Shown here piece by piece: positions 1-64,000 of a DNA stretch of 64,000 bases. The stretch is from the IMG/VR virus record IMGVR_UViG_3300044701_003423. One strand, written 5' to 3'. A program made the translations under genes and the position numbers. The first letter of the stretch is position 1; each line of letters starts with the position of its first letter. Source of the stretch: a virus. Below the pieces are notes generated by a model. That model was not told the origin of the DNA and did not search any database. It worked only from the letters and a program-made list of their open reading frames with translations.

Positions 1-13
1 AAAATTATTATTT

Positions 14-799
14 TTAAACTTTAATAATATAATTAACACCTTTATTACTAGGTCTTGTCTCGTTATCGCCTGAAATAGTTTGAGCAGCTACTGTTCCAGA
101 TGCACTAAAGGTTGCAGTAGTGCCAAAGTTCCAACTATGAGTATGAGAGCCAGTGTCACCGCCTATAGTATGGTCATGATATCCGCCATAATCTGTAGCT
201 CTTCCTCCTTCAGAACCTGGAGCATTGTCAGTATCTTCACCTGCTCCTGAACCTCTCCATCCCCAGTTGCCATATGACTGAGAGCAATATGACCAATCGT
301 AATATGTATGGCTATGTGCTCCGCTTTCTCCTACGGTATGCGAATGGCCGGCAGAGTTATTTCCAGTGCCTCCATTCATTTGATTTTTTAGACCAGAAAC
401 AGTTACTGAAACAGAAGCTGCACTTAGTCCATTTTTAGCTGTTTTTTGTGCTTGCCAGCCGCCTGTAGTTACGGCATCTCCTACAGATGGAGTCCCCTCT
501 CCTCTTAAAAAAACAGCTCTGTGATCTGGTACTCTGAATTGTCCAGCTGAAGGAGCTACCCACGCAGCTCCTGTAGTTGGATTTATTTGTGTATTATAAA
601 GATTTCCTAAAAGAGCATACAATTCTGGATAATCAGCTTGATTATATGCTGTACCATCGCAGAGAAGCCATCCCGTTGGAACTCCAGATTGTCCTGAAAA
701 GGGTAAAATTACGCCTGTAGGCATAAAAAATGATGCTTGACCTGCTTTTTGAGAAGCTTTGGAATCTGCTAAGGTTGCAAGTGTTGCTACGTTAGCCAT
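14..799 (-). CDS. tail fibre protein with phage tail-collar domain
   Basis: 261-aa ORF with AAGGAG 6 nt upstream of the ATG at 799. PTGVILPFSG...PTGWLLCDGT...YPELYALLG matches the tail-collar signature. The Gly-rich C-terminus has four HxH(T/S) repeats (HSHT, HSHT, HDHT, HTHS). Confidence 0.7.
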   Translation of the reverse strand: MANVATLATLADSKASQKAGQASFFMPTGVILPFSGQSGVPTGWLLCDGTAYNQADYPELYALLGNLYNTQINPTTGAAWVAPSAGQFRVPDHRAVFLRGEGTPSVGDAVTTGGWQAQKTAKNGLSAASVSVTVSGLKNQMNGGTGNNSAGHSHTVGESGAHSHTYYDWSYCSQSYGNWGWRGSGAGEDTDNAPGSEGGRATDYGGYHDHTIGGDTGSHTHSWNFGTTATFSASGTVAAQTISGDNETRPSNKGVNYIIKV

Positions 800-851
800 T
801 TGTTTCTCCTTTTAAACACATTTAAGTAATATAATTTTAACATTTTCAAGA

Positions 852-1214
852 TTAATCAATCTTTGTTTTTTCCCAAAAAAAACCCCCAAACAATCTAACA
901 GCAAAATAATACATATAAACTAATGGTTTGTTTAAAATTTTAGATTTTTTATTTTGTTTTTTTAGCTTTTTTAACATCATGGACAGAAACAGACCGTCTG
1001 CCTGTTTACGACTAACTTCTTTAAGGCCATATTTTGAATATAAAAAATCATGAACATTTGCTGCATCGGTGACTGTAAATTTATAAAATAAAGTATCTCT
1101 TACCCACTCACCCCTTTTTGCAGGTCCCGCGCCATTGATAGTCGCTTGGACAATTTCATTTGGCTGATAAATGCAAAAATCTGTATATTTTTTAAAAATT
1201 ACATCGGTTTTCAT
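852..1214 (-). CDS. hypothetical protein, possibly DUF1353-like
   Basis: 120-aa ORF with SD-like aggaaag before the ATG. VTDAANVHDFLYSKYG resembles the HD core of DUF1353-type phage proteins (tentative). Very AT-rich. Confidence 0.45.
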   Translation of the reverse strand: MKTDVIFKKYTDFCIYQPNEIVQATINGAGPAKRGEWVRDTLFYKFTVTDAANVHDFLYSKYGLKEVSRKQADGLFLSMMLKKLKKQNKKSKILNKPLVYMYYFAVRLFGGFFWEKTKID

Positions 1215-1238
1215 TGTCTTTCCTATAATTAAAAATGT

Positions 1239-1481
1239 TTATTCTATTTTATCCTCTAAACAACTATCCAAATAATTATTCATTTTATAAAGATTAATAA
1301 AAGAGCAAAAAAGCGGTCCAACTTTTATTTTAATAAGATAAGCTTTTTTAATAACGCTGCAATTCCATTGAAAAAAATCAATTCCGCAACTAAAAAGAAC
1401 ATTAAAAATATTTACTTTTACTTCTGCTTTAGCATCTTGTTCAGTTGTTTCTATTACAATCTTTAAACCTTTAGAAAGCAT
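1239..1481 (-). CDS. hypothetical small protein (80 aa)
   Basis: First in-frame ATG (1481) downstream of the capsid terminator within the longer 1239..1751 ORF. Weak SD, about 25% GC. Could be non-coding. Confidence 0.3.
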   Translation of the reverse strand: MLSKGLKIVIETTEQDAKAEVKVNIFNVLFSCGIDFFQWNCSVIKKAYLIKIKVGPLFCSFINLYKMNNYLDSCLEDKIE

Positions 1482-1506
1482 TTGTTTCTCATTTTTTAAA
1501 AGGAAT

Positions 1507-1534
1507 AAAAAAAACCACCCCGAAGGGTGGTTTT
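1507..1534 (-). terminator. rho-independent terminator after the capsid gene
   Basis: Stem ccaccc / gggtgg (1515-1520 / 1525-1530) with a cgaa loop. It is followed on the minus strand by a run of 8 T, 20 nt after the stop at 1555. Confidence 0.8.
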
Positions 1535-1554
1535 CTGTAAATCTAATCAAAAGA

Positions 1555-3090
1555 TTAGATGCGACGACGTTGCTTGACGTTGTCAAGAACAGCGAACGAA
1601 CGTGGCTTATGAAGTACAACAGCCAAGTACGAGCTGAACACGCTCTCAAGAGCCAAGCCCTGACGACCAAGGTCAGACTTGTTGAGGAGGTTACCAAGAA
1701 CTGCAAGCTTAACGCGGTCTTCGCTTGAAGGCATGAAGAGTACGCTTTCATAGCCTGGCATTACTGCGCCAGTATATTTGAATGCAGTTGCGCCGGAAGC
1801 GGCCTTGACGACCTTACCAACGAATCCTTCTGAACCAGCCTTACCAGCAGCTTCGCGTGGAGTCATAAAGACCATGAACGCTTCAGCGTCGGCCTGAGCA
1901 GCGATAGAGAGGTCAACGCCCTGTCCATCAACAGTAACGGTAAGTTCGCCGGACATAGCTGGTGAGCTGATGCCGAAGATTGAGGTAGCCTGAACCAAGA
2001 ACTTGACTTTGTCGCCAATCTTGAGTTCTGAACCAACTGAACCAACTGTGAGGTTAGCTGCAGCGATAACTGGAGTTGAAGGAGGTACGCCGTTAGTTCC
2101 TGACACTGGAAGAGCCTTCTGACGAACAGAGTGCTTATAGATAGCAGGAATGAACTTAACTAGACCGCTAACAGACATAATTGCAAATCCACCTTCTTCA
2201 GCGTTGCTGAGGTCTGGTCCACGGATTGCAAAGTTCTGAGCGATGTCGCCGCGCTGAAGGCCGAAGAAAGTCTTACGGAACTCAGCAATTTGAGCTGGAG
2301 TAGCGTGAGCTTCTGAAACTTCACCTGCGTTAGAAACAACTGCAGTGGTTGTATCATCAAGAACTTCTTGGTCAAGAGCCTTGCCCTTGAGGTCCTGAAC
2401 GACGGAGAAGGAGTTTCCATAAGCAGCAAAGTCAGGCGTGACACCACGAGTAGCGCGCTCGCCTTCGCGGATATTGTTCTGAACACCACGAAGCTGACGG
2501 ATAGCTGGGATGCGGCGGTTGCCAAGGAATTTCAAGGGAGTTTCAACGTCGATTTGACCAGCAGCGTCAACATAGTAGTCACCGCCAGCGTAGCCGTCGC
2601 GCTCAAACTGTGTTGAAAGAGCCATAGCAGCGTTGCGCTCATTTTCTTTTTCAATGTCGATACCGTCGAAGAAGCCGCCTGCTTCGTTAGTTAGGCGAAC
2701 CATGTCACCAAGAGTCTTCTTAATACCATAGATTTTGAGCGGTTCAGCAACTTGTTCGTACTGAGCTTGGTCTTCTTGTGGCATGAAGTTTTCAAAGCCA
2801 GCAAGGTCAAGACCTTGAGTAACGATAGCAGTCTGTACTTTATAGAAGTAAACAGGCTGGGTAGCTTTAAGGGTTTTGACGTTCTTCATCAACTTGAGCT
2901 GCTTTTCCTGCGCGCAGATTGCGTACATTACAGGGTCAGCGGAGTCAATAGTAAGGGCGCTGATGCCTGTACGGCCAGCGTTCTGCATACCTTGATAACC
3001 GATGGCGTTGAACGACTTAGCCATGCGCTCAAGGCGTTCTCTAATTTTGGCCAAGTCTTGCTGGCCTACAAACTGATAACCAGTGCTCAT
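1555..3090 (-). CDS. probable major capsid protein
   Basis: 511-aa ORF with a strong SD (agaggag). Visibly GC-richer, biased codon usage versus neighbours, and a strong terminator directly downstream. Size and composition fit an HK97-fold MCP, but there is no motif-level proof. Confidence 0.55.
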   Translation of the reverse strand: MSTGYQFVGQQDLAKIRERLERMAKSFNAIGYQGMQNAGRTGISALTIDSADPVMYAICAQEKQLKLMKNVKTLKATQPVYFYKVQTAIVTQGLDLAGFENFMPQEDQAQYEQVAEPLKIYGIKKTLGDMVRLTNEAGGFFDGIDIEKENERNAAMALSTQFERDGYAGGDYYVDAAGQIDVETPLKFLGNRRIPAIRQLRGVQNNIREGERATRGVTPDFAAYGNSFSVVQDLKGKALDQEVLDDTTTAVVSNAGEVSEAHATPAQIAEFRKTFFGLQRGDIAQNFAIRGPDLSNAEEGGFAIMSVSGLVKFIPAIYKHSVRQKALPVSGTNGVPPSTPVIAAANLTVGSVGSELKIGDKVKFLVQATSIFGISSPAMSGELTVTVDGQGVDLSIAAQADAEAFMVFMTPREAAGKAGSEGFVGKVVKAASGATAFKYTGAVMPGYESVLFMPSSEDRVKLAVLGNLLNKSDLGRQGLALESVFSSYLAVVLHKPRSFAVLDNVKQRRRI

Positions 3091-3243
3091 GGGAAAAGTC
3101 TCCTCTGTTAGTTCCCAATCAAAAAACTACATCAAAAGATGTATGAGGTAATTTTACTACAATTTTAGAAAAAGAATAAACAAAAGGGACAGTTGGCTGT
3201 TTTGCCTAACTATCCCTCTGAAATGATTAAAGAAAAAATATTT

Positions 3244-3378
3244 TTAGAATTTAACAGATTGCATGATTCTGAACCACTTCTTCATCTTTTTCTTAGATGG
3301 TTTTGGCGGCTTAGGAGACATTTTGGTGGGCTGGAGAAGCTCAAGTTCTAAGTCTTGTTGTTGGCGTTGTTTTTTCAT
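3244..3378 (-). CDS. hypothetical small basic protein (44 aa)
   Basis: Below the ORF-track cutoff. GGGAGG lies 6 nt upstream of the ATG at 3378. Hand translation gives MKKQRQQQDLELELLQPTKMSPKPPKPSKKKMKKWFRIMQSVKF, with the stop at 3244-3246. Confidence 0.45.
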   Translation of the reverse strand: MKKQRQQQDLELELLQPTKMSPKPPKPSKKKMKKWFRIMQSVKF

Positions 3379-3390
3379 GAGTGCCTCCCT

Positions 3391-3660
3391 TTAGTCTAGC
3401 TCAACGGTCATATCAACAACAAGGCGCTTTCTATAAATCAACTCTTGAAACTTTTGTACAACTTCTTTTGTTGGTTGTTGAGCGTTTACGGTCAGTAGTC
3501 TTACTGTTGCCGCGTGCTCAGGATGGGCTCTGCCTTCGTCATCATACTCATAAACTACATCGACAATTTCATACTCAAAAACAACGTCGTCAACTTCACA
3601 CCAATCAAGGCGAGTCACTGTCTTGGGAAAGTTATTAAGGATTTTCATAATGTTTTCCAT
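3391..3660 (-). CDS. hypothetical protein
   Basis: 89-aa ORF with GGAGGTG before the ATG. A copy of the conserved upstream motif lies at 3681-3709. Confidence 0.6.
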   Translation of the reverse strand: MENIMKILNNFPKTVTRLDWCEVDDVVFEYEIVDVVYEYDDEGRAHPEHAATVRLLTVNAQQPTKEVVQKFQELIYRKRLVVDMTVELD

Positions 3661-3680
3661 AAATCACCTCCAACATAAGT

Positions 3681-3709
3681 CTTATCGGCAGTTAGCAGAA
3701 AGACTTTAG
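3681..3709 (-). promoter_or_regulatory. conserved bipartite motif CTAAAGT-N16-GATAAG (candidate phage promoter), copy A
   Basis: Minus-strand read: CTAAAGTctttctgctaactgccGATAAG, 20 nt before the ATG at 3660. It directly abuts the stop codon of the upstream gene. Confidence 0.5.
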
Positions 3710-4060
3710 TTAAAAATTAACGTGATAGTCAATAGTGAGTTTATTGGTGTCATAAGGAACTGATATTGTTCCGTATTCTTTTAATTTGATTATAACGCGA
3801 GCATCGTTGGGGTTAGTGTTGAGCTTTTTGACAAACTCTATGTGTTCTGACCTGATGTTGGCATGTTGCTTAGAAACACAGTAATTCTTGTTTTCTGCGC
3901 CAATAATACAAGAAGGCAGACGAATCTGCCCAAATAGAAAAGCTAACATACCTGCCGCAATATAAGTAGTGACCATCAAAAAAGCCAGCGTCCGTGCCGG
4001 CACTCCTTGATTAAACTGAATAAAGGTTGACGCCATTCTTTTGGCGAACAGCAATTCCAC
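3710..4060 (-). CDS. hypothetical membrane protein
   Basis: 116-aa ORF (alternative ATG at 4036). One hydrophobic helix, TLAFLMVTTYIAAGMLAFLFG. Last gene of the coupled operon. Confidence 0.5.
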   Translation of the reverse strand: MELLFAKRMASTFIQFNQGVPARTLAFLMVTTYIAAGMLAFLFGQIRLPSCIIGAENKNYCVSKQHANIRSEHIEFVKKLNTNPNDARVIIKLKEYGTISVPYDTNKLTIDYHVNF

Positions 4061-4334
4061 TGTTACCTGAATTGGACGACTGGCGAAGCTTAGCCGAAAG
4101 ACCTACACGAACTTGCTCAAGAGTGCGGCCCTGAGCAGTAAAACGACGAAGCAATCCGCGCTTACGTGCATTTTCAAAAACCTGAGCTGCTGTAAGTTCG
4201 CGGCTGCCTGCCGCAGCAAGAATTTCAATTGCAACTTCTGTATAAGTAGACGGTGAATTACGACGCATAACTTTCTCCTTAAAATAACCGAGGGCATTCT
4301 CGATTAAGCTTTTAATAACATCTTTAATATTCAT
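4011..4334 (-). CDS. HARE-HTH domain DNA-binding protein
   Basis: STYTEVAIEILAAAGSRELTAAQVFENARKRGLL...GRTLEQVRVGLSAKL...NLYSV fits the HARE-HTH (RNA polymerase delta N-terminal-like) pattern. I chose the ATG at 4334; the track start at 4340 is TTG. Confidence 0.5.
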   Translation of the reverse strand: MNIKDVIKSLIENALGYFKEKVMRRNSPSTYTEVAIEILAAAGSRELTAAQVFENARKRGLLRRFTAQGRTLEQVRVGLSAKLRQSSNSGNSGIAVRQKNGVNLYSV

Positions 4335-4336
4335 AA

Positions 4337-4939
4337 TCAACTCTTTTCTGAAAAATAATTTTCAACGATATCGCATAGTACATGTCCAATTAAAATATGC
4401 ATTTCTTGAATTCTAGCTGTAGTCAAAGAGGGCACCGTAACGCACAAATCAGTATTTTCATACAACTTTCCGCCTTTTCCTCCAGAAAAACCAATCAAAA
4501 TGCATCCTTTACCAGCGGCCTTTTCCATGGCTTTCAAAATATTGAAACTATTTCCAGATGTAGAAATACCAATGACAACGTCGCCTCTTTGAGCCAAAGC
4601 CTCGATTTGCCTTGAAAAGACTTGGTCATATCCATAATCATTAGCGATTGCTGTCAAGATAGATGAGTCAGTCGTCAAGGCAATTGCCGGCAGTCCTTTT
4701 CTCTCACGAGTAAACCTACCAACCAACTCAGCGGCCAAATGCTGAGCGTCGGCGGCGCTTCCTCCATTCCCCATCAAGATAACTTTACAGCCATTCTCTA
4801 AAGCGTCGGTTATGTAGGATGCAATCCTTAAAATAGTAGAGCCACAGTGCTCATAAGTAAGATGAGTTAATGCTTCATGACTATCAAAGGCTTCCTTCAT
4901 CATAGCCTCTTCTTTAAGAATTTGGTCTAGCTCACTCAT
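4337..4939 (-). CDS. gmhA: SIS-domain phosphoheptose isomerase (GmhA family)
   Basis: GNGGSAADAQHLAAELVGRF, GISTSGNS and RIQEMHILIGHVLCDIVE align with E. coli GmhA along the full length. GGAGG lies 5 nt before the ATG. Confidence 0.8.
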   Translation of the reverse strand: MSELDQILKEEAMMKEAFDSHEALTHLTYEHCGSTILRIASYITDALENGCKVILMGNGGSAADAQHLAAELVGRFTRERKGLPAIALTTDSSILTAIANDYGYDQVFSRQIEALAQRGDVVIGISTSGNSFNILKAMEKAAGKGCILIGFSGGKGGKLYENTDLCVTVPSLTTARIQEMHILIGHVLCDIVENYFSEKS

Positions 4940-5328
4940 AGTTCCTCCACTGTAAAGCCATTTTCAATCGTATACATTATTGTTTTTATATCGTTTTGTT
5001 TCAAAATAGCCATACAACCCGAACAGGGGCGGGCGTTTGCCCAACAACCATCTTTAGTCTCTCTATAAGTAACCATCATGAGTTTCTTTTTTTCAGTCTT
5101 AGTTAAACTATTAAGAAAGTCTCTGGCCTTAATTAAAGCATTGACTTCGGCGTGCAGTGTTACGGGCCTGCCATAAGTTTCCTCGTTGCATAGCGGGTGC
5201 GTTTTACTAAGGTAATTACAGCCAGTCGAAATCAGCTTGTCTTTATAAAACAAAGCAGCGCCAAGGTAATAGCGGTAATGCTCCGCCTTCTTTGCTGCTT
5301 TTTGTGCTGGCTTAATTCTTTCTTTCAT
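4936..5328 (-). CDS. divergent cytidine/deoxycytidylate-deaminase-fold zinc deaminase
   Basis: HAEVNAL ... PCSGC zinc-binding motifs in a 130-aa protein. ATGA start/stop overlaps on both sides. Confidence 0.6.
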
Positions 5329-6290
5329 GAAATAACCTTCATAACCTCATCCCAAGTCTTTGTATCTACGGCCAAATTCAATCTAACTTGATTAATAGAC
5401 CCACCGCATTTAGTTCCACAAGTGCCCAAAATCCCCAACTCTCTAAAAGCATCGACAGCGCTGCCATCGGAAATTTGCACCCACGCAAACATCCCCAACC
5501 CTTTGGGATAAGACCATTCATTTTTATGACAAAAATCCTGTAACATTTCTTTTCTTTCGGTCAAGATTCCTTGAATATTTGCCAATTCTTCCGACCATGA
5601 CTCATCAGTTACAAGAGTATTAATAATTTCTGTTGCTTTGACTTGGGTATCGTATCCAACTCCGCCAGACTCAAATTCCATATATTCGCTGATATCTTTT
5701 GCTACTTTTTCATCTTCTACGATTGCCCACCCAAATCTTACTCCGCAGTGGCCTGTCATCTTAGACAGCGTAAAGATAGTCGCTGTTTTGGGTTCTTCGA
5801 CTAAATCAGCAACAGCTTCGTGATAAAGTTTTTCTGAATGAAAATACCATGGCCACAAATATACGCAATCGTACCAAGTTTTTGAATTATATCTCAACAA
5901 TGGAAGAGAGCCGCTTGGATTACTAGGATATGTCAGCAAGTTAAATTCATTATTAAATGCAGAAAATTTAACTCTTGAGTTGTGCATTTGAGATAGCATA
6001 GGAATTCTAAACCAATAAGGCGAAGGTACGCCCGCTTCTTTATGTAAGTGAAAAAAACAACTTACAAGTTGAGATGCTCCGCTTCCAACAACGATTTTGC
6101 TGTTAGGAGTAATCAAATTAGGATGGTATTTGTTATGAAGAGCCTTAATGGCATCTACGACTTCTTGATGCGGTCCTTCTTTGTTATAAGGCATACCCCC
6201 CATAATAGAGGTGACAATTCTATCATGGGGAAGTCTTTGAGTGAAGAGTTCTATAAGAAGGTCTGGGTTGCCAATTCTAAGGTCAATCAT
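5325..6290 (-). CDS. alliinase-family PLP-dependent enzyme (aminotransferase / C-S lyase-like)
   Basis: N-terminal IDLRIGNPD and [21 protein letters not shown] parallel the alliinase/TAA1 motifs (INLDHGDP; FTLSKxTGHAGSRxGWALVKD). Confidence 0.6.
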
Positions 6291-6618
6291 TTGAAGATGT
6301 CCTAGTGTTGTTTTTTTGGAGTTGGTCCATCAAATCATGGACTCTTTTTATTGATTCTGCAATTCTTTTGTGTCTTTCTTCAGTAGAAAGATTTGATTTA
6401 ATAACTAAATCTTTTTCTTTGTTTTTTCTAAAATCAGCCAAACTCACAACATTATTTGTAGTTTCTTGTGGCTGAGAAGGCTGAGTTGAGAGTAATTCTT
6501 CTACTTCCTCAGCCTTGCCATCAATGTTGTATGAATTAAGAGTTTTTTGATTGTTTTGTGCTTTGATGCGGCGCAGGTTTTCTTGTGTTTTCTTAAAGAA
6601 CTCATCATTGATTGTCAT
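6283..6618 (-). CDS. hypothetical protein
   Basis: 111-aa charged, helical ORF. First gene behind motif copy C. It overlaps the next gene by 8 nt. Confidence 0.6.
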
Positions 6619-6656
6619 AAATCCCCCTTTGTATAATAGTCACTGCTTACATAATT

Positions 6657-6685
6657 CTTATCGACAGTCAACAAAAAAACTTTAG
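6657..6685 (-). promoter_or_regulatory. conserved bipartite motif, copy C
   Basis: Minus-strand read: CTAAAGTttttttgttgactgtcGATAAG, 38 nt before the ATG at 6618. It abuts the stop of 6686..7042. Confidence 0.5.
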
Positions 6686-7042
6686 TCAAAGAGTAGCAAA
6701 AAGACCATTTTTGTCAATAAAGACCTCTTTTGCAGTAAGTACAGGATTTCCCGTTGCCGCCTCTACAAACGTAGAGACTTCATAAGGGTTGTAACGCACT
6801 TTAATCATCTTGTTGGCGATTGCAGCAAATTCTTCTGGATTCCACTGACCGCGCACGCCTGCGTGAACATTTTTTTGACGCTCGCGCAAGACTCTGGCGC
6901 GGCCCGCTTGGCTGACTTTAAGCTGGCAATCAGTCAACTTGATGCTGTCTACGTAGGCAATCACTCGACCCTTCATTGGGCCTTCCATGGCTTTGACGCT
7001 GAAGCAGCCTTTATGAAGATTTTTGTAAACAAAGACTTTCAT
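6686..7042 (-). CDS. conserved phage hypothetical protein
   Basis: 118-aa ORF with GGGGGTG as SD. The MKVFVYKNLHKGCFSV ... KNVHAGVRG pattern recurs in many phage small proteins of unknown function. Confidence 0.6.
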   Translation of the reverse strand: MKVFVYKNLHKGCFSVKAMEGPMKGRVIAYVDSIKLTDCQLKVSQAGRARVLRERQKNVHAGVRGQWNPEEFAAIANKMIKVRYNPYEVSTFVEAATGNPVLTAKEVFIDKNGLFATL

Positions 7043-7061
7043 AGTTCACCCCCATGATAAT

Positions 7062-7090
7062 CTTATCGACACTAGGACAAATAACTTTAG
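7062..7090 (-). promoter_or_regulatory. conserved bipartite motif, copy B
   Basis: Minus-strand read: CTAAAGTtatttgtcctagtgtcGATAAG, 19 nt before the ATG at 7042. It sits immediately downstream of a terminator. Confidence 0.55.
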
Positions 7091-7092
7091 GT

Positions 7093-7127
7093 AAAAAATA
7101 AACCCGCTCAATAAAAAATTGAACGGG
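7093..7127 (-). terminator. rho-independent terminator
   Basis: Stem cccgctcaat / attgaacggg (9 of 10 bp), then a T-rich run (tttatttttt) on the minus strand. It lies after the stop of 7176..8057. Confidence 0.65.
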
Positions 7128-7175
7128 CCGCAAGCCTCCGAAGCATATACAAAATACCTCGGTAAAACTTATAAG

Positions 7176-8057
7176 TCAAGCTCCAATAAAGCCAACCTTA
7201 ATTTGCTGACCCATAGAAGCCTTAATAGCGGACTCTTGCTCTAGTCTCTTCTTCTCTAGTGCTTGAATACGGTTTAGCAAGAAATTTGGCCCCGGCAACG
7301 ATGCCGCCTGACTAACTCCATCAATACTTACGTTGACTGAACTGTACGGGAACAACACAGGAATAACATCTGTAAGCAAGCGAATTGAAGCAACCGTAAT
7401 CACGAGGTCTACTACGATTGCAGGAACTCTGCCTTCTGGAAAGCCTGTCAAGACTTCTACAGAAATCATATTAGGACGGAAAGCTTGTGGAACGTAGCCA
7501 GCCATAAAGCTAAATACGGTTCCGTCGCCTCCGCGTGCGGTTGTTTTGATGGTACCCAAGTCAGCCAATACGTTGATTCTTCTGTTTCTGTAAGAAATCC
7601 AAGAAGGCGGTAGCGTGAACTCGTTAATAGGCTGGTCGTTCATTGCGTGAGAAAACTTGAGTTTCATTGACAAAATATCTGTCACAGGAAACTGTTTTAC
7701 TTTTAATCCGCTAAAATTACTAGCAAACATACCTTCAGTATAGTCGAATACCAAAGTTTGCTCACATGGAGATAGAAACATCCCCATACTCATTTCAATT
7801 TCGTTGATAGCCGAAGTTAAATACTGTCCAATGAAAGCGTCATCAAGTTCATCGAGTTGGTCTTGGTCTAAAAGACGCTTAAGCCCAAACAATGCAAACT
7901 TACGAACATCGTGAACATTTGGCAACGGAAGAAAGCGTTTGAATGCTCCCTCAATTGTCTCCATGTCTGACTTACAGTGAATTGGATATGTATTATAATC
8001 GCCTCTATAGGGCTGCAATCCTGCGGGGTTATATCCAAGTGGGTATTGGTCTGACAT
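7176..8057 (-). CDS. hypothetical virion protein (possible head-tail adaptor)
   Basis: 293-aa ORF in the structural operon. The adaptor role is a guess from position only. Confidence 0.35.
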   Translation of the reverse strand: MSDQYPLGYNPAGLQPYRGDYNTYPIHCKSDMETIEGAFKRFLPLPNVHDVRKFALFGLKRLLDQDQLDELDDAFIGQYLTSAINEIEMSMGMFLSPCEQTLVFDYTEGMFASNFSGLKVKQFPVTDILSMKLKFSHAMNDQPINEFTLPPSWISYRNRRINVLADLGTIKTTARGGDGTVFSFMAGYVPQAFRPNMISVEVLTGFPEGRVPAIVVDLVITVASIRLLTDVIPVLFPYSSVNVSIDGVSQAASLPGPNFLLNRIQALEKKRLEQESAIKASMGQQIKVGFIGA

Positions 8058-8058
8058 T

Positions 8059-8475
8059 TTAGCAACCCGCCCCTGTTAGAATTTTCTTAATCATATAAGG
8101 ACTATTGATGGTTTGAACAATTGTTGTACCGTTATAGATATTAAACTGTACGGTTCCCGATACGAGAAGATTTACCTGCTCAGCAGTTAAATTGATACTC
8201 CAAATGCTTCTGTCCATAGCCATAGGAAGAGCCTGAACTTCAAAGGTCTGAGATGCTGATGCTTGTCCAAGTTTAGCAACTTTAGCTCGTTGAAACTTTG
8301 CCTTGACGACTTGGCCAGTTGGCACCATAAAACGTCTTAGGGGGAGCGCATCTGAAATAAGAACTTGAAACGACAGTCTTACAGGAGAGTCTTGAGTTAC
8401 TTCCCAATACTCTAGTGGCGCAATATCGTTGGGTTCGTCAAAAAGGTCTAGGGGTTTTACTTGAAAGTAATACAT
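8059..8475 (-). CDS. hypothetical virion protein
   Basis: 138-aa ORF tightly packed between structural genes. Confidence 0.45.
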   Translation of the reverse strand: MYYFQVKPLDLFDEPNDIAPLEYWEVTQDSPVRLSFQVLISDALPLRRFMVPTGQVVKAKFQRAKVAKLGQASASQTFEVQALPMAMDRSIWSINLTAEQVNLLVSGTVQFNIYNGTTIVQTINSPYMIKKILTGAGC

Positions 8476-8476
8476 G

Positions 8477-11053
8477 TTATTTTTGGCCTTTGAGCTTGTG
8501 TTTTACATGTTCAAGTAGCATTTTACGCTCTTTTGTAGCTTCTGGAGAAGTATCTACCTTAACAGTATCAAGAGCCGTACTGAGTTTATCCATAATTGTT
8601 TTGTGCTCTTCGGGGGTTGCTTTCTTAGTGGCCTTTGAGGGCTTGCCTTCTCCGAGGATTAGCTTTTTCTCAAGGACTTCGTCTGAGCGCATAAGGGTGT
8701 CGGCATCCTTGCGGGTCTTATCTTGAGATGCTGCACGAGCACGGCGGTTAATTTTTGCATCAACGGAGGTGCCTTCTACAAACCCACGAGTAGGGTCTAA
8801 CATAAGCTCGCCTCTGTCAATTTGGTCAACAAGTTCTCTTGTCTTGTTTGTAAGGTTCTTCATAGAACCAGTTAGCCAAATTTCCTTTTCTTTGCCGTCT
8901 TTACCTTTGACCTTGACCTTTTGAACAATTTCTTTAGAGGGGTCGTCAACCGCTTGAGTTCTTGGAATTTCTGGCTTTTTGTATTTTTTTCCTCTTTTTT
9001 CAGACTCTATTCTATTTTCTTCCTCGGTAGATGCCGTTTTTTGATGAGTTGGCAAACCAGCTCTGCGTCTGTAGTAATTCTCTAAGGCAGTTGGCTCATA
9101 CTCTTCTGCTGTTTGCGCCTGTTTCTTATAACCGTGTTTGACGTTTATGTCACCCCAATGGGTGTCCATGTCTTTTTGCCAATCAGAAAGTGATTGCTCT
9201 TTAGCCTTAAACTCTTTGCGAGGGTCAATTGACTCCATATCTTTGCCGTATTGATATAGATGACCAACTTCATGAACGAGGGAATCTGGATTGCCAATAT
9301 GCTCAACGACATTGTCATGAAAATTTGGCTTATCAATTACTTTGCCAGATGCAGCTACCTTACCGGGAGCGCGTTTGGCTTCTAGTCCAAACCTTCTTTT
9401 AATCATATCGGTTAAAGCAGCAATTTGCTTTTCTCTGCGTGGCGAGCCGGCTGATGTTTTCCATCCTCCAAACACGGCTTCGCGCTGCTTACGAACATTC
9501 TTGCCTTTTTCTAATTCTTCTTTTGGCTTTTGAGTTTTGGCTTTGTCTGCTTGTTGTTTTTCACGCTCAAGCATTGCCCAAATGTGCATTTTGCTTTCTG
9601 GACGCAACTCTTGCTCTTCCTGAGCGGCGGACTCTCTCTGTTCTTGGAGAGGGTCGTGCCACTTAGGAAGTTGAGTCTTCTTATCTTCTTTGAAATAACC
9701 TGATTTGTTTAGTTCACTTTTTTTTTTATCAGCGGCTTTGGCTACGTTTTCAGCGCCTTCTTTAATCTTCTCCAAGTCAGCATCTGCCTTAAGCTGTTTA
9801 GCCTGCGGCATTCCCTTGGTAGGCTTCTCTTGCTCTTTGACCTTCATGTCGGCTTTTTCAAGGTCTTCTGACTTTTTAGCACTATCAACAGAAGCATGGC
9901 AAACGGCCCATGGATTGACTTTGTCGCCTGACTTCTTTTTAACAGCGAGTACGCAACGCTCAAACTTAGCTTTCTTGGAATCAGACTTAGCTAGTTCTGG
10001 ACGTGGACCTTCCCAGTTACTCTTAACTCTTTGAGCCAAAGCACGCTCGTTTTTAGCTGCTTTTGGTTGTTGAGCAACCAACTCTTTAGGGGCTGCCTTT
10101 GTATCGGTGGAAATGACTTTCTTGTCTTTCATGCTAATAACGTCGCCTTTATCCAACTCTTCAGTTGGTTGGCCGTGTTCATATGACAAGTAATGAGCGA
10201 TATCGGACAAATACTGTCTAGCAACAGTAATCTTTGAATCAACCCAATCTTCAAGGTCTTCGGACTCAACAACCATCTTGTCGAGTGCTTGAGCATACTC
10301 CATGATGTCTTTGAGGTCTTTTTTAGCCATGCGACTTTCAGACTCGTCTGCTTTAGACATAGCCATAGATGCAGGTGCTGCAGGTACAGGTGGGCGCATC
10401 ATTGGGGGAGTTGCTCCGCCAGCGCCGGGGGTTCCTGTGCCGTTCATTTTAGCTAGTTTCTCTTTGCGGAGAGCGGCAAGAATCTTAGAACGCATGTCAG
10501 GTTTAGCTTCGGACAATACTTCATTGACTTTGGCGGGACCCTTGATTGCCTCAACAGCTTCTTTGACATCTGATTTTTTCAAACTCATGGGAACGCTCGC
10601 CTCCGTCCAATCTTTATTTGCGGTCATATCTTTTGGCATTGGTATTTCTGCGTGTACTGGAGTTGCATGAAACAACGCCACTACATTTGGAAGACCGCTC
10701 GCCGAGTTCTTAAAGCCTAAATATCCTTTTTCTTTCAACAACTTAAAGTAAGCATCCTGCATACTTCCAATGGGCTTTTGTAGCCATTGTTGCTTAGCCT
10801 GCTGTTGATTTTCAAGGTCATTAGCAATATCAATGATTTTATCATGTCCTGGGTGCTTAACTATGTATTTTGACTTAGCTCCACCTGTCACAACTGACTC
10901 TGTTGGCGTGCCTTCTTCATAAAAGTAGACGCGGGGGTGAATGGGCTTACCGTGTTTAGCTTCGGGGGAATGCTTACCCGCAGTTCCTTGAAACTCTGGG
11001 TCTAAGGCAGTCAGACCGGAAGTTGTGGAGAAATGAACTAAGTATGGATTCAT
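8477..11053 (-). CDS. large Lys/Glu-rich virion protein with HExxH metallopeptidase motif
   Basis: 858 aa. LVHEVGHLYQY is a zincin HExxH. The long low-complexity charged regions are typical of internal/ejected virion proteins. Confidence 0.5.
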   Translation of the reverse strand: MNPYLVHFSTTSGLTALDPEFQGTAGKHSPEAKHGKPIHPRVYFYEEGTPTESVVTGGAKSKYIVKHPGHDKIIDIANDLENQQQAKQQWLQKPIGSMQDAYFKLLKEKGYLGFKNSASGLPNVVALFHATPVHAEIPMPKDMTANKDWTEASVPMSLKKSDVKEAVEAIKGPAKVNEVLSEAKPDMRSKILAALRKEKLAKMNGTGTPGAGGATPPMMRPPVPAAPASMAMSKADESESRMAKKDLKDIMEYAQALDKMVVESEDLEDWVDSKITVARQYLSDIAHYLSYEHGQPTEELDKGDVISMKDKKVISTDTKAAPKELVAQQPKAAKNERALAQRVKSNWEGPRPELAKSDSKKAKFERCVLAVKKKSGDKVNPWAVCHASVDSAKKSEDLEKADMKVKEQEKPTKGMPQAKQLKADADLEKIKEGAENVAKAADKKKSELNKSGYFKEDKKTQLPKWHDPLQEQRESAAQEEQELRPESKMHIWAMLEREKQQADKAKTQKPKEELEKGKNVRKQREAVFGGWKTSAGSPRREKQIAALTDMIKRRFGLEAKRAPGKVAASGKVIDKPNFHDNVVEHIGNPDSLVHEVGHLYQYGKDMESIDPRKEFKAKEQSLSDWQKDMDTHWGDINVKHGYKKQAQTAEEYEPTALENYYRRRAGLPTHQKTASTEEENRIESEKRGKKYKKPEIPRTQAVDDPSKEIVQKVKVKGKDGKEKEIWLTGSMKNLTNKTRELVDQIDRGELMLDPTRGFVEGTSVDAKINRRARAASQDKTRKDADTLMRSDEVLEKKLILGEGKPSKATKKATPEEHKTIMDKLSTALDTVKVDTSPEATKERKMLLEHVKHKLKGQK

Positions 11054-11310
11054 TCTTCCTCGTCTTTCACAAGTTTAAGTTTTGCCTTGCTCTTTTGAGC
11101 CGTAACGGCTTTGTCCCATTTTATCCTATCGACAATCTTTGATTGTTTGTTTAGGGCTTTTCTTATTTTTTCATTACGGTCGGCGTCTGGGGGATTATCC
11201 CAAAGCTCTTTGGGCAACTGCCTCTTAACTTCTTCAGAAAACTGCCTTAGCCTAAAGTGGCTATATGGGTAAACATTGTCTGGCAATTCATCGTCTTTGT
11301 TATCAGACAT
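11050..11310 (-). CDS. hypothetical protein
   Basis: 86-aa ORF with a 4-nt overlap with the downstream gene. Confidence 0.5.
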   Translation of the reverse strand: MSDNKDDELPDNVYPYSHFRLRQFSEEVKRQLPKELWDNPPDADRNEKIRKALNKQSKIVDRIKWDKAVTAQKSKAKLKLVKDEEE

Positions 11311-11313
11311 TGA

Positions 11314-12564
11314 TTAACCCAGTTTATTTTCTTCGATGCGACGAGTCGTGTCGCCCTTATCTACCAAATCTCTGCTTTTATCCCAGTGCATTTGAGCCTG
11401 CTGCTTGTGAAAGCTCACAAGGGAAGACTCCATCTTGGGATTTTGTTTAATCTTTTCTTGATGACGCCAATAAGCATCAAGGTGCTCCTGAGCATTAAAC
11501 TTGGCGTGCTCTGGGTGACTGAAATGACTATAAATAGTCTTTTTCTCTTTTTTGGTGCCGCCCATAGAGAAAGGCTTGGCATATTGGCCATTAGTGACTT
11601 TGGGTGCAGACCAAAGAGCTTTAACAAGCCGACTTTTAACTAACTGAAGTTTTGGTTTTTTGGGTTCGTCTATTTGGTCTGCGCTGACATAAACGGCACT
11701 ATGGCCTTTTGATTCCGCCGAGTCCAAAGCTCTGTCGATTCTTGGCTCGTCCAAGATGCCATAGTTTTCTAGGCTTGGTAGCTTATCGACGTGAACATGA
11801 ACGCCTACTAGATTGTCATGGCTTGGATGTGTTTTGAGATAAAGCGGGATACCAACAGGGGACTCATCTTCAGACATAAGGAGTTTGGGCTGAATAGACG
11901 ACTCTTGTTTAGGAGCTTTATCTACAACTTTTGACTTAAGCTGCGCAATAATTTCTTTGTTTTTGAGTTGTCTTTGTTTTTTAATATTTTCTTTTTGTTG
12001 TTCAGGAGTTACAGCTTTTTCCATATCTTGCAACCTTTTGGCCTGCTTACTGTATTGAGCAATATGGGGCAACATAGAGGCATCTTCTGCGGAAGGTTCT
12101 CTGTATGGCTTTGTAATATTGACTTTAAATCCAGCTTCTTGTTTGAGTCTGTTCCAGTTTTTAAAGGCTGGCATCGACTGCATTACGTCTGAGTGTAATG
12201 TGCCATGAGACTTAACGGCTTCCCTTAGAGCAACGTAATTGAGTCTGTTGCCTTGGAAGTTCGGATGAGTTGCTGCTGCATAGACAGTCATTGGCTCATT
12301 TTCATTCTGTCTTGCTGCCAACAAAGTAGACACACCTGATTGATGGGGGTCATGGTGCATTGAGACAAGATGGCGAGCATTTGTCCCATCGTCTGACTCA
12401 AAGTGATGCACATAAACACTGCCGAAACGTTCGTGAGGAACGCGAGTCGTGCTAACATGGGTTTCGTTTGGCCTCATGCCATCGTACTTGGCAATTTTAA
12501 GAACGCCTTCTGATGGTTCGTTGGAGACTAAGACTTTTTCGAGTTTTTTGTCTTTAACTTCCAT
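11314..12564 (-). CDS. hypothetical virion protein
   Basis: 416-aa ORF in the same operon. No recognised motif. Confidence 0.5.
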   Translation of the reverse strand: MEVKDKKLEKVLVSNEPSEGVLKIAKYDGMRPNETHVSTTRVPHERFGSVYVHHFESDDGTNARHLVSMHHDPHQSGVSTLLAARQNENEPMTVYAAATHPNFQGNRLNYVALREAVKSHGTLHSDVMQSMPAFKNWNRLKQEAGFKVNITKPYREPSAEDASMLPHIAQYSKQAKRLQDMEKAVTPEQQKENIKKQRQLKNKEIIAQLKSKVVDKAPKQESSIQPKLLMSEDESPVGIPLYLKTHPSHDNLVGVHVHVDKLPSLENYGILDEPRIDRALDSAESKGHSAVYVSADQIDEPKKPKLQLVKSRLVKALWSAPKVTNGQYAKPFSMGGTKKEKKTIYSHFSHPEHAKFNAQEHLDAYWRHQEKIKQNPKMESSLVSFHKQQAQMHWDKSRDLVDKGDTTRRIEENKLG

Positions 12565-14263
12565 GGAAAGGAGCCTTCTTCTTTACAGGAGGTTGGGACT
12601 GAGGCAAAGCTTCTTCAATGCGCTCTTTAACGGGGTGGTTTTCAGGTAACTGTTTATGGAACTTTTTAATGTAGTTGCCTTCTTTTGATTTTTCATCGTT
12701 GATAACAGCATCAAGGCCACCCTTTTGATAGAGCCTCTTTGTTCTAGGCCAGTGCCAATGATGGGCATGAGTTGCCATAATTTCAAGTTCTACTGGGTCA
12801 GAAGTAACACTTGAAAGATTTTCCATGCTGTGTTTTCTTGAAGCTTCAAAAATAGCTTTGTCGTGTTCTGGGTTTTCTGTAATCTTGTTGATTTGTTGGT
12901 ACAACTGCCCGCGAACATCTTTGGGTGTTTTTTGAACAAACGCTGCGGTATCGTAAAAGTTTTTTGTTTTATGCTTTGATAGGTGTGGCTCTAGTATTTC
13001 GCCAACCATCTTGCCTTGAGGTGACTCTCTAAATTCTGGGCTACGAGCGTATAGCTCCATGACTCTTGTTGGTAGAAGGCCATAACGGGATACTGCTCTT
13101 TGGTTTTGTTTTGGAATAAACTTATGAATAATATTTTTGCCACCCGACGACTCAATCATGGAGATTGCGTCGTGAGCGCCGAAGTCTGGGTATTTTTCTT
13201 TTGGAATTGGCTTAGCAGTTATTTCAGTTTGAGTTGGGTTACCTGAAGCTGCGGCAAACTGAGTCGGCATCATTCCTGCCAACGCCGTCAAACCTGCGGC
13301 AACTTTACCGCTTATTTTTTTTTCGAGGGGCTCTTCCGCTTGGAAGCCCATCTTATCGGCCATTTTGAAGTGGTGGAGAGCCTTGTCGTGAAACTCACGG
13401 GCTTTCTTCCTATCGCCCATTTTGTGAGCTTTTTGAGCCATTCCTTTATACTCAACGCCCAAACGATTGTGGTGATGACTGTCTAATTGTTCACCTTGAT
13501 ACTGTCCCGCCTCAATTGCTTCGGCAGTAATAGACTTTTTAATCTTTCTGCATGAGCCTTTTGAATATGGCTTTTTGCCAGGAGTCGGTTCGTAGCCTTC
13601 CCAACAGCGACCTGCTTTTTCTAGTTCATCAGCTAGTCCAGAACCTTTGAGCTTTGAATAGTATGAAGGGTCTTCGGAGAGATGGTCTGCAACAATCTCT
13701 TGAGCAACTTCGCGGTCTTTAGTGTGCTCCATTTCAACTTTGAGGCCCATCTCAACTTGTTTTGCATCAAAATCTGAAATGTCTTTAGTGTCGCCTTTAC
13801 CACCGGCGAGCTTGTCTGACTTTTTACAAGCACATTGTTTAAGTGCCTTCATCAAGGCCGACATGCCTGTTTTTTCATCTGACTTTGTAATCGTTGGTTC
13901 CGCTGCTTTTAAAGCAAGCTTATTATCAATATGGTCGCGCAAGAATGCGGCGAGCTTTACTTTAGGGGGCATGTCTGATTTTTGAAGCGACTTACGACAT
14001 TTCCATCTTTTAAGGGCAGCGCCTTTGGGAGTAAGCTGACCATCTTTAGATGTTGGGCCCTTAACTCCCGACATTCTTGCGCAAAAAGATTTACGTCTAT
14101 TTGCCGCTTTAGAGCCGGCCTTAACTTTTCCTGTTACTGGACGCTTAAGATTAGAACCTTCTTCGCGGTTAATACGCGCACGTTCTTTATCGTTAAGACC
14201 GCCGGTGCGAGAATGTTTCTTTTTATTGTAGCCTTTAAAAGGTTTCTTTTTCTTCTCAGCCAT
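12554..14263 (-). CDS. internal virion protein with DUF5661-like module and possible lytic transglycosylase segment
   Basis: 569 aa. MGLKVEMEHTKDREVAQEIVADHLSEDPSYYSKL matches the DUF5661 pattern. MIESSGGKN...SRYGLLP weakly resembles an SLT catalytic Glu-Ser region. Confidence 0.5.
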   Translation of the reverse strand: MAEKKKKPFKGYNKKKHSRTGGLNDKERARINREEGSNLKRPVTGKVKAGSKAANRRKSFCARMSGVKGPTSKDGQLTPKGAALKRWKCRKSLQKSDMPPKVKLAAFLRDHIDNKLALKAAEPTITKSDEKTGMSALMKALKQCACKKSDKLAGGKGDTKDISDFDAKQVEMGLKVEMEHTKDREVAQEIVADHLSEDPSYYSKLKGSGLADELEKAGRCWEGYEPTPGKKPYSKGSCRKIKKSITAEAIEAGQYQGEQLDSHHHNRLGVEYKGMAQKAHKMGDRKKAREFHDKALHHFKMADKMGFQAEEPLEKKISGKVAAGLTALAGMMPTQFAAASGNPTQTEITAKPIPKEKYPDFGAHDAISMIESSGGKNIIHKFIPKQNQRAVSRYGLLPTRVMELYARSPEFRESPQGKMVGEILEPHLSKHKTKNFYDTAAFVQKTPKDVRGQLYQQINKITENPEHDKAIFEASRKHSMENLSSVTSDPVELEIMATHAHHWHWPRTKRLYQKGGLDAVINDEKSKEGNYIKKFHKQLPENHPVKERIEEALPQSQPPVKKKAPFHGS

Positions 14264-14264
14264 A

Positions 14265-14720
14265 TCAACCAGCCACTTTCAAGATAAATTGTACAACTGT
14301 GATGATAAATCCAACGGCGCTGGCGCCCCACACAACAAAAGTTTTAATTTTGCTAACTTCTGTGCCGACTTCTGTAACTTTTTGTAAAAGTTCTTTTTGT
14401 TCTGTAAATACTTTTGTATCTTGGCGCTCTAGTTCTTCTTTATTTAATTTGACTAGATTTTCGAGGGCATCGGTGCGGCGCATATGTTCAGCAAGTTGCT
14501 GAGCCTGAACGGCTAGAGTTTTATCAGAACTAAGAGATAGAGCTTCAACGGCCTCTACGTTCTTTTTAATATCTTTGACGTGGTCAGACAGTTCAGATAG
14601 TTTTTCGACAATTACATCATTAGATACTGATGCTTGTTTAACAACTATCTTACTGGTTCTTGGGCTGCTCACGCTTTGAAGTTTTCGGCTGTTGCTGTTC
14701 TTCTTCTCTGACATTAACAT
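14265..14720 (-). CDS. coiled-coil protein with C-terminal transmembrane anchor
   Basis: 151 aa. C-terminal FVVWGASAVGFIITVVQFILKVAG. It overlaps the upstream ORF by 71 nt, so the start is uncertain. Confidence 0.5.
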   Translation of the reverse strand: MLMSEKKNSNSRKLQSVSSPRTSKIVVKQASVSNDVIVEKLSELSDHVKDIKKNVEAVEALSLSSDKTLAVQAQQLAEHMRRTDALENLVKLNKEELERQDTKVFTEQKELLQKVTEVGTEVSKIKTFVVWGASAVGFIITVVQFILKVAG

Positions 14721-14919
14721 TTACCCCTAAACTCTTACCATGCTTAGCAACCTGCGCTGCCTGCCAAGCATTAGAACCACCAATGACACCTACTATAGTT
14801 ACAATTGCCCAAATAAAATCACCTGTTACAGAAGACGATGAACGCCATGCCAGCAACGCAAGGAGCGTCATGGCGAATAATCCTGCAAATAATCGTCTGT
14901 CTGTCCAGATAAATTTCAT
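14650..14919 (-). CDS. small two-TMD membrane protein (holin-like topology)
   Basis: 89 aa with two hydrophobic helices followed by a highly charged C-terminal tail (REEEQQQPKTSKREQPKNQ). Confidence 0.45.
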   Translation of the reverse strand: MKFIWTDRRLFAGLFAMTLLALLAWRSSSSVTGDFIWAIVTIVGVIGGSNAWQAAQVAKHGKSLGVNVNVREEEQQQPKTSKREQPKNQ

Positions 14920-14935
14920 AGTTCTATTTTACAAC

Positions 14936-14979
14936 AAAAAAAGCGGCTCAAGTGCATGTTTTTCATACAAAAGAGCCGC
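14936..14979 (-). terminator. rho-independent terminator
   Basis: Stem gcggctc / gagccgc (14943-14949 / 14973-14979), followed on the minus strand by 7 T. It lies after the stop of 15001..15711. The loop is large (23 nt). Confidence 0.5.
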
Positions 14980-15000
14980 CTTTAGTTAAAAACTAAGAAA

Positions 15001-15711
15001 TTATTTCTTAGTTGGGATTTTGACACCCTTGAGTTCAGCCTTAGTGTAAACATCGCGGAGTTCAGCAGGTGAACTAGCCCAGTTAGCATCCTGAACGAGA
15101 GATACAGGAGCCTTGGTGTTGAGTAGATACTCAACGACTTCTGACTTGCTGAGCATCTCAGGAACAGCGTCTGACTTAGCCATTGTCTGAACTTCAGCGC
15201 GGTTCATAGCTGCAGGACGGCTAACAGGAGCTGACTTCTTGAGAGAAGCATTTTCAGCGCGAAGGCTGTCAATTGACTTCTTCATTTCGTCCATAGTCTT
15301 CTTCATGTCGTCCATAGCTTTGCCCATTTCAGGAGCAGGAGCCGCAGGAGCTTCTGGAGCTGGAGCAGCTTCGCCGCCCTTACGAGCAGCCATTTCAGCC
15401 TGAACAGCGGCCATTAGTTCCTGAAGGTCTTCATCGTCAAGAGCTTTGACAACTTCGTCGAGTGACTCGCCGCCCTCTTCGGAAGCGTCTTCAAGTTCTT
15501 CGGCTTGATCTTCAATCTTGTCTTCGCCGCCTTCCATCTCAGGAGCTTCGCCGCCTTCCATCTCAGGAGCAGGAGCAGCTTCGCCGCCTTCCATTTCAGC
15601 GCCTTCTTCTTTTTCTTCGCCTTCTGCCTTATACATATCTGACTTAGCAAGTTTTTCAACTTCTGCAGTCAGACTGTTGATTTCTTCTAATAGATTTTTA
15701 ATATCGTCCAT
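15001..15711 (-). CDS. acidic repeat protein, scaffold-like
   Basis: 236 aa. N-terminal coiled coil, EMEGGEA(APAP) repeats and Ala/Pro/Glu-rich composition, with GC-rich codon bias. The scaffold role is inferred from composition and context. Confidence 0.45.
   Translation of the reverse strand: MDDIKNLLEEINSLTAEVEKLAKSDMYKAEGEEKEEGAEMEGGEAAPAPEMEGGEAPEMEGGEDKIEDQAEELEDASEEGGESLDEVVKALDDEDLQELMAAVQAEMAARKGGEAAPAPEAPAAPAPEMGKAMDDMKKTMDEMKKSIDSLRAENASLKKSAPVSRPAAMNRAEVQTMAKSDAVPEMLSKSEVVEYLLNTKAPVSLVQDANWASSPAELRDVYTKAELKGVKIPTKK
15522..15600. repeat. in-frame tandem repeat (about 24 nt unit, 3 copies)
   Basis: cttcgccgccttccatctcaggag is repeated and encodes PEMEGGEA units inside 15001..15711. 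Confidence 0.7.
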
Positions 15712-15750
15712 TTTTCTTCTCCTTGTGTTTAAAAGGGGAGTTGACAGCGA

Positions 15751-16245
15751 TTAAACGCCGCCAACAACCGCTGTACGAGAAGGAGCAAGAGCCATGCTGT
15801 CTGCTGGAAGGCTGTCAGCACCGGCACCGTTGATTCCTTTGAATGCAGGAAGAACGCCATTTGCAGTGAGCTTGAGTTCAACGGGTGAACCAAGAACGCC
15901 GCGAAGGCAATGAACAACGTCCTGAACAAACTTAGCATGGTCGCCCATAAGAGCCAAAGGAGCTTCGCAAGCAACCAAAGCATGGACTGAGCCATGGATT
16001 GGAGCGTTGCCGCTGTGGCTGAGGGTGAACATAGAAGCTGGAAGACCGTCGCCTGCTGGAATCAAACGAACTAGAACAGCAACGTCGTTTGTGCTGTAAG
16101 TAGCGTCAGTAAAGTTGACGAAAAGAGAAGCGTAGCCTTCTCCGTCCTGTCCAACAAAGAGAGCTTTGGGGTCTTTCCAGCCGAATGATTTAAGCTGAGT
16201 ATCAACAAGACCCTGTAGTAAACGTAGTTCGCGTGCGTGAGCCAT
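15751..16245 (-). CDS. hypothetical highly expressed virion protein (decoration/head protein?)
   Basis: 164-aa ORF with the same GC-rich biased codon usage as the capsid gene. No motif recognised. Confidence 0.4.
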   Translation of the reverse strand: MAHARELRLLQGLVDTQLKSFGWKDPKALFVGQDGEGYASLFVNFTDATYSTNDVAVLVRLIPAGDGLPASMFTLSHSGNAPIHGSVHALVACEAPLALMGDHAKFVQDVVHCLRGVLGSPVELKLTANGVLPAFKGINGAGADSLPADSMALAPSRTAVVGGV

Positions 16246-16282
16246 GGAAAAATCCCCTATTCTATTTTAGGATTGTACAGGT

Positions 16283-16729
16283 TTATTCCTGCAATGATTC
16301 AATTTTATCACAATCCTCTAAAATGTCAACGTGTTTATCGACTGTTATACCTAACTCCTTTAAATAATTAACATTTGATTCTTTGTGGTCTTCTTTGTAA
16401 ACTACTCTCTCAATTCCGCATGCAGCTATTAGCTTGCAACATTCGGGGCATGGAGCCAAAGTAATATAAATAGTAGCATTTTTAGTTTGTTTTGCTGTAT
16501 TTTTTAATAAAGCGTCCATTTCAGCGTGAATCATATATGGTTGTTTTGATTGGCAAAAATAATCGTCTATCTTCTTTTTAGGAACCGGCTTATTGTGTCC
16601 ATCTGAAATTTTATGGCCATCTTTAACAACAATAGCGCCGACTTGTCGCTTTACATCTGGAGAGCGTTTAGCGACAAGTTCAGCTAATTCCATAAAATGT
16701 TGTTCATCCTTCGCACGCGACACATTCAC
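16283..16729 (-). CDS. dCMP deaminase
   Basis: HAEMDALL ... PCPECCKLIAACGIERVVY is the canonical ComEB/dCMP deaminase signature. The start is uncertain (GTG 16729 or ATG 16693). Confidence 0.8.
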   Translation of the reverse strand: MNVSRAKDEQHFMELAELVAKRSPDVKRQVGAIVVKDGHKISDGHNKPVPKKKIDDYFCQSKQPYMIHAEMDALLKNTAKQTKNATIYITLAPCPECCKLIAACGIERVVYKEDHKESNVNYLKELGITVDKHVDILEDCDKIESLQE

Positions 16730-18389
16730 CTCTTGAGGACAAGTCGGCTCTCAGGACAGAGGAACTGCGTACATAATAAAGAGTTTTAACTTTTTTCTGC
16801 CATGCTGTCCAGTGAACTTCGTGAAAATATTGAGGGTCTACGTCTTTTGAGAAGAATAAATTCAAAGATTGCGCCTGACAAATAAAAGGTTGCCTGTCTG
16901 CTGCTAAGTCAATAAGAGTCAGTTGGTCAATCTCAAAAGCAGTCTTAAAGACATCTTTGTCTTCTTCTGACAAGAATTCTAATCCTCGAACCGACCCCTC
17001 GTCTTTAACGATGGCGTTCCACACCTCTTCTGTATCCTTGCCTAGCTCTTGTAATCTTTTCTTGAGCAAGGGATTAAACTCAATAAAGGTGCCCTTAGCT
17101 GTTTTTTTAACATACGCATTAGCGTTGATTGGCTCAATGCCCGCAGAAATATTGCCCGTAATAAGGGAGTTGGATGCCGTAGGGGCAATCGCAATTAAAT
17201 GAGTTGACCGCAGTCCGGTTCCCTTGCACCATTCTGGTTCTCCAAATTCTTCGGCGAGTTTTTTAGACGCCTTGATTGCATTTTCATTAATATTCTTAAA
17301 GATTGCCTTATTCAAAATCTTGGCTCTAAATGAGCCCATGCCTACATGTTCTTGTTGCAACAATGTATGCCATCCCATGACGCCCAAACCTAATGCTCTG
17401 CCCTTAATAGCAGAACGAACGGCGGCCTCCAATCCTTGTAATTTTTGTGCTTTTTCAATAAATTCAGTTAAAACCGCATCTAAAAGATAAACAGACAACT
17501 CAACTGTGTCTGTGTCCTTCCACTCATTCCACTTAGCTAAATTGAGGGAAGATAAACAACAAACAAAAGTATGGTCATGGTCGGTATACAAAACAATTTC
17601 ACTGCAGATGTTACTTGTTGAAATCTTTAAATTATTTTTTATGTACGCTTCTGGATTTTGCGAATTTACATTGTCTGAATAAAAGATATATGGCTCGCCT
17701 GTTTCAAGACGTGCCTTGTAAATTTCCCTCAATAGCTCCTGAGCAGATTCATCGCCAGACTGTACTTTGTGCATAAAGCTATCTGGAATACAAACGGCGT
17801 GATGAAGATTGAGGCATTGGCGATTAGGGTCACCTTCGGGGCGGCGCATGCGCAGAAAGGCTTTGATATCGCCATGGTCAATGGGAAGATAAATAGCTGC
17901 AGCGCCACGGCGTACATTTCCTTGACTAATACCTACGGTAATAGAATCGTAAATCTTTGCAAACGGAATCATACCTTCGGATGTTCCACCTGTTTTAATT
18001 TTAGACCCTGCAGGGCGCAAGTCTCCCATATAGACGCCAACACCGCCGCCATTTTTAGTCAGCATGGCTAGTTCATGGCCTTTTTTCATAATTGAATCGG
18101 TACTATCTTGCGGAGAGATTGAATAACAACTTATAGGCAGTCCTCTGTTTGTACCCATATTACTAGCCACCGGAGTAGCAAGTCCTACCCACCCTTTCCA
18201 AAGCATATTAAAAAACTTTTCTTCAAGTTCTGGCTTTTTAAGAATATTGGCGGCTGTGCGCGAAACTCGGCTCCACATGCCTTTAGGGGTTTCATTCGGG
18301 AGGAGATAACCACCCAACAATGTTTTATAACCAATCTCAGTAAGAAAATCAGGGGCTTCGCCGTGTTCCTTGAGTTTTTCTAGTTCCAT
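16704..18389 (-). CDS. nrdA: ribonucleotide reductase large subunit, class I, no ATP-cone
   Basis: 561 aa with SNICSEI in the active-site loop region, a C-terminal Cys pair (CVACEG), and an adjacent NrdB. Confidence 0.85.
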   Translation of the reverse strand: MELEKLKEHGEAPDFLTEIGYKTLLGGYLLPNETPKGMWSRVSRTAANILKKPELEEKFFNMLWKGWVGLATPVASNMGTNRGLPISCYSISPQDSTDSIMKKGHELAMLTKNGGGVGVYMGDLRPAGSKIKTGGTSEGMIPFAKIYDSITVGISQGNVRRGAAAIYLPIDHGDIKAFLRMRRPEGDPNRQCLNLHHAVCIPDSFMHKVQSGDESAQELLREIYKARLETGEPYIFYSDNVNSQNPEAYIKNNLKISTSNICSEIVLYTDHDHTFVCCLSSLNLAKWNEWKDTDTVELSVYLLDAVLTEFIEKAQKLQGLEAAVRSAIKGRALGLGVMGWHTLLQQEHVGMGSFRAKILNKAIFKNINENAIKASKKLAEEFGEPEWCKGTGLRSTHLIAIAPTASNSLITGNISAGIEPINANAYVKKTAKGTFIEFNPLLKKRLQELGKDTEEVWNAIVKDEGSVRGLEFLSEEDKDVFKTAFEIDQLTLIDLAADRQPFICQAQSLNLFFSKDVDPQYFHEVHWTAWQKKVKTLYYVRSSSVLRADLSSRGECVACEG

Positions 18390-18401
18390 GAAAAGACTCC
18401 A

Positions 18402-19373
18402 TTAAAACTTAATCTTAGACCAATCAATATGACCCTTGGAATATGCTGTACTTTTTAAAGCAAAAAAGTCAGAGTGCTCATTGCCGGAGCTTAACACATC
18501 AAACCAACTTGTAATAGTTTTTACCGACTCAGCATCAATATTTTTCCAGTTGGTCTTTAGTCCTAAATCTTGTAGCTTTGTGTTGGCTCTATATCGGATG
18601 TACGCCTTGAGTTGTTTAGGATTAATTCCTTGAATTTCAGCTCCATCAAATACAGCATCAATATAATCATCTTCTAGCTCGACAACGTCTCTGGCTGCCT
18701 GATAGATGGTCTTCTTAAATTCGTCCGTCCAAATTTCTGGATGTTCTGCCATCAAAGTTCTAAACAACCAGCAGCCTGCATCGGAATGCAGCCCCTCGTC
18801 CCTGACGGACCAGCTAACAATATTTGCTACGCCTTTAAGTTTATTAAATCTTGAAAAGTTCATTAGGACGGCAAAAGAACTAAAAAGCGATACCCCCTCA
18901 GTGAAGGCTGAAAAAATAGCCAAGGAACGCGCTTTACCCTGAAGGGTTTCTGTGTCACTAAGAACAGCGGCGAGTTTATCTTTTTTTGCCTTCATGGCGG
19001 GATTCTTCAAAAACTCTTCATATTCAGACAAAGGAAGCCCTAATGAAGTTGAAAGATGATCATAAGCTGCAATATGGATACTTTCAAAAGCTCCGTTGGT
19101 GGCGGCCATCTGTTGCACCTCTGGATGCTTAAACCATTTGGCTACGCTTGATGACCAGTAATCTTCCGCATCAATCTCAATAGTTGTAAAAAGCCGCAAA
19201 ATCCTAATAACAACTTTCTTTTCATCTTCTGTCAAATTTTCATTATAGTCTTTGATGTCTGGCCCCATATTGACTTCGGTCCAAAGCCAGTGAGCCTGTT
19301 GTTGTTTAAGAAAAAAATCATATGCTTCTGGATATTTAAATGGTTTGTAATATAGCCGTGGTTCTACGAGCAT
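18402..19373 (-). CDS. nrdB: ribonucleotide reductase small subunit
   Basis: Di-iron ligand motifs FESIHIAAY, FTEGVSLFSSF and DEGLHSD. I chose the ATG at 19373 because AAGGAG lies 8 nt upstream; the track start is GTG 19382. Confidence 0.85.
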   Translation of the reverse strand: MLVEPRLYYKPFKYPEAYDFFLKQQQAHWLWTEVNMGPDIKDYNENLTEDEKKVVIRILRLFTTIEIDAEDYWSSSVAKWFKHPEVQQMAATNGAFESIHIAAYDHLSTSLGLPLSEYEEFLKNPAMKAKKDKLAAVLSDTETLQGKARSLAIFSAFTEGVSLFSSFAVLMNFSRFNKLKGVANIVSWSVRDEGLHSDAGCWLFRTLMAEHPEIWTDEFKKTIYQAARDVVELEDDYIDAVFDGAEIQGINPKQLKAYIRYRANTKLQDLGLKTNWKNIDAESVKTITSWFDVLSSGNEHSDFFALKSTAYSKGHIDWSKIKF

Positions 19374-19431
19374 GTTGCACACTCCTTGGCTGCCGTTAGA
19401 AACTATCGTATTTTAACCAATCAGCCAAGAG

Positions 19432-19980
19432 TTATTTTATATTATATTTTTCTGAAATTTTAATAACTTGCACTATTACTTGAAGTTGTTCATAAAGGTC
19501 TTCTATTGTTCCATTATTATCAATAACAAAATCCCAACCTTTGTAATCGTTCAGTGCATTTTCTGACACGTGAGAGGCTCTTTCTTCTTGCGGGCGAGTT
19601 TTTCTGTCCACTTTAACTAGAAAAAAACCATTTGCTTTTAAAGCTTCGGCTTCGTTTGGGAATCTTACGTCTGTTACATAAAAATTATTTACAAAAGCCT
19701 CATTGGAAAGATAACAACCTTGTCTTTCTGCTTGATAAATTCTATTTAAACAGTGGTCTACCCAAATATTTTCATTTATAGAACGGCCCCAATCTGTTCC
19801 AACCCAAGTTAATAACTTAGTATCCTTAAATGTGTCAATACAAGCTATTTCATGAATGGATTTCATAATCTCATAAATTGGTTGAGCAAACTTAAAGATT
19901 TGCCCTCCATACTGCCCTTGAAGATATTCCGCTGATGTGTCTTTTCCTGAGCGAGCCTTGTAACCAAAAGCAATTTTCAT
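19432..19980 (-). CDS. deoxynucleoside monophosphate kinase
   Basis: P-loop GYKARSGKDT, then GTDWGRS...IWV and VTDVRFPNEAEAL, as in phage dNMP kinases. Confidence 0.65.
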   Translation of the reverse strand: MKIAFGYKARSGKDTSAEYLQGQYGGQIFKFAQPIYEIMKSIHEIACIDTFKDTKLLTWVGTDWGRSINENIWVDHCLNRIYQAERQGCYLSNEAFVNNFYVTDVRFPNEAEALKANGFFLVKVDRKTRPQEERASHVSENALNDYKGWDFVIDNNGTIEDLYEQLQVIVQVIKISEKYNIK

Positions 19981-20003
19981 AAAAATTCCCCCATAAAAAA
20001 TAA

Positions 20004-20576
20004 TTAATCCTTTAGTTTAGCTCCCCATTTAACTAAAAAAGTTTTACAATCTTCCAATGAAGCCATAGATGGAAATCCCATATGTCTTGCATAAGCTTTA
20101 ATTGAAGCGTCCCATGTTCCTTGATAGCCGGACGCATGCTGACGAGCCACTTCGAGTAAATCATACAATTTACCTACATTTGGAGCTTCAATTACAACCA
20201 CCTTTTCCTTTTCGGCTTCTTTGTTCAAAAGCTGAACAGGAAGTGCATTCTTTTCCAAAATGCTAGCTTTTGGGCTCATCTCTGTACCATGAAGCACGGC
20301 CAATACATCTGATTCTGTCGCAGGTGCCACTGATGGTTTTAGTTCTTCAGTAGGTTGGGGCGCTGCGGGCTTTTCTGCTTCTGATTTAGTTTTATGAGCA
20401 GTTTCTGCAAGTTCTGTATTTCCCTTTTCAAACTCAATTGCTTCTGTGAGAGAGTCTTTTAAAGTTTCAAACAGTTCCTTTTCTGGCTCAGCAAGTTCTT
20501 CGGACTCATCAATGAATGCGCTCATTGGGTCTACAGATTCGGTTACACGTGATGAGAATTTTTTCTTTTTCGACAC
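20004..20576 (-). CDS. hypothetical protein
   Basis: 190-aa ORF with an acidic N-terminal half. Confidence 0.5.
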   Translation of the reverse strand: MSKKKKFSSRVTESVDPMSAFIDESEELAEPEKELFETLKDSLTEAIEFEKGNTELAETAHKTKSEAEKPAAPQPTEELKPSVAPATESDVLAVLHGTEMSPKASILEKNALPVQLLNKEAEKEKVVVIEAPNVGKLYDLLEVARQHASGYQGTWDASIKAYARHMGFPSMASLEDCKTFLVKWGAKLKD

Positions 20577-20578
20577 AA

Positions 20579-21568
20579 CTATTTCTCCTCTTTTACTGGA
20601 TAAATGGGAACAATTGAGGAGCCGTCCTGAGAAACTCCGTCAACGTGCAAACATATCTTATCTGGTAATGATACCTTTTTGTCAATCCAAAAATCAAATG
20701 CCGTTGCCTTAATACTAAAAGTTGTTGTAAAAGCAACGTCTTGAGTTCCGCCTTCCTCGGAAGGGGGAGATTGAGTGATAGTTGCAACTTGCAATCCTTG
20801 AGACTCTAGAGTCATGCGACCTTTTTTTAAAATATAACGCATAACCAAGGTAAACAATTTATGAAGTTGAATATCGCCGGTTGTCTTTAAAAGTACGCCA
20901 ATATTAACAGAATCGCCGGATGCGTTAATAATTGCAGTTCTAATACTGTGTCTAGATTTAAAAGACCATCCCTTTAAAGAAGGCTTACCTTCAAAAATAG
21001 GAATGTCTTTGTCAAGAATTACTGTAACTGAATCAGAATTATTAAATCCTTCCGCTGTTGGAGCATCTGGTAAGCTTTTTTTATCTGGAAAAATTTCTTT
21101 TACAAAAGCCTCGAAATTGCCCGTAGGGGTAGAAATAACTGCTTTCATGCCAATAGAAACTGCATCTAAAATTCCAGTATTTTTTAAAAATACTAGTTTA
21201 TTTTTTCCTTTGTTTTTAATTGCGTCGGCAATTAAATATACTTTTGGTTCAATTTGTTGTTGTTCTTCTTGACCGTAATCGGAAAAAAACTTATTAGACT
21301 CGCCGCCCGAAGAAATAACATAAACGGCGTAGTTAGATTGTGTATTTTGTGTGTAATACTCATCAACTATGATTTGTTGACCAGTTTTTTCCAACATTAC
21401 ATCCATAAGCATACGGACGTATTTATAGCCGCCCGTCATCTTGTTAATCATGCACAAGTCAACATAATTTGACAAAATATATTCCAATTCGTCTGGGTTT
21501 TCCTTCAAGTGTTGAAGACCAGATTGAATTGTTGCCATGACTGCCAAATCGGCGAGATACATTGCCAT
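20579..21568 (-). CDS. hypothetical virion protein
   Basis: 329-aa ORF sharing a start/stop junction with the upstream gene. Confidence 0.5.
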   Translation of the reverse strand: MAMYLADLAVMATIQSGLQHLKENPDELEYILSNYVDLCMINKMTGGYKYVRMLMDVMLEKTGQQIIVDEYYTQNTQSNYAVYVISSGGESNKFFSDYGQEEQQQIEPKVYLIADAIKNKGKNKLVFLKNTGILDAVSIGMKAVISTPTGNFEAFVKEIFPDKKSLPDAPTAEGFNNSDSVTVILDKDIPIFEGKPSLKGWSFKSRHSIRTAIINASGDSVNIGVLLKTTGDIQLHKLFTLVMRYILKKGRMTLESQGLQVATITQSPPSEEGGTQDVAFTTTFSIKATAFDFWIDKKVSLPDKICLHVDGVSQDGSSIVPIYPVKEEK

Positions 21569-22332
21569 TATCTATTACCTCGCAAAAAATCTTCCATTTC
21601 AGTTTTAATAATATCAACCAACAAATCGGTCAATGTACTTTCTGCCCATCCCTGTACCTTTGGGAATAGTTTTCTTGGTTTGATGCCTGGGTGTATCCAC
21701 TGAGACAACGAAGTCGGATTATTAGACATTGTTCTGAACAAAGTATACTGGACGTTTCTTGGTCGTTTTCCAGCGGCCAAGTCATCCGGCGAACCAAATG
21801 AAGAGGTGCGAATCATGCCTTTGAGCGCAGGGTCTGCTGTCAACAATCTTTCTACAACCATAAGTGAGCCGTCGCGGGTTTTGCTCATGCGCGGTGCGCT
21901 GAACGCGGGGTCTTTGAGGGCTGACTTAATCTTTTCTTGCAATACTTGCGCTTTGTCAGTACCTGCCGTTGAACCTTTGTCTTTGTAGGCCGGCAAAGGA
22001 ACGCGAATATACTTAAATCCATTTTTTGAATACTTGACGTTAGGGCCATTAAGGTGCGTTGTTTTCATATCCCATGAATCGGCGCCATTTTCAACTGCAT
22101 TTGCCAGCCAACTTGCTTTATCTAAATCAACAACCACAACGGTATCTATTAACTTAATATCTAAGGAAGCCATGTATTCTTCCATAGAAGTCTTTAAGTT
22201 CTTTCTGGCCTGAGTAGCAAACTCTTGGCGAATCAACAAAGGAGTAGCTGTAATAGCCTTGTCAACGGCATCTTCCAGCGCGTTGACATAAGCTTCAAAA
22301 TACTCGACAATGTCGCCTAAGTTAGATGGCAT
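21568..22332 (-). CDS. hypothetical virion protein
   Basis: 254-aa ORF. No motif recognised. Confidence 0.5.
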   Translation of the reverse strand: MPSNLGDIVEYFEAYVNALEDAVDKAITATPLLIRQEFATQARKNLKTSMEEYMASLDIKLIDTVVVVDLDKASWLANAVENGADSWDMKTTHLNGPNVKYSKNGFKYIRVPLPAYKDKGSTAGTDKAQVLQEKIKSALKDPAFSAPRMSKTRDGSLMVVERLLTADPALKGMIRTSSFGSPDDLAAGKRPRNVQYTLFRTMSNNPTSLSQWIHPGIKPRKLFPKVQGWAESTLTDLLVDIIKTEMEDFLRGNR

Positions 22333-22335
22333 TTG

Positions 22336-23166
22336 TTATCCTAGTTCGTCAACTTGCTCTGGACTAAGCGGTTGCAATTCTGAAGCAGGAGCAGCTTGTG
22401 GCTGTTGCATAGCCTGCAGTTCTTCGCGTACAATACGGCGAATAGCTGCTTCTAGTTCAGGAGCCAAACCTTCTTCCATAGCCAACCGCATAATTTCAGC
22501 AACAACGTCTGTGCCAATTTCTTCGGTGGGGAAATGAGAAAAACCCATATCATCTTCATTGAAAGAATCTTGAATAGCTGACTTCATACCATCGTCGACT
22601 TCATAAGGCTCATACTCTTCATCTGGCATAGCTTTTTCTAGCTGCTCTTGACTCATCTTTAAATCTTCTACTGTTTGGTGTAATTTTTGTAGTTTTTCAT
22701 AGAGTTTTTGTGACTCTTGGGGAACTAGCTTTCTTTCGTTAAGTTGCTGATATGCAGCGTCATCAACAAGTCCGTGCATGATTGCATAGTACAAGTCAGC
22801 GGTTGTAATAGGACGCTCATTAAGCTCTGAGGCAACTGAAGGTGCCTTATCTATCCACTGTTCAGCGTCGCAGTCAAACCATTTATCGCCATCGCAGAAG
22901 TAAAGGGGTTTGTTTGACTTGCCTGAAATAACTTTATATTTCAAAACAGCGGGGCTATGGTCTTGTACTTCTGGCTGCTCTTCCTTTTCTGCCTGACCAG
23001 CCAAGAATTTTGTAATGTCTTCTTGAGTTGGGTCTTCGCCGTTCTGATGACGAAATACAGCGGAAAAGGCTTCTACAAGCTTTTTTGTGTCCTTGACTGC
23101 GTTCTCTTTTGGTTCTTCTTGCATAAGTGGCGTTGCCTCTGCGTCTTTCATAATTTCTCCTTTCAT
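22336..23166 (-). CDS. hypothetical acidic protein
   Basis: 276-aa ORF, strongly acidic. ATGA overlap with the upstream gene. Confidence 0.5.
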   Translation of the reverse strand: MKGEIMKDAEATPLMQEEPKENAVKDTKKLVEAFSAVFRHQNGEDPTQEDITKFLAGQAEKEEQPEVQDHSPAVLKYKVISGKSNKPLYFCDGDKWFDCDAEQWIDKAPSVASELNERPITTADLYYAIMHGLVDDAAYQQLNERKLVPQESQKLYEKLQKLHQTVEDLKMSQEQLEKAMPDEEYEPYEVDDGMKSAIQDSFNEDDMGFSHFPTEEIGTDVVAEIMRLAMEEGLAPELEAAIRRIVREELQAMQQPQAAPASELQPLSPEQVDELG

Positions 23167-23996
23167 TTCGATGGCTTAATTAAAAATTGTTCCCAATTTT
23201 GTAACTCTGGCAAATTAAAAAAATCTATTGAGTTTTCCGGCCCGTCTCGCACTGTAGAATAGTCGCATAATACGAGCTGTGGAGCATATTTAATGTCGCG
23301 TGGCATATTGCCGCTACCAAGATTATTTGACGGCAGAAGCCTGATGTTGTGCGGCAAAGCTCGAACAATAAAGATTGGCTGATAGTAATACACAATTGAG
23401 ACAATCTCGCCAACTTTGGGTTTGTCCGTACTCTCAACCCACTGAATCTTACCTTCGGTCGTAATATGAAAGTCCAAGCCTTCGTTCAAACGAGTTCCGC
23501 GAGCAGTAAGCATATAATCGACGGCGCGAGCGCGATACATTAGCGATGTTTCCTTTTCGCCTTTATACTCAAAGTTTTGCTCAAAAAGCTCCGTCATTGT
23601 TGGATTTAAAATAATAACATCATTAATTCTAATAAAAACACGTTCTTGTGAACCATCGAGATACTCTCCAGCAACGCTAAACATTGAAGTTCCGGTGCCG
23701 TATAATCCCATAGCCGTCAAAGTGTCTCGAACAGAAAAATCCTGCCCAACCATGAGAATGGGTCGGATATCGTAAAAAATGAACGGGCGCTCCGCTCCCT
23801 TTTCAGACAAATCCATGCCTGCGTTTAAGGTATTGCGCTTAGGATTAAGCGCATGCCGGCAATGAAATGCTAAAAAACCTTTAGTGCGCAATAAGTCATG
23901 AATTTGGTCTATATTAAACGCCGCAACGGGAGCCTTTTTAGGAATAGGCCCTAGTCCAATCAAACCTTTGCGACTATTGCGGTCATTAATTGTCAT
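23163..23996 (-). CDS. hypothetical virion protein
   Basis: 277-aa ORF. No motif recognised. Confidence 0.5.
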   Translation of the reverse strand: MTINDRNSRKGLIGLGPIPKKAPVAAFNIDQIHDLLRTKGFLAFHCRHALNPKRNTLNAGMDLSEKGAERPFIFYDIRPILMVGQDFSVRDTLTAMGLYGTGTSMFSVAGEYLDGSQERVFIRINDVIILNPTMTELFEQNFEYKGEKETSLMYRARAVDYMLTARGTRLNEGLDFHITTEGKIQWVESTDKPKVGEIVSIVYYYQPIFIVRALPHNIRLLPSNNLGSGNMPRDIKYAPQLVLCDYSTVRDGPENSIDFFNLPELQNWEQFLIKPSK

Positions 23997-23999
23997 TTC

Positions 24000-25448
24000 T
24001 TATCCTTCTGCATCTGCAGTGTATTTTCTCACAAGAGCATGAACAGCCTCCATAGCTGTTTTACACTCAGGATTCTTCCACGTCCAGTCTGTTCTAGAGT
24101 CAACCGCGTCCGTAATTGCAACCATAAATCCCTCTACCCACTCAGGATGTCTGAAAGAGTCTGGCATCTCAGCCTTACCAATGTCAACTAAATCTTCAAT
24201 AAAATCATAAACATAACTTTCTACGCAGGGTGCAGTCTTTTTCATGACAAAAAATGCCATGCCTGCTTTATGGGCATCGACAAGCTCTTCTGGCGTAACA
24301 GCCCATTTGGTCGTATCGAATAAACCCTCCTTTTTTGCCTGCTCTATCTTTTGCATTTTTTCAATAGCTTGGGTGATTTCTTGAGACTTTTGTTTATCCT
24401 CAATTATTTCTTGCTTAGCTTTGCGATTTTTTTCCGCTTGTTCGTGAGGGGGTAAGTAACTATCATTATTAAACAAACACTCTCTTAGGTTTTCCGTAAT
24501 GACATTTGAGTAGGATTCCTGAGTCCATTCGGTCTTCTCGAAGAAGACTTTAGGTTTTTTGAGCCATTCGCTAGCTAAGTCCACCAGTGTGTCAAATTTT
24601 TCAGCAGTGTCAAAGTCCCAAGGATACGCAACGGGAGGAACCTTACCGGGGACTGACTTTCTTTTGCCATTTTCGTACTTCCACCATTCATAAGGCAAAT
24701 CCCCAAAGATAACTTCCGTAAACGCTACGACTTGGTCTTCAACCTTATGGCTATTGTTGGCCGCAACTTTTGGAAGTTTACGCATTAAGACATTTTTTGC
24801 TCTTCGAGCAAACTCTTTTAATTCGTTTTGTCCTAAAACTACCAAAACAGAAGAGGGGGAGGGTGCCGCCGCAGGCGGCGTGCTTTGTTCTTGTTCCTTT
24901 ATTGTTATTTCTTTATTCTTATTACTATATACTTGTTGGGGTAAATTTTGACCTCTATGGAGAGGTAAATTTTCACCCCTATGGAGAGGTAAATTTTGAC
25001 CTCTATGGAGAGGTAAATTTTCACCCCTATGGAGAGGTAAATTTTGACCTCTATGGGAATTCTCTAATTCTTCAATACTTTCAGCGTGTTCGTCTTCGGA
25101 GTGCAAAAACTCCAAAATGCTATCATGTTGAATATAGTAGTAATTTCTTGGAGGGAAGCCCTGCTTCTCTATTTTCAAAAACCCAACGTCTTGTAATTTT
25201 TGAAAAATCTCTCTCCTAATATAACGAGAGACGTTACAGTCTTTCTCTAAGTTTTCAGAAAAATTGTAAAAACCATCATTTTCTAACATTTTTTTAGTTT
25301 TGAAGTATTTGTACTTTGAAACCAAGTCAGACAGTATGATGGCTCCATCATTGCCAAGTAGGCTGGCAATCTTCTTGTTAACCATCCAATACCCATCGTG
25401 CGAAAGAGTATTAATCAAGATATCTGAACTTTTTAAGCGCGTTGACAT
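24000..25448 (-). CDS. putative replication initiator / replisome organiser (N-terminal winged-helix)
   Basis: 482 aa. The N-terminal roughly 110 aa resemble DnaD/phage replisome-organiser wHTH proteins. The linker encodes HRGQNLPLHRGENLPL repeats that coincide with the DNA iterons. It is the first gene next to the strand-switch region. Confidence 0.4.
   Translation of the reverse strand: MSTRLKSSDILINTLSHDGYWMVNKKIASLLGNDGAIILSDLVSKYKYFKTKKMLENDGFYNFSENLEKDCNVSRYIRREIFQKLQDVGFLKIEKQGFPPRNYYYIQHDSILEFLHSEDEHAESIEELENSHRGQNLPLHRGENLPLHRGQNLPLHRGENLPLHRGQNLPQQVYSNKNKEITIKEQEQSTPPAAAPSPSSVLVVLGQNELKEFARRAKNVLMRKLPKVAANNSHKVEDQVVAFTEVIFGDLPYEWWKYENGKRKSVPGKVPPVAYPWDFDTAEKFDTLVDLASEWLKKPKVFFEKTEWTQESYSNVITENLRECLFNNDSYLPPHEQAEKNRKAKQEIIEDKQKSQEITQAIEKMQKIEQAKKEGLFDTTKWAVTPEELVDAHKAGMAFFVMKKTAPCVESYVYDFIEDLVDIGKAEMPDSFRHPEWVEGFMVAITDAVDSRTDWTWKNPECKTAMEAVHALVRKYTADAEG
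24940..25058. repeat. five contiguous 24-bp direct repeats (iteron-like, candidate origin)
   Basis: Units ggtaaattttgacctctatggaga and ggtaaattttcacccctatggaga alternate at 24940, 24964, 24988, 25012 and 25036. They are flanked by a very AT-rich segment at 24901-24939. Confidence 0.75.
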
Positions 25449-25577
25449 AAAAACCTCCGCTTTTCTCTTTTCGGACTTCGGTTTAGAAAACTTTAATTTT
25501 TTTAAGTTAATCTAATTTGATTTTGAAAGTCAAACTACTTATTCATTGATTAAGTCGTTTTAAACAAGGAGAGAGTT

Positions 25578-25910
25578 ATGAGTTCGTTCTGCAAAGTTGA
25601 ATTAGTCGGCAAAATCGGAAAAGATATCGAAACTAAATCATATCCAAACGGCAAAATTCTAATATTCAAAGTCGGCGTTATTAATAAATACAAAGCAATT
25701 CAATGGCACAAAGTCACCGTTAAAGGCAGCTTGGTCGCTATTGTTGAAGGCTATATCAAGCCAGACCACGTTGCTTTGGTGCATGGTGATTTGATTATTG
25801 ATAAATGGGAAGATGCCAACGGAGACGCAAAACTATCTTTTGAAGTAGACGCAAAAGAAGTATTTTGCTTCTTGCCTCAAAAATCAGGAAAGTATGAAAG
25901 TCAAGGATGA
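25578..25910 (+). CDS. ssb: single-stranded DNA-binding protein (short OB-fold, no acidic tail)
   Basis: VELVGKIGKDIETKSYPNGK...WHKVTVKG...GDLIIDKWEDANGD follows the bacterial SSB OB-fold pattern. AAGGAG is the SD. Confidence 0.6.
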   Translation: MSSFCKVELVGKIGKDIETKSYPNGKILIFKVGVINKYKAIQWHKVTVKGSLVAIVEGYIKPDHVALVHGDLIIDKWEDANGDAKLSFEVDAKEVFCFLPQKSGKYESQG

Positions 25911-25914
25911 TTTT

Positions 25915-26628
25915 ATGTTAAGAAGTGTAGATGGATTGTTGACAATTGAAGCAAGTAAAACTAAAAGTGATTTAATTATTCCGGCAAGCGATGTATCGGT
26001 TGTTAATGTGCCGGAAAGTCCAAGCGAGTCAGAAAAACTTTTTAAAGCAATTTACAACGTACCTACTGACCGCCATGTGTGCTTGGTTTTGGTTAGGCAT
26101 TCAAAAGGCGAATATTTAAAGGCATTGGGAAATGTTACAAAAATTAAACACTTGGATTACATGGACGAAGTTCACATTACTTACCAGAAATCTTCCAAGC
26201 GTGCAGGTAGCTTTACCCACTTGGGAGAGTCTGGCTTTTTGTTTTATAAAGGAAGTCAGCCAGTTGTAGAAAATACAAATTGGTTTAGAAATGATATGAA
26301 TGGACTTAATGCGAGTAATCATTGGGATTTGGGAGTCTATTCCGTTTCTGACGACAAACTAAAAGAAAAAGGAGATAGGACAATTTTTCCTAAGTTTGCA
26401 TGGGAACTAGGACTGCTCCTGATGACTTTGGCAACTCCCTTGCAGCACAAAAGAATTGTTTGGACATTGCCATGGGACGAAAACCTTTTACAATTTTCCA
26501 GTGAATGGAAGATTCGTTTGCATTTGGTTACAACATCGGACGTTGATGCGTACGATGCTCTAACTGCGTACGAAAAAATTTCCAATAAAGAAGATAAAAA
26601 AATTAACAAAGTGGAGAGCTTATCATGA
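25915..26628 (+). CDS. hypothetical protein, possibly a degenerate N6/N4 DNA methyltransferase fold
   Basis: SDLIIPASD sits where DLIxTDPPY would be. FLFYKG and FPKFAWELGLLLMTL resemble conserved MTase blocks, but the SAM-binding FxGxG is absent. ATG 25915 was preferred over 25894. Confidence 0.3.
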   Translation: MLRSVDGLLTIEASKTKSDLIIPASDVSVVNVPESPSESEKLFKAIYNVPTDRHVCLVLVRHSKGEYLKALGNVTKIKHLDYMDEVHITYQKSSKRAGSFTHLGESGFLFYKGSQPVVENTNWFRNDMNGLNASNHWDLGVYSVSDDKLKEKGDRTIFPKFAWELGLLLMTLATPLQHKRIVWTLPWDENLLQFSSEWKIRLHLVTTSDVDAYDALTAYEKISNKEDKKINKVESLS

Positions 26629-28238
26629 AACAATTAGTCGTAGGTAAACAAGCCCGCGATATGGCGGTAGATGCTTTGCAGGAAATCGCAGAGGCTGTCG
26701 GGTCAACTTTAGGGCCAGCGGGTTTACCGGTTATATTTGACAAGCCAAATCAAATGGGTGAGATGCAACCAACCGTCACCAAAGACGGGGTAACCACCAT
26801 CAGCTGGATGCAGTTTACAGACCCAATCAAACACGCGGTGCATTACTTTGCTAAACAGGCCGCTAATCATTCTGTTTTGGAGTCTGGGGACGGCACAACT
26901 TCAACTCTTGTCCTTAGCGCGGCTTTGGCTAAAGCAATCAAAGAAAAAAATGCAGCCGCTCCGCAAGCTTATGCTCGTCAGGTTGAACATCACATTGAGG
27001 ATTGTATCGACTACATTCGAGAAAATGCAGTTAAAGACCCAGAAGCGGTCGCCATGGTAGCTAAAACGTCATCAAATGGCGATATGGAAATTGTTAATTC
27101 CGTTATGGAAGCTCTTAATAAGACCAGCGTTCATGGCACTATTCTCGTTGAAAAGAATGTAGCAGCTAAAGAGCGCTATAAAGTTGAACTACAAGATGGG
27201 TACAATGCCGGCCGTGGCTACAATCATCATCCCACCTTGGCTATGAGTTGTTCGGACAAGGTAGGCGAAAATCTTCCTTTTCAAATGGAAAAACCCTATA
27301 TTTTTCTGTATAACGGCGAGATTCATTCACTAGAGCAGCTCAACGCGGCTGTAACTGATTTGGGCATCAAGACAAATAACAGATTTACTCTTTTAGTTTT
27401 TGCTTACGACGTGGCCGAAAGCGTCTGTAATGAGTTGATCCCTGTAAATCGTAAGTATGCTGGCAAAGTTAGTATTTTTGTTTCCAAGGTACGCCAGACT
27501 GCCGAATTCAATAGCGGCATGCAAATTCTCATGGACATCGCTGCTATCACTAACGCTGAAATCTTTGACGGTGCTTCTTATGGTCGTGCTAAGGTAGAAA
27601 ACTTGGGTACTTGCAATCATGTAGTTGTTCACCCTTATAAGACAGTTCTACATGGTCGCAACAAGAATCACTTTATCCCCAAGCGTGCTCAACAAAATAT
27701 CAACGCTATGGAAGCTGCTCGTTCTGCTTTTGATAAGGACGTAATCGCTGCCCGTAATGCTGAGTTGACTGAGGGGCTAGTTACTATCGTCGTTGGCGCT
27801 GGCCATGCTGCTGCAGTACAAGAGCGAGCTGACCGAGTCGATGATGCTATTAAAGCGGCTCAGGCGGCAAGAAGAGGTGGCATTGTACCTGGGTGTGGCG
27901 TCATGTACCAACAGGCCGCATTGGCTTGTGGATTGCCTGAAAACCTTGTTCAAGCCCTATCTGCTGTCACCGATAAAGTGTTCGAGAATCTTGGCGCCAA
28001 AGTCCCGCCCCGTAAAGAGAACGAGACTTACGCTGTACAGGAAGACGGCTCTGTTAAGGTAGGACACTACAAGGACTTACAAGTTTGCGACGCGGCGGAA
28101 ACTTGCATGAGCGTATTGCGCAATGCTTGTGAGCTTGCTGCGATGTGTAGTACAACCGCTTGCTTTAGTTTGACTGCAGATTTGCAAAAGATGGATGAGT
28201 TGCGTAAATTAAAGTCTCTTATTACGGAGACAAGATAA
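26625..28238 (+). CDS. groEL: GroEL-like (Cpn60 family) chaperonin
   Basis: 537 aa. AVGSTLGPAGLPVIFDK...PTVTKDGVTT...ESGDGTTSTLVLSAALAKAI aligns with the GroEL N-terminal equatorial domain, including the GDGTT nucleotide motif. Confidence 0.8.
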   Translation: MKQLVVGKQARDMAVDALQEIAEAVGSTLGPAGLPVIFDKPNQMGEMQPTVTKDGVTTISWMQFTDPIKHAVHYFAKQAANHSVLESGDGTTSTLVLSAALAKAIKEKNAAAPQAYARQVEHHIEDCIDYIRENAVKDPEAVAMVAKTSSNGDMEIVNSVMEALNKTSVHGTILVEKNVAAKERYKVELQDGYNAGRGYNHHPTLAMSCSDKVGENLPFQMEKPYIFLYNGEIHSLEQLNAAVTDLGIKTNNRFTLLVFAYDVAESVCNELIPVNRKYAGKVSIFVSKVRQTAEFNSGMQILMDIAAITNAEIFDGASYGRAKVENLGTCNHVVVHPYKTVLHGRNKNHFIPKRAQQNINAMEAARSAFDKDVIAARNAELTEGLVTIVVGAGHAAAVQERADRVDDAIKAAQAARRGGIVPGCGVMYQQAALACGLPENLVQALSAVTDKVFENLGAKVPPRKENETYAVQEDGSVKVGHYKDLQVCDAAETCMSVLRNACELAAMCSTTACFSLTADLQKMDELRKLKSLITETR

Positions 28239-28239
28239 A

Positions 28240-28521
28240 GTGCCGTTAAGATTATACATTTGTAAAAAATGTAAAAAAGAAGTAGAACTGTTTGATGATG
28301 AAGTCAACGGTTTTACTTCTACTTGTAAAGAAAACTCTTGCGAACTTGAACAAAAGGCTGTAGATACTGCTCATACAGCGGGTACAACGGATTTGTACTC
28401 AAATCGGCATACGTATTATGACTCGATGCCGGAGAGGATTAAGTGGAATAATGAAGATATGAAGCGGAAAGAGAAAGAAAAAGCCGCTGAAAGATTTCAG
28501 GACGGACTTAAGAAGCTCTAA
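28240..28521 (+). CDS. small zinc-ribbon-like protein
   Basis: 93 aa with a GTG start. CKKCKK ... TCKENSC cysteine pairs. Confidence 0.45.
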   Translation: MPLRLYICKKCKKEVELFDDEVNGFTSTCKENSCELEQKAVDTAHTAGTTDLYSNRHTYYDSMPERIKWNNEDMKRKEKEKAAERFQDGLKKL

Positions 28522-28548
28522 GTTTAAAATTATGTTGAGGTGATGTTA

Positions 28549-29967
28549 ATGGCTACGTCTAAAAAGAAAAAACCCGTCGAGGGTTTGACGCGAGAAAAGG
28601 CCGAAAAATCTCGCAAATTCAATGAATCTTTATATGGTCGATATTTTATTACTGCAGCGGTTGCAGGCGCCCCCGTAGATAAAAAGTTCTTATCTACAGT
28701 CGAAAAGTTTTGTGAACAAAAGAAAGCAAAACTAATCGTTCTTCTAATGCGCGGTCATAAACGCAGCTTAGAGCCACAAGACCATATCTATGCACCAGAA
28801 ATAGAAAAGCTACATAAAGAAGGCAAAGCATTTGTTGAGTATGTTTTTAATAGTAATTTAAAAGCACTAGACGTTCAAGTTAACCCACAACAAGTATTAC
28901 CTTTGACTGGTCTTACTCGTTATGGCGTTGATGGAGACAAGCGTTATTCTGTTCTTGTTGCTTCTCCAAGACAACATATGAAGATTCTTCCCAGCGGCAA
29001 CGGATTGCATCCTCGTATGCTGCACTCAACAGGTGCCATTACTCTTCCTGATTATCAAAAAAACCGTCTCGGTCGCATTTCGACTCAAGACCATGTTGTA
29101 GGCGGATTGTTTGTCACTCTCGACAAGAGCCAGTTTCATTTGACTCAAGTACAGGCAGACGTTGATGGCTCGATGGTTGTTTACGGTAAAAGACACTTTC
29201 CAGATGGTTCTGCTGCAGAAGAAAGAGCAGAAGCGTTTGTCATGGGTGATTTACATGCTGGCTTTGATTGCCATAAGACGATGCAGGCTTGGTACGAAGT
29301 CTTTGCCGCAACCAAACCAAAGAGAGTATTTCTGCACGACATTATGGATGGCGTGTCTATTAGCCATCACTTGGAGCACAAGCCAATTGACCGCCTTAAT
29401 CGCCCTCATGAACTCTCTACCTTGGAAAAAGAACTTTTAATTGTCGGCAAAAAGCTTGCAGAAATTAAGGGTAAGATGCCCAGCGATGGCGAGCTAAACA
29501 TCGTAGCGTCAAACCACGCTCCAGACCACCTTGTACGATACCTAGATGAAGGTCGCTATCTTACAGACCATGTAAACTATGCTCTTGCTCACGAACTGAT
29601 GAATCTCAGGATTAAAGGTTCTGACAATATTTTGCGCGATGCTATCGACCCAGACAAGAACTACAACTGGCTTGACAGAAATGACGACTATGTTGTAGAA
29701 GGGTTTAATTTGGCAGTACATGGAGATAGGGCATCTAATGGAAGTCGAGGTAGCCCTGCTGCACTGGAAAAGACATACGGTAAAGGAATCAGCGGCCATA
29801 CACATACACCAGAGATTGTACATAGATGGGTTGTAGCAGGAACATCAACAAAGTTGAGATTATCTTACAACAGCGGCGCATCGAGCTGGTTAAATGCAAG
29901 TGTTTTATTGTATAAGGGTGGATTATTTCAGATTGTCATTTCTATTGATGGGAAGTGGACAAAATGA
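28549..29967 (+). CDS. calcineurin-like metallophosphoesterase
   Basis: Ordered motifs GDLHAG, LHDIMDG, ASNHAPDH, AVHGD and SGHTHTPE. The ATG at 28549 follows a GAGGTG SD; the track start is GTG 28540. Confidence 0.6.
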   Translation: MATSKKKKPVEGLTREKAEKSRKFNESLYGRYFITAAVAGAPVDKKFLSTVEKFCEQKKAKLIVLLMRGHKRSLEPQDHIYAPEIEKLHKEGKAFVEYVFNSNLKALDVQVNPQQVLPLTGLTRYGVDGDKRYSVLVASPRQHMKILPSGNGLHPRMLHSTGAITLPDYQKNRLGRISTQDHVVGGLFVTLDKSQFHLTQVQADVDGSMVVYGKRHFPDGSAAEERAEAFVMGDLHAGFDCHKTMQAWYEVFAATKPKRVFLHDIMDGVSISHHLEHKPIDRLNRPHELSTLEKELLIVGKKLAEIKGKMPSDGELNIVASNHAPDHLVRYLDEGRYLTDHVNYALAHELMNLRIKGSDNILRDAIDPDKNYNWLDRNDDYVVEGFNLAVHGDRASNGSRGSPAALEKTYGKGISGHTHTPEIVHRWVVAGTSTKLRLSYNSGASSWLNASVLLYKGGLFQIVISIDGKWTK

Positions 29968-29976
29968 GGGGGATTT

Positions 29977-30948
29977 ATGGATTTAAGAATTTTATGTGTT
30001 GGGGATATTCACTTTAGACATTCATCTATTGTAGAAAATGACTTACTAATCGAAAAGCTAAAAGAAAAAGTTTGGGAGTCCTCTCCCGATATTGTCGTTT
30101 TTATGGGAGACTTGCTCCACAATCACGGAACAACCTACGTTCAACCATTTAATCAAGTCCTAAAACTCTTAAAGGAAATTGGCTCAATCTGTACGGTATA
30201 TGTTCTTGTAGGAAACCATGACTACATCAACAACTCTCAGTTTTTGTCAGACAACCATTTTTTAAAGGCATTTGGCGGCCTAGACCGCGTCAAGATTGTA
30301 GATAGAGTAGTTAGCCACTATGGTTTAATTTTGATGCCCTACGTGCCTGCAGGAAGGTTTGTAGAGGCACTTGATACGTGTGAAGGCTGGAAGAGCGCAA
30401 AGGCTATTTTTTGCCATCAAGACTTTTACGGAGTTGAGCTAAACGGCATCAAGATGGAACATGGCGACAAATGGCCAGAAGACTTCCCCCTAGTCATTAG
30501 TGGCCATATTCATGAGCATCAGTGGCTAGAAAAGAACATTTGTTATGTTGGCACTCCCTACATGACGACCTTTGCCGAAACTGATGAGAAGGGCCTGAGT
30601 CTGTTTGAATTCGGTGAATCTGTAAAGCACACCCGAATTGACCTTGGTATGCCCAAAAAGCTGACTGTTAAGTTGACTCTTGACCAAGTTAAAAAGTTTA
30701 AAGTTCCAGAAAATACTCATCTGCGCCTTATGCTGGAAGGAGAGGCGTCTGCCCTGTCTGCATTTAAAAAAACAAAAGGATATTCAGAACTCGCACAAAA
30801 AAATGTCAAAATTGTATTATGTCCAACTGAAAACGAACTTTCCTTAAATGCGACCATTGTCAAAAAAACCTATTTGGAACTCCTAAAGGAAATGGTAGGA
30901 AGTGACGATACAGAGTTGATGAGCATTTTTAACGAAGCTCTTGCTTGA
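29977..30948 (+). CDS. sbcD: SbcD/Mre11-family nuclease
   Basis: CVGDIHF, FMGDLLH, VGNHDY and SGHIHEH phosphoesterase motifs, with a Rad50/SbcC-like partner downstream. Confidence 0.8.
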   Translation: MDLRILCVGDIHFRHSSIVENDLLIEKLKEKVWESSPDIVVFMGDLLHNHGTTYVQPFNQVLKLLKEIGSICTVYVLVGNHDYINNSQFLSDNHFLKAFGGLDRVKIVDRVVSHYGLILMPYVPAGRFVEALDTCEGWKSAKAIFCHQDFYGVELNGIKMEHGDKWPEDFPLVISGHIHEHQWLEKNICYVGTPYMTTFAETDEKGLSLFEFGESVKHTRIDLGMPKKLTVKLTLDQVKKFKVPENTHLRLMLEGEASALSAFKKTKGYSELAQKNVKIVLCPTENELSLNATIVKKTYLELLKEMVGSDDTELMSIFNEALA

Positions 30949-30955
30949 GGATAGC

Positions 30956-31582
30956 ATGTCAAACGATACAAGGGAAAGATTAGATAAAAAAAGATGCAAA
31001 ATAAAAATTTGCAGATTTGCTGATATCCGAGAAATTTTTCAAAATTTTCATTATAAAAAAGCTCACATGGGCGGCGGAATTAGCGTGTGTTTTGCTATGT
31101 TTATAGATGATAAATTAGTCGGCGGTAGCGTATTAGGAAAACCCAGACATGAAAAAAAATACAAAAATTGTATAGACATTCGTAGAATGGCTTGTTTAGA
31201 TAGCGCCCCTGTTAATAGTGAAAGTTGGTTTTTAGGTCAAATTATTCAGTGGGTTAAATTTAATTCAGATTATGAAAATGTACTATCGTACAGCGATGCG
31301 ACCGTAGGACACAGCGGAACAATTTATAAAGCAGCTAATTTTAAAAAAATAGGAACGACAACGCCTACAAAATTTGTAGAATGGAATGGAAAAACTTATC
31401 ATCCAAGGTCTATCACAATTGATAGAGATTATAGTTACAAAATGAGAGATGCTCTTAAGACAGGAGAGGCTGTTTTAAAAACAGGTTTACCAAAAACTAT
31501 TTGGCTATATCCTATAGTTCGTAATAAAAGCAGCAAAAAACAATTTATTTTAGAAACTTATATTAAAGAAAAAAAACAATGA
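30956..31582 (+). CDS. Mom-like GNAT-fold protein (candidate DNA base-modification enzyme)
   Basis: FHYKKAHMGG...FAMFIDDKLVGGSVLGKP...RRMACLDSAPVNSESWFLG...VLSYSDATVGHSGTIYKAANFKKIG matches the pattern I associate with the phage Mu Mom family. The ATG at 30956 follows GAGGA. Confidence 0.5.
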   Translation: MSNDTRERLDKKRCKIKICRFADIREIFQNFHYKKAHMGGGISVCFAMFIDDKLVGGSVLGKPRHEKKYKNCIDIRRMACLDSAPVNSESWFLGQIIQWVKFNSDYENVLSYSDATVGHSGTIYKAANFKKIGTTTPTKFVEWNGKTYHPRSITIDRDYSYKMRDALKTGEAVLKTGLPKTIWLYPIVRNKSSKKQFILETYIKEKKQ

Positions 31583-33750
31583 AAATTAAGATTCAAAACT
31601 TTCGGTCTATTGAAGACAAAGAGATTGAATTGCCTAATACGGGCCTTGTTCGTATTGCCGGCGACTCAGGTGCTGGCAAGTCTACATTCCTTGATGCTAT
31701 CTCTTGGGGTCTATACGGAGAAGCTGTTGCCAAGGGTGTAAAACCTTTGACTGGCAGCAAGAAGCCTATTGTAAACATCACATTCAAAGACATGCCCGTT
31801 TTGCGGCAGAACTCGCCTAATAGGCTGCTTATCGAGTCCAATCAGTATGAGAATGAGGCTGCTCAGGCTTTTATTGACACGACACTGGGCATGAACGCAG
31901 ACATTTTTCAGGCTTGCTCTTATATTAAACAGAAGCTCAAGGGTTCATTACTGTCGTTTAGTCCAGCAGAGCAGCTTCGCTTTGTTCAGAAGATTGCCTT
32001 TGGAGCTGACGACCCAGAAATTCATAAAGCCAAAATCTCAGTCATGATTAAGGAGATTGAGGGGACAATCAAAACTCAGGCATCTGAGTTGACTTTGCTT
32101 GCTGAGATAGCTCAAGCAGCTAAGTCCGCTCAAGAAGCTGCCGAGGCTCGCCTTAGTGAGCAGAAAAAGCCCGTTTATACAGCGGCTGAGCGCCTGTTTT
32201 TATTTGCTGACGCAGACGTTGTTAAACAAAAATACAAAGACGCTGAGAAAAACTTTAACGAAAAGAAGAAATTGCTCGAAGATATTAAAGATGCAACCCG
32301 CGACCTACAGAATGTTATTAACAATCTTGAGAATGCTTTAAGTGAACATACAAAAAACTTGATTGAACAAAAAGACAAATTAAATTCGTTAGAGCCTCCC
32401 GATGAAAAGTACACCGCAGAAAAGATTAAAGCCGCCTATTCTCTAATTCAGGCACAAACTGTCTGGTTAGCAAAATCAACGGAGACGGTCAAGAAGCTTC
32501 AAAAGATTCAAAATATTGTGCAAAAACACGGTGAAATTAAAAACATAGAAAAAACTATAGATAAACTTAGTACAGAGTTTTGGGAGCAAGAAGATAAGCT
32601 CAAGGAATTAGAAGGAAAAAAATATCGTGCTGAGCTTAGCTCTAAAGAACTTCCCTGCCCACATTGCAATCAGTCTGTTATTTTTTCTAATAATAATTTA
32701 ATAAAAGCTCACGACCATAGAGGAAGTTCTCTCGTCGATATTAAAAAAGAAATAGATGCAGTCAAAGCCACTAAGAATAAAATTGACGCTGAACGCATTT
32801 CTTTAGTTCATTTACACCGAGAGCTTAAAGGATTGCAAGCAGAGACAACTGAGCTAGGGCCAGCACCATTGCCAGCAGCTCAGACTCAAGAACAACTCAA
32901 TCAATTTCAAGAAAAAATCAAAGTTATTGAAATTTCTGTCTCTATGTACAATTTCACAAAGTCATCCCTTGAAACTGAGATTCAAAAACTAGAAGACAAC
33001 ATAGCCAAGACCAAGGCTTCTCTGTCTGACAACCAACCTAAACTCAATGCCCTTATGGCAGAGGGCAAGGCTATTTATAAAGAATGGGCACTAGCTCAAA
33101 TAGAATTAGACAATTGTGCAACGGACGTTGCCGAATTAAAAGAAAAGCTTCAAGTAGTTGAAATTGATGAAATTTATGAAAAACAGTTAAAGCAAGCGCA
33201 ACAAGATGTCGAAAAGAGTATTGAGAGAGCCAAGGAGGCTCAGGGCAAGTACGAAGCTAAGCTCAAAAGCCAATTGGCTGCAGAGAACAAGCTGAAGAAA
33301 GCTCTAAAGTTGAAAGAGCTAAGCGATGCTGCCGCGACACAATCTGTCGCAGCCATTCTAAGCTCAATCAACGCTCACGCTAAGGCGTACACCGAATTGC
33401 TGTTTCCAAATCAAGGCACAGTAATTACGCTGAACAACGTGAAGCAGAATAAGGACGATACGGTTCGTGCCAAGATGAGTACAACGGTTTTTCATAAAGG
33501 GGTTGAGTATGACAGTCTTGAACAACTCAGTGGAGGTGAACAAAACAGAGCAATGTTGGCGTTTCAGTTGGCTTTGTCAGACTTATTTAACAGTCCAATA
33601 CTTCTCCTTGACGAAGCGTTTGCAGGAGCGCATACTGAACTAAAGAACGACTGTATTGAGAGTTTGCGCAGTGTAGCGAGCAAGAAGCTCGTAATTATTG
33701 TTGAACATGGCCTAGATGACGGCCTTTTTGATGAGGTGATTTATGTCTAA
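31579..33750 (+). CDS. sbcC: SbcC/Rad50-family ATPase
   Basis: Walker A GDSGAGKST, a long coiled coil with a CPHC zinc hook, the signature LSGGEQNR, and Walker B LLLDEAF. Confidence 0.85.
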   Translation: MKIKIQNFRSIEDKEIELPNTGLVRIAGDSGAGKSTFLDAISWGLYGEAVAKGVKPLTGSKKPIVNITFKDMPVLRQNSPNRLLIESNQYENEAAQAFIDTTLGMNADIFQACSYIKQKLKGSLLSFSPAEQLRFVQKIAFGADDPEIHKAKISVMIKEIEGTIKTQASELTLLAEIAQAAKSAQEAAEARLSEQKKPVYTAAERLFLFADADVVKQKYKDAEKNFNEKKKLLEDIKDATRDLQNVINNLENALSEHTKNLIEQKDKLNSLEPPDEKYTAEKIKAAYSLIQAQTVWLAKSTETVKKLQKIQNIVQKHGEIKNIEKTIDKLSTEFWEQEDKLKELEGKKYRAELSSKELPCPHCNQSVIFSNNNLIKAHDHRGSSLVDIKKEIDAVKATKNKIDAERISLVHLHRELKGLQAETTELGPAPLPAAQTQEQLNQFQEKIKVIEISVSMYNFTKSSLETEIQKLEDNIAKTKASLSDNQPKLNALMAEGKAIYKEWALAQIELDNCATDVAELKEKLQVVEIDEIYEKQLKQAQQDVEKSIERAKEAQGKYEAKLKSQLAAENKLKKALKLKELSDAAATQSVAAILSSINAHAKAYTELLFPNQGTVITLNNVKQNKDDTVRAKMSTTVFHKGVEYDSLEQLSGGEQNRAMLAFQLALSDLFNSPILLLDEAFAGAHTELKNDCIESLRSVASKKLVIIVEHGLDDGLFDEVIYV

Positions 33751-34078
33751 AGTTTCTTTGCACAAGATGCCGCACCTTGATGTTAAGCGCCCAACCGCTG
33801 ATGCCCCTTTGAGCGTCCAGCTTGATAATGAAGGAAAGGGTTTCTTGGTCAGTGAGAAAGCTGGCCTTAAAACTACGTTTCCAGTGACTGGCGAACAGTT
33901 GGAAGATGTTGCAATGGTTTTGAGCTGCTCAGACGCAGTAAAAAATCTTGCAATGCACTTGATGTCATACCATGCGCATGATATGGACAGGGTTGTTGAA
34001 TTCCTCACCGATATTGCAGAAGAGTCAGTTGCAGACAAGATGAGCAGAATTCATCAAAAACTCAGTCATAAAGAGTAA
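33743..34078 (+). CDS. hypothetical protein
   Basis: 111-aa ORF coupled to the flanking replication genes. Confidence 0.5.
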   Translation: MSKVSLHKMPHLDVKRPTADAPLSVQLDNEGKGFLVSEKAGLKTTFPVTGEQLEDVAMVLSCSDAVKNLAMHLMSYHAHDMDRVVEFLTDIAEESVADKMSRIHQKLSHKE

Positions 34079-34081
34079 TCA

Positions 34082-37000
34082 ATGGAAATCCTAACTCCTA
34101 AATTGCCTAAGTATCGCCCACTGTGCATGTGCTTTCACTGCCATAGTGCTCAGGCATCTCTTGATGGAGGGTCTTCAGTTAAGGCTCTCGTCAAACGCTC
34201 AAAGGAGTTGGGACGCAAGTCTGCAACATTGACTGACCATGGCCAGATGGGCGGCTTGGCCGAACTATATGAAGAATCAATGAAAGCTGGCCTCACTCCT
34301 ATTCACGGAGTCGAGGCATATCTTATGTCTCCGTGGGAGCCGCCAAAGATTTACAAAAATGGCAAAGAAGAGCCGGCCACCTGTCATATGACAGTCCTGT
34401 TTAAAACTCAAAAGGCGTATGAATACTTTTCTTCATTAACTCCCATTGCTCATGACCGCGCCTTAATCAAGTACGGTGACATGAAGCCATTGATTACATG
34501 GGAAGAGCTGCAAGAGATTGGAAGCGAGATTGTCTTAGGCAGCGGCTGCTATGGTTCGGCTGTCTCTAAAGCCCTCAAGTCTGGAAGCCCTGAGCTAGCA
34601 GAACAAATTTATCAAAAGATTAGGTCTATTGTTGGGCCTGAATCTTTCTTTGTAGAAGTTATGCCTCATATCCTAGACCAAAAGTGGATTAGGCCAGAAT
34701 ACGACAAAGTATCAAAAGAAATTATTAAGTCAGGTATGTTTGTTCCAAACGACCTTGATGAGTGTGGCCTGCCTATTGACCTTCAAAAAGCCACTAATCA
34801 GTTTATGATTATGATGGCTCGCAAGTACAAAGACCCTATCGTTATCTCAGAGGATGCTCATATTGCTGTCAAAGAACATAAAGTTGTACAAGATGTTCGC
34901 CTTGGCGACAACTGGCGGTTTAGCTGCTCTTATTCATTAGAAAGCCCAGACGTATGGGCAGAAGCACTGCTAAAACAACTCCCTGAAATTACGTCGAGAG
35001 ACATAGAAGAATGGGTTGATAACTCATACAAGATTTTTGAGCAATTTAAAGATTATAAGTTTGAAACCAGTAAGACTCGGCACCTGCTGCCGACTATGGA
35101 GTCTGTTTACAACGTATCGACAGAGTCGTCATCGGTTCAACATCTTAAGAAGTTGATTGTTGAGAATGGCCGTTTCCCCAAAGACCCAGAAAAAGCAGCC
35201 ATCTATGCAGACCGCCTTAAAGAGGAAATCCGCGTACTGACACAACTTGGTTATGATTTCTTACCATACATCTTTACGGTACATGATGTCTGTAACGCTA
35301 TGCGTGAGCGTGGCTACCTTGCCAACCCCCGTGGTTCTGGTTGTAGTTCATTGGCGCTTTACCTGATTGGTATTTCAATTATTGACCCCATTGAATGGAA
35401 GCTGCCCTTCTCGCGCTTCTTGAACGAAGGCCGCGTTAAAGGAGGCTCATTTCCTGATATTGACTTAGATATTTCGGTACGCGAAGTCTGCCTTGATTAT
35501 CTCAAAGCTAAATACCAAGACAAGATGGCTCTTATTTCAACGGATGTGGCTATGCGCCTCAAGCTGACTATCCGCGAAGTCGAGCGGTGGATGTTTGGCA
35601 AGGTACGCTCATCAACGGAAGATGTGCTGGACGATATGCCTTTTGTGCCGCAGGGTGTTTCTGACCTTCATTTTTTGTTTGGATATGAAGACGAATCCAC
35701 AAGCGAGCATGTACAAGGTTTTTTAGAAAGCGGCACGCAAGCTGCCGAAAGATTTAAGAAATATATTGAAGAAGAAAAAGAGATTTGGGAAGTCGTATTG
35801 GCTTGTTCAGGTATCCCTAAAGCTCGCGGCGTCCATGCCGGCGGCGTTGTCATTACTCCAGTGCCAATTCAAAATGTTATTCCTATTACAAAGGTAAATG
35901 ACCAATTAGCAACTGCCTACACAATGAAATGGGTCGAATATGTTGGCGGCGTTAAATTCGATTTTCTCGGTGTTAAAACTCTTGAAAGCCTGTCATACTC
36001 ATTTGAAGCAATTAAAAGAAACTTGGGCGTCTCGTTTGAGTGGAAACAACCTGAGCACGACGAGCGCGTATTTGCCGATATTATTCATCAAAACAAAATA
36101 TCAGGTATTTTCCAGATTAGTGGAGGAGCGGTTGCCCCCTTCATTCAAAAAGCTCCTCCAAAAAATGTCAAAGACCTTGCAGCCCTTATTGCTCTCTGCC
36201 GCCCTGGTGCTCTTGATGCTCCAGCTCCTGATGGCAGCGTTCTTACTGCTGCTGATTATTATGTTGAGTGTTCTAACAATCGCAAACACCCTTATTATGT
36301 CCATTCTGAGTTAGAGCCAATTTTGTCAGAAACATATGGGGTTCTTGTTTATCAAGAGCAACTTATGGCTATTGCCAAGCTTGTATTGGGCTTAAATGAC
36401 CAACAAGCTGATGATTGGCGTCGCGCTACGGGCAAAAAAGATAAAAAATTAATGGATGCCCTGTGCGATGACCTTAAGCAGGCAGCACTAAAGAGAGGCT
36501 GGAACGAGGAGCAAGCTCAACGATTGGTTGATACGGTTGTTGCAACTGCCCGCTATAGCTTTAACAAAAGCCACAGCGCAAGTTACGGCGTAATTGCTTA
36601 TATTGAAGCAATGATTAAATGTTACTACCCCGCTTATTATTGGCTTGGCAAGCTAACAGTCAATCGCGGCAAGGAAGAAAAGATTCTAGCCTTTTTGTCT
36701 GAGTGCCGCGAATATGTTCTCCAGCCATCGGTTTTGCATTCCCACTCTCACGAATGGATTGTTGAAGGTGACAAGATTCGCGCTCCATTAGCTATGATTA
36801 AGGGCGTCGGCGTTGAGGCCGCTAAAGCGGTTGGCGAGTTTATTCGTGGACACGTTGATATGTCTAACCCAGACCATCAGTGGGGCAGTTTTTTATTGGC
36901 ATTGGCTGATTCTAAAAAAGCCAAGGCCGCAATTAGTTTTACGGCTACAACCGTAATCAACCTATTATACGCCGGAGCTTTTAAAGAAATTTTGCCGTCG

Positions 37001-37672
37001 CAAACAGACACTCCAAAAGATATTATTATTCATGCTACTCAACTTCGTGATGCTATGAATTCTAAATCAACGGGCGGAAAGCTTAAAAGAACTCAAACAG
37101 TCAGCTTGTCTATGATTGAAGATGAATTTACCTTGTCTTTGTGGCGAGCTGAAAATAACCCAATCTATTCTTACAGCGTAGCCATGCTCCAAGATATTCA
37201 GAAGATGATTATTGATAAATTTGGTTTTATTGAGGGCGATAGCGAGGACAATATTCTATTTACTCGCCCAATTGAATTTAAGCCTACAGACGCTAAAAAC
37301 ACAGAGGGTGGCATCAAAGCTCCTCGTATGGATATTATTGAGTCTTGGTCAAAAGTAGTTGAATCCTCTGAAAATGCTAGAAGATACATTACATATGGCA
37401 ACGAACCAAGAATCTTAGCTGGAGTTGTTGGAATTATTACTAACGTCGAGACAAAACTTTCAAAGAACGGCAATCCTTATTTGAGCTTTACTTTGGATAC
37501 AGGCACAGATAAGATTACAGGTATCAATGTATTTGGCTCTTCGGTGGACAAATACAAAGAGCATCTACAAACAAAGAAAATTGTTATGGTTTTAATGATT
37601 CCTAAGTTATGGAATGGAAAGCATTTTCCAGATGTAAAAAGAATTGTTCCGCTAATGGAACTAAAGTTATGA
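34082..37672 (+). CDS. dnaE: DNA polymerase III alpha-type (DnaE family) replicative polymerase with PHP domain
   Basis: 1196 aa. PHP motifs FHCHS...LTDHG...IHGVEAY, palm region GSGCSSLALYLIGIS...PDIDLD, HAGGVVI, and KSHSASYG. Confidence 0.85.
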   Translation: MEILTPKLPKYRPLCMCFHCHSAQASLDGGSSVKALVKRSKELGRKSATLTDHGQMGGLAELYEESMKAGLTPIHGVEAYLMSPWEPPKIYKNGKEEPATCHMTVLFKTQKAYEYFSSLTPIAHDRALIKYGDMKPLITWEELQEIGSEIVLGSGCYGSAVSKALKSGSPELAEQIYQKIRSIVGPESFFVEVMPHILDQKWIRPEYDKVSKEIIKSGMFVPNDLDECGLPIDLQKATNQFMIMMARKYKDPIVISEDAHIAVKEHKVVQDVRLGDNWRFSCSYSLESPDVWAEALLKQLPEITSRDIEEWVDNSYKIFEQFKDYKFETSKTRHLLPTMESVYNVSTESSSVQHLKKLIVENGRFPKDPEKAAIYADRLKEEIRVLTQLGYDFLPYIFTVHDVCNAMRERGYLANPRGSGCSSLALYLIGISIIDPIEWKLPFSRFLNEGRVKGGSFPDIDLDISVREVCLDYLKAKYQDKMALISTDVAMRLKLTIREVERWMFGKVRSSTEDVLDDMPFVPQGVSDLHFLFGYEDESTSEHVQGFLESGTQAAERFKKYIEEEKEIWEVVLACSGIPKARGVHAGGVVITPVPIQNVIPITKVNDQLATAYTMKWVEYVGGVKFDFLGVKTLESLSYSFEAIKRNLGVSFEWKQPEHDERVFADIIHQNKISGIFQISGGAVAPFIQKAPPKNVKDLAALIALCRPGALDAPAPDGSVLTAADYYVECSNNRKHPYYVHSELEPILSETYGVLVYQEQLMAIAKLVLGLNDQQADDWRRATGKKDKKLMDALCDDLKQAALKRGWNEEQAQRLVDTVVATARYSFNKSHSASYGVIAYIEAMIKCYYPAYYWLGKLTVNRGKEEKILAFLSECREYVLQPSVLHSHSHEWIVEGDKIRAPLAMIKGVGVEAAKAVGEFIRGHVDMSNPDHQWGSFLLALADSKKAKAAISFTATTVINLLYAGAFKEILPSQTDTPKDIIIHATQLRDAMNSKSTGGKLKRTQTVSLSMIEDEFTLSLWRAENNPIYSYSVAMLQDIQKMIIDKFGFIEGDSEDNILFTRPIEFKPTDAKNTEGGIKAPRMDIIESWSKVVESSENARRYITYGNEPRILAGVVGIITNVETKLSKNGNPYLSFTLDTGTDKITGINVFGSSVDKYKEHLQTKKIVMVLMIPKLWNGKHFPDVKRIVPLMELKL

Positions 37673-37714
37673 TTTGTGATGCCGATAGGATGGCAACTTT
37701 AAGTTGAGGTTTTT

Positions 37715-38734
37715 GTGGTTACTCACGACGAAGACGAAAATTGGTCTAGCCCACAGTTTGGAGATGTCGGAGCCGATACTCCATGGAGTGTCTCTATTAA
37801 AACCGGAGACACCCAAAAAGATATTCTTGTTAATCCAAATCAGCTTAAAGAAATTTTGGCAGAATCTGAACGTCAGCAAAAAGAAGCGGAAGAGGATTTT
37901 AAAGAGCGCCTCGTTGAACAAGCGTTGTCAGAAGCAAAAGATTTTCAAGACATGGTCGAAGACCGCATTCCCTTCTTTTCAGATGAGTTTCAACTTACTT
38001 TGCATAAAAAGTCTTTTGTCGTTGTGGGTGCTCCTACAGGTAACGGCAAGTCAACTTTTTGTATGCAGTCCGCTGCCCATGCTATTGCTAACAGACGAAG
38101 AATCTTGATTATTTCCAACGAGTTGCCTATTGAAGCCTATAGGAATGAAATTAGCCGTAAGCTGGCCGCAATGTTGGGCCTGTCCTATGAAAAAGCTTTT
38201 AAGAGAGTCTATCAGTATTCTCGTATTGAAGATGCCGAGTCTTCTCAAGGGTTGTCATTAGGGTGGCTGACCCTATGTACCTATACGTTTAGGTGTGCTC
38301 AGGAGTTTAATCCAGACTTAATTTTTGTTGACCAGTTGTCAAACGCCATGGCTGATATTGGTTATACAGGCAAGGGCAAGGTTGAAGATTTTAAAAAGAT
38401 TGAAACTATGAGTCAGCAGTTTGGCCTCAGAATCAACAGCCGTAAGTCTCCTAAGTATGCCCCTGTTATCTGCTTTCAGCAAATGTATCCGCCAGCAGGG
38501 CGGTCGGCCTTTCAGTGGGATATGTTTAGCTGCCTAAGAAAGTCAAAAGAGTCGTTGACCCACGCGACCCATGGTCTTATGCTTGTTAAGAAGGTCAATG
38601 CCAACAATGAAGTTCGCACTTGGCTAAAGATTCAAAAAGTTCGTTATCCTTACAAGTACGGCAAAGATATTACGACTTGGCAGATGAATGATAACTTTGT
38701 CTTGATTCCGGCAGAAGACGTGGAGGAGGAATGA
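37715..38734 (+). CDS. DnaB-like replicative helicase (RecA-fold domain)
   Basis: Walker A GAPTGNGKST and Walker B LIFVDQL. 339 aa, GTG start. Confidence 0.6.
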   Translation: MVTHDEDENWSSPQFGDVGADTPWSVSIKTGDTQKDILVNPNQLKEILAESERQQKEAEEDFKERLVEQALSEAKDFQDMVEDRIPFFSDEFQLTLHKKSFVVVGAPTGNGKSTFCMQSAAHAIANRRRILIISNELPIEAYRNEISRKLAAMLGLSYEKAFKRVYQYSRIEDAESSQGLSLGWLTLCTYTFRCAQEFNPDLIFVDQLSNAMADIGYTGKGKVEDFKKIETMSQQFGLRINSRKSPKYAPVICFQQMYPPAGRSAFQWDMFSCLRKSKESLTHATHGLMLVKKVNANNEVRTWLKIQKVRYPYKYGKDITTWQMNDNFVLIPAEDVEEE

Positions 38735-39003
38735 TGCGTCCAAATAGATATATGAACGGTGGACTCGACCAAACATCGCAAAATGCCTATTATGTCGATG
38801 ACGACGCTCCAAGACTAATTCTAACTATTTCTAATTTTTGGATTGATGACGATAAGTCGTTTGTCGCAGTAGCGGCCATCACTAGGTCTTCTGATAATGC
38901 AGTGTGGCACAGCGATGTTTTGGACCCCAGATTGCGCCAAGAAACACCCAGATTTTTTAATGACACTTATGTAACAGCAGATGATTTGATTTTTAGTTAT
39001 TAA
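38731..39003 (+). CDS. hypothetical protein
   Basis: 90-aa ORF with a 4-nt overlap with the helicase gene. Confidence 0.5.
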   Translation: MMRPNRYMNGGLDQTSQNAYYVDDDAPRLILTISNFWIDDDKSFVAVAAITRSSDNAVWHSDVLDPRLRQETPRFFNDTYVTADDLIFSY

Positions 39004-39013
39004 TGGAGTCGTT

Positions 39014-40015
39014 ATGTCTAAAGTAGCCAAAGTACGGAGCATTACTAAGTTACAGGCAGGTTTACAGGTTGAGCTAGGCAACTATCAGCTTGTTGTCAAT
39101 AGGACTATTGAGTCTGTAGATGAGTTAGGAAACGTCGTTAAGGTATCAGAACCTCACCTGCTAGATATGGACATTCAGACACCAAAGACCAAAGAATCCT
39201 ATAAGATTACCGAAGGAGCATGGCGTATTACCCCTGAAGAGGGTCTTCAGCCCATGGAACTGACAGAGATTCAGTATTACGAGACAGACACCTCCAGAGA
39301 ACTCATGAAGCACTTCAGTGTCTTTATGTCTAAGCTGGACATCTACAAGAAAAGAAAGATTGCCCCCAAAAGAGGGTTTTTGTTCGGCAGTGAACCGGGG
39401 ATTGGTAAATCTAGCCTCATCAACTACTTTTGCCGCCAAATTATCAAGATGCCCAAGGCTTGCATTCTCAGAGTAGACTCTCAGCAAGTCAGCTTTGAGA
39501 CTTTGATTGATATGTTCTCAAATGCTCAAGAGTCGGCTGCCAGCTTGATTCTTTTGGTTATAGAGGATATTGGCGGGTCTGGCCTTGAAGAAAGAGCAGG
39601 CCGTGTTGATTCTGAGATGCTTAACTTCTTGGACGGCAACGCAGATGTATTCAAAATCCCTACTTTGATTGTAGCCACAACCAACTACCTAGATGTATTG
39701 AACAAAACTTTGACCAGTAGACCGGGACGGTTTGACATCGTCCGTGAAGTAGAGCCGCCAAAAGACGAAGAAATTATTTTTCTTGTAGAAAAGTTTATGG
39801 ATAGAGAACTAACTGCCGATGAGAAGCAGTTGTTTGTGGGAACTAAGCTAACTCCTGCTTACAGCAAAGAAGCAGTGTTACGGCATGAGTTATATGATAT
39901 TCCTCTTGCGGATGCGGTGGTTGAAGTGCTACTACAACGTAAGAAGGCTGAATCGGGTGGACTAAAGAAAGAACAGCGTTCGATGGGTTTTAATGACGAT
40001 TACGATAATTTTTGA
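39014..40015 (+). CDS. AAA+ ATPase (classical AAA clade)
   Basis: Walker A GSEPGIGKSS, Walker B LLVIEDIGG, and ATTNYLDVLNKTLTSRPGRFD (sensor / second region of homology). Confidence 0.7.
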   Translation: MSKVAKVRSITKLQAGLQVELGNYQLVVNRTIESVDELGNVVKVSEPHLLDMDIQTPKTKESYKITEGAWRITPEEGLQPMELTEIQYYETDTSRELMKHFSVFMSKLDIYKKRKIAPKRGFLFGSEPGIGKSSLINYFCRQIIKMPKACILRVDSQQVSFETLIDMFSNAQESAASLILLVIEDIGGSGLEERAGRVDSEMLNFLDGNADVFKIPTLIVATTNYLDVLNKTLTSRPGRFDIVREVEPPKDEEIIFLVEKFMDRELTADEKQLFVGTKLTPAYSKEAVLRHELYDIPLADAVVEVLLQRKKAESGGLKKEQRSMGFNDDYDNF

Positions 40016-40028
40016 TTAAGGGGGCTTT

Positions 40029-41030
40029 GTGCGCCATTCCCCACGAGACGGCATCAAAAGAGATATATTGATGCCCGTCGTTAAGTATATGACTCTTTTA
40101 TACGGAGACGAGCAGTACGTCTGGGCGGCAGACTATCTGCTCCAAAAACATTTCTCCATGACAAAAGAGCAAGCTATCCTTCAGTATATTGACAGAAGCT
40201 TTGAAAGGGGCGCTTACATTGCCGTAAATGCCGCAAAACAACTTAATATCAATAAAACATCTGAAAACGTATTTGTTCTTAGAAATTTTCTTATAGAATT
40301 TGACCAACTGCCACTCGAAGAACAAATTCCATTTATGAAAAAGATTGGTTTACCGTACTCGGCTTGCATTTATTCAGGTGGCAAATCATATCATTTTATT
40401 ATTTCTTTAAAAGAACCTCTATACCATCATACAGGAGAGCTTAAAAGCAATGGCTTATTACAATACAAAGACATCTTTTATAGGATTCATTTTTTATGCG
40501 AAGAGAAAAATGACCGCGCATGTAGTGACCCCGCTCGTTTCACTCGGTTTCCGAATTCTATCAGGTCTAACACAGTACAGCAAATTGTCGAAATATCTGA
40601 CAGAATTGACAATTCAGAATTGTTTGACCTTATATATTCTCCTGCGTTCGAGGAAAAATACAAACAAACAAAGTGGCACCAAATCTTTCAAAAGGATGCT
40701 CAAGCTTCGCCGCAAGCAGTAAACAGAGCCGACATTGTCAAAAAGCTAGATTGGTATGTAAATACTTACTTGGGACTATCAACAGAGATTGGCGGCAAGT
40801 TACAAATAGCCTGCCCGTGCTGTCGAGAAGAGGGCGGCGACAACCATGGAGACAACCTGCACATTACTGGGCCAGACGCCCTGTTTCATTGCTTTAAAGA
40901 CCCCGAAATACACAACGATAAGATACTCGTAGCTATAGATAAGTTGATGCAAGAGGCGGGAACATTGACAAAGAAGCCAGAATTTACTATAAATAAGACG
41001 GATAATTTAATTGACTGGAATAACTTATGA
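40029..41030 (+). CDS. archaeo-eukaryotic-type primase (AEP) with C-terminal zinc finger
   Basis: LIEFD acidic motif, SGGKSYHFI (sGxxxH motif), and CPCCREEGGDNHGDNLH zinc-binding element. AAGGGGG precedes the GTG start. Confidence 0.55.
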   Translation: MRHSPRDGIKRDILMPVVKYMTLLYGDEQYVWAADYLLQKHFSMTKEQAILQYIDRSFERGAYIAVNAAKQLNINKTSENVFVLRNFLIEFDQLPLEEQIPFMKKIGLPYSACIYSGGKSYHFIISLKEPLYHHTGELKSNGLLQYKDIFYRIHFLCEEKNDRACSDPARFTRFPNSIRSNTVQQIVEISDRIDNSELFDLIYSPAFEEKYKQTKWHQIFQKDAQASPQAVNRADIVKKLDWYVNTYLGLSTEIGGKLQIACPCCREEGGDNHGDNLHITGPDALFHCFKDPEIHNDKILVAIDKLMQEAGTLTKKPEFTINKTDNLIDWNNL

Positions 41031-41614
41031 GAATTTTGGCTTTTGACCCCGGTATTTCGGGTGGTTATGCAATTTTAGACGGCTTCATAGTCGTTGCTCG
41101 CGGCAGGATGCCAATTGACAAAAACCTTAAGAACAAAAAGTCAACAATCAATCTGGTTGAAGTTGGCCAGCTTATGGTCAATCATCGGCCAGATGTTGTT
41201 GTTTTAGAGAGACAAGCACCAAGACCGGGAGAGGGAGTCAGCTCAGCTTGGACTTCTGGCTATAACTTTGGACTGTTGTTTGCCACAGCCTCTGCAATTG
41301 TAAATAATATTGCACTAGTCGCTCCTCGGACTTGGGCAACAAAACTACATGACTCAGAGTCACCTTTTGAAGACCCCAAGGCAAGAAGTTTAGAGGTTGC
41401 AAAAAAACTCTTCCCTTTAGAGGATTTTCTTGCTACAGAAAGAAGCAGCAAGCCGCATGAAGGCATCATTGATGCCCTATTGATTGGCTATTGGTATAAC
41501 CAGTACGGACAATTCATTGTAGAGAAAGAGCCAAAACCTAAAAACAAGAAACAGACTCCAAAAAAGAAAGGCAAAAAAGATGAAAAGACTAGAAAAAAGC
41601 CGTTGGGCGTTTAA
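41027..41614 (+). CDS. ruvC: RuvC-like Holliday junction resolvase
   Basis: MRILAFDPGISGGYAIL (catalytic D), VVLERQ (E), and IDALLIGYW (D). Basic C-terminal tail. Confidence 0.75.
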   Translation: MRILAFDPGISGGYAILDGFIVVARGRMPIDKNLKNKKSTINLVEVGQLMVNHRPDVVVLERQAPRPGEGVSSAWTSGYNFGLLFATASAIVNNIALVAPRTWATKLHDSESPFEDPKARSLEVAKKLFPLEDFLATERSSKPHEGIIDALLIGYWYNQYGQFIVEKEPKPKNKKQTPKKKGKKDEKTRKKPLGV

Positions 41615-42230
41615 AGACAAACAGTCAACTATCTACAGTAAACACACTCCAGTGCCAGTGTGGGTTGTGTTGATGTCCAAAGACAACAGCATATTTGTAG
41701 ATACAGTCCACGCATTGTTAGAGGCTCAGGCTAAGTATATGCCGTGGCATGGTTTGTTTGTTATGGACGCTGTTAATTATTTAAGAGAAGAGGGCTATTC
41801 TCACAGATTGCCAGCTGTAGGCGACATCATGGAGTTGTCTGAGTCTGTATCTCTTCTTTTGCTGCAAGAAATTATGATTCACTTTAACGAGGTCTGCAGG
41901 GTATCGGATGACCCTGTTAAATCTTACAATGGAACTGATTTAGTAGTAAAGGAGCCTTATGACTATGCACGCATTTTAGATTATTTGGTTAGCTGCCAAG
42001 ACGGAACAACCCTGAGCTGTATGTTTGATACTCAGCGTACAGACACAAAGGTGTACTTCACGGTAGTTCACGACATTTCTGAAGAATATTATTCTACACT
42101 AAAAAATATGTCTTCAAAATTACTACTTATTTCTGATTCACCTAAAGATAATCTCACTTTTGACGATACTTTTATTGTGACAGCGGAGAACGCTGACACT
42201 TCTTTTGAATTTATTGCTAAGCATGTTTAA
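41580..42230 (+). CDS. hypothetical protein
   Basis: 216-aa ORF overlapping ruvC by 35 nt, so the start is uncertain. Confidence 0.45.
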   Translation: MKRLEKSRWAFKDKQSTIYSKHTPVPVWVVLMSKDNSIFVDTVHALLEAQAKYMPWHGLFVMDAVNYLREEGYSHRLPAVGDIMELSESVSLLLLQEIMIHFNEVCRVSDDPVKSYNGTDLVVKEPYDYARILDYLVSCQDGTTLSCMFDTQRTDTKVYFTVVHDISEEYYSTLKNMSSKLLLISDSPKDNLTFDDTFIVTAENADTSFEFIAKHV

Positions 42231-42245
42231 TTGGAGGTACCTACT

Positions 42246-43208
42246 ATGTCATTTCTTGATAACTTTAATCCTGATGCTCTTCCTGAAACTGCAAAATCTG
42301 GCTCTGCTGCTGGTGGCCGCCCCAAGGCGCTCACTGTACCAGAAGGCAAGCCACTTATCTGCAAAATCATTCCTATTGTCTATATGAAGGATGGAGGAGG
42401 AAATCCCGCCTTTTATTATGGATTCAATAAGTTCACCTATAAGAGAAAGATGCCAGACGGCACCATGGCTAACTGGACACGCCCATCACTCCAAGTTCAA
42501 GGTCAAAAAGACCCACAGTTTGAGCTGTTTATGGAGCTGAAGAAGAAACAAAAAGAAATTAAAAACAAAGAAAGCGCCGAATACAAAGAGCTTGACGCGC
42601 AGGCAAGAATTCACAGACCAACACGCAGGGGCGTTCTTCTTGTAAACGTCTTGGGCTCAGACAAGGTCGAAGCGCTCGAAGTTCCAGAGACTGTCATTAA
42701 GATTTTGTTTGGCACAGAAGCTTACGGTGACAAGCCAGCTCAAGAAGGCTTGTATCAGACCCTGCGCCGTAAAGGCACCAACTTGTTTAATACCATGGCT
42801 CCTACGGGTTGGCTGCGCATTTCCCGTACTGGTTCAGGATTGAACACAGAATATTCTGTAGACCTTTACAGAACAGAGCAGAAAGTCGAGGGCCTTGACG
42901 ACCCTGTTTTGGCTGTCTTTAAGGCAGAGCCATCGCAAGCTCTTAAGAGCCTTAAAGAGTCTGACTTGCCAGACGTTATTGAGATTGCTTCCAACTATAT
43001 GTGGACTGTAGGAGAGGTACAAGAGTATCTTTCTGCTGGCAAAACTCCAGAGCGTCGTAGCAATGCAGCTTCAACACCAACCAATGAAGAAGTTGATGTC
43101 CCCGCTATGATGTCTACTCCTACTCCCGCTCCGCAGCCTAAGCCAACTGCGCCAAAAGCAGCAGCCCCATCGTCAATTGACGACGCTCTTGATGCAGTGT
43201 TCCGGTAA
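42246..43208 (+). CDS. putative gp32-like ssDNA-binding protein
   Basis: ATG at 42246 after GGAGG. The block order loosely parallels T4 gp32. A Pro/Ala-rich linker is followed by an acidic C-terminus (SSIDDALDAVFR). No zinc finger. Confidence 0.35.
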   Translation: MSFLDNFNPDALPETAKSGSAAGGRPKALTVPEGKPLICKIIPIVYMKDGGGNPAFYYGFNKFTYKRKMPDGTMANWTRPSLQVQGQKDPQFELFMELKKKQKEIKNKESAEYKELDAQARIHRPTRRGVLLVNVLGSDKVEALEVPETVIKILFGTEAYGDKPAQEGLYQTLRRKGTNLFNTMAPTGWLRISRTGSGLNTEYSVDLYRTEQKVEGLDDPVLAVFKAEPSQALKSLKESDLPDVIEIASNYMWTVGEVQEYLSAGKTPERRSNAASTPTNEEVDVPAMMSTPTPAPQPKPTAPKAAAPSSIDDALDAVFR

Positions 43209-43249
43209 TGCCGGAACACTCTTAAACACGGAAGGCTAGGGGGGAAGTC

Positions 43250-43729
43250 ATGAAAGAAGTTAAGCGCGTTGATTCTCAAGATGTAATTCCTGAGTACATT
43301 GACACTCTTAAAAACTATCTTGTCATCGCGTCAAATATCCATGAACTGAAGACAGACTACGATGCCAACAGGGCCATTTCCGCTCTGTCTGAGGGTATGA
43401 GTCTCTTAAGTGGTTACTTGGGGTCAGTTACCTATAGTTTTAATATGGCGCGTTCCGAGGTTAAGCGCTCTAAGGCTCTCGCCGCCCTAGAGCGGTTTCC
43501 AGAATACTGCCAACAAATGAATATTGCCAAGCCTACTGCTGACTTACGCGAACACTTTGTCAACCTTGACACAGATGTTCAAACAGCTCAACAACGCGAA
43601 GCAATGTACGAAGCCATGCTGGAACAACTTAATTTGATTAAGATGAATCTCATTATGGCTCAGTCTAGCATTAAAGCTTCAAGATATGGTTTTAATGAGA
43701 CTAGACAAATGTCAGGAAATATGGTTTAA
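43250..43729 (+). CDS. hypothetical protein (possible UvsY-like mediator)
   Basis: 159-aa helical protein between the putative SSB and the UvsX-like recombinase. Weak resemblance to UvsY only. Confidence 0.25.
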   Translation: MKEVKRVDSQDVIPEYIDTLKNYLVIASNIHELKTDYDANRAISALSEGMSLLSGYLGSVTYSFNMARSEVKRSKALAALERFPEYCQQMNIAKPTADLREHFVNLDTDVQTAQQREAMYEAMLEQLNLIKMNLIMAQSSIKASRYGFNETRQMSGNMV

Positions 43730-43746
43730 TAATTTCATAAGAAACA

Positions 43747-44718
43747 ATGGTGTTGTCTTATGCTGTTAATACGATTGGAGGTTTTGTGTTTTTTAAGTCT
43801 TTTCTTTCTATTCCATTGTCTATTCTAGCTTTGACAACAGTTGGGTCAGCCTCAGCTTCTGAGTTTTCAAACAATAGTTCTAAGCCAATTTTGTCGCAAA
43901 AAAATAATAGCAGCGATGTTACTTGCCAAAGCCTTGAATGCCAACAAAAGCTTACTTCTAGTAAAAATTCTATTGTGCTTTCTGATAATACAATCGTACT
44001 ACGTGGCGAGGTTGACGGAACCAGCGTGTCAAAAGCTATCTCTGCTTTGATGACCGCTCAAGGGGATACGGTTAATTTGTTTCTTAGCTCCCCCGGTGGT
44101 TCAGTAATGGATGGCGTACAGCTTGTACAGGCAATTCGTTCTGTTAATAAAAAAGTAGTTTGTGTAACAGACTTTTCTGCTTCGATGTCATTTGTTATCC
44201 TTCAAGCTTGCGATGAGCGCGTGGTTCTCGAATCATCTATTTTGATGCAACATGTTCCCTCTTTTGGACTAAGGTTCCAACCTCAGCCAAATGCAATTGC
44301 GTTTGTTGAATTTTTGAAGCAAATGACCAATGCAATTGATGCTGCACAAGCAAAACGCATGGAATTGCCAGTAGAAAGATTTAAACAACTTGTAAGAGAT
44401 GATTATTGGCTATTTGGCCGCGATGCTGTCAAGGCAAAGGCCGCCGACCGCGTTGCTCAAGCCGTTTGTACACCGGATTTGGTAAACAAAGAAGAAAAAC
44501 AAACTCTTTCTCTATTCGGCGGTTATGTTCGCCTTAATATAACTTGGTCAAAGTGTCCGCTGATAACTGAGCCAAAATCGGTTGAAATTGCACGTAATGG
44601 CACACTAACTCCTGCGCAAGAACTAAGTTTGCAAAAACAACTTACAAAAATTCTTGATTATAAAGCAGAAGCTCGTAAGATGATTGACGAGGCAATGGGA
44701 TTCAAAGTCTCAGAATAA
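43747..44718 (+). CDS. exported ClpP/NfeD-class serine protease
   Basis: LRGEVDG...NLFLSSPGGSVMDGVQLVQAIRS...DFSASMSFVILQACDERV is a ClpP/S49-type core. Sec-type signal FFKSFLSIPLSILALTTVGSASA|SE. Alternative GTG start at 43786 after GGAGG. Confidence 0.6.
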   Translation: MVLSYAVNTIGGFVFFKSFLSIPLSILALTTVGSASASEFSNNSSKPILSQKNNSSDVTCQSLECQQKLTSSKNSIVLSDNTIVLRGEVDGTSVSKAISALMTAQGDTVNLFLSSPGGSVMDGVQLVQAIRSVNKKVVCVTDFSASMSFVILQACDERVVLESSILMQHVPSFGLRFQPQPNAIAFVEFLKQMTNAIDAAQAKRMELPVERFKQLVRDDYWLFGRDAVKAKAADRVAQAVCTPDLVNKEEKQTLSLFGGYVRLNITWSKCPLITEPKSVEIARNGTLTPAQELSLQKQLTKILDYKAEARKMIDEAMGFKVSE

Positions 44719-44742
44719 CTGAGACTTTCCCTTTTTTATTTT
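44706..44742 (+). terminator. rho-independent terminator
   Basis: 8-bp stem agtctcag / ctgagact with an aataa loop that contains the stop codon, followed by ttcccttttttatttt. Confidence 0.65.
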
Positions 44743-44755
44743 GTAGGAGGTTATT

Positions 44756-45901
44756 ATGGCTAAGCTTCCAAGTTATTTTTCTAAATTGACCCGCGACCTT
44801 GATTATGCAGTAATGGCAGCCAACCTCGCGTCTCAGGAAGATAAAACTAACTTTGACGCAGGTGACCCTGCACTTAACTGGGGCACGGGCAAAATCCCCA
44901 CAGACCGTATTACCATTCTTGCCGGTGTTCCTGGGGCCTGCAAGTCCTTTCTAATGTATTATTGGATTGGTCAACTTATGAAGGCTAATCCAGAAGCGGG
45001 CGCTGTAATCTTTGACATCGAATACTATCTACACAACAAGCCTGACCGTGTACGTCGTCTTGCTCAGTTTGGTATTGACCTCAATCGTCTATTGATTATT
45101 AGCTCTAACGAACCAGACAAGGTATTTGCCAAGCTTTCTATGCTCGAAGAGGGTGTTAAAGAGTCTCCTAACAGTCTTTGCGCAATTGGTGTAGACTCGC
45201 TTGGCGGTGCCACCGCTGCGTACGATGAAAAGAAGATTAAAGAAGGCGAAATCGAGCAAGCAGGCAATAAGTTTGGCGGTATGGCTAAAGTCATGGGCCC
45301 TCTCGTTAAGGCTATGACTCGCATCTCTGCTGAGAACAAAGTAGCTTGCTTTCTTATTCAACACGCTATTCAGGATATGGCTGCAGACCCAAGCGGCCCT
45401 AAAAAATGGATTGTTACAGGCGGACAGAAGCTTAAGCACCAAGCTGACCTCATGCTTTTGATGGAGTCAGTAGAGCGCAAGGATGCTGGCTTGACTGCTG
45501 ATAATAATACCATTGAGAACAGCGATAAAGATGCTGTCAAAGTTGGTAAAACAATCCGCGCCCGTGTTCTCAAGAGTCGTAACACTGTTGAGGGCCGCGT
45601 TGTTGAGTTTCAGGTCAATATGGAAACTTGTCAGATTGTCAACAAAAACAGGTCGCTGTTTAACTTGGCCAAGAAGCTAGGAGTCGTGTACCACCCAACG
45701 GGAGATTCAGGTAAGCCTAGTCTTCATTGGTGGGCATACAAGGACGAAAAGGGCGTGGAATATAAGTTTCATGGCCAAGAAAAGACAGAAGATTCGTTGG
45801 TTCCTGATTCTCCAGCATACCAAGCGGTTGAGCGTCAGTGTATGACAGCTTCAATGAAGCTTTCAGAAAACGAAACAGTTAATATTGACCTTGAGGATTG
45901 A
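44756..45901 (+). CDS. UvsX/RecA-family recombinase
   Basis: ILAGVPGACKSF (Walker A, compare T4 UvsX ILAGPSKSFKS), IFDIEYY, and GVDSLGG (Walker B). Confidence 0.65.
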   Translation: MAKLPSYFSKLTRDLDYAVMAANLASQEDKTNFDAGDPALNWGTGKIPTDRITILAGVPGACKSFLMYYWIGQLMKANPEAGAVIFDIEYYLHNKPDRVRRLAQFGIDLNRLLIISSNEPDKVFAKLSMLEEGVKESPNSLCAIGVDSLGGATAAYDEKKIKEGEIEQAGNKFGGMAKVMGPLVKAMTRISAENKVACFLIQHAIQDMAADPSGPKKWIVTGGQKLKHQADLMLLMESVERKDAGLTADNNTIENSDKDAVKVGKTIRARVLKSRNTVEGRVVEFQVNMETCQIVNKNRSLFNLAKKLGVVYHPTGDSGKPSLHWWAYKDEKGVEYKFHGQEKTEDSLVPDSPAYQAVERQCMTASMKLSENETVNIDLED

Positions 45902-46257
45902 CCATGAGGGGAGACAAGTCTGCCGCCACAACGTGCCTAACGACCGCTGCAGAAATTGCGTATACGCCGTTTAAAACCAGCGTATTTCCCCATGCAAAAA
46001 TTGAAAAGGCTGCGCTGGATACGTTGGATGAGCTAGGTTTTGAAGAGGATATTGAAGTGTATGGACATGTGCTAGGGCGAATACCAAAAAAACGTATTCA
46101 TTACTTGTTTTTTGCAAAAATAAAGAGTATTCTGTTCTCGTGCGACAGAGGCTCTAAAACTCTAAAAGAGTTTAGTAAGACGCTTTTGCAAGAGATTAGA
46201 GATGCTACAGAAACATGGGGGTCGGAGATAAATGGCTACGAGGAAGTCGCAGACTAA
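45898..46257 (+). CDS. hypothetical protein
   Basis: 119-aa ORF with a 4-nt overlap with the recombinase gene. Confidence 0.5.
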   Translation: MTMRGDKSAATTCLTTAAEIAYTPFKTSVFPHAKIEKAALDTLDELGFEEDIEVYGHVLGRIPKKRIHYLFFAKIKSILFSCDRGSKTLKEFSKTLLQEIRDATETWGSEINGYEEVAD

Positions 46258-46270
46258 AAAGGAGGGACAA

Positions 46271-46750
46271 ATGAGCGCAGAGCCAGTAGAGCTGCCGCCT
46301 GTAGCTACTGCACCCAAACGAATGACAACGCTACAAAAGGTCAAGTTGGCTAATCAACTCATTGAAGCGGTTGAGTCAGAATCTATTAAAAAAGCATTTT
46401 TAGCTATGCCTCAAGGGGAAGCTATTCATCAAATCTTTGTTGAGGCTGCCGAGAGACGCATTGAGACGTTAATGGGCAACGAGATTGTAGATGAAGAGTT
46501 GACAGTGGCTCAAGAGAAGGTAGACGAGATTGTTGAGTCCTGCATTAAACTACAACAAGCTCTTGTACAGTCCGTTCGCCAAGTTGTGGGCGGTCAGCAA
46601 CGACCCCAGCAACCTCAACAGCAGCAGCAGCAACAGCAACAGAGAAAGCCAGCACCTCAGCCTCAACAGGCTGTTAGAGCTGTAAGAAAGCAACCAATTT
46701 ATGAAGATACCGTATTGCCCGATTCCGAAGACGACGCACTACTTTATTAA
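46271..46750 (+). CDS. hypothetical protein with poly-Gln tract
   Basis: ATG at 46271 after GGAGGG (the track start 46232 overlaps the previous gene). QQRPQQPQQQQQQQQQRKPAPQPQQ. Confidence 0.5.
   Translation: MSAEPVELPPVATAPKRMTTLQKVKLANQLIEAVESESIKKAFLAMPQGEAIHQIFVEAAERRIETLMGNEIVDEELTVAQEKVDEIVESCIKLQQALVQSVRQVVGGQQRPQQPQQQQQQQQQRKPAPQPQQAVRAVRKQPIYEDTVLPDSEDDALLY
46595..46642. repeat. CAG/CAA trinucleotide tract
   Basis: Nine uninterrupted CAR codons at 46616-46642, with additional interrupted ones upstream. Confidence 0.8.
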
Positions 46751-46762
46751 TAGGAGTTTTAT

Positions 46763-47140
46763 ATGGCCAGACTAAAGAAAATTAATTCAAATGATTCAGT
46801 TACAGATGATGTCTCTTCTAAAGAAAAAAAGGGAATGCTTGAAGAATACGGAGTACCAAAAAAACTCCACAGTAAGGTCGCTAAGTTTATGTCTTACGAC
46901 CGTATTCAAGAAGTCCTCAAGATGTCTCAGCAGGAGCTAGAAGAGCTTATTGCTAATGCCGCTGTTCAAGTACAGCGCGGCGAGGAAGAACTAGAAGCTC
47001 ATGAAGAGTATCAAAGAGCTGTAGAAGCTAAGAAGCTACTAGAAAGTGGCCTTAAAGAAGCTATTGCTCCCTACAAGGCAACCATTCAAATGGCGGCGTT
47101 TGTTTTGTCTGAAAAGAAAAAATCAGAAGAGCAGGGGTAA
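46763..47140 (+). CDS. hypothetical protein
   Basis: 125-aa charged, helical ORF. Confidence 0.5.
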   Translation: MARLKKINSNDSVTDDVSSKEKKGMLEEYGVPKKLHSKVAKFMSYDRIQEVLKMSQQELEELIANAAVQVQRGEEELEAHEEYQRAVEAKKLLESGLKEAIAPYKATIQMAAFVLSEKKKSEEQG

Positions 47141-47143
47141 ATT

Positions 47144-47422
47144 ATGCTTAAGATCGAAGTTGTTCAAAACGGATGGCTGCTTACGGATGAGAGCGATCCA
47201 GAAATGGTACAAAAATACGTCTTTCAGGAAAGGGAAGATGGGTATTTATATGAAAAAAACTCAGCAGAAGCTTTTGCTGGATTGTTGTGGCGAATCAAAG
47301 ATTTAATTGGTCCAACCGATTCCAGATATTCTGCCCATAGAGTTTATATTGAAATAAAGCCCGGCGATAAGCATTCGTCGCACCCAGACAATCAAGAAGA
47401 CGATAGTGCAGTTGTTTCTTAA
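47144..47422 (+). CDS. hypothetical protein
   Basis: 92-aa ORF. Confidence 0.5.
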   Translation: MLKIEVVQNGWLLTDESDPEMVQKYVFQEREDGYLYEKNSAEAFAGLLWRIKDLIGPTDSRYSAHRVYIEIKPGDKHSSHPDNQEDDSAVVS

Positions 47423-47434
47423 GCGTTTTTTTAC

Positions 47435-47477
47435 AAAATGTTATTAGTGCTCTTAAGAATATTAATAACATTTTTTT
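47435..47477 (+). terminator. hairpin, terminator-like
   Basis: Perfect 12-bp inverted repeat aaaatgttatta / taataacatttt (47435-47446 / 47463-47474) followed by TTT. The stem is AT-rich, so strength is uncertain. Confidence 0.45.
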
Positions 47478-47505
47478 ATTGAGTCGCTTTGAAGGAGTGC
47501 GGCAA

Positions 47506-47706
47506 ATGAAACTTTATGTTATTGTCCGAAAATTCTCAGATGGCTCACACGTCGTTGGTCATGGAAAGGTTTTTGAGGACTATGAGAAAGCCATGATGCT
47601 CCTCAGTGAGATTAAAGATCGGTATACAAATGAAATGACTAGTAAATACTATGACGAAAATCCTTCTACATTTCATCTTTGCGTAGTCTATATTCCAGAG
47701 GAGTGA
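47506..47706 (+). CDS. small protein, family A (divergent member)
   Basis: AAGGAG lies 9 nt before the ATG at 47506. MKLYVIVRKFSDGSHV... is related to the MKVYIICFDG proteins. Confidence 0.55.
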   Translation: MKLYVIVRKFSDGSHVVGHGKVFEDYEKAMMLLSEIKDRYTNEMTSKYYDENPSTFHLCVVYIPEE

Positions 47707-47709
47707 AAT

Positions 47710-47976
47710 ATGAAACGCAGTGATTTACAGCAGAAAATTAAAGACAGAATCGCAATGCGTATCAGAGAAAATCATTATGCGTCCGATACTACAGACTATG
47801 AAATATGGGCGTTTGCTCATTTTCTCGCAGATGAGCTAATCTCTTTGATTGAAGAGCAAGGAATGCAGCCGCCAGCGTATGAAACCTACGTAAAAGTAGA
47901 TGAAAATTTAATACTTTCAAAAGCATATCGCAAAATTAAGGTAAACAAGTGGGAGCCAGAACATGAGACGAAGTGA
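47710..47976 (+). CDS. small protein, family B, copy 1
   Basis: MKRSDL...LIEEQGMQPP...KWEPEHE. Paralogous to 47963..48172 and 48367..48570. Confidence 0.6.
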   Translation: MKRSDLQQKIKDRIAMRIRENHYASDTTDYEIWAFAHFLADELISLIEEQGMQPPAYETYVKVDENLILSKAYRKIKVNKWEPEHETK

Positions 47977-48172
47977 AATGGTCAAACTTTTGGCCGACGC
48001 TCTTGAGTATCACGATTGGAAGGGTGAACCGGACGAAATGGCCGACCTAATATTAAGACTTCTTGAAAGCCAAGGTATGCGGCCACCTTTACCACAGCCC
48101 GTGAAAGTAATTGTAGAAAAAGACGAACCGCTCGGTATACAACCCACCGACATATGGGAACCAGAGGAGTGA
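47963..48172 (+). CDS. small protein, family B, copy 2
   Basis: MRRSEMV...LLESQGMRPP...IWEPEE. Confidence 0.6.
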   Translation: MRRSEMVKLLADALEYHDWKGEPDEMADLILRLLESQGMRPPLPQPVKVIVEKDEPLGIQPTDIWEPEE

Positions 48173-48175
48173 AAT

Positions 48176-48370
48176 ATGAAAGTCTACATAATCTGTTTCG
48201 ACGGTAGCCACATCTCCTATCACACGGCATTCCTTGACCGAGAGAAGGCAGAGGAGCGTCTCCGAATTATGCAAGACGAGATGGATGCGGAGGCAGATAA
48301 ACATCAATGCAAGAGTTACTCGCACTGGTACTCGGTGGAAGAATTGGAGATGGAACGAGGTGAAACATGA
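48176..48370 (+). CDS. small protein, family A, copy 2
   Basis: MKVYIICFDGSHIS...AFLDREKAEERLRIMQDEMDAEADKHQCKSYS. Near-identical to 48613..48831. Confidence 0.65.
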   Translation: MKVYIICFDGSHISYHTAFLDREKAEERLRIMQDEMDAEADKHQCKSYSHWYSVEELEMERGET

Positions 48371-48570
48371 AACGCAGCGAGATGATTGAACGCTTAACAT
48401 GCTTTCTCAGTGAAGAGCAGGGATATAGAGAAGACAGGTCATACGCAGAAATAATTATTGTCTTCCTCGAAAGCCAAGGAATGCAGCCGCCGAAGCGCAT
48501 CAAATACGCACCGACAGCCTATGCCGAGCCTAACAAAAGGATTGTCTACGAGTGGGAGGACGAGGAATGA
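48367..48570 (+). CDS. small protein, family B, copy 3
   Basis: MKRSEMI...FLESQGMQPP...YEWEDEE. Confidence 0.6.
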   Translation: MKRSEMIERLTCFLSEEQGYREDRSYAEIIIVFLESQGMQPPKRIKYAPTAYAEPNKRIVYEWEDEE

Positions 48571-48612
48571 ACACCGAGTTATCCAAAGAATTAAGAACAC
48601 TGGAGAGCCGAC

Positions 48613-48831
48613 ATGAAAGTCTACATTATCTGCTTCGACGGTGACCACATTTCCCATCCCACGGCATTCCTTGACCGAGAGAAGGCGGAAGAGCGTCTCA
48701 GAATTATGCAGGACGAGATGGATGCAGAGGCAGATAAGCATCAATGCAAAAGTTATTCCCAATGGTACTCGGTGGAGGAACTGGAAATAGAACGAGGTGA
48801 ACAAAAGGACAGCAGTAATGGGCCACTATGA
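48613..48831 (+). CDS. small protein, family A, copy 3
   Basis: MKVYIICFDGDHIS.... Most nucleotide differences from copy 2 are synonymous. Confidence 0.65.
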   Translation: MKVYIICFDGDHISHPTAFLDREKAEERLRIMQDEMDAEADKHQCKSYSQWYSVEELEIERGEQKDSSNGPL

Positions 48832-49222
48832 AAAAGACCAAATAGATTACTTACTAAAGACTTTAAATATTAACCGCAGCAGACTTGCCGCTCTTTTAAG
48901 CATAGAAGAAAGGTCTATCTTAGAAATGGAAAAATTTGATAGAGTCGTTTATTCCGACAATGGTCTTAAAAGATTATGTCAAGTCGTTGAGATGATTGAA
49001 AAAGAAGAGCGCAGTGGCCGCTCTGCGTTGCATATTTTGGAAACCGGCAGGATTCCGTTAACTCACGGCAAGCATGACGAACTTGGTAATTATATTGAAG
49101 ATTTGATTGTTTTGTCTGAATACGTCACATCCTTCCCTGACGACGTCGGTTGGGTGGCGAATGTTTTTTTTGCTATGGGCGACTATCACGGACAAAACAG
49201 ACAGAATGGAGATAAGCAATGA
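48818..49222 (+). CDS. hypothetical protein (possible HTH)
   Basis: First ATG at 48818 in the ORF 48797..49222. LLKTLNINRSRLAALLSIEERSI could be a helix-turn-helix. Confidence 0.4.
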   Translation: MGHYEKDQIDYLLKTLNINRSRLAALLSIEERSILEMEKFDRVVYSDNGLKRLCQVVEMIEKEERSGRSALHILETGRIPLTHGKHDELGNYIEDLIVLSEYVTSFPDDVGWVANVFFAMGDYHGQNRQNGDKQ

Positions 49223-49557
49223 AAGCAGTTTCCAATTTCAGTTACATGACCATCGACGGCTTCACTTACTTCGAGCCCGAAGAAGCAATGACTTACGATG
49301 AGGCGATGGAATGGGCAAAGACACGCGGCCTACGTCTCTTGACTAGGGGTGAATGGTGTGACTTGTGGGACTATAAGGAAGAGTTTAGAAAGAGTTGCCG
49401 GAATGGTGCTTACTGGACTTCTACAGTTTACTCCGATAACCCTTCTTATGCGTGGTTTTTTAACCCTGAAGATAGTCTTATCTTTAATAGTTATTCTAAT
49501 GCCTTGGGCAGAGTCCGTGCCGTACTAGTAGAGCCGGAGGGCCATCATGGCTATTGA
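49219..49557 (+). CDS. DUF1566 (Lcl C-terminal-like) domain protein
   Basis: MTYDEAMEWAKTRGLRLLTRGEW...YWTSTVYSDNPSYAWFFN...RVRAV follows the DUF1566 pattern. Confidence 0.55.
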   Translation: MKAVSNFSYMTIDGFTYFEPEEAMTYDEAMEWAKTRGLRLLTRGEWCDLWDYKEEFRKSCRNGAYWTSTVYSDNPSYAWFFNPEDSLIFNSYSNALGRVRAVLVEPEGHHGY

Positions 49558-49927
49558 AGAACGCATTGAAGTCGCCTGCAACAATGCAGCTTGGTTTATT
49601 CACCGGCACCTCGTTCACTATGGTCGCATACCCGTTAGGCAAAGCAAAGAGAAGTTTGGCACGGTCAGAGTCTACTGCAGTCTTGGCTACTATGGGTTCT
49701 TCAGTCTGCTCAATCCCGGTCATGTTTATGTTCATTGGCCGAAATGGTTGTATGGCTTGGATTTGAGGTACGGTCGTCCCGTCATGCAACTTCTTAACAA
49801 AATCATTGTACCTTACCATAAATTCATCTACCGTAGGGCTTATGCTGCAGCAGTCAAAAAGTACCCGGCCATCAAAGACCGCATCTTACGCACTGCAGAT
49901 TTCCCTGAATTATTAGAGGGTTTGTGA
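49547..49927 (+). CDS. conserved phage hypothetical protein
   Basis: 126 aa. A SKEKFGTVRVY-type motif is common in small phage proteins of unknown function. Confidence 0.5.
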   Translation: MAIEERIEVACNNAAWFIHRHLVHYGRIPVRQSKEKFGTVRVYCSLGYYGFFSLLNPGHVYVHWPKWLYGLDLRYGRPVMQLLNKIIVPYHKFIYRRAYAAAVKKYPAIKDRILRTADFPELLEGL

Positions 49928-49942
49928 TTTTTTAAACACACC

Positions 49943-49971
49943 CTAAAGTTATTCCTACTCGTGACGATAAG
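49943..49971 (+). promoter_or_regulatory. conserved bipartite motif, copy D (plus strand)
   Basis: CTAAAGTtattcctactcgtgacGATAAG, followed by tcttataatGGAGGTGaattATG, 20 nt before the ATG at 49992. Confidence 0.5.
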
Positions 49972-49991
49972 TCTTATAATGGAGGTGAATT

Positions 49992-50213
49992 ATGAAAGTT
50001 CTTATTAATCAAATTCAAAAAGCAGTCAACGCAAGGATGGGCCGTGAGAACGGCTCAGCATGGCTCATTCTTCGCATCAATGGGGAAAGAGTTAAGGTCA
50101 AAGTGAATGCAGGGGATTTTTATACCCCCATGCAGATTGCAATGACTTTTCAAAATTTGGGCGTTGAAGACGCTCATCTAGAAATCGACTGTGGGCCGGG
50201 CCGTAGGCGTTAA
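49992..50213 (+). CDS. hypothetical protein
   Basis: 73-aa ORF with a GGAGGTG SD, preceded by motif copy D. Confidence 0.55.
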   Translation: MKVLINQIQKAVNARMGRENGSAWLILRINGERVKVKVNAGDFYTPMQIAMTFQNLGVEDAHLEIDCGPGRRR

Positions 50214-50818
50214 AACTCAACCCTAAAGCCCACTCCAACTGCTGGCTTCTTAAAGTCCATTGGGGTAGATACCACTCCCTCAATCCACAATCCCTTATAG
50301 ACCCTATATCCAGCGGTTACGTCCAACTCTTTCTTTAAGTGGTTGGATGTAATTTCGTCTACAGGTGCTTTGATGTGAGCACCGACTGAATACGAAGGAA
50401 GCGGCTGCGTCACTGTTGTCTGCTTGGTTGTTTCAGAAGATTTTTTGTCTTTGTTGCTAGATTCGTCTTTTTTATCTTCTTTCTTTGTACTATCCGTCTC
50501 TTTTTTGTTCTTCTCTTCTGTCTTAGGTCCAATAACAATAATCTTATCTACTTTTGTACCGTCTGGTTTAGTCTCTCTTGTAATAATCTTAATCGGCCCT
50601 TGAGTCTTTTTAGACGATTCTTCAGATGTCTTTGTTTTGTCTTCTGTATGAGTTTCAGATTTTTTATTGTTTTCAGACTCACTTGTTTCTTTTTTAGTTT
50701 CTGAAGTCGTTTCGGTATGAACAGGTACGGCACTTCTTCCGATAAAGTATCCAGCAACCAACGCTACGGCTCCAACTTTGCCCCATACAGGGATTTTTTC
50801 ATAAAGTTCTTTCAACAT
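50210..50818 (-). CDS. membrane-anchored low-complexity protein with OMP-like C-terminus (spanin-like candidate)
   Basis: N-terminal TMD WGKVGAVALVAGYFIG, a roughly 110-aa K/E/T/S-rich linker, and a beta-rich C-terminus ending VGVGFRVEF. It lies immediately downstream of the endolysin gene. Confidence 0.45.
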   Translation of the reverse strand: MLKELYEKIPVWGKVGAVALVAGYFIGRSAVPVHTETTSETKKETSESENNKKSETHTEDKTKTSEESSKKTQGPIKIITRETKPDGTKVDKIIVIGPKTEEKNKKETDSTKKEDKKDESSNKDKKSSETTKQTTVTQPLPSYSVGAHIKAPVDEITSNHLKKELDVTAGYRVYKGLWIEGVVSTPMDFKKPAVGVGFRVEF

Positions 50819-50821
50819 TGT

Positions 50822-51406
50822 TTAGGCTTTCTTTTTAGGTGTTTTAGGTTTTGAAGTTGTTGGTACTTTTTCAACGGATTTTTTAGGCTCTTCTTTTGGC
50901 GGCAACAATTCATTAGAAACATTCATATAGGGTTTAATTTCTTCTAAGTTATTAAATCTTTTGAATGTTCCGGTGGAATACATCAATGCTTCTGAGACTC
51001 GTCTGTACAAAAGCCCCAATAGCGGCTTACCACCGGCCTTATTCCATACAAGGAATTGAGCAACAACAGCGTCTGTGTCCTTGCCTTCGTTTACTAGCCT
51101 CAATAGAGTGGACTTAGATAGGTTACCCAAGCCGACGTTATAGGCAAACGAAACGAGAGCGCCGAGCTGTTCTGGTCTGAGTCTAACCTTAATCAACTTC
51201 AGCACACCTTCGGCAAACTCAGACAGACTCTTTTCCAGCGCAGCGTCGGCCTGCTCCTGAGTCCACACAACGCCTTCTTTGATGTCTTTGCCTGTCTGTC
51301 CCCAACCAATAGTCCAAACATCGGCAGGGCACTTGTATGCTTTTAGCTTACATCCTTCATAAGCCTTCACCAAAGGAAGGGCCGCTTCTAAAATTTTCTT
51401 TTCCAT
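50822..51406 (-). CDS. endolysin, GH24 (T4/P22-type lysozyme)
   Basis: LVKAYEGCKLKAYKCPADVWTIGWGQTG is the catalytic Glu/Asp/Thr region of GH24 lysozymes. Lys/Pro-rich cationic C-terminal tail. Confidence 0.85.
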   Translation of the reverse strand: MEKKILEAALPLVKAYEGCKLKAYKCPADVWTIGWGQTGKDIKEGVVWTQEQADAALEKSLSEFAEGVLKLIKVRLRPEQLGALVSFAYNVGLGNLSKSTLLRLVNEGKDTDAVVAQFLVWNKAGGKPLLGLLYRRVSEALMYSTGTFKRFNNLEEIKPYMNVSNELLPPKEEPKKSVEKVPTTSKPKTPKKKA

Positions 51407-51447
51407 TGCGTAGTCCTTTCAATTACTATAAAGTTGCCATAGGAGGA

Positions 51448-51476
51448 ATTATGGCCATAACTTGGCTAAATGTCAA
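51448..51476 (-). promoter_or_regulatory. sigma70-like promoter for the lysis cassette
   Basis: Minus-strand read: TTGACA (51476-51471), 17 nt, CATAAT (51453-51448). About 40 nt upstream of the endolysin ATG. Confidence 0.55.
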
Positions 51477-51521
51477 ATTAACTAGCCTTTTGCCATTTTA
51501 CGCTCTGTAAAAGAAAGGAGT

Positions 51522-51791
51522 ATGCTTTTAAAGCAACTTATGAAAGTAATTGATATTAATGAAAAAAAGACAAAAAGAGAGAAAAAAGTTGACCAACTTT
51601 CAATTTTGGTGAGTCTATTATCGAATGACTTTGCCAATAGAATGAATGCTATCAAGAACCAAAATATAAGAAATGAAGCAATGGCGTGTATTTTATTACA
51701 TGTCTTAGAATGCCTCAAAAATGGCCAGATGACCAAAGAACAAGTGCTTAATATTATTGATGTGGGGATAAAACGCTCGTTTCCTGAATAA
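51522..51791 (+). CDS. hypothetical protein
   Basis: 89-aa ORF. Its C-terminal GQMTKEQVLNIIDVGI resembles ILTKEQCIQIVHSVF in 52398..52958. The SD spacing is poor, so the start is uncertain. Confidence 0.45.
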   Translation: MLLKQLMKVIDINEKKTKREKKVDQLSILVSLLSNDFANRMNAIKNQNIRNEAMACILLHVLECLKNGQMTKEQVLNIIDVGIKRSFPE

Positions 51792-51827
51792 AATAGATAT
51801 AAATTAACCTTCTACTAGGAGAATGAA

Positions 51828-52181
51828 TTGAAGGTTTTTAACAGGCAACATGCGTGTATTACTGGCAGAACGATTGTTGAAATCTTTGACTGTAAGTGGG
51901 AAAGGGAAAACGAGACAATAGAGGAATTCTTAGAAAACGTCAGGTATCGCTTCCCAAATCAAGAGGTTAGGATTGTACCCGGCGGAGCAGAAGTGGTAAT
52001 AGTTAAAAAGGTAGAGCCAACTAAAAATGAGCTTAAAAAAGACGATAAGTTAAAAGATTACAAGTCTCCGGGATATAGAGAACAAGAAGCAGAAGAAGAT
52101 ATAGACGTTTATGAAAAATATGCTGATTATGACCCAGAAGACGATTACGCCACTAAGAGAAAGAAAAGAGGCAAGAAATGA
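51828..52181 (+). CDS. hypothetical protein
   Basis: 117-aa ORF with a TTG start 6 nt after AGGAG. Confidence 0.5.
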   Translation: MKVFNRQHACITGRTIVEIFDCKWERENETIEEFLENVRYRFPNQEVRIVPGGAEVVIVKKVEPTKNELKKDDKLKDYKSPGYREQEAEEDIDVYEKYADYDPEDDYATKRKKRGKK

Positions 52182-52393
52182 AGTTAATTAAGTTTGTGGA
52201 CAGCGATGGAAACGAGGTCTGGCTAAATTCAGAAAAAGTCTGTCGAGTCCTAACCCGCAAAGAACACTGTTCTATTTATACAGAAGACGGCGGGTTTGTA
52301 TGGCTTTCAATGCCCGCTCAGATGGCCGTTGATATATTAGAAGACAAAGTCGTATTGATTGAACCTAAAAAGAAGAAGGGCGCTAAAAAGTAA
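52178..52393 (+). CDS. hypothetical protein
   Basis: 71-aa ORF with a 4-nt overlap with the upstream gene. Confidence 0.5.
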   Translation: MKLIKFVDSDGNEVWLNSEKVCRVLTRKEHCSIYTEDGGFVWLSMPAQMAVDILEDKVVLIEPKKKKGAKK

Positions 52394-52397
52394 TTTT

Positions 52398-52958
52398 ATG
52401 AAAGAGAGTCAACTACTAGACACATCTAGAAAAATTAATAGATACGATGTGTATTATATTTCTGAATCAGGCCCTCGAATCTGGAAACAACTGGACTCAA
52501 CATGGAGCGGCACAATAGTTGATTTTCTTAAGTTGCCAAATGTCGATTCTTTAGACAAAATAGACATTGTATTGTCAGGTAATTTTTTAGACAATTACGC
52601 AGCTAGACGTATATTGTTGATTTGTTTGAAAAAAGTAGAAAAAAGACTCAGTGTTGATTTGTTGGTTGCAAAAAGAATAGAAAGAGTCTTAAAGCAAAAT
52701 ATCAAAGAACGCCGTGAACTCGACGGTCAAATTGCGTCTATAAGAGAACAGTTAGAAAAGAGCATGGAATTGTATAGAGAACTACTTTCAGACGAAGAAA
52801 AGTCGCTGCTGAATGTTGTTCATATGTGTTTATCATGGACCCCATCAATTGCAGCAAGAAATGCCGTATTTACTTTGATGGATAATAAAATACTAACAAA
52901 AGAGCAGTGTATTCAAATAGTTCACTCTGTCTTCTACCCATTGAGATACAAAAAATGA
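52398..52958 (+). CDS. hypothetical protein
   Basis: First ATG after the upstream stop (the track start 52359 is TTG inside the previous gene). Confidence 0.45.
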   Translation: MKESQLLDTSRKINRYDVYYISESGPRIWKQLDSTWSGTIVDFLKLPNVDSLDKIDIVLSGNFLDNYAARRILLICLKKVEKRLSVDLLVAKRIERVLKQNIKERRELDGQIASIREQLEKSMELYRELLSDEEKSLLNVVHMCLSWTPSIAARNAVFTLMDNKILTKEQCIQIVHSVFYPLRYKK

Positions 52959-53578
52959 AAAAACTTTTTTTGATATTTTTAATGATTTTAGCCGCTTGTG
53001 GAAAATCTAAACCCAATCCAGAGATACCTCAAGAAGTCTTGGCTGAGTTGCAAACCAATAAACAAGCCATGTTTAATATGAGCGGCGAAATTAACTGGTA
53101 TGTAGACGACAACCTTAAGGGCCGCACAGAAAAAATGAAAGCCGGAGACACCTTGCTTATCTATATCAACAGCAACGGTGGAATGGTTGATGCTGCCGAA
53201 AGTATTATGAATACTATGAGTGGGTTTAAAACCATTTGCGTTGCTGATACAGCAATGAGCGCAGCGTTTGAAATTTACGAAGCCTGCACTGTAAGAGTAT
53301 ATCTAGACAGAACATTGCTTATGACTCACCACCATTCTATTTCTTTTGGAAACGGAACCATTCCAGTCACCGAGGCATTTTTGGCTGGCCTAGAAGGGTT
53401 TGTTCAAGAGACTTATTTGCTAAAGCGAGCGGCAAACAGAATGGGGATGACTCACGCAGAGTTGCTTGAAAATATTCAAAAAAATAATGGAGAGTGGTAT
53501 ATCTACGGAAAGGATATTGTTAAATATCGCGCAGCCGATTATCATATTCAAGACAATCAACTAAAGAAAAATAAATGA
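52955..53578 (+). CDS. lipoprotein ClpP/NfeD-class serine protease
   Basis: The ATG at 52955 overlaps the upstream stop (ATGA). MKKLFLIFLMILAACGKS has a lipobox (LAAC). Core LLIYINSNGGMVDAAESIMNTM...DTAMSAAFEIYEAC is paralogous to 43747..44718. Confidence 0.6.
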   Translation: MKKLFLIFLMILAACGKSKPNPEIPQEVLAELQTNKQAMFNMSGEINWYVDDNLKGRTEKMKAGDTLLIYINSNGGMVDAAESIMNTMSGFKTICVADTAMSAAFEIYEACTVRVYLDRTLLMTHHHSISFGNGTIPVTEAFLAGLEGFVQETYLLKRAANRMGMTHAELLENIQKNNGEWYIYGKDIVKYRAADYHIQDNQLKKNK

Positions 53579-53784
53579 ATCAAACAACTTATAAAATTGA
53601 CGAGTCTCTTATCAAAAGAATCCAAGATGACAACAAAGTCGCTAAGGATATTTTGACTGCCTATCTAGATGCGTTAGCTAAAAATCCCGCCAATCAAACA
53701 AACCACGATTTTCATAAGCATTTTGCTGTTAGGCTTATTAGAGCGATTGAAAATAGGCCAAACGATAAAGACGACTTAAACTGA
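53575..53784 (+). CDS. hypothetical protein
   Basis: 69-aa ORF, the last plus-strand gene before the convergent junction. Confidence 0.5.
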   Translation: MNQTTYKIDESLIKRIQDDNKVAKDILTAYLDALAKNPANQTNHDFHKHFAVRLIRAIENRPNDKDDLN

Positions 53785-55389
53785 TTTCTTAGCCTCAACC
53801 AACTTTTTGAGTTTATTCGTCTTTTGTCTCAACAACCATACCGAAAACAACGACAATGAAGAGTTGTCTCCAACGGGGATATAGAGGTTTTCTTTAATAT
53901 CTTCTGGCAGTACATGCGGCAACCATGCAAACTTCTGGGCTTCTTTGTCTGGGTCATTGGCGGCTGATGGTTTGACTTCTGAGTTTACTTTATAAAGATA
54001 AACGTGAATGTCTTTATTTTGAAAAGTCTTCTTGTTTCCAAGAAGAATCATTTCATCTGGGTTAGCTCTGATGCCAGCCTCTTCCCATAGCTCTCTAACA
54101 GCTCCCTCAAGGTGAGTTTCTGTGTCATTTAAATGACCACCGGGGAATGTCCACTTGTTATTGTCGCGGCGCTGGAGCATCAACATCTTGTCGTCGGTAG
54201 CAACAACAACAGAAGATACACGAGAGAAGTCTTCGGATTTTTTCATTTTGTCCTGTTCCATATCTTCTTCAAACAACTCTTTAAAATGATTAAACATGTC
54301 TCTTAAGGTACGGATAGGTTTATGAACTTTCAATTTATTAGGGTTCATTACGAATAAAGTATGTCCAGAACTATTAGCATTTTTTAAAATACCTTTGTCT
54401 TCTTTAAATTTGACGCTATCGTATCCATGATTGGTTAAACTTTTAACAAAATCAGGGTCATCTAGTAAAACAACCATGTCTTTACCTCTAATAAAATGAG
54501 AGCGTAACAGCCCATCATATTGCTGTAGTTTTTTAAGACCTAATTTTTTTATCGCTGTTGGTATCTTAACTTTTGGTTCTGTCAGGTCTAAGCAGTTTCC
54601 TTTATTTACTTTGACCGATAATACTTCATAATTATTAGAATTGTTAGTATGATGAGACGCTCGGTCAGAGCCATAATAGTGCGCTAATCTTTTGTCATTG
54701 CTGAAATAGTTTCCTAAATTTTGCACCTTATGCACAAAACCTAAGAATCCGGCCCTACCTCCTTCTGTATTCTTAAATCCACCTTCTTTAATTTCATTAA
54801 AAAAAGGAGTTCCGTGATAGTAAAGTTCTTCATTTGAAGAAAGTGGGGGATTTTTATTATACTCTTCTTGATAATTTATTATTTCTTTTTTGGTTGTTTC
54901 TGGCAATTTTTTTACGGATTGAGTAAAGTCATCAAAATTATCAATATTTTTAATGTGTGCAAAGCTTGGCGATATTTTATTTGTGTTTTTTTCTAAGTCT
55001 TCAGTCTTACTCATATCTTCTTCAGATAATTCTTTGGATACATTGTAGCCATAGCTGTGAGCCTTTTCAATTGCATCGCTAAAGCTATCTGCCTCTGTGT
55101 GCCCTGAAGGCTTGCCCTTAACAAAGTGAGTGACACGCCATTGGTTGGGTTTGGATGGGTCTAAAGACACAAAACCATGACGGCCAGAGCCGTTCTTACC
55201 GCCAAACAACATTGGGCGTGGCTCTTGAGAAGCGACTTTATGAACTGCAGCAAGATTTGCTTTGGCTTGCTGAATAAGAGGGGCAAGAGGGTCGGAGGAT
55301 TTTTTGATAGGTTCGGCGCTATGTGGCTTGTACCATTCAAGCCCATGCTCTTTTGCAACTTCGTCAATAATTTCAAGAAGTTTTTTCAT
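53776..55389 (-). CDS. two-domain protein: ART-like module plus C-terminal Nudix hydrolase
   Basis: Nudix box GGHLNDTETHLEGAVRELWEEAGI. The central region YYHGTPFF...GNYFSND...GYDSVKF...TLFVMNPNKLKV resembles the ADP-ribosyltransferase-like domains seen in phage polyvalent proteins (tentative). Confidence 0.6.
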   Translation of the reverse strand: MKKLLEIIDEVAKEHGLEWYKPHSAEPIKKSSDPLAPLIQQAKANLAAVHKVASQEPRPMLFGGKNGSGRHGFVSLDPSKPNQWRVTHFVKGKPSGHTEADSFSDAIEKAHSYGYNVSKELSEEDMSKTEDLEKNTNKISPSFAHIKNIDNFDDFTQSVKKLPETTKKEIINYQEEYNKNPPLSSNEELYYHGTPFFNEIKEGGFKNTEGGRAGFLGFVHKVQNLGNYFSNDKRLAHYYGSDRASHHTNNSNNYEVLSVKVNKGNCLDLTEPKVKIPTAIKKLGLKKLQQYDGLLRSHFIRGKDMVVLLDDPDFVKSLTNHGYDSVKFKEDKGILKNANSSGHTLFVMNPNKLKVHKPIRTLRDMFNHFKELFEEDMEQDKMKKSEDFSRVSSVVVATDDKMLMLQRRDNNKWTFPGGHLNDTETHLEGAVRELWEEAGIRANPDEMILLGNKKTFQNKDIHVYLYKVNSEVKPSAANDPDKEAQKFAWLPHVLPEDIKENLYIPVGDNSSLSLFSVWLLRQKTNKLKKLVEAKKSV

Positions 55390-55793
55390 CTGCAGTCCTG
55401 CTCTTTAACAATCGTCCAATCGCCGTCAATCAGTAATAGCTCTGTTATTTTAACTGGCTCGTTTGGCTTATCAAACAAATAGAGAGAGTTGTCTTTAAGG
55501 TGATAGTAGGTTTCTTGGTCGCCTACTGTGTGTCTTAAATAACAAGTTTTTGTTATGTTATTAAAATCATTAACTATATTTTCATTTGTAGGAGGAGTCA
55601 AAGAAGTTATCATAAAGTCAAAATCAACCCTACAGACATTCCACAAACACTCAGTAAGCATCTCGGCAAAGAGCATAGAAGGATTGGGGTTTATCTTAAT
55701 ATTAAGAAAAGAGTCTTTTAAGACGCCGTCTTCTATACAAAAACTATAATCATTTTTATATGTTAGACATCTTAAAAAACTCTTCACAATCAC
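55386..55793 (-). CDS. hypothetical protein
   Basis: 135-aa ORF with ATGA overlaps on both sides. Confidence 0.5.
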   Translation of the reverse strand: MIVKSFLRCLTYKNDYSFCIEDGVLKDSFLNIKINPNPSMLFAEMLTECLWNVCRVDFDFMITSLTPPTNENIVNDFNNITKTCYLRHTVGDQETYYHLKDNSLYLFDKPNEPVKITELLLIDGDWTIVKEQDCR

Positions 55794-58216
55794 ACCTCTT
55801 TAGGTAAATCTGATAGCTGAGACACTCTCTTGCCTGTCTGTAGAATAGCATTCCAAGTTCTGCCTAAACGCTGAATGTCTTTTCTACGCTTCTCTATATC
55901 GAAATTATTGCGATAAAGCTTTAGGTGTTCAATATAATGATTTCTCATTTCTCTGTCATGCAAAATTGAGTGAATGAACGGAATGAGTTCCCTATGATGG
56001 CTGCTTACAGGGTAACCAAAGGTCATGAGCATGTGCTTTAAGACAGGCACATCGTCTTGGTGGATAAGGGTGTTCATCCGATGATAAACTTCATCCGTTG
56101 AGGGAGCCTTGAGGCGCTTTGCCACCTTATCAACCATTGCATGAATGGCTTCATGAGCCTTTACATAATAATCTGAATCCAAAGCAAACGCCTTCTCTTG
56201 CTTGGGATGGTAGATGCCCATGGTTCCTTGCTGTATTTGGTTTTTAATGCTTGTGATGGCTCGGTACTGTTCTTCAGCAGGGATGCCCTGAACCATTGTG
56301 TGTAAGAACTGCTCTTGAGCAGGTTTGACTTCATATAGCCCGCCGTGCATCGGGTGAGCCTTTTCGTCTTTAGGGATTTGCTTTACGTTTTCTTCTGGAC
56401 GAGTATCTTTAGGAAGAACTTTAGGAAATGTCAAAGTTCCGCGAGTTTTCTCTAAATTTTGAGACTTAGATGAGTTTTGTTTATGAACACTTTCATAAAG
56501 ATTTCTTAGCTCTTCTTCATTTTGAGGCATTTTTTTGCGTTGTTTTTGATTGTATTTAATGGCTTCATCAACCGGCATTACTTTTATAGTTTTAGCTTTT
56601 TGCGAATTTTTTACATAAAATTCATTACCAAAACCCCGATTTACCTGTTTGTAGTCATCTGGGTGTACATCGGACATATCTATAAGAGCAGCATAAGGTC
56701 GATTTTTTTTGCCATAAAAATCAACCCAATGTTCAAGATGCGAGGTCATCATTAACGCGCCAGTATCTTTTTTGCCCATCCCAAGGGAAGTCATATCTCG
56801 TGGCCCAGTTTTTGGGTCTATTTGAAAATTAGGGTTATCAGTTACATGCCAGTATGTTCCATGTTTTATTTCGTTTAAAAATGCTTTTTTAAAATCATTA
56901 AAATTATTGTACTTTGCCGCCTCAGCATGAAGCCCCTTTAAAGGCTTTGGCGATTTTTTATTTAATTCCTGTGCTTTGTCTAAATCTTCATTCCACACAA
57001 TAGGGGGTCTTTTCTTGTCTCCTTCCAAAGTGTATCTAGGTTCACCAAAAGCCGTTTTAATTTTGAGCTGCCTACCGCCAGCACGACGCCACGCCTTGAT
57101 AGCGTCAACGGACGTTGAGTTTCTGTCGCTGTCTAAACCACCATAGTGTACAGCCAAAGTCTTATAAACTGCAGCTCCAATCCCTTTGCCACGGTGAGGC
57201 TTGTCTACTCCTGCCCAACTGACAAACGGGCGGCCCCTGCGTCCCTCATCTGTACAAATCATAAATGAACCTGCTCTTTGGCCATTATGGCCAATACTCC
57301 AGATGTCATAGCCATTAGATGAAGTTTCGTGGTGCAGCGAATATCCATCTTTTAATGGATATGCGGTCATGCCCGCTTCGTCTTCGGCTTTCAAAAGCTT
57401 AGAAGCAACTTCAGTCTTACCCACAATGTCTTTAGAAGACCGGGGTCTTTGAGCTGCAGACTTTCTTGCATCAGTTTGTCTTCTTCCAAGATTGCTGGAA
57501 GGTCTGGGTCTAATTGATTTTCCAAATTTTGTTCCATAACTGCCTCCATTTGGACTTTTCGGATAAATTCTTTCAGACCTTAAGTCTTTTTTAGCAGCGT
57601 TGTAAATCCAACGAGTTGCAATGTCGTCTGCCTTTTGAGACTTGGAGTGACGAGGCGCATAAACTTCAAACCCTTCTGGGTGGTCTTTTATCTCATATCC
57701 ATCAGAGCCAGTCAATGCACTAATAAGATGCCTTACGCGCATTTCTGAATGATCTTTTGGCTTGGTTGGGTCTGTGTTGGCAGACATGACGTGTCTGTCT
57801 GGATTGTTTATCAAATCATTAGCAAAACTTCTAACTGCTGAAACCGTCGGTTTTTGTAAAGACGCTAGTCTATTTGGGAGTTGCACATTGTTTCTGCCGG
57901 CAATCTTTTGACCGCCCATAAGTTGTATCAAGTTTCTGTCGTGAATTCTACTGAGTTCTGGATGGTACGACCAAACATGCTTACCGTTTCTTGCTTGATG
58001 TACGATAAGATGACGCAACTCTGGATGAGGAGTGCCTACACGGTCAGTTGATTCAGGGTAGTGCGTGCCGTTTCTAAAGATGACTTTTTGTAGTTCTTCG
58101 TGCTCAGCGGTCAGTGCTTTTAAAGACCTTGCCAATGCTAGTTTATGATTAAACAACTCTTGCAGCTCACGTTGGTATTCTTCGGTGTTGCTACGATGAA
58201 AGTGTCTTAAATTCAT
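55790..58216 (-). CDS. large multidomain (polyvalent-type) protein with GNAT acetyltransferase domain
   Basis: About 808 aa from the ATG at 58216 (ATGA overlap with the upstream stop). GNAT motif A HRGKGIGAAVYKTL. A second module, YWHVTDNPNFQIDP...ALMMTSH...NEFYV, resembles the ART-like region of 53776..55389. Confidence 0.55.
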   Translation of the reverse strand: MNLRHFHRSNTEEYQRELQELFNHKLALARSLKALTAEHEELQKVIFRNGTHYPESTDRVGTPHPELRHLIVHQARNGKHVWSYHPELSRIHDRNLIQLMGGQKIAGRNNVQLPNRLASLQKPTVSAVRSFANDLINNPDRHVMSANTDPTKPKDHSEMRVRHLISALTGSDGYEIKDHPEGFEVYAPRHSKSQKADDIATRWIYNAAKKDLRSERIYPKSPNGGSYGTKFGKSIRPRPSSNLGRRQTDARKSAAQRPRSSKDIVGKTEVASKLLKAEDEAGMTAYPLKDGYSLHHETSSNGYDIWSIGHNGQRAGSFMICTDEGRRGRPFVSWAGVDKPHRGKGIGAAVYKTLAVHYGGLDSDRNSTSVDAIKAWRRAGGRQLKIKTAFGEPRYTLEGDKKRPPIVWNEDLDKAQELNKKSPKPLKGLHAEAAKYNNFNDFKKAFLNEIKHGTYWHVTDNPNFQIDPKTGPRDMTSLGMGKKDTGALMMTSHLEHWVDFYGKKNRPYAALIDMSDVHPDDYKQVNRGFGNEFYVKNSQKAKTIKVMPVDEAIKYNQKQRKKMPQNEEELRNLYESVHKQNSSKSQNLEKTRGTLTFPKVLPKDTRPEENVKQIPKDEKAHPMHGGLYEVKPAQEQFLHTMVQGIPAEEQYRAITSIKNQIQQGTMGIYHPKQEKAFALDSDYYVKAHEAIHAMVDKVAKRLKAPSTDEVYHRMNTLIHQDDVPVLKHMLMTFGYPVSSHHRELIPFIHSILHDREMRNHYIEHLKLYRNNFDIEKRRKDIQRLGRTWNAILQTGKRVSQLSDLPKEV

Positions 58217-61200
58217 GAATGCCAATCCTTATTGATGATTTCGTCTGGCATCAATCCTGCCTTTTGCGGCGCATAAGCCGAACCCGGTTTAGCTCTGTTT
58301 AAGTGGCCAATTTGACTTGAAAAATTAACATAATTATTTTGACCCATCGTCTCTGTAGCCAATGCTTTTTGAGCCAAGGGGCTGTAGGTCTTTTTGTGTT
58401 CCAAGAATGATTCGTGTTCGCCCTTCGGCCCAAATCCATTTTTTAATTTATTATGGACGCTGTCATGTACTACCCGGAAAACGTCGTTAGCTAGCATTGG
58501 CTTACCTTCTGGGTCTTTAAATTCTGTTTCCCGCAACATTGGGTGATCGTGAGGAATAGAATCCTCTGAACCAAACCCCAACGATGTTGGATAGTACCAC
58601 ATGTGATTATTGTTTGTCATGTCTGCATGTAGGTGTTTAGAAGTCGGATATGGATTATCCATATTAGGCTGTATCTTAGAAATTTTTAGTCCAGACGCCA
58701 ACAAATCTTTATACTGCTGCTTAGTCTCATTTATAAGAGCATCGTAAGAAGCCTTAACTTCTGGGTGACTTGGGTCGTGCTTCATGTTGTGGTAAGCGTC
58801 GGCGATCATTCTGCCGTGCTCTGGATTAAGTTTGACTACCGGAGCGTCGGCTTTTGTAAGTCTCTCGTATTCAGCAGTGAGCGAGCCAAAAGACTTTCGT
58901 AGTCTTTTTCTTTTGTAATTAAAAACCGGAACGTTTTCCCCTAAAGCATGCGCTAAATGTACTCTACCAAACCCGTCAACCAGCTCGCCATTAATTGTAA
59001 TAGGCGGAGATAGTTCTTTTTTAGACTTTTTATCTATGATATGAGAAAAATCTCGTCCAGTTTGTTTAAACGCTTCAGCCATTTTGGCCGCCCATTCTTC
59101 TTTGGGATGTTTTAACAGCCACCCGACCTCTTGCTGCAACGCATGGGCGGGTAAAAGTTCGCTGGGTTTTTTAATGCTAGTATCGTAATCTTCTGAAATT
59201 TCTCCATACATTTCGCCACGTCTATTTGAAACTAAATTGTGATGGTCAATAGCATCGCTTATGTCATTGTATAGGTCGTCGGACTCGTCAGAATATCCAA
59301 AATTATTTATATAAGCATACGGGTCCGTAGCCTTTTTAAGTCTCTCGTATTCAGCAGTGAGTGCCTTGAGAGACTTTCTTAAGTTGGTCTTCCACGTTGG
59401 TTGGTCTTTTAAATCCTTGGTTTTTTGTGTCTGTATTTTGCCATAGCTGTCTGGAGTATAGTCTAGCTTAGGCGGTAGCTCTTGATAGCCAATCTTCATG
59501 TGTACAGGAAGTTCGTTGATGGTGTAGGGATAAGAAACCTTATCGTCAAAACTTGCATTTTCCTCTAATGGTTCTCTGGCTGAAGCCAAATCGTCATTAG
59601 TGGCATGTGCTTTGATGTGGCTTATTGCAAGTTTGTATAGAGGATGATTGACAACGTCATTCTTGAAGTTTTCTAAATTAAAACCAATCTCTTCAGGCCC
59701 TTGTGTTGCTGTACCCGGACTATAGACCGCATGTTTATCGTATATCTTAATTGTTTCTTCAGGCCCTATAAAAGCTCTTGCTGCCTGTTCAATTTCTCCA
59801 GCATCAAAATCTTCAATCGGTTTATTTGCTTCAACTTTTTTATGAAAGTCAATGTTATCTGAGAAGCCTCTAAGACTAAAATTGCCCACAGTATCTTGCC
59901 CTGCCAACTTGGCCTTGGGCATTGCCTGCCAGATATGTATATCTTTACCAACATTACCGTTGTTTCTTAAAAACTGCAGAAACCCTTCATGAATTATCTT
60001 TGATGGGTGCTGTCCTTTAAACAAAATGTCGTTCATTTTGTCTATTTTTTCTTTTGAAAACAGCTCTTCTAGTTTTTTCTTTTTAGGAGATTCTGGTTGT
60101 TTTTCTAAGTATTCTTTTATAGACCCATGCAGACTGCGTCCCAAGTCACTTTGAATTTCGTCTATGTGGATGTGCCCGTCTTTGCCCTTAGTATACCTAA
60201 CCCATCCTAACGTATTGTCTTTGACTGGATGGTCACTATTAAAAGAAAGCTCATGTGTCTTTGCAAAAGTGTCATAGACACCGGCATTCTTCATTTCATT
60301 AAGGAGGTCTTCATTGTGGTTAAGCTGAAACACATACTGTTTTTCGTTTGAGTGTACTTGAGCGCCCTTCCAACTCGTATGAGAGTAGTCGTAATTATGC
60401 TTGGGCATTGAGTCGATGTGCTTTTGGATAGCTTCTTTTGTATAGTTTCCTTTTGCGTCTTTTAAGTGTGTAATTTTTAAAGAATTTTCATTTAATCCAT
60501 GCTGCCCTAATTGTTTTGCACTAATAGAGCCGCCATTTGCTTCGGCAACGTCTCTTAGTTTTCTTAACATCTCTGTATTACTAGAAAAACTCAAAGGAGA
60601 GTCTTCTTTAGAAATACCACCAAGAGCGCCGTCTTTTTCAAGTTTGGCTTTTGCTGCCGAAGAAAGATGTGGGAGAATCTTTTGAGAAAGTTCTTGATTA
60701 GAAAATACATGTTTTCTTAAAAAAGCAGCATCCATATGAGGAACAATTTTGGCGAGTGTCTTGTCGTCAAACTTATTTGTTAAATGTTCTAGTTCTGCTT
60801 TTTGGCTTTCAACTCCCCAAGCCGAACCCCATTGCTTGTAAATACTTTGAATAGATGGCGCGTGACCAGACTCAATAACATGTCGTCTTACTTCGTTTAC
60901 AAAATTTTGACTTCCGTCTGTCCTAAAACGACGTGTATTTAAGATGTTATCTAACAAATCGTTTTCTTTGATTTTTCCTGTTTTGTCTTTAATTGAATGA
61001 GTTCCCTTGGCAATTTCAATCAAAACTTTTTGCGAAGCAGGGCTGTCTGGATGAATTACACTATTAATACTGTGGGCCAAGCTGCCCCTAATGGCGGCAG
61101 CAGCTTTAGGGTCGTTAGATAAATAGTTTTTATTATTATATCTTTCCAATAGCTTATTTAAAGCATGCTCTGTTACTTCTTCTGAAACATTGTTCAAAGC

Positions 61201-62181
61201 TAATTTGTGAAGACCGTAGTCAATCATATCTTGATGAATACCGGGGTTAGTCTTTGCATATTCATGCAGCCCTTCAAGAACTGCTAGTCCTTTATCGACT
61301 TTTTCTTTTGTATTCAAACCTTCTAAGTTATCAAGAACGCCTTTTTGGTTTGCAAGCCTTAAACGTACAGCGTGCTTAATATCTTCGGGGCTTAGAGATT
61401 TGTGAGTTAATACGTCTGAAGATGGAGAAAAGTTATTTTGAATATGGCTTAAAAGGTCTTCTTTAGGAGTGTCTGGATGAGAAAGAACATAATTACTCAG
61501 CACTTTACCAACATAAGACGTATCGTCGCCATAATAACGCTTACCGTGAAGTTCTTTTAGTTTGTCTAATGATATTGGATGTTCTGTAAAGTCTTTTGTT
61601 TTTTCTTTAATAGCTGCATAAGCACCCCATGGCGTGTAGTCTTTGTCGAATAGCGCCTCTAGTGGTGCAAACTTAGCAATTTCGCTAATAGCACCAGCTT
61701 TAGCTGTTCTGGCCGGCGACTCAGATAGCTCTGGAGAGTCTTTAAGTTTTTCCATAATCTTCTTGGCATTTTCAGGACTCATGTCTTTGATATGTTTTAG
61801 TGCAGAGAAAGAAAGAGGAGACTCTTTAAGTTTATTTGTGTCAACATCGTATTCGCCACTTGACGTTTTTGTCAGCCAGTTGCGGGGAGATGTTTCAAGC
61901 TCCCTCTGAGCATTGTCAGCAAGTGAAGATTTACTCCATGCCATGTCTAGCTTTTCTGGGTACTTAGGGTCATGGTAGGTATTAAGAAGAGCTTTTTGCA
62001 TAGCGTTTTTAATATAAGAGTCTAATTGTTCTTTTTCGCTTGGGCTAGAATTGACTCTCTTTTTCTGAATTCTTTGAATAATATCTTTATTTAGTAAGTC
62101 GTCAGAAGTTAAGTCTTTGAATTCTTCTGACTTTTTAAGTCTTTCGTATTCATTTGTTAATTGTTTGAATGATTTGAGCAC
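58213..62181 (-). CDS. giant multidomain (polyvalent-type) protein with ParB-like nuclease domain
   Basis: I chose the GTG at 62181, 9 nt after GGAGG (the track start TTG 62235 has no SD). About 1322 aa. PPITINGELVDGFGRVHLAHALGENVPV is a ParB/Srx-type DGxxR motif. It also contains an IDEIQSD block and a conserved C-terminal FRVVHDSVH...GEHESF module of unknown function. Confidence 0.6.
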   Translation of the reverse strand: MLKSFKQLTNEYERLKKSEEFKDLTSDDLLNKDIIQRIQKKRVNSSPSEKEQLDSYIKNAMQKALLNTYHDPKYPEKLDMAWSKSSLADNAQRELETSPRNWLTKTSSGEYDVDTNKLKESPLSFSALKHIKDMSPENAKKIMEKLKDSPELSESPARTAKAGAISEIAKFAPLEALFDKDYTPWGAYAAIKEKTKDFTEHPISLDKLKELHGKRYYGDDTSYVGKVLSNYVLSHPDTPKEDLLSHIQNNFSPSSDVLTHKSLSPEDIKHAVRLRLANQKGVLDNLEGLNTKEKVDKGLAVLEGLHEYAKTNPGIHQDMIDYGLHKLALNNVSEEVTEHALNKLLERYNNKNYLSNDPKAAAAIRGSLAHSINSVIHPDSPASQKVLIEIAKGTHSIKDKTGKIKENDLLDNILNTRRFRTDGSQNFVNEVRRHVIESGHAPSIQSIYKQWGSAWGVESQKAELEHLTNKFDDKTLAKIVPHMDAAFLRKHVFSNQELSQKILPHLSSAAKAKLEKDGALGGISKEDSPLSFSSNTEMLRKLRDVAEANGGSISAKQLGQHGLNENSLKITHLKDAKGNYTKEAIQKHIDSMPKHNYDYSHTSWKGAQVHSNEKQYVFQLNHNEDLLNEMKNAGVYDTFAKTHELSFNSDHPVKDNTLGWVRYTKGKDGHIHIDEIQSDLGRSLHGSIKEYLEKQPESPKKKKLEELFSKEKIDKMNDILFKGQHPSKIIHEGFLQFLRNNGNVGKDIHIWQAMPKAKLAGQDTVGNFSLRGFSDNIDFHKKVEANKPIEDFDAGEIEQAARAFIGPEETIKIYDKHAVYSPGTATQGPEEIGFNLENFKNDVVNHPLYKLAISHIKAHATNDDLASAREPLEENASFDDKVSYPYTINELPVHMKIGYQELPPKLDYTPDSYGKIQTQKTKDLKDQPTWKTNLRKSLKALTAEYERLKKATDPYAYINNFGYSDESDDLYNDISDAIDHHNLVSNRRGEMYGEISEDYDTSIKKPSELLPAHALQQEVGWLLKHPKEEWAAKMAEAFKQTGRDFSHIIDKKSKKELSPPITINGELVDGFGRVHLAHALGENVPVFNYKRKRLRKSFGSLTAEYERLTKADAPVVKLNPEHGRMIADAYHNMKHDPSHPEVKASYDALINETKQQYKDLLASGLKISKIQPNMDNPYPTSKHLHADMTNNNHMWYYPTSLGFGSEDSIPHDHPMLRETEFKDPEGKPMLANDVFRVVHDSVHNKLKNGFGPKGEHESFLEHKKTYSPLAQKALATETMGQNNYVNFSSQIGHLNRAKPGSAYAPQKAGLMPDEIINKDWHS

Positions 62182-62417
62182 AGCCTTAAACCTCCATGAC
62201 TTAAGGCATTTTACTATTATTGACGGCAAAATCAATAATTTTCAAGGCCACCGTAACGGTCGCAGTCGTCGCTAATAAATATGTCTTTATAAGAGACATA
62301 TTGTCAGATTTTGGAAAGTCTTGAGTTATTTTTATGAGTTTATTTTTTCTTCTGTGAATTACAGTAGATGTAACTTGTAGGACAAAAGATAAATCCCTCA
62401 AAAGAGGGGCCTTAATC

Positions 62418-63998
62418 TTATTCTTCAGTCCACATAATATCAATTTCTAGGTTTGCTAAAATTGAAATTCCATTAAAGTTTAAACACAAACTCTCATTAA
62501 CTCCGCGCAAAACAATTGGTTGCAAATTAGGATGAGTGGCAAATTCCATGTCCACAAAACTTCCCGGTTGGACAGGGTTATCGCCCCCTTTAGAGCCAGT
62601 GCTTACAAACAAGCTTTCCTGCCGAACAGTTCCTGCCGCCGTTCCCAATACAGGCAAGCTAGAGTATCTTGTAACGGTAGCTGTAGCTGCGGGATTGGCA
62701 GAGTCATGAGGGATAGGGGCAACGGCTGTTGGCGTATCGCCTGTGTTTAAAGTCGAACGCTTAATTAAAAATATGTCGTAGTTTGTATTAGTAGTATTTG
62801 CTGGATTCGCTGTTCCCGAAATATGTACTCGATAAATTCTAATTGTTTTTGTAGCGCTGCCGCTAATACAAACCACATCCGTTGCGTTTGCGTAAGGGAT
62901 ATAGTTAGTTACAGATGCAGTATATGTGCTTTTCCAACTATCTAAAACACTAACATTCCAAGGACTATCTTGAGTTGCAGCAACAGTTAAAGCACCGCTT
63001 GGGTTTACTTTGACGTTAACAAAACCGCCGCCGCCCGCAGTTGTTTGTCCAGTGATAACAGAGCGAGTTAGAGATGCGAGCGTATTGTTTGTTAAAGTGT
63101 CGCTAATCTTAACGTAGTCCGATGTGGTTCCGCCTGCCCAACAAGCCGTAGCAACAGCAATATTTGTGCCATTTGCCGCATTTTTAGAAATATGCAAACT
63201 TAATGGCAAGTCTGGGTTTGTAATTGATGGATCGTATTGGCTGTTTGGTATTTTTAGTGTGTGAAAAGGAATCCACAAACCATCTGGACTAAATACTTCA
63301 AAAATGACCGAAGCTGAGCCAAGCCAAGCAAATCTAATTCTAAAAAGATTGCTGTAATTTAGATTAATCGCCTCTGGGATACCGTTGCGAGTAAAGTTTG
63401 AAGTTGAGCCGCCGTTTAAAGCATCGCCATTCCATAAGCTTCTGGCAACAAATGTATTAACTCCGGAGGTTCTTTTGGTAATACCAAATAAATTATTTTC
63501 ATATCCAATATAAAAACCATTATTGTCGTCAAAAATACCGATACGCTGAAATGTGTTTGCGACACCTGTAGTAAACGCAGCCGTAAAGTAGCTGTAAATT
63601 TCATGAGCAGGGCGATAGATAACTTTTTGAGTGGTCACCACCTTTGTAGAAGCTGTGGCTGCCGCTCCAGTTGCATAAATAGAATGGCCGCTTGTAATAG
63701 TGACAAACCCGCCGCCTGTAAATGTTTCTGTTATTAAACCGGCACCTGGAGCCACTTCAAAGTTGATTTCAACTTGATTATATCTTGCTCCAGAAATACC
63801 AACCCCTAGAATATCTTGAGGAGACACAACGTTCAATGATAAAGCATCAATTGCTGATTCAATTTGAGTTAGTTGAGTCGATTGAGTATCTTGTTTTGCA
63901 GCCGTTGCTGCTCCGGTGGGTAGGCTAATTGTTCCTGAAACATCGTTAATGTTCCAAGTGCCTGCTTGATTAGCACTTACCGTGCCAGAAATAGGCAA
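62418..63998 (-). CDS. tail fibre / receptor-binding-like structural protein
   Basis: 526-aa ORF. N-terminal GTISLPTGAATAAKQDTQ motif, typical of phage fibre N-termini. Ser/Thr/Gly/Asn-rich beta composition. The ATG is 2 nt from the window edge, so the true start may lie outside. Confidence 0.5.
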   Translation of the reverse strand: MPISGTVSANQAGTWNINDVSGTISLPTGAATAAKQDTQSTQLTQIESAIDALSLNVVSPQDILGVGISGARYNQVEINFEVAPGAGLITETFTGGGFVTITSGHSIYATGAAATASTKVVTTQKVIYRPAHEIYSYFTAAFTTGVANTFQRIGIFDDNNGFYIGYENNLFGITKRTSGVNTFVARSLWNGDALNGGSTSNFTRNGIPEAINLNYSNLFRIRFAWLGSASVIFEVFSPDGLWIPFHTLKIPNSQYDPSITNPDLPLSLHISKNAANGTNIAVATACWAGGTTSDYVKISDTLTNNTLASLTRSVITGQTTAGGGGFVNVKVNPSGALTVAATQDSPWNVSVLDSWKSTYTASVTNYIPYANATDVVCISGSATKTIRIYRVHISGTANPANTTNTNYDIFLIKRSTLNTGDTPTAVAPIPHDSANPAATATVTRYSSLPVLGTAAGTVRQESLFVSTGSKGGDNPVQPGSFVDMEFATHPNLQPIVLRGVNESLCLNFNGISILANLEIDIMWTEE

Positions 63999-64000
63999 TG

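Follow-up and report, generated by a model that had tools for sequence, protein, structure and literature searches.

A probable accessory island of metabolic genes lying between tail-fibre and capsid genes in a metagenomic phage

A block of six genes on the minus strand of a viral genome (positions 6618-3710) is probably a separately promoted, recombination-prone island of auxiliary metabolic genes (AMGs) or morons, whose members are independent of one another and do not form one pathway. The island appears to separate the tail-fibre module from the capsid module of a phage that is large, of freshwater type and represented only in metagenomes. One element of it is new, namely a large, metagenome-only and apparently phage-borne clade of compact enzymes related to TAA1 and alliinase. 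The sequence that we analysed (the window, 64,000 nt) covers about 64 kb of a genome of probably 120-160 kb, and partner genes could sit outside it. The genome is 59% A+T, and a tRNA scan of the sequence found none.

Layout and promoter-like elements of the block

The six genes are packed between two copies of a promoter-like motif, CTAAAGT-N12-TGYCGATAAGA, that is present in five copies in the window where 0.09 are expected; its core occurs seven times (0.52 expected). Copy C (CTAAAGT-N12-TGTCGATAAGAATTATG; 6650-6685, minus strand) lies immediately upstream of the block, and the excess of full-length copies confirms that this element, proposed in the initial annotation, is real. The next copy (3674-3709, minus strand) closes the block on its downstream side and is followed by an 89-aa gene (3391-3660). 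The motif matches proper fall at 6656-6685 and 3680-3709. Further copies are found ahead of a helicase-like gene (37.7 kb) and a region of small genes (49.9 kb), and therefore the motif is not a signal specific to structural genes.

All six genes are encoded on the minus strand. The block begins with unk111 (6283-6618, 111 aa), followed by a PLP enzyme of the TAA1/alliinase family (5325-6290, 321 aa), a divergent zinc-dependent pyrimidine deaminase of the CDA fold (4936-5328, 130 aa), the sedoheptulose-7-phosphate isomerase GmhA (4337-4939, 200 aa), a small winged-helix protein (4011-4340, 109 aa from a TTG start) and a single-pass membrane protein (3710-4060, 116 aa from a GTG start). The winged-helix protein has 107 aa when read from the ATG at 4334, which is the start chosen by gene callers in relatives, and for the membrane protein an ATG start at 4036 would give 108 aa. 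Upstream of the six genes is a tail-fibre-like gene (7176-8057, phrog_772), and downstream of them is the capsid gene (1555-3090, phrog_752).

Recomputed coordinates agree with the open reading frames and start/stop junctions described previously. In gene order, the junctions overlap by 8, 4 and 4 nt, then show either a 4-nt overlap or a 2-nt gap, and finally overlap by 26-50 nt. Among 64 same-strand junctions elsewhere in the sequence, 26 are overlapping and 41 have a spacing of no more than 10 nt. Start/stop overlaps are the norm across this genome, and the tight coupling of the block is not exceptional; shared transcription and translational coupling of its genes would follow from the dense packing seen throughout the genome.

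Predicted functions of the encoded proteins

The PLP enzyme is matched by the Pfam models Alliinase_C (103.9 bits against a cutoff of 22, E=1.1e-29) and Aminotran_1_2, and as a single sequence it matches TAA1 in the PDB (3bwn, E=1.8e-17). A profile built from its family aligns with TAA1 at 2e-53 (profile positions 3-325) and with alliinase at 2e-43, whereas the next aminotransferase reaches only 3e-11. The family resembles plant TAA1/TAR proteins and alliinases (PF04864) over its full length, far above other class I/II aminotransferases, and it retains both the PLP lysine motif and the Asn, Asp, Tyr and Arg ligands. Specifically, N124, D141, Y144, K177, R185 and R303 are invariant across 24 homologs, the TAA1 lysine paired with K177 is that of the FSKITGH motif, and a 13-residue segment of the phage protein aligns with TAA1 FSKITGHAGSRIGW. 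Unlike the plant proteins, the phage enzyme has only about 320 aa, is devoid of the EGF-like N-terminal domain and belongs to a set of compact enzymes that are viral and metagenome-only. Judged by sequence, the protein is a compact fold-type-I member of the TAA1/alliinase family, in line with the alliinase-like assignment of the initial annotation.

Enzymes of the TAA1/alliinase type use free alpha-amino acids as substrates. With its carboxylate-binding Arg and full set of PLP ligands retained, the phage enzyme would likewise transaminate or beta-eliminate a free alpha-amino acid. The name 'L-tryptophan--pyruvate aminotransferase' in source records is automatic. A role as a sugar aminotransferase was rejected on the ground that the enzyme is a member of the class I/II amino-acid aminotransferase superfamily.

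Compact TAA1/alliinase-like proteins form 347 clusters at 50% identity (E<=1e-30). All nine sampled contexts are phage-like, with varying neighbours, and family members are found on contigs of up to about 170 kb. No homologs were detected in 50,697 deposited phage genomes (tblastn, E<=1e-5), nor in GTDB representative genomes when these were scanned with just two conserved-peptide patterns. Literature searches did not return the family among auxiliary metabolic genes, and to our knowledge it has not been counted as one. Bacterial homologs figure in the debate over the origin of plant auxin biosynthesis, and the compact family matches plant TAA1 much more strongly than those homologs. The compact clade, whose sampled contexts are so far all phage-like, is a speculative candidate for the close relative of plant TAA/alliinase proteins that has long been missing outside eukaryotes.

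The deaminase is the second such enzyme in this genome, the other being a canonical dCMP deaminase (16283-16729) with which it shares only 23% identity. It matches the Pfam family dCMP_cyt_deam_1 (39.7 bits against a cutoff of 25, E=4.7e-10) and the dCMP deaminases of phrog_174 (1e-13), and its HAE and PCSGC zinc motifs are invariant within its family. An AF2 model (pLDDT 83) was compared with known structures by Foldseek, which returned tetrameric cytidine deaminases (CDAs; 2e-6, TM 0.64) and dCMP deaminases (2e-5, TM 0.63) to a similar degree, both with a probability of 1.00 and TM values of 0.6-0.65. These results identify the protein as a small enzyme of the CDA/dCMP-deaminase type, in agreement with its first assignment.

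Like the dCMP deaminases of T4 (Cd) and S-TIM5 (dCD) and the tetrameric CDAs, the protein combines a CDA fold with the zinc ligands of the HAE and PCxxC motifs. Its best sequence matches are the dCMP deaminases of cyanophage S-TIM5 and S. mutans, whereas its structural matches include both CDAs and dCDs. It differs from the matched structures by an insertion of about 18 residues between the zinc motifs and by a segment, KTHPLC...TYGRPVT, that is invariant in the family and absent from those structures. The enzyme may add C-to-U conversion on a form of pyrimidine nucleoside or nucleotide not handled by the canonical dCMP deaminase, and its output may feed dTTP synthesis for the A+T-rich genome.

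The small winged-helix protein had been annotated as a HARE-HTH protein. Its AF2 model (pLDDT ~90 for residues 30-109) displays an H-H-H-beta-hairpin topology, and the N-terminal helix is poorly conserved. Foldseek retrieved only generic winged-helix structures (Fur, FoxO, KAT6A-WH and TubR), the best at E=0.015 and none at or below 0.001. The Pfam HARE-HTH model (PF05066) matches the protein at E=0.0095, with 16.7 bits against a cutoff of 25.9, and it matches 17 of 21 family members weakly (best E 0.0011), with no other family recurring. The predicted winged-helix fold is thus supported, and the HARE-HTH subtype only weakly so. The family is confined to this phage clade, and profile searches for distant viral relatives gave only three close contigs. 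A PDB match between this protein and a designer pentatricopeptide repeat, in which many weak repeats are summed, was dismissed as an artefact of repeats or composition. The protein may serve as a small DNA-binding regulator.

The two remaining proteins have no matches in Pfam, PHROG, NCBIfam or PADLOC. Charged residues make up 33% of unk111 and N, Q, S and T another 35%; in clade members its gene is kept upstream of the alliinase-like gene at 56-86% identity. The membrane protein, correctly recognized as such from the outset, has one hydrophobic helix (residues 25-43, KD(19)=2.12) and a C-terminal domain of about 70 aa. It is conserved in clade members yet evolves fast (40-74% identity), and could be an envelope-directed accessory factor.

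GmhA and gene content in related phages

The fourth gene very probably encodes GmhA. Its product scores 95.7 bits against Pfam SIS_2 (cutoff 27, E=3e-27), 206.6 bits against TIGR00441, just below the cutoff of 209.45, and 211.9 bits against NF010546 (7e-63), where the cutoff is 276. The best matches in the PDB are all GmhA proteins, led by that of B. pseudomallei (2xbl, 3e-55, 190 bits). In the alignment to 2xbl, AADAQHLAAELVGRF pairs with AADAQHIAGEFVSRF and IQEMHILIGHVLC with IQEGHLVLGHIVC, and the QH..E and QE.H...GH segments are conserved. These include the His, Glu, Gln and His positions that we take, from the B. pseudomallei and E. coli GmhA structures, to be metal-binding or catalytic. 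By sequence the protein is predicted to be an intact sedoheptulose-7-phosphate isomerase. It is 50-69% identical to cellular GmhAs of many phyla, which is as similar as those are to each other; a host or donor could not be read from the nearest cellular match, since matches spread over Bacteroidota, Campylobacterota, Acidobacteriota, Proteobacteria and archaeal MAGs.

gmhA is counted among the well-characterised phage AMGs (PMC9238414), and the protein studied here shares with those examples from aquatic phages, and with the GmhA of ADP- and GDP-heptose pathways, a full-length SIS fold and preserved active-site segments. In three unrelated phage contigs (L011-L013), GmhA sits in complete NDP-heptose modules, beside a GHMP or PfkB kinase, an NTP-transferase/HAD fusion and glycosyltransferases. 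In contrast, GmhA in the window stands without kinase, phosphatase, nucleotidyltransferase or glycosyltransferase partners. No heptose-7-phosphate kinase (HldE/HldA or HddA), GmhB phosphatase or nucleotidyltransferase was found in the block or among the approximately 50 scanned window ORFs, and when all ORFs of the three contigs were compared with the window by BLAST, GmhA was the sole match.

To assess the block among relatives, we compared nine members of one clade, whose capsid proteins are 97-98% identical. GmhA is present in five of them (L001, L002/L004, L019 and L114). In three others (L018, L112 and L113) it is absent and the deaminase gene is followed directly by the winged-helix gene. 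In the ninth member (L017), the position that GmhA holds here, directly after the deaminase, is occupied by a heptose-7-phosphate kinase of the HldE/HldA type (4e84, E=1e-14). Between the deaminase and winged-helix genes, GmhA behaves as a cassette that comes and goes.

The same comparison bears on whether the SIS protein is an isomerase at all. DiaA is structurally close to GmhA, and a protein of the DiaA kind, acting by binding the DnaA of the host or a replication protein of the phage, would fit both the substantial DiaA scores (E=2e-41 to PDB 2yva; 5e-44 to NF008138) and the lack of other heptose-pathway genes in this window. We nevertheless rejected this function as very improbable: authentic GmhA outscores DiaA (145 bits) by about 45 bits, the aligned active-site segments are conserved, a heptose-7-phosphate kinase takes the place of GmhA in one clade member, and other phage GmhAs reside in heptose modules.

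As an isomerase, GmhA would supplement the first committed step of the host ADP-heptose route to the LPS inner core, with host HldE, GmhB and HldD presumably acting downstream, and would thereby maintain or change the production of envelope glycans in the infected cell. The initial annotation had offered redirection of host LPS heptose synthesis as an alternative function for the whole operon. This idea survives for GmhA alone, for which the kinase in one relative, the heptose modules elsewhere and the published phage examples (PMC9238414) all speak.

The remaining genes show a different pattern. The order unk111, alliinase-like gene, deaminase, winged-helix gene and membrane-protein gene is kept in all nine members, down to 53% identity of the alliinase-like protein. 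Divergence across the island is uneven, at 53-66% identity for the alliinase-like protein, 40-74% for the membrane protein and 78-94% for the deaminase, against 97-98% for the capsid. Such unevenness beside a near-identical capsid fits a recombination-prone accessory region.

Outside the clade, the association breaks down. One more distant relative (contig 3300022752_004974) carries both the alliinase-like gene (50%) and the deaminase (55%), about 17 kb apart in different neighbourhoods, with the deaminase 4 kb from the gene for the RNR small subunit. Remote alliinase-like homologs (28-51%) are flanked by DUF2201/AAA/ThyX, phosphoribosyltransferase, PhoH/SLT or tail-fibre-like genes, and none adjoins a deaminase, SIS or winged-helix gene. 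A megablast comparison of the region with 50,697 phage records gave no match, and the capsid matched that collection only at ~22% identity (Myxococcus phage Mx1 and Bacteroides phage SJC03).

These data leave a modest place for the view that the five core genes are one functional module, perhaps producing or detecting a pyrimidine metabolite or base derived from an amino acid, and that GmhA or HldE was inserted into it as an unrelated cassette. Gene order and overlapping stops and starts persist in nine of nine members despite the divergence of the alliinase-like protein, both enzymes recur in the more distant relative, and the deaminase and winged-helix families are found only in this lineage. 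However, the enzymes lie far apart in that relative, remote alliinase-like homologs have neither partner as a neighbour, and searches of Pfam, PHROG and NCBIfam found no transferase to attach a product to DNA or a nucleotide. Moreover, the clade is phylogenetically narrow, so that synteny is expected from descent, and shared descent may be what its retained gene order reflects. We therefore regard a five-gene module as unlikely. A narrower functional link between the alliinase-like gene and the deaminase is conceivable, given their kept order and their joint persistence in the distant relative.

Even less probable, in our judgement, is that the conserved core constitutes a new phage system, in which the PLP enzyme and deaminase act on a pyrimidine-amino-acid conjugate or modified nucleotide and a DNA binder senses the result, and that, separately, the compact clade is the missing relative of TAA and alliinase.

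DNA modification and the significance of the island

HARE-HTH domains have been tied by comparative genomics to DNA-modification contexts. The initial annotation had combined isomerase, PLP enzyme and deaminase into a single route, likely for DNA modification; GmhA, the PLP enzyme and the deaminase would build an amino-sugar or modified nucleotide on phage DNA, which the HARE-HTH protein would read or target. The consistent, if weak, HARE-HTH matches of the winged-helix family would agree with such a route, as would a Mom-family gene 25 kb away, which indicates that the phage probably modifies its DNA.

Several findings argue against this route. The three clade members without GmhA keep all the other genes, the PLP enzyme is of an amino-acid type (Aminotran_1_2/Alliinase_C) and not a sugar aminotransferase, and the HARE-HTH match falls below the Pfam threshold, with Foldseek pointing to generic winged-helix proteins. 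Furthermore, Pfam searches of the block and the scanned window ORFs found none of the signature genes of known DNA hypermodification; no glycosyltransferase, nucleotidyltransferase, 5-hmdU DNA kinase, aGPT-Pplase or hydroxymethylase was present among them. The defining genes of thymidine hypermodification clusters encode a 5-hmdU DNA kinase, an aGPT-Pplase (amino-acid:DNA transferase) and, close by, a dUMP hydroxymethylase, and their PLP enzymes are TrpB-like decarboxylases (PMC8989533). The block resembles the clusters of phages M6, ViI, PaMx11, SP10 and PhiW-14 in placing a phage-encoded PLP enzyme among phage genes, but it has none of their defining genes and its PLP enzyme is TAA1-like and of fold type I. 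A literature search combining alliinase, phage and DNA modification returned nothing.

With GmhA optional, the two enzymes split by 17 kb in one relative and other neighbours elsewhere, the block genes are not linked beyond close relatives. This neighbourhood survey, in which the genes largely fail to co-occur in other phages, speaks against the single-route proposal, and we consider its DNA-modification form highly unlikely. A defence or anti-defence cassette is also unsupported, because PADLOC models gave no match at E<=0.01 for eight proteins, and this candidate was discarded.

An accessory island of independent genes, the reading that we prefer, accords with the moron and accessory islands of tailed phages. 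As in those islands, the block has its own promoter-like element, variable content among close relatives, divergence that is uneven when set against the structural genes on either side, and a location with tail-fibre genes on one flank and capsid genes on the other. It differs from them in carrying mainly metabolic enzymes and not genes for lysogenic conversion or exclusion.

A new DNA-modification pathway would matter greatly if true, but the comparison favours an ordinary, shuffled accessory island, and that motivation is mostly gone. Phage gmhA is already known as an AMG, and what is new is a diverse family of compact TAA1/alliinase-like proteins on phage-like contigs. The island nevertheless represents a clean natural experiment, in which a single junction exchanges its heptose-pathway content, holding no such gene, GmhA alone or an HldE-type kinase. 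A comparison of phages that differ in this respect but have nearly the same capsid could show what advantage lies in interfering with the heptose and LPS synthesis of the host.

Layout and promoter-like elements of the block

The six-gene block between the tail-fibre-like gene and the capsid gene is best read as a separately promoted accessory island of auxiliary metabolic genes (AMGs), whose members probably act independently. The island as such is nothing out of the ordinary. The initial annotation correctly delimited its tight array of minus-strand ORFs. These encode a 111 aa protein (unk111; 6283-6618), a 321 aa TAA1/alliinase-like PLP enzyme (5325-6290), a divergent 130 aa deaminase (4936-5328), a 200 aa GmhA (4337-4939), an HTH protein (4011-4340; 109 aa from TTG, or 107 aa from the ATG at 4334 chosen by gene callers in relatives) and a membrane protein (3710-4060; 116 aa from GTG or 108 aa from the ATG at 4036) with a single, clear hydrophobic helix (residues 25-43). 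Unk111 is highly charged and polar and had no match in profile searches, and PADLOC returned no match for any block protein.

Successive junctions show overlaps of 8, 4 and 4 nt, then a 4 nt overlap or 2 nt gap, and finally an overlap of 26-50 nt. The overlaps that led to the description of a coupled operon are present, but such coupling is not special to the block because 26 of the 64 same-strand junctions outside it overlap and 41 are no more than 10 nt apart.

The motif copy reported upstream of the block is likewise genuine. The window contains five copies of CTAAAGT-N12-TGYCGATAAGA, where 0.09 would be expected. The minus-strand copies precede an L5 gp82-like gene (7061-7090), precede the block (copy C, 6656-6685) and lie directly past it (3680-3709), and the plus-strand copies precede a helicase-like gene (37661-37690) and follow the gene at 49547-49927 (49943-49972). 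Because a copy precedes it, the block has its own promoter-like element, of a class that is not confined to structural genes. All five copies are located at or just beyond the end of one gene and upstream of the next, and the motif fits the sigma-70 consensus poorly. It may represent a phage-specific promoter class common to accessory and replication genes.

The L5 gp82-family gene (6686-7042, minus strand; PF25735, E=2.5e-41) forms a mini-unit with its own motif copy, between the block and a strong intrinsic-terminator-like hairpin (7129-7101, minus strand). Among relatives with a near-identical capsid (hereafter the clade), it is present at loci L017 and L112 and absent from L018, L019 and L113.

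GmhA, deaminase and winged-helix protein

Profile and structure-database comparisons bear out the annotation of a GmhA-type isomerase, and the SIS protein is predicted to be an authentic GmhA. It matches SIS_2 (E=3e-27), scores 206.6 bits against the gmhA equivalog TIGR00441 (cutoff 209.45), and retains the active-site segments when aligned to Burkholderia pseudomallei GmhA (2xbl, 190 bits). The gmhA gene belongs to a known class of phage AMG (PMC9238414). The closest cellular homologs, at 50-69% identity, come from many different phyla and provide no host signal.

The slot between the deaminase and HTH genes varies in content across the clade. The window, L001, L002/L004, L019 and L114 carry GmhA there, and it is cleanly absent from L018, L112 and L113, the last of which carries the alliinase allele closest to that of the window (75%). 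In L017, whose contig stops within the gene, the deaminase is followed by an HldA/HldE-type D-beta-D-heptose-7-phosphate kinase (4e84, E=1e-14). The SIS protein also matches DiaA (145 bits), but a role like that of DiaA is highly improbable given the higher GmhA score and this kinase in a relative.

Furthermore, GmhA resides within full NDP-heptose modules on three unrelated viral contigs, with a GHMP kinase, GT1 and a mannosyltransferase (L011), an NTP-transferase/HAD fusion and GHMP kinase (L012), or a PfkB kinase (L013). Together with the variability in the clade, these modules indicate that GmhA is functionally tied to heptose activation, not to the PLP enzyme or deaminase. The 159 kb contig L012 encodes a complete GDP-heptose-type module (7929-11359; its HAD portion a phosphatase), with GTP cyclohydrolase I immediately after it. 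The latter is the first enzyme of 7-deazaguanine and folate routes.

The assignment of a divergent zinc deaminase also holds, with a match to dCMP_cyt_deam_1 (E=4.7e-10) and HAE and PCSGC motifs that are invariant in the family. The protein shares 23% identity with the canonical dCMP deaminase that this phage also encodes, and carries an insertion of approximately 18 residues. Its predicted structure (pLDDT 83) resembles tetrameric cytidine deaminases as closely as dCMP deaminases, and by sequence it best matches the dCMP deaminases of S-TIM5 and S. mutans. It does not belong with toxin or APOBEC-like deaminases.

For the HTH protein, the proposed HARE-HTH identity is supported as to fold and weakly as to subtype. 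The C-terminal domain is confidently predicted to be a winged helix. HARE-HTH was matched below cutoff (E=0.0095; 16.7 bits versus 25.9), and 17 of 21 family members match it weakly with no other family recurring. Foldseek with the HTH model recovered generic winged-helix domains only. These results support a winged helix, with the HARE subtype a possibility.

In an island of independently acting genes, GmhA would raise the first committed step of ADP-heptose synthesis, with host enzymes acting downstream, and the deaminase would supply additional pyrimidine C-to-U conversion. The PLP enzyme would be a transaminase or beta-lyase with a free alpha-amino acid as its substrate, the winged-helix protein could serve as a small DNA-binding regulator, and the membrane protein may be an accessory factor directed at the envelope.

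Gene neighbourhoods and DNA modification

We surveyed nine other clade members whose capsids are 97-98% identical. All nine have the order unk111, alliinase-like gene, deaminase, then HTH and membrane protein genes, then the capsid gene. This constancy is compatible with the leading alternative, a five-gene functional module into which an unrelated GmhA was inserted, but a more distant relative makes that alternative rather unlikely. This relative (IMG/VR contig 3300022752_004974) has RNR (68%), ClpP and several small genes in common with the window phage, yet its alliinase-like gene (50% identity) and divergent deaminase (55%) are approximately 17 kb apart. There, the alliinase-like gene comes after a DUF2201/VWA gene, in a region of early genes that includes ThyX, and the deaminase gene is 4 kb upstream of that for the RNR small subunit. 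With GmhA optional in the clade as well, linkage of the genes as one operon across phages is not upheld.

Alliinase-like homologs at 28-51% identity have varied neighbours, including DUF2201, an AAA protein and ThyX; a phosphoribosyltransferase and flavoprotein; PhoH and SLT; and tail-fibre-like genes. No deaminase, SIS or HTH gene adjoins them. In a neighbour-joining tree, the capsid-adjacent and DUF2201-adjacent alleles form sister clades, which points to a single relocation event rather than repeated operon assembly.

Within the clade, identities are 53-66% for the alliinase-like protein, 40-74% for the membrane protein and 78-94% for the deaminase, set against 97-98% for the capsid; such uneven divergence is typical of a recombination-prone accessory region. 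Mosaicism is strong beside the capsid gene (1555-3090 versus 3391-8057; L002, L017-L019, L112-L114), where an 89 aa gene (37%) and parts of an 858 aa protein (44-57%) have also diverged. Either the capsid module was recently exchanged or the island is evolving very fast.

The initial annotation proposed that the block genes constitute a single DNA-modification pathway. Known thymidine hypermodification clusters use a 5-hmdU DNA kinase, aGPT-Pplase, hydroxymethylase and TrpB-like PLP decarboxylases (PMC8989533), and none of these signature genes is in the block. Natural variants without GmhA further contradict such a route, which we consider very unlikely. Among approximately 50 window ORFs scanned, there was no 5-hmdU kinase, aGPT-Pplase or hydroxymethylase, and no heptose kinase, GmhB, nucleotidyltransferase or glycosyltransferase. 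The 149 kb distant relative (L005) has genes for both ThyX (Thy1) and a ThyA-family protein (Thymidylat_synt), at 6826-7707 and 18699-19469, no more than 12 kb from the alliinase-like gene. Where a phage carries a second ThyA-like gene, the product can be a pyrimidine hydroxymethylase.

An independent candidate for DNA (adenine) modification, better founded than the block, is a Mom-family gene (30941-31582, plus strand; PF25680, E=1.1e-23, 84.5 bits versus a cutoff of 27.1). Its neighbours, each of which it overlaps by 4-8 nt, encode a Mre11-like phosphoesterase (29977-30948) on one side and a Rad50/SbcC-like ATPase (31579-33750) on the other.

The window derives from a large tailed phage known from metagenomes only. 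Megablast against 50,697 deposited phage records gave no match, and the capsid (phrog_752) shares only approximately 22% identity with its counterparts in Myxococcus phage Mx1 and Bacteroides phage SJC03. The window also encodes a lysozyme and a nucleotide block with the canonical dCMP deaminase (16283-16729), both RNR subunits and a dNMP kinase. On the plus strand are a GroEL/Cpn60-like chaperonin (26625-28238), a Pol III alpha-type replicase with a PHP domain (34082-37672) and two ClpP-like proteases (43747-44718 and 52907-53578); a 537 aa fusion with a C-terminal NUDIX domain is on the minus strand (53776-55389). This unusual set is consistent with a large, poorly sampled phage lineage.

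A compact TAA1/alliinase-like clade

The annotation of the 321 aa protein as an alliinase-family PLP enzyme was confirmed by matches to Alliinase_C (E=1.1e-29) and Aminotran_1_2. In a search with a 24-homolog profile, TAA1 scored 2e-53 across its whole length and alliinase 2e-43, far ahead of the next aminotransferase (3e-11); the single window sequence matches TAA1 at 1.8e-17. Family members all retain the PLP lysine K177 and the Asn/Asp/Tyr/Arg ligands usual for such enzymes. The enzyme genuinely belongs to the TAA1/alliinase clade. Unlike alliinases, it has no EGF-like N-terminal domain.

An exhaustive profile search yielded 347 clusters (50% identity) at E≤1e-30. Approximately the top 130 are compact (around 230-375 aa, mostly 290-375 aa), and plant-sized proteins first appear around 1e-46. 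Ten sampled clusters were all metagenomic, on contigs of up to 169-173 kb, and carried automatic names only. No homolog was found in the 50,697 deposited phage genome records or when GTDB representative genomes were scanned for two conserved peptide patterns, and a literature search combining alliinase, phage and DNA modification found nothing. Prokaryotic (bacterial and archaeal) TAA1 homologs discussed in the debate on plant auxin origins match at E~1e-8 with 25% identity (PMC4754409), whereas the compact clade matches plant TAA1 far more strongly (2e-53 with the family profile).

Relative to the literature searched, this large compact clade, found on phage-like contigs in every sampled context, is new. 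It is worth its own follow-up, yet it does not rescue the pathway hypothesis. A phylogeny that includes these compact sequences might bear on the origin of plant TAA and auxin biosynthesis.
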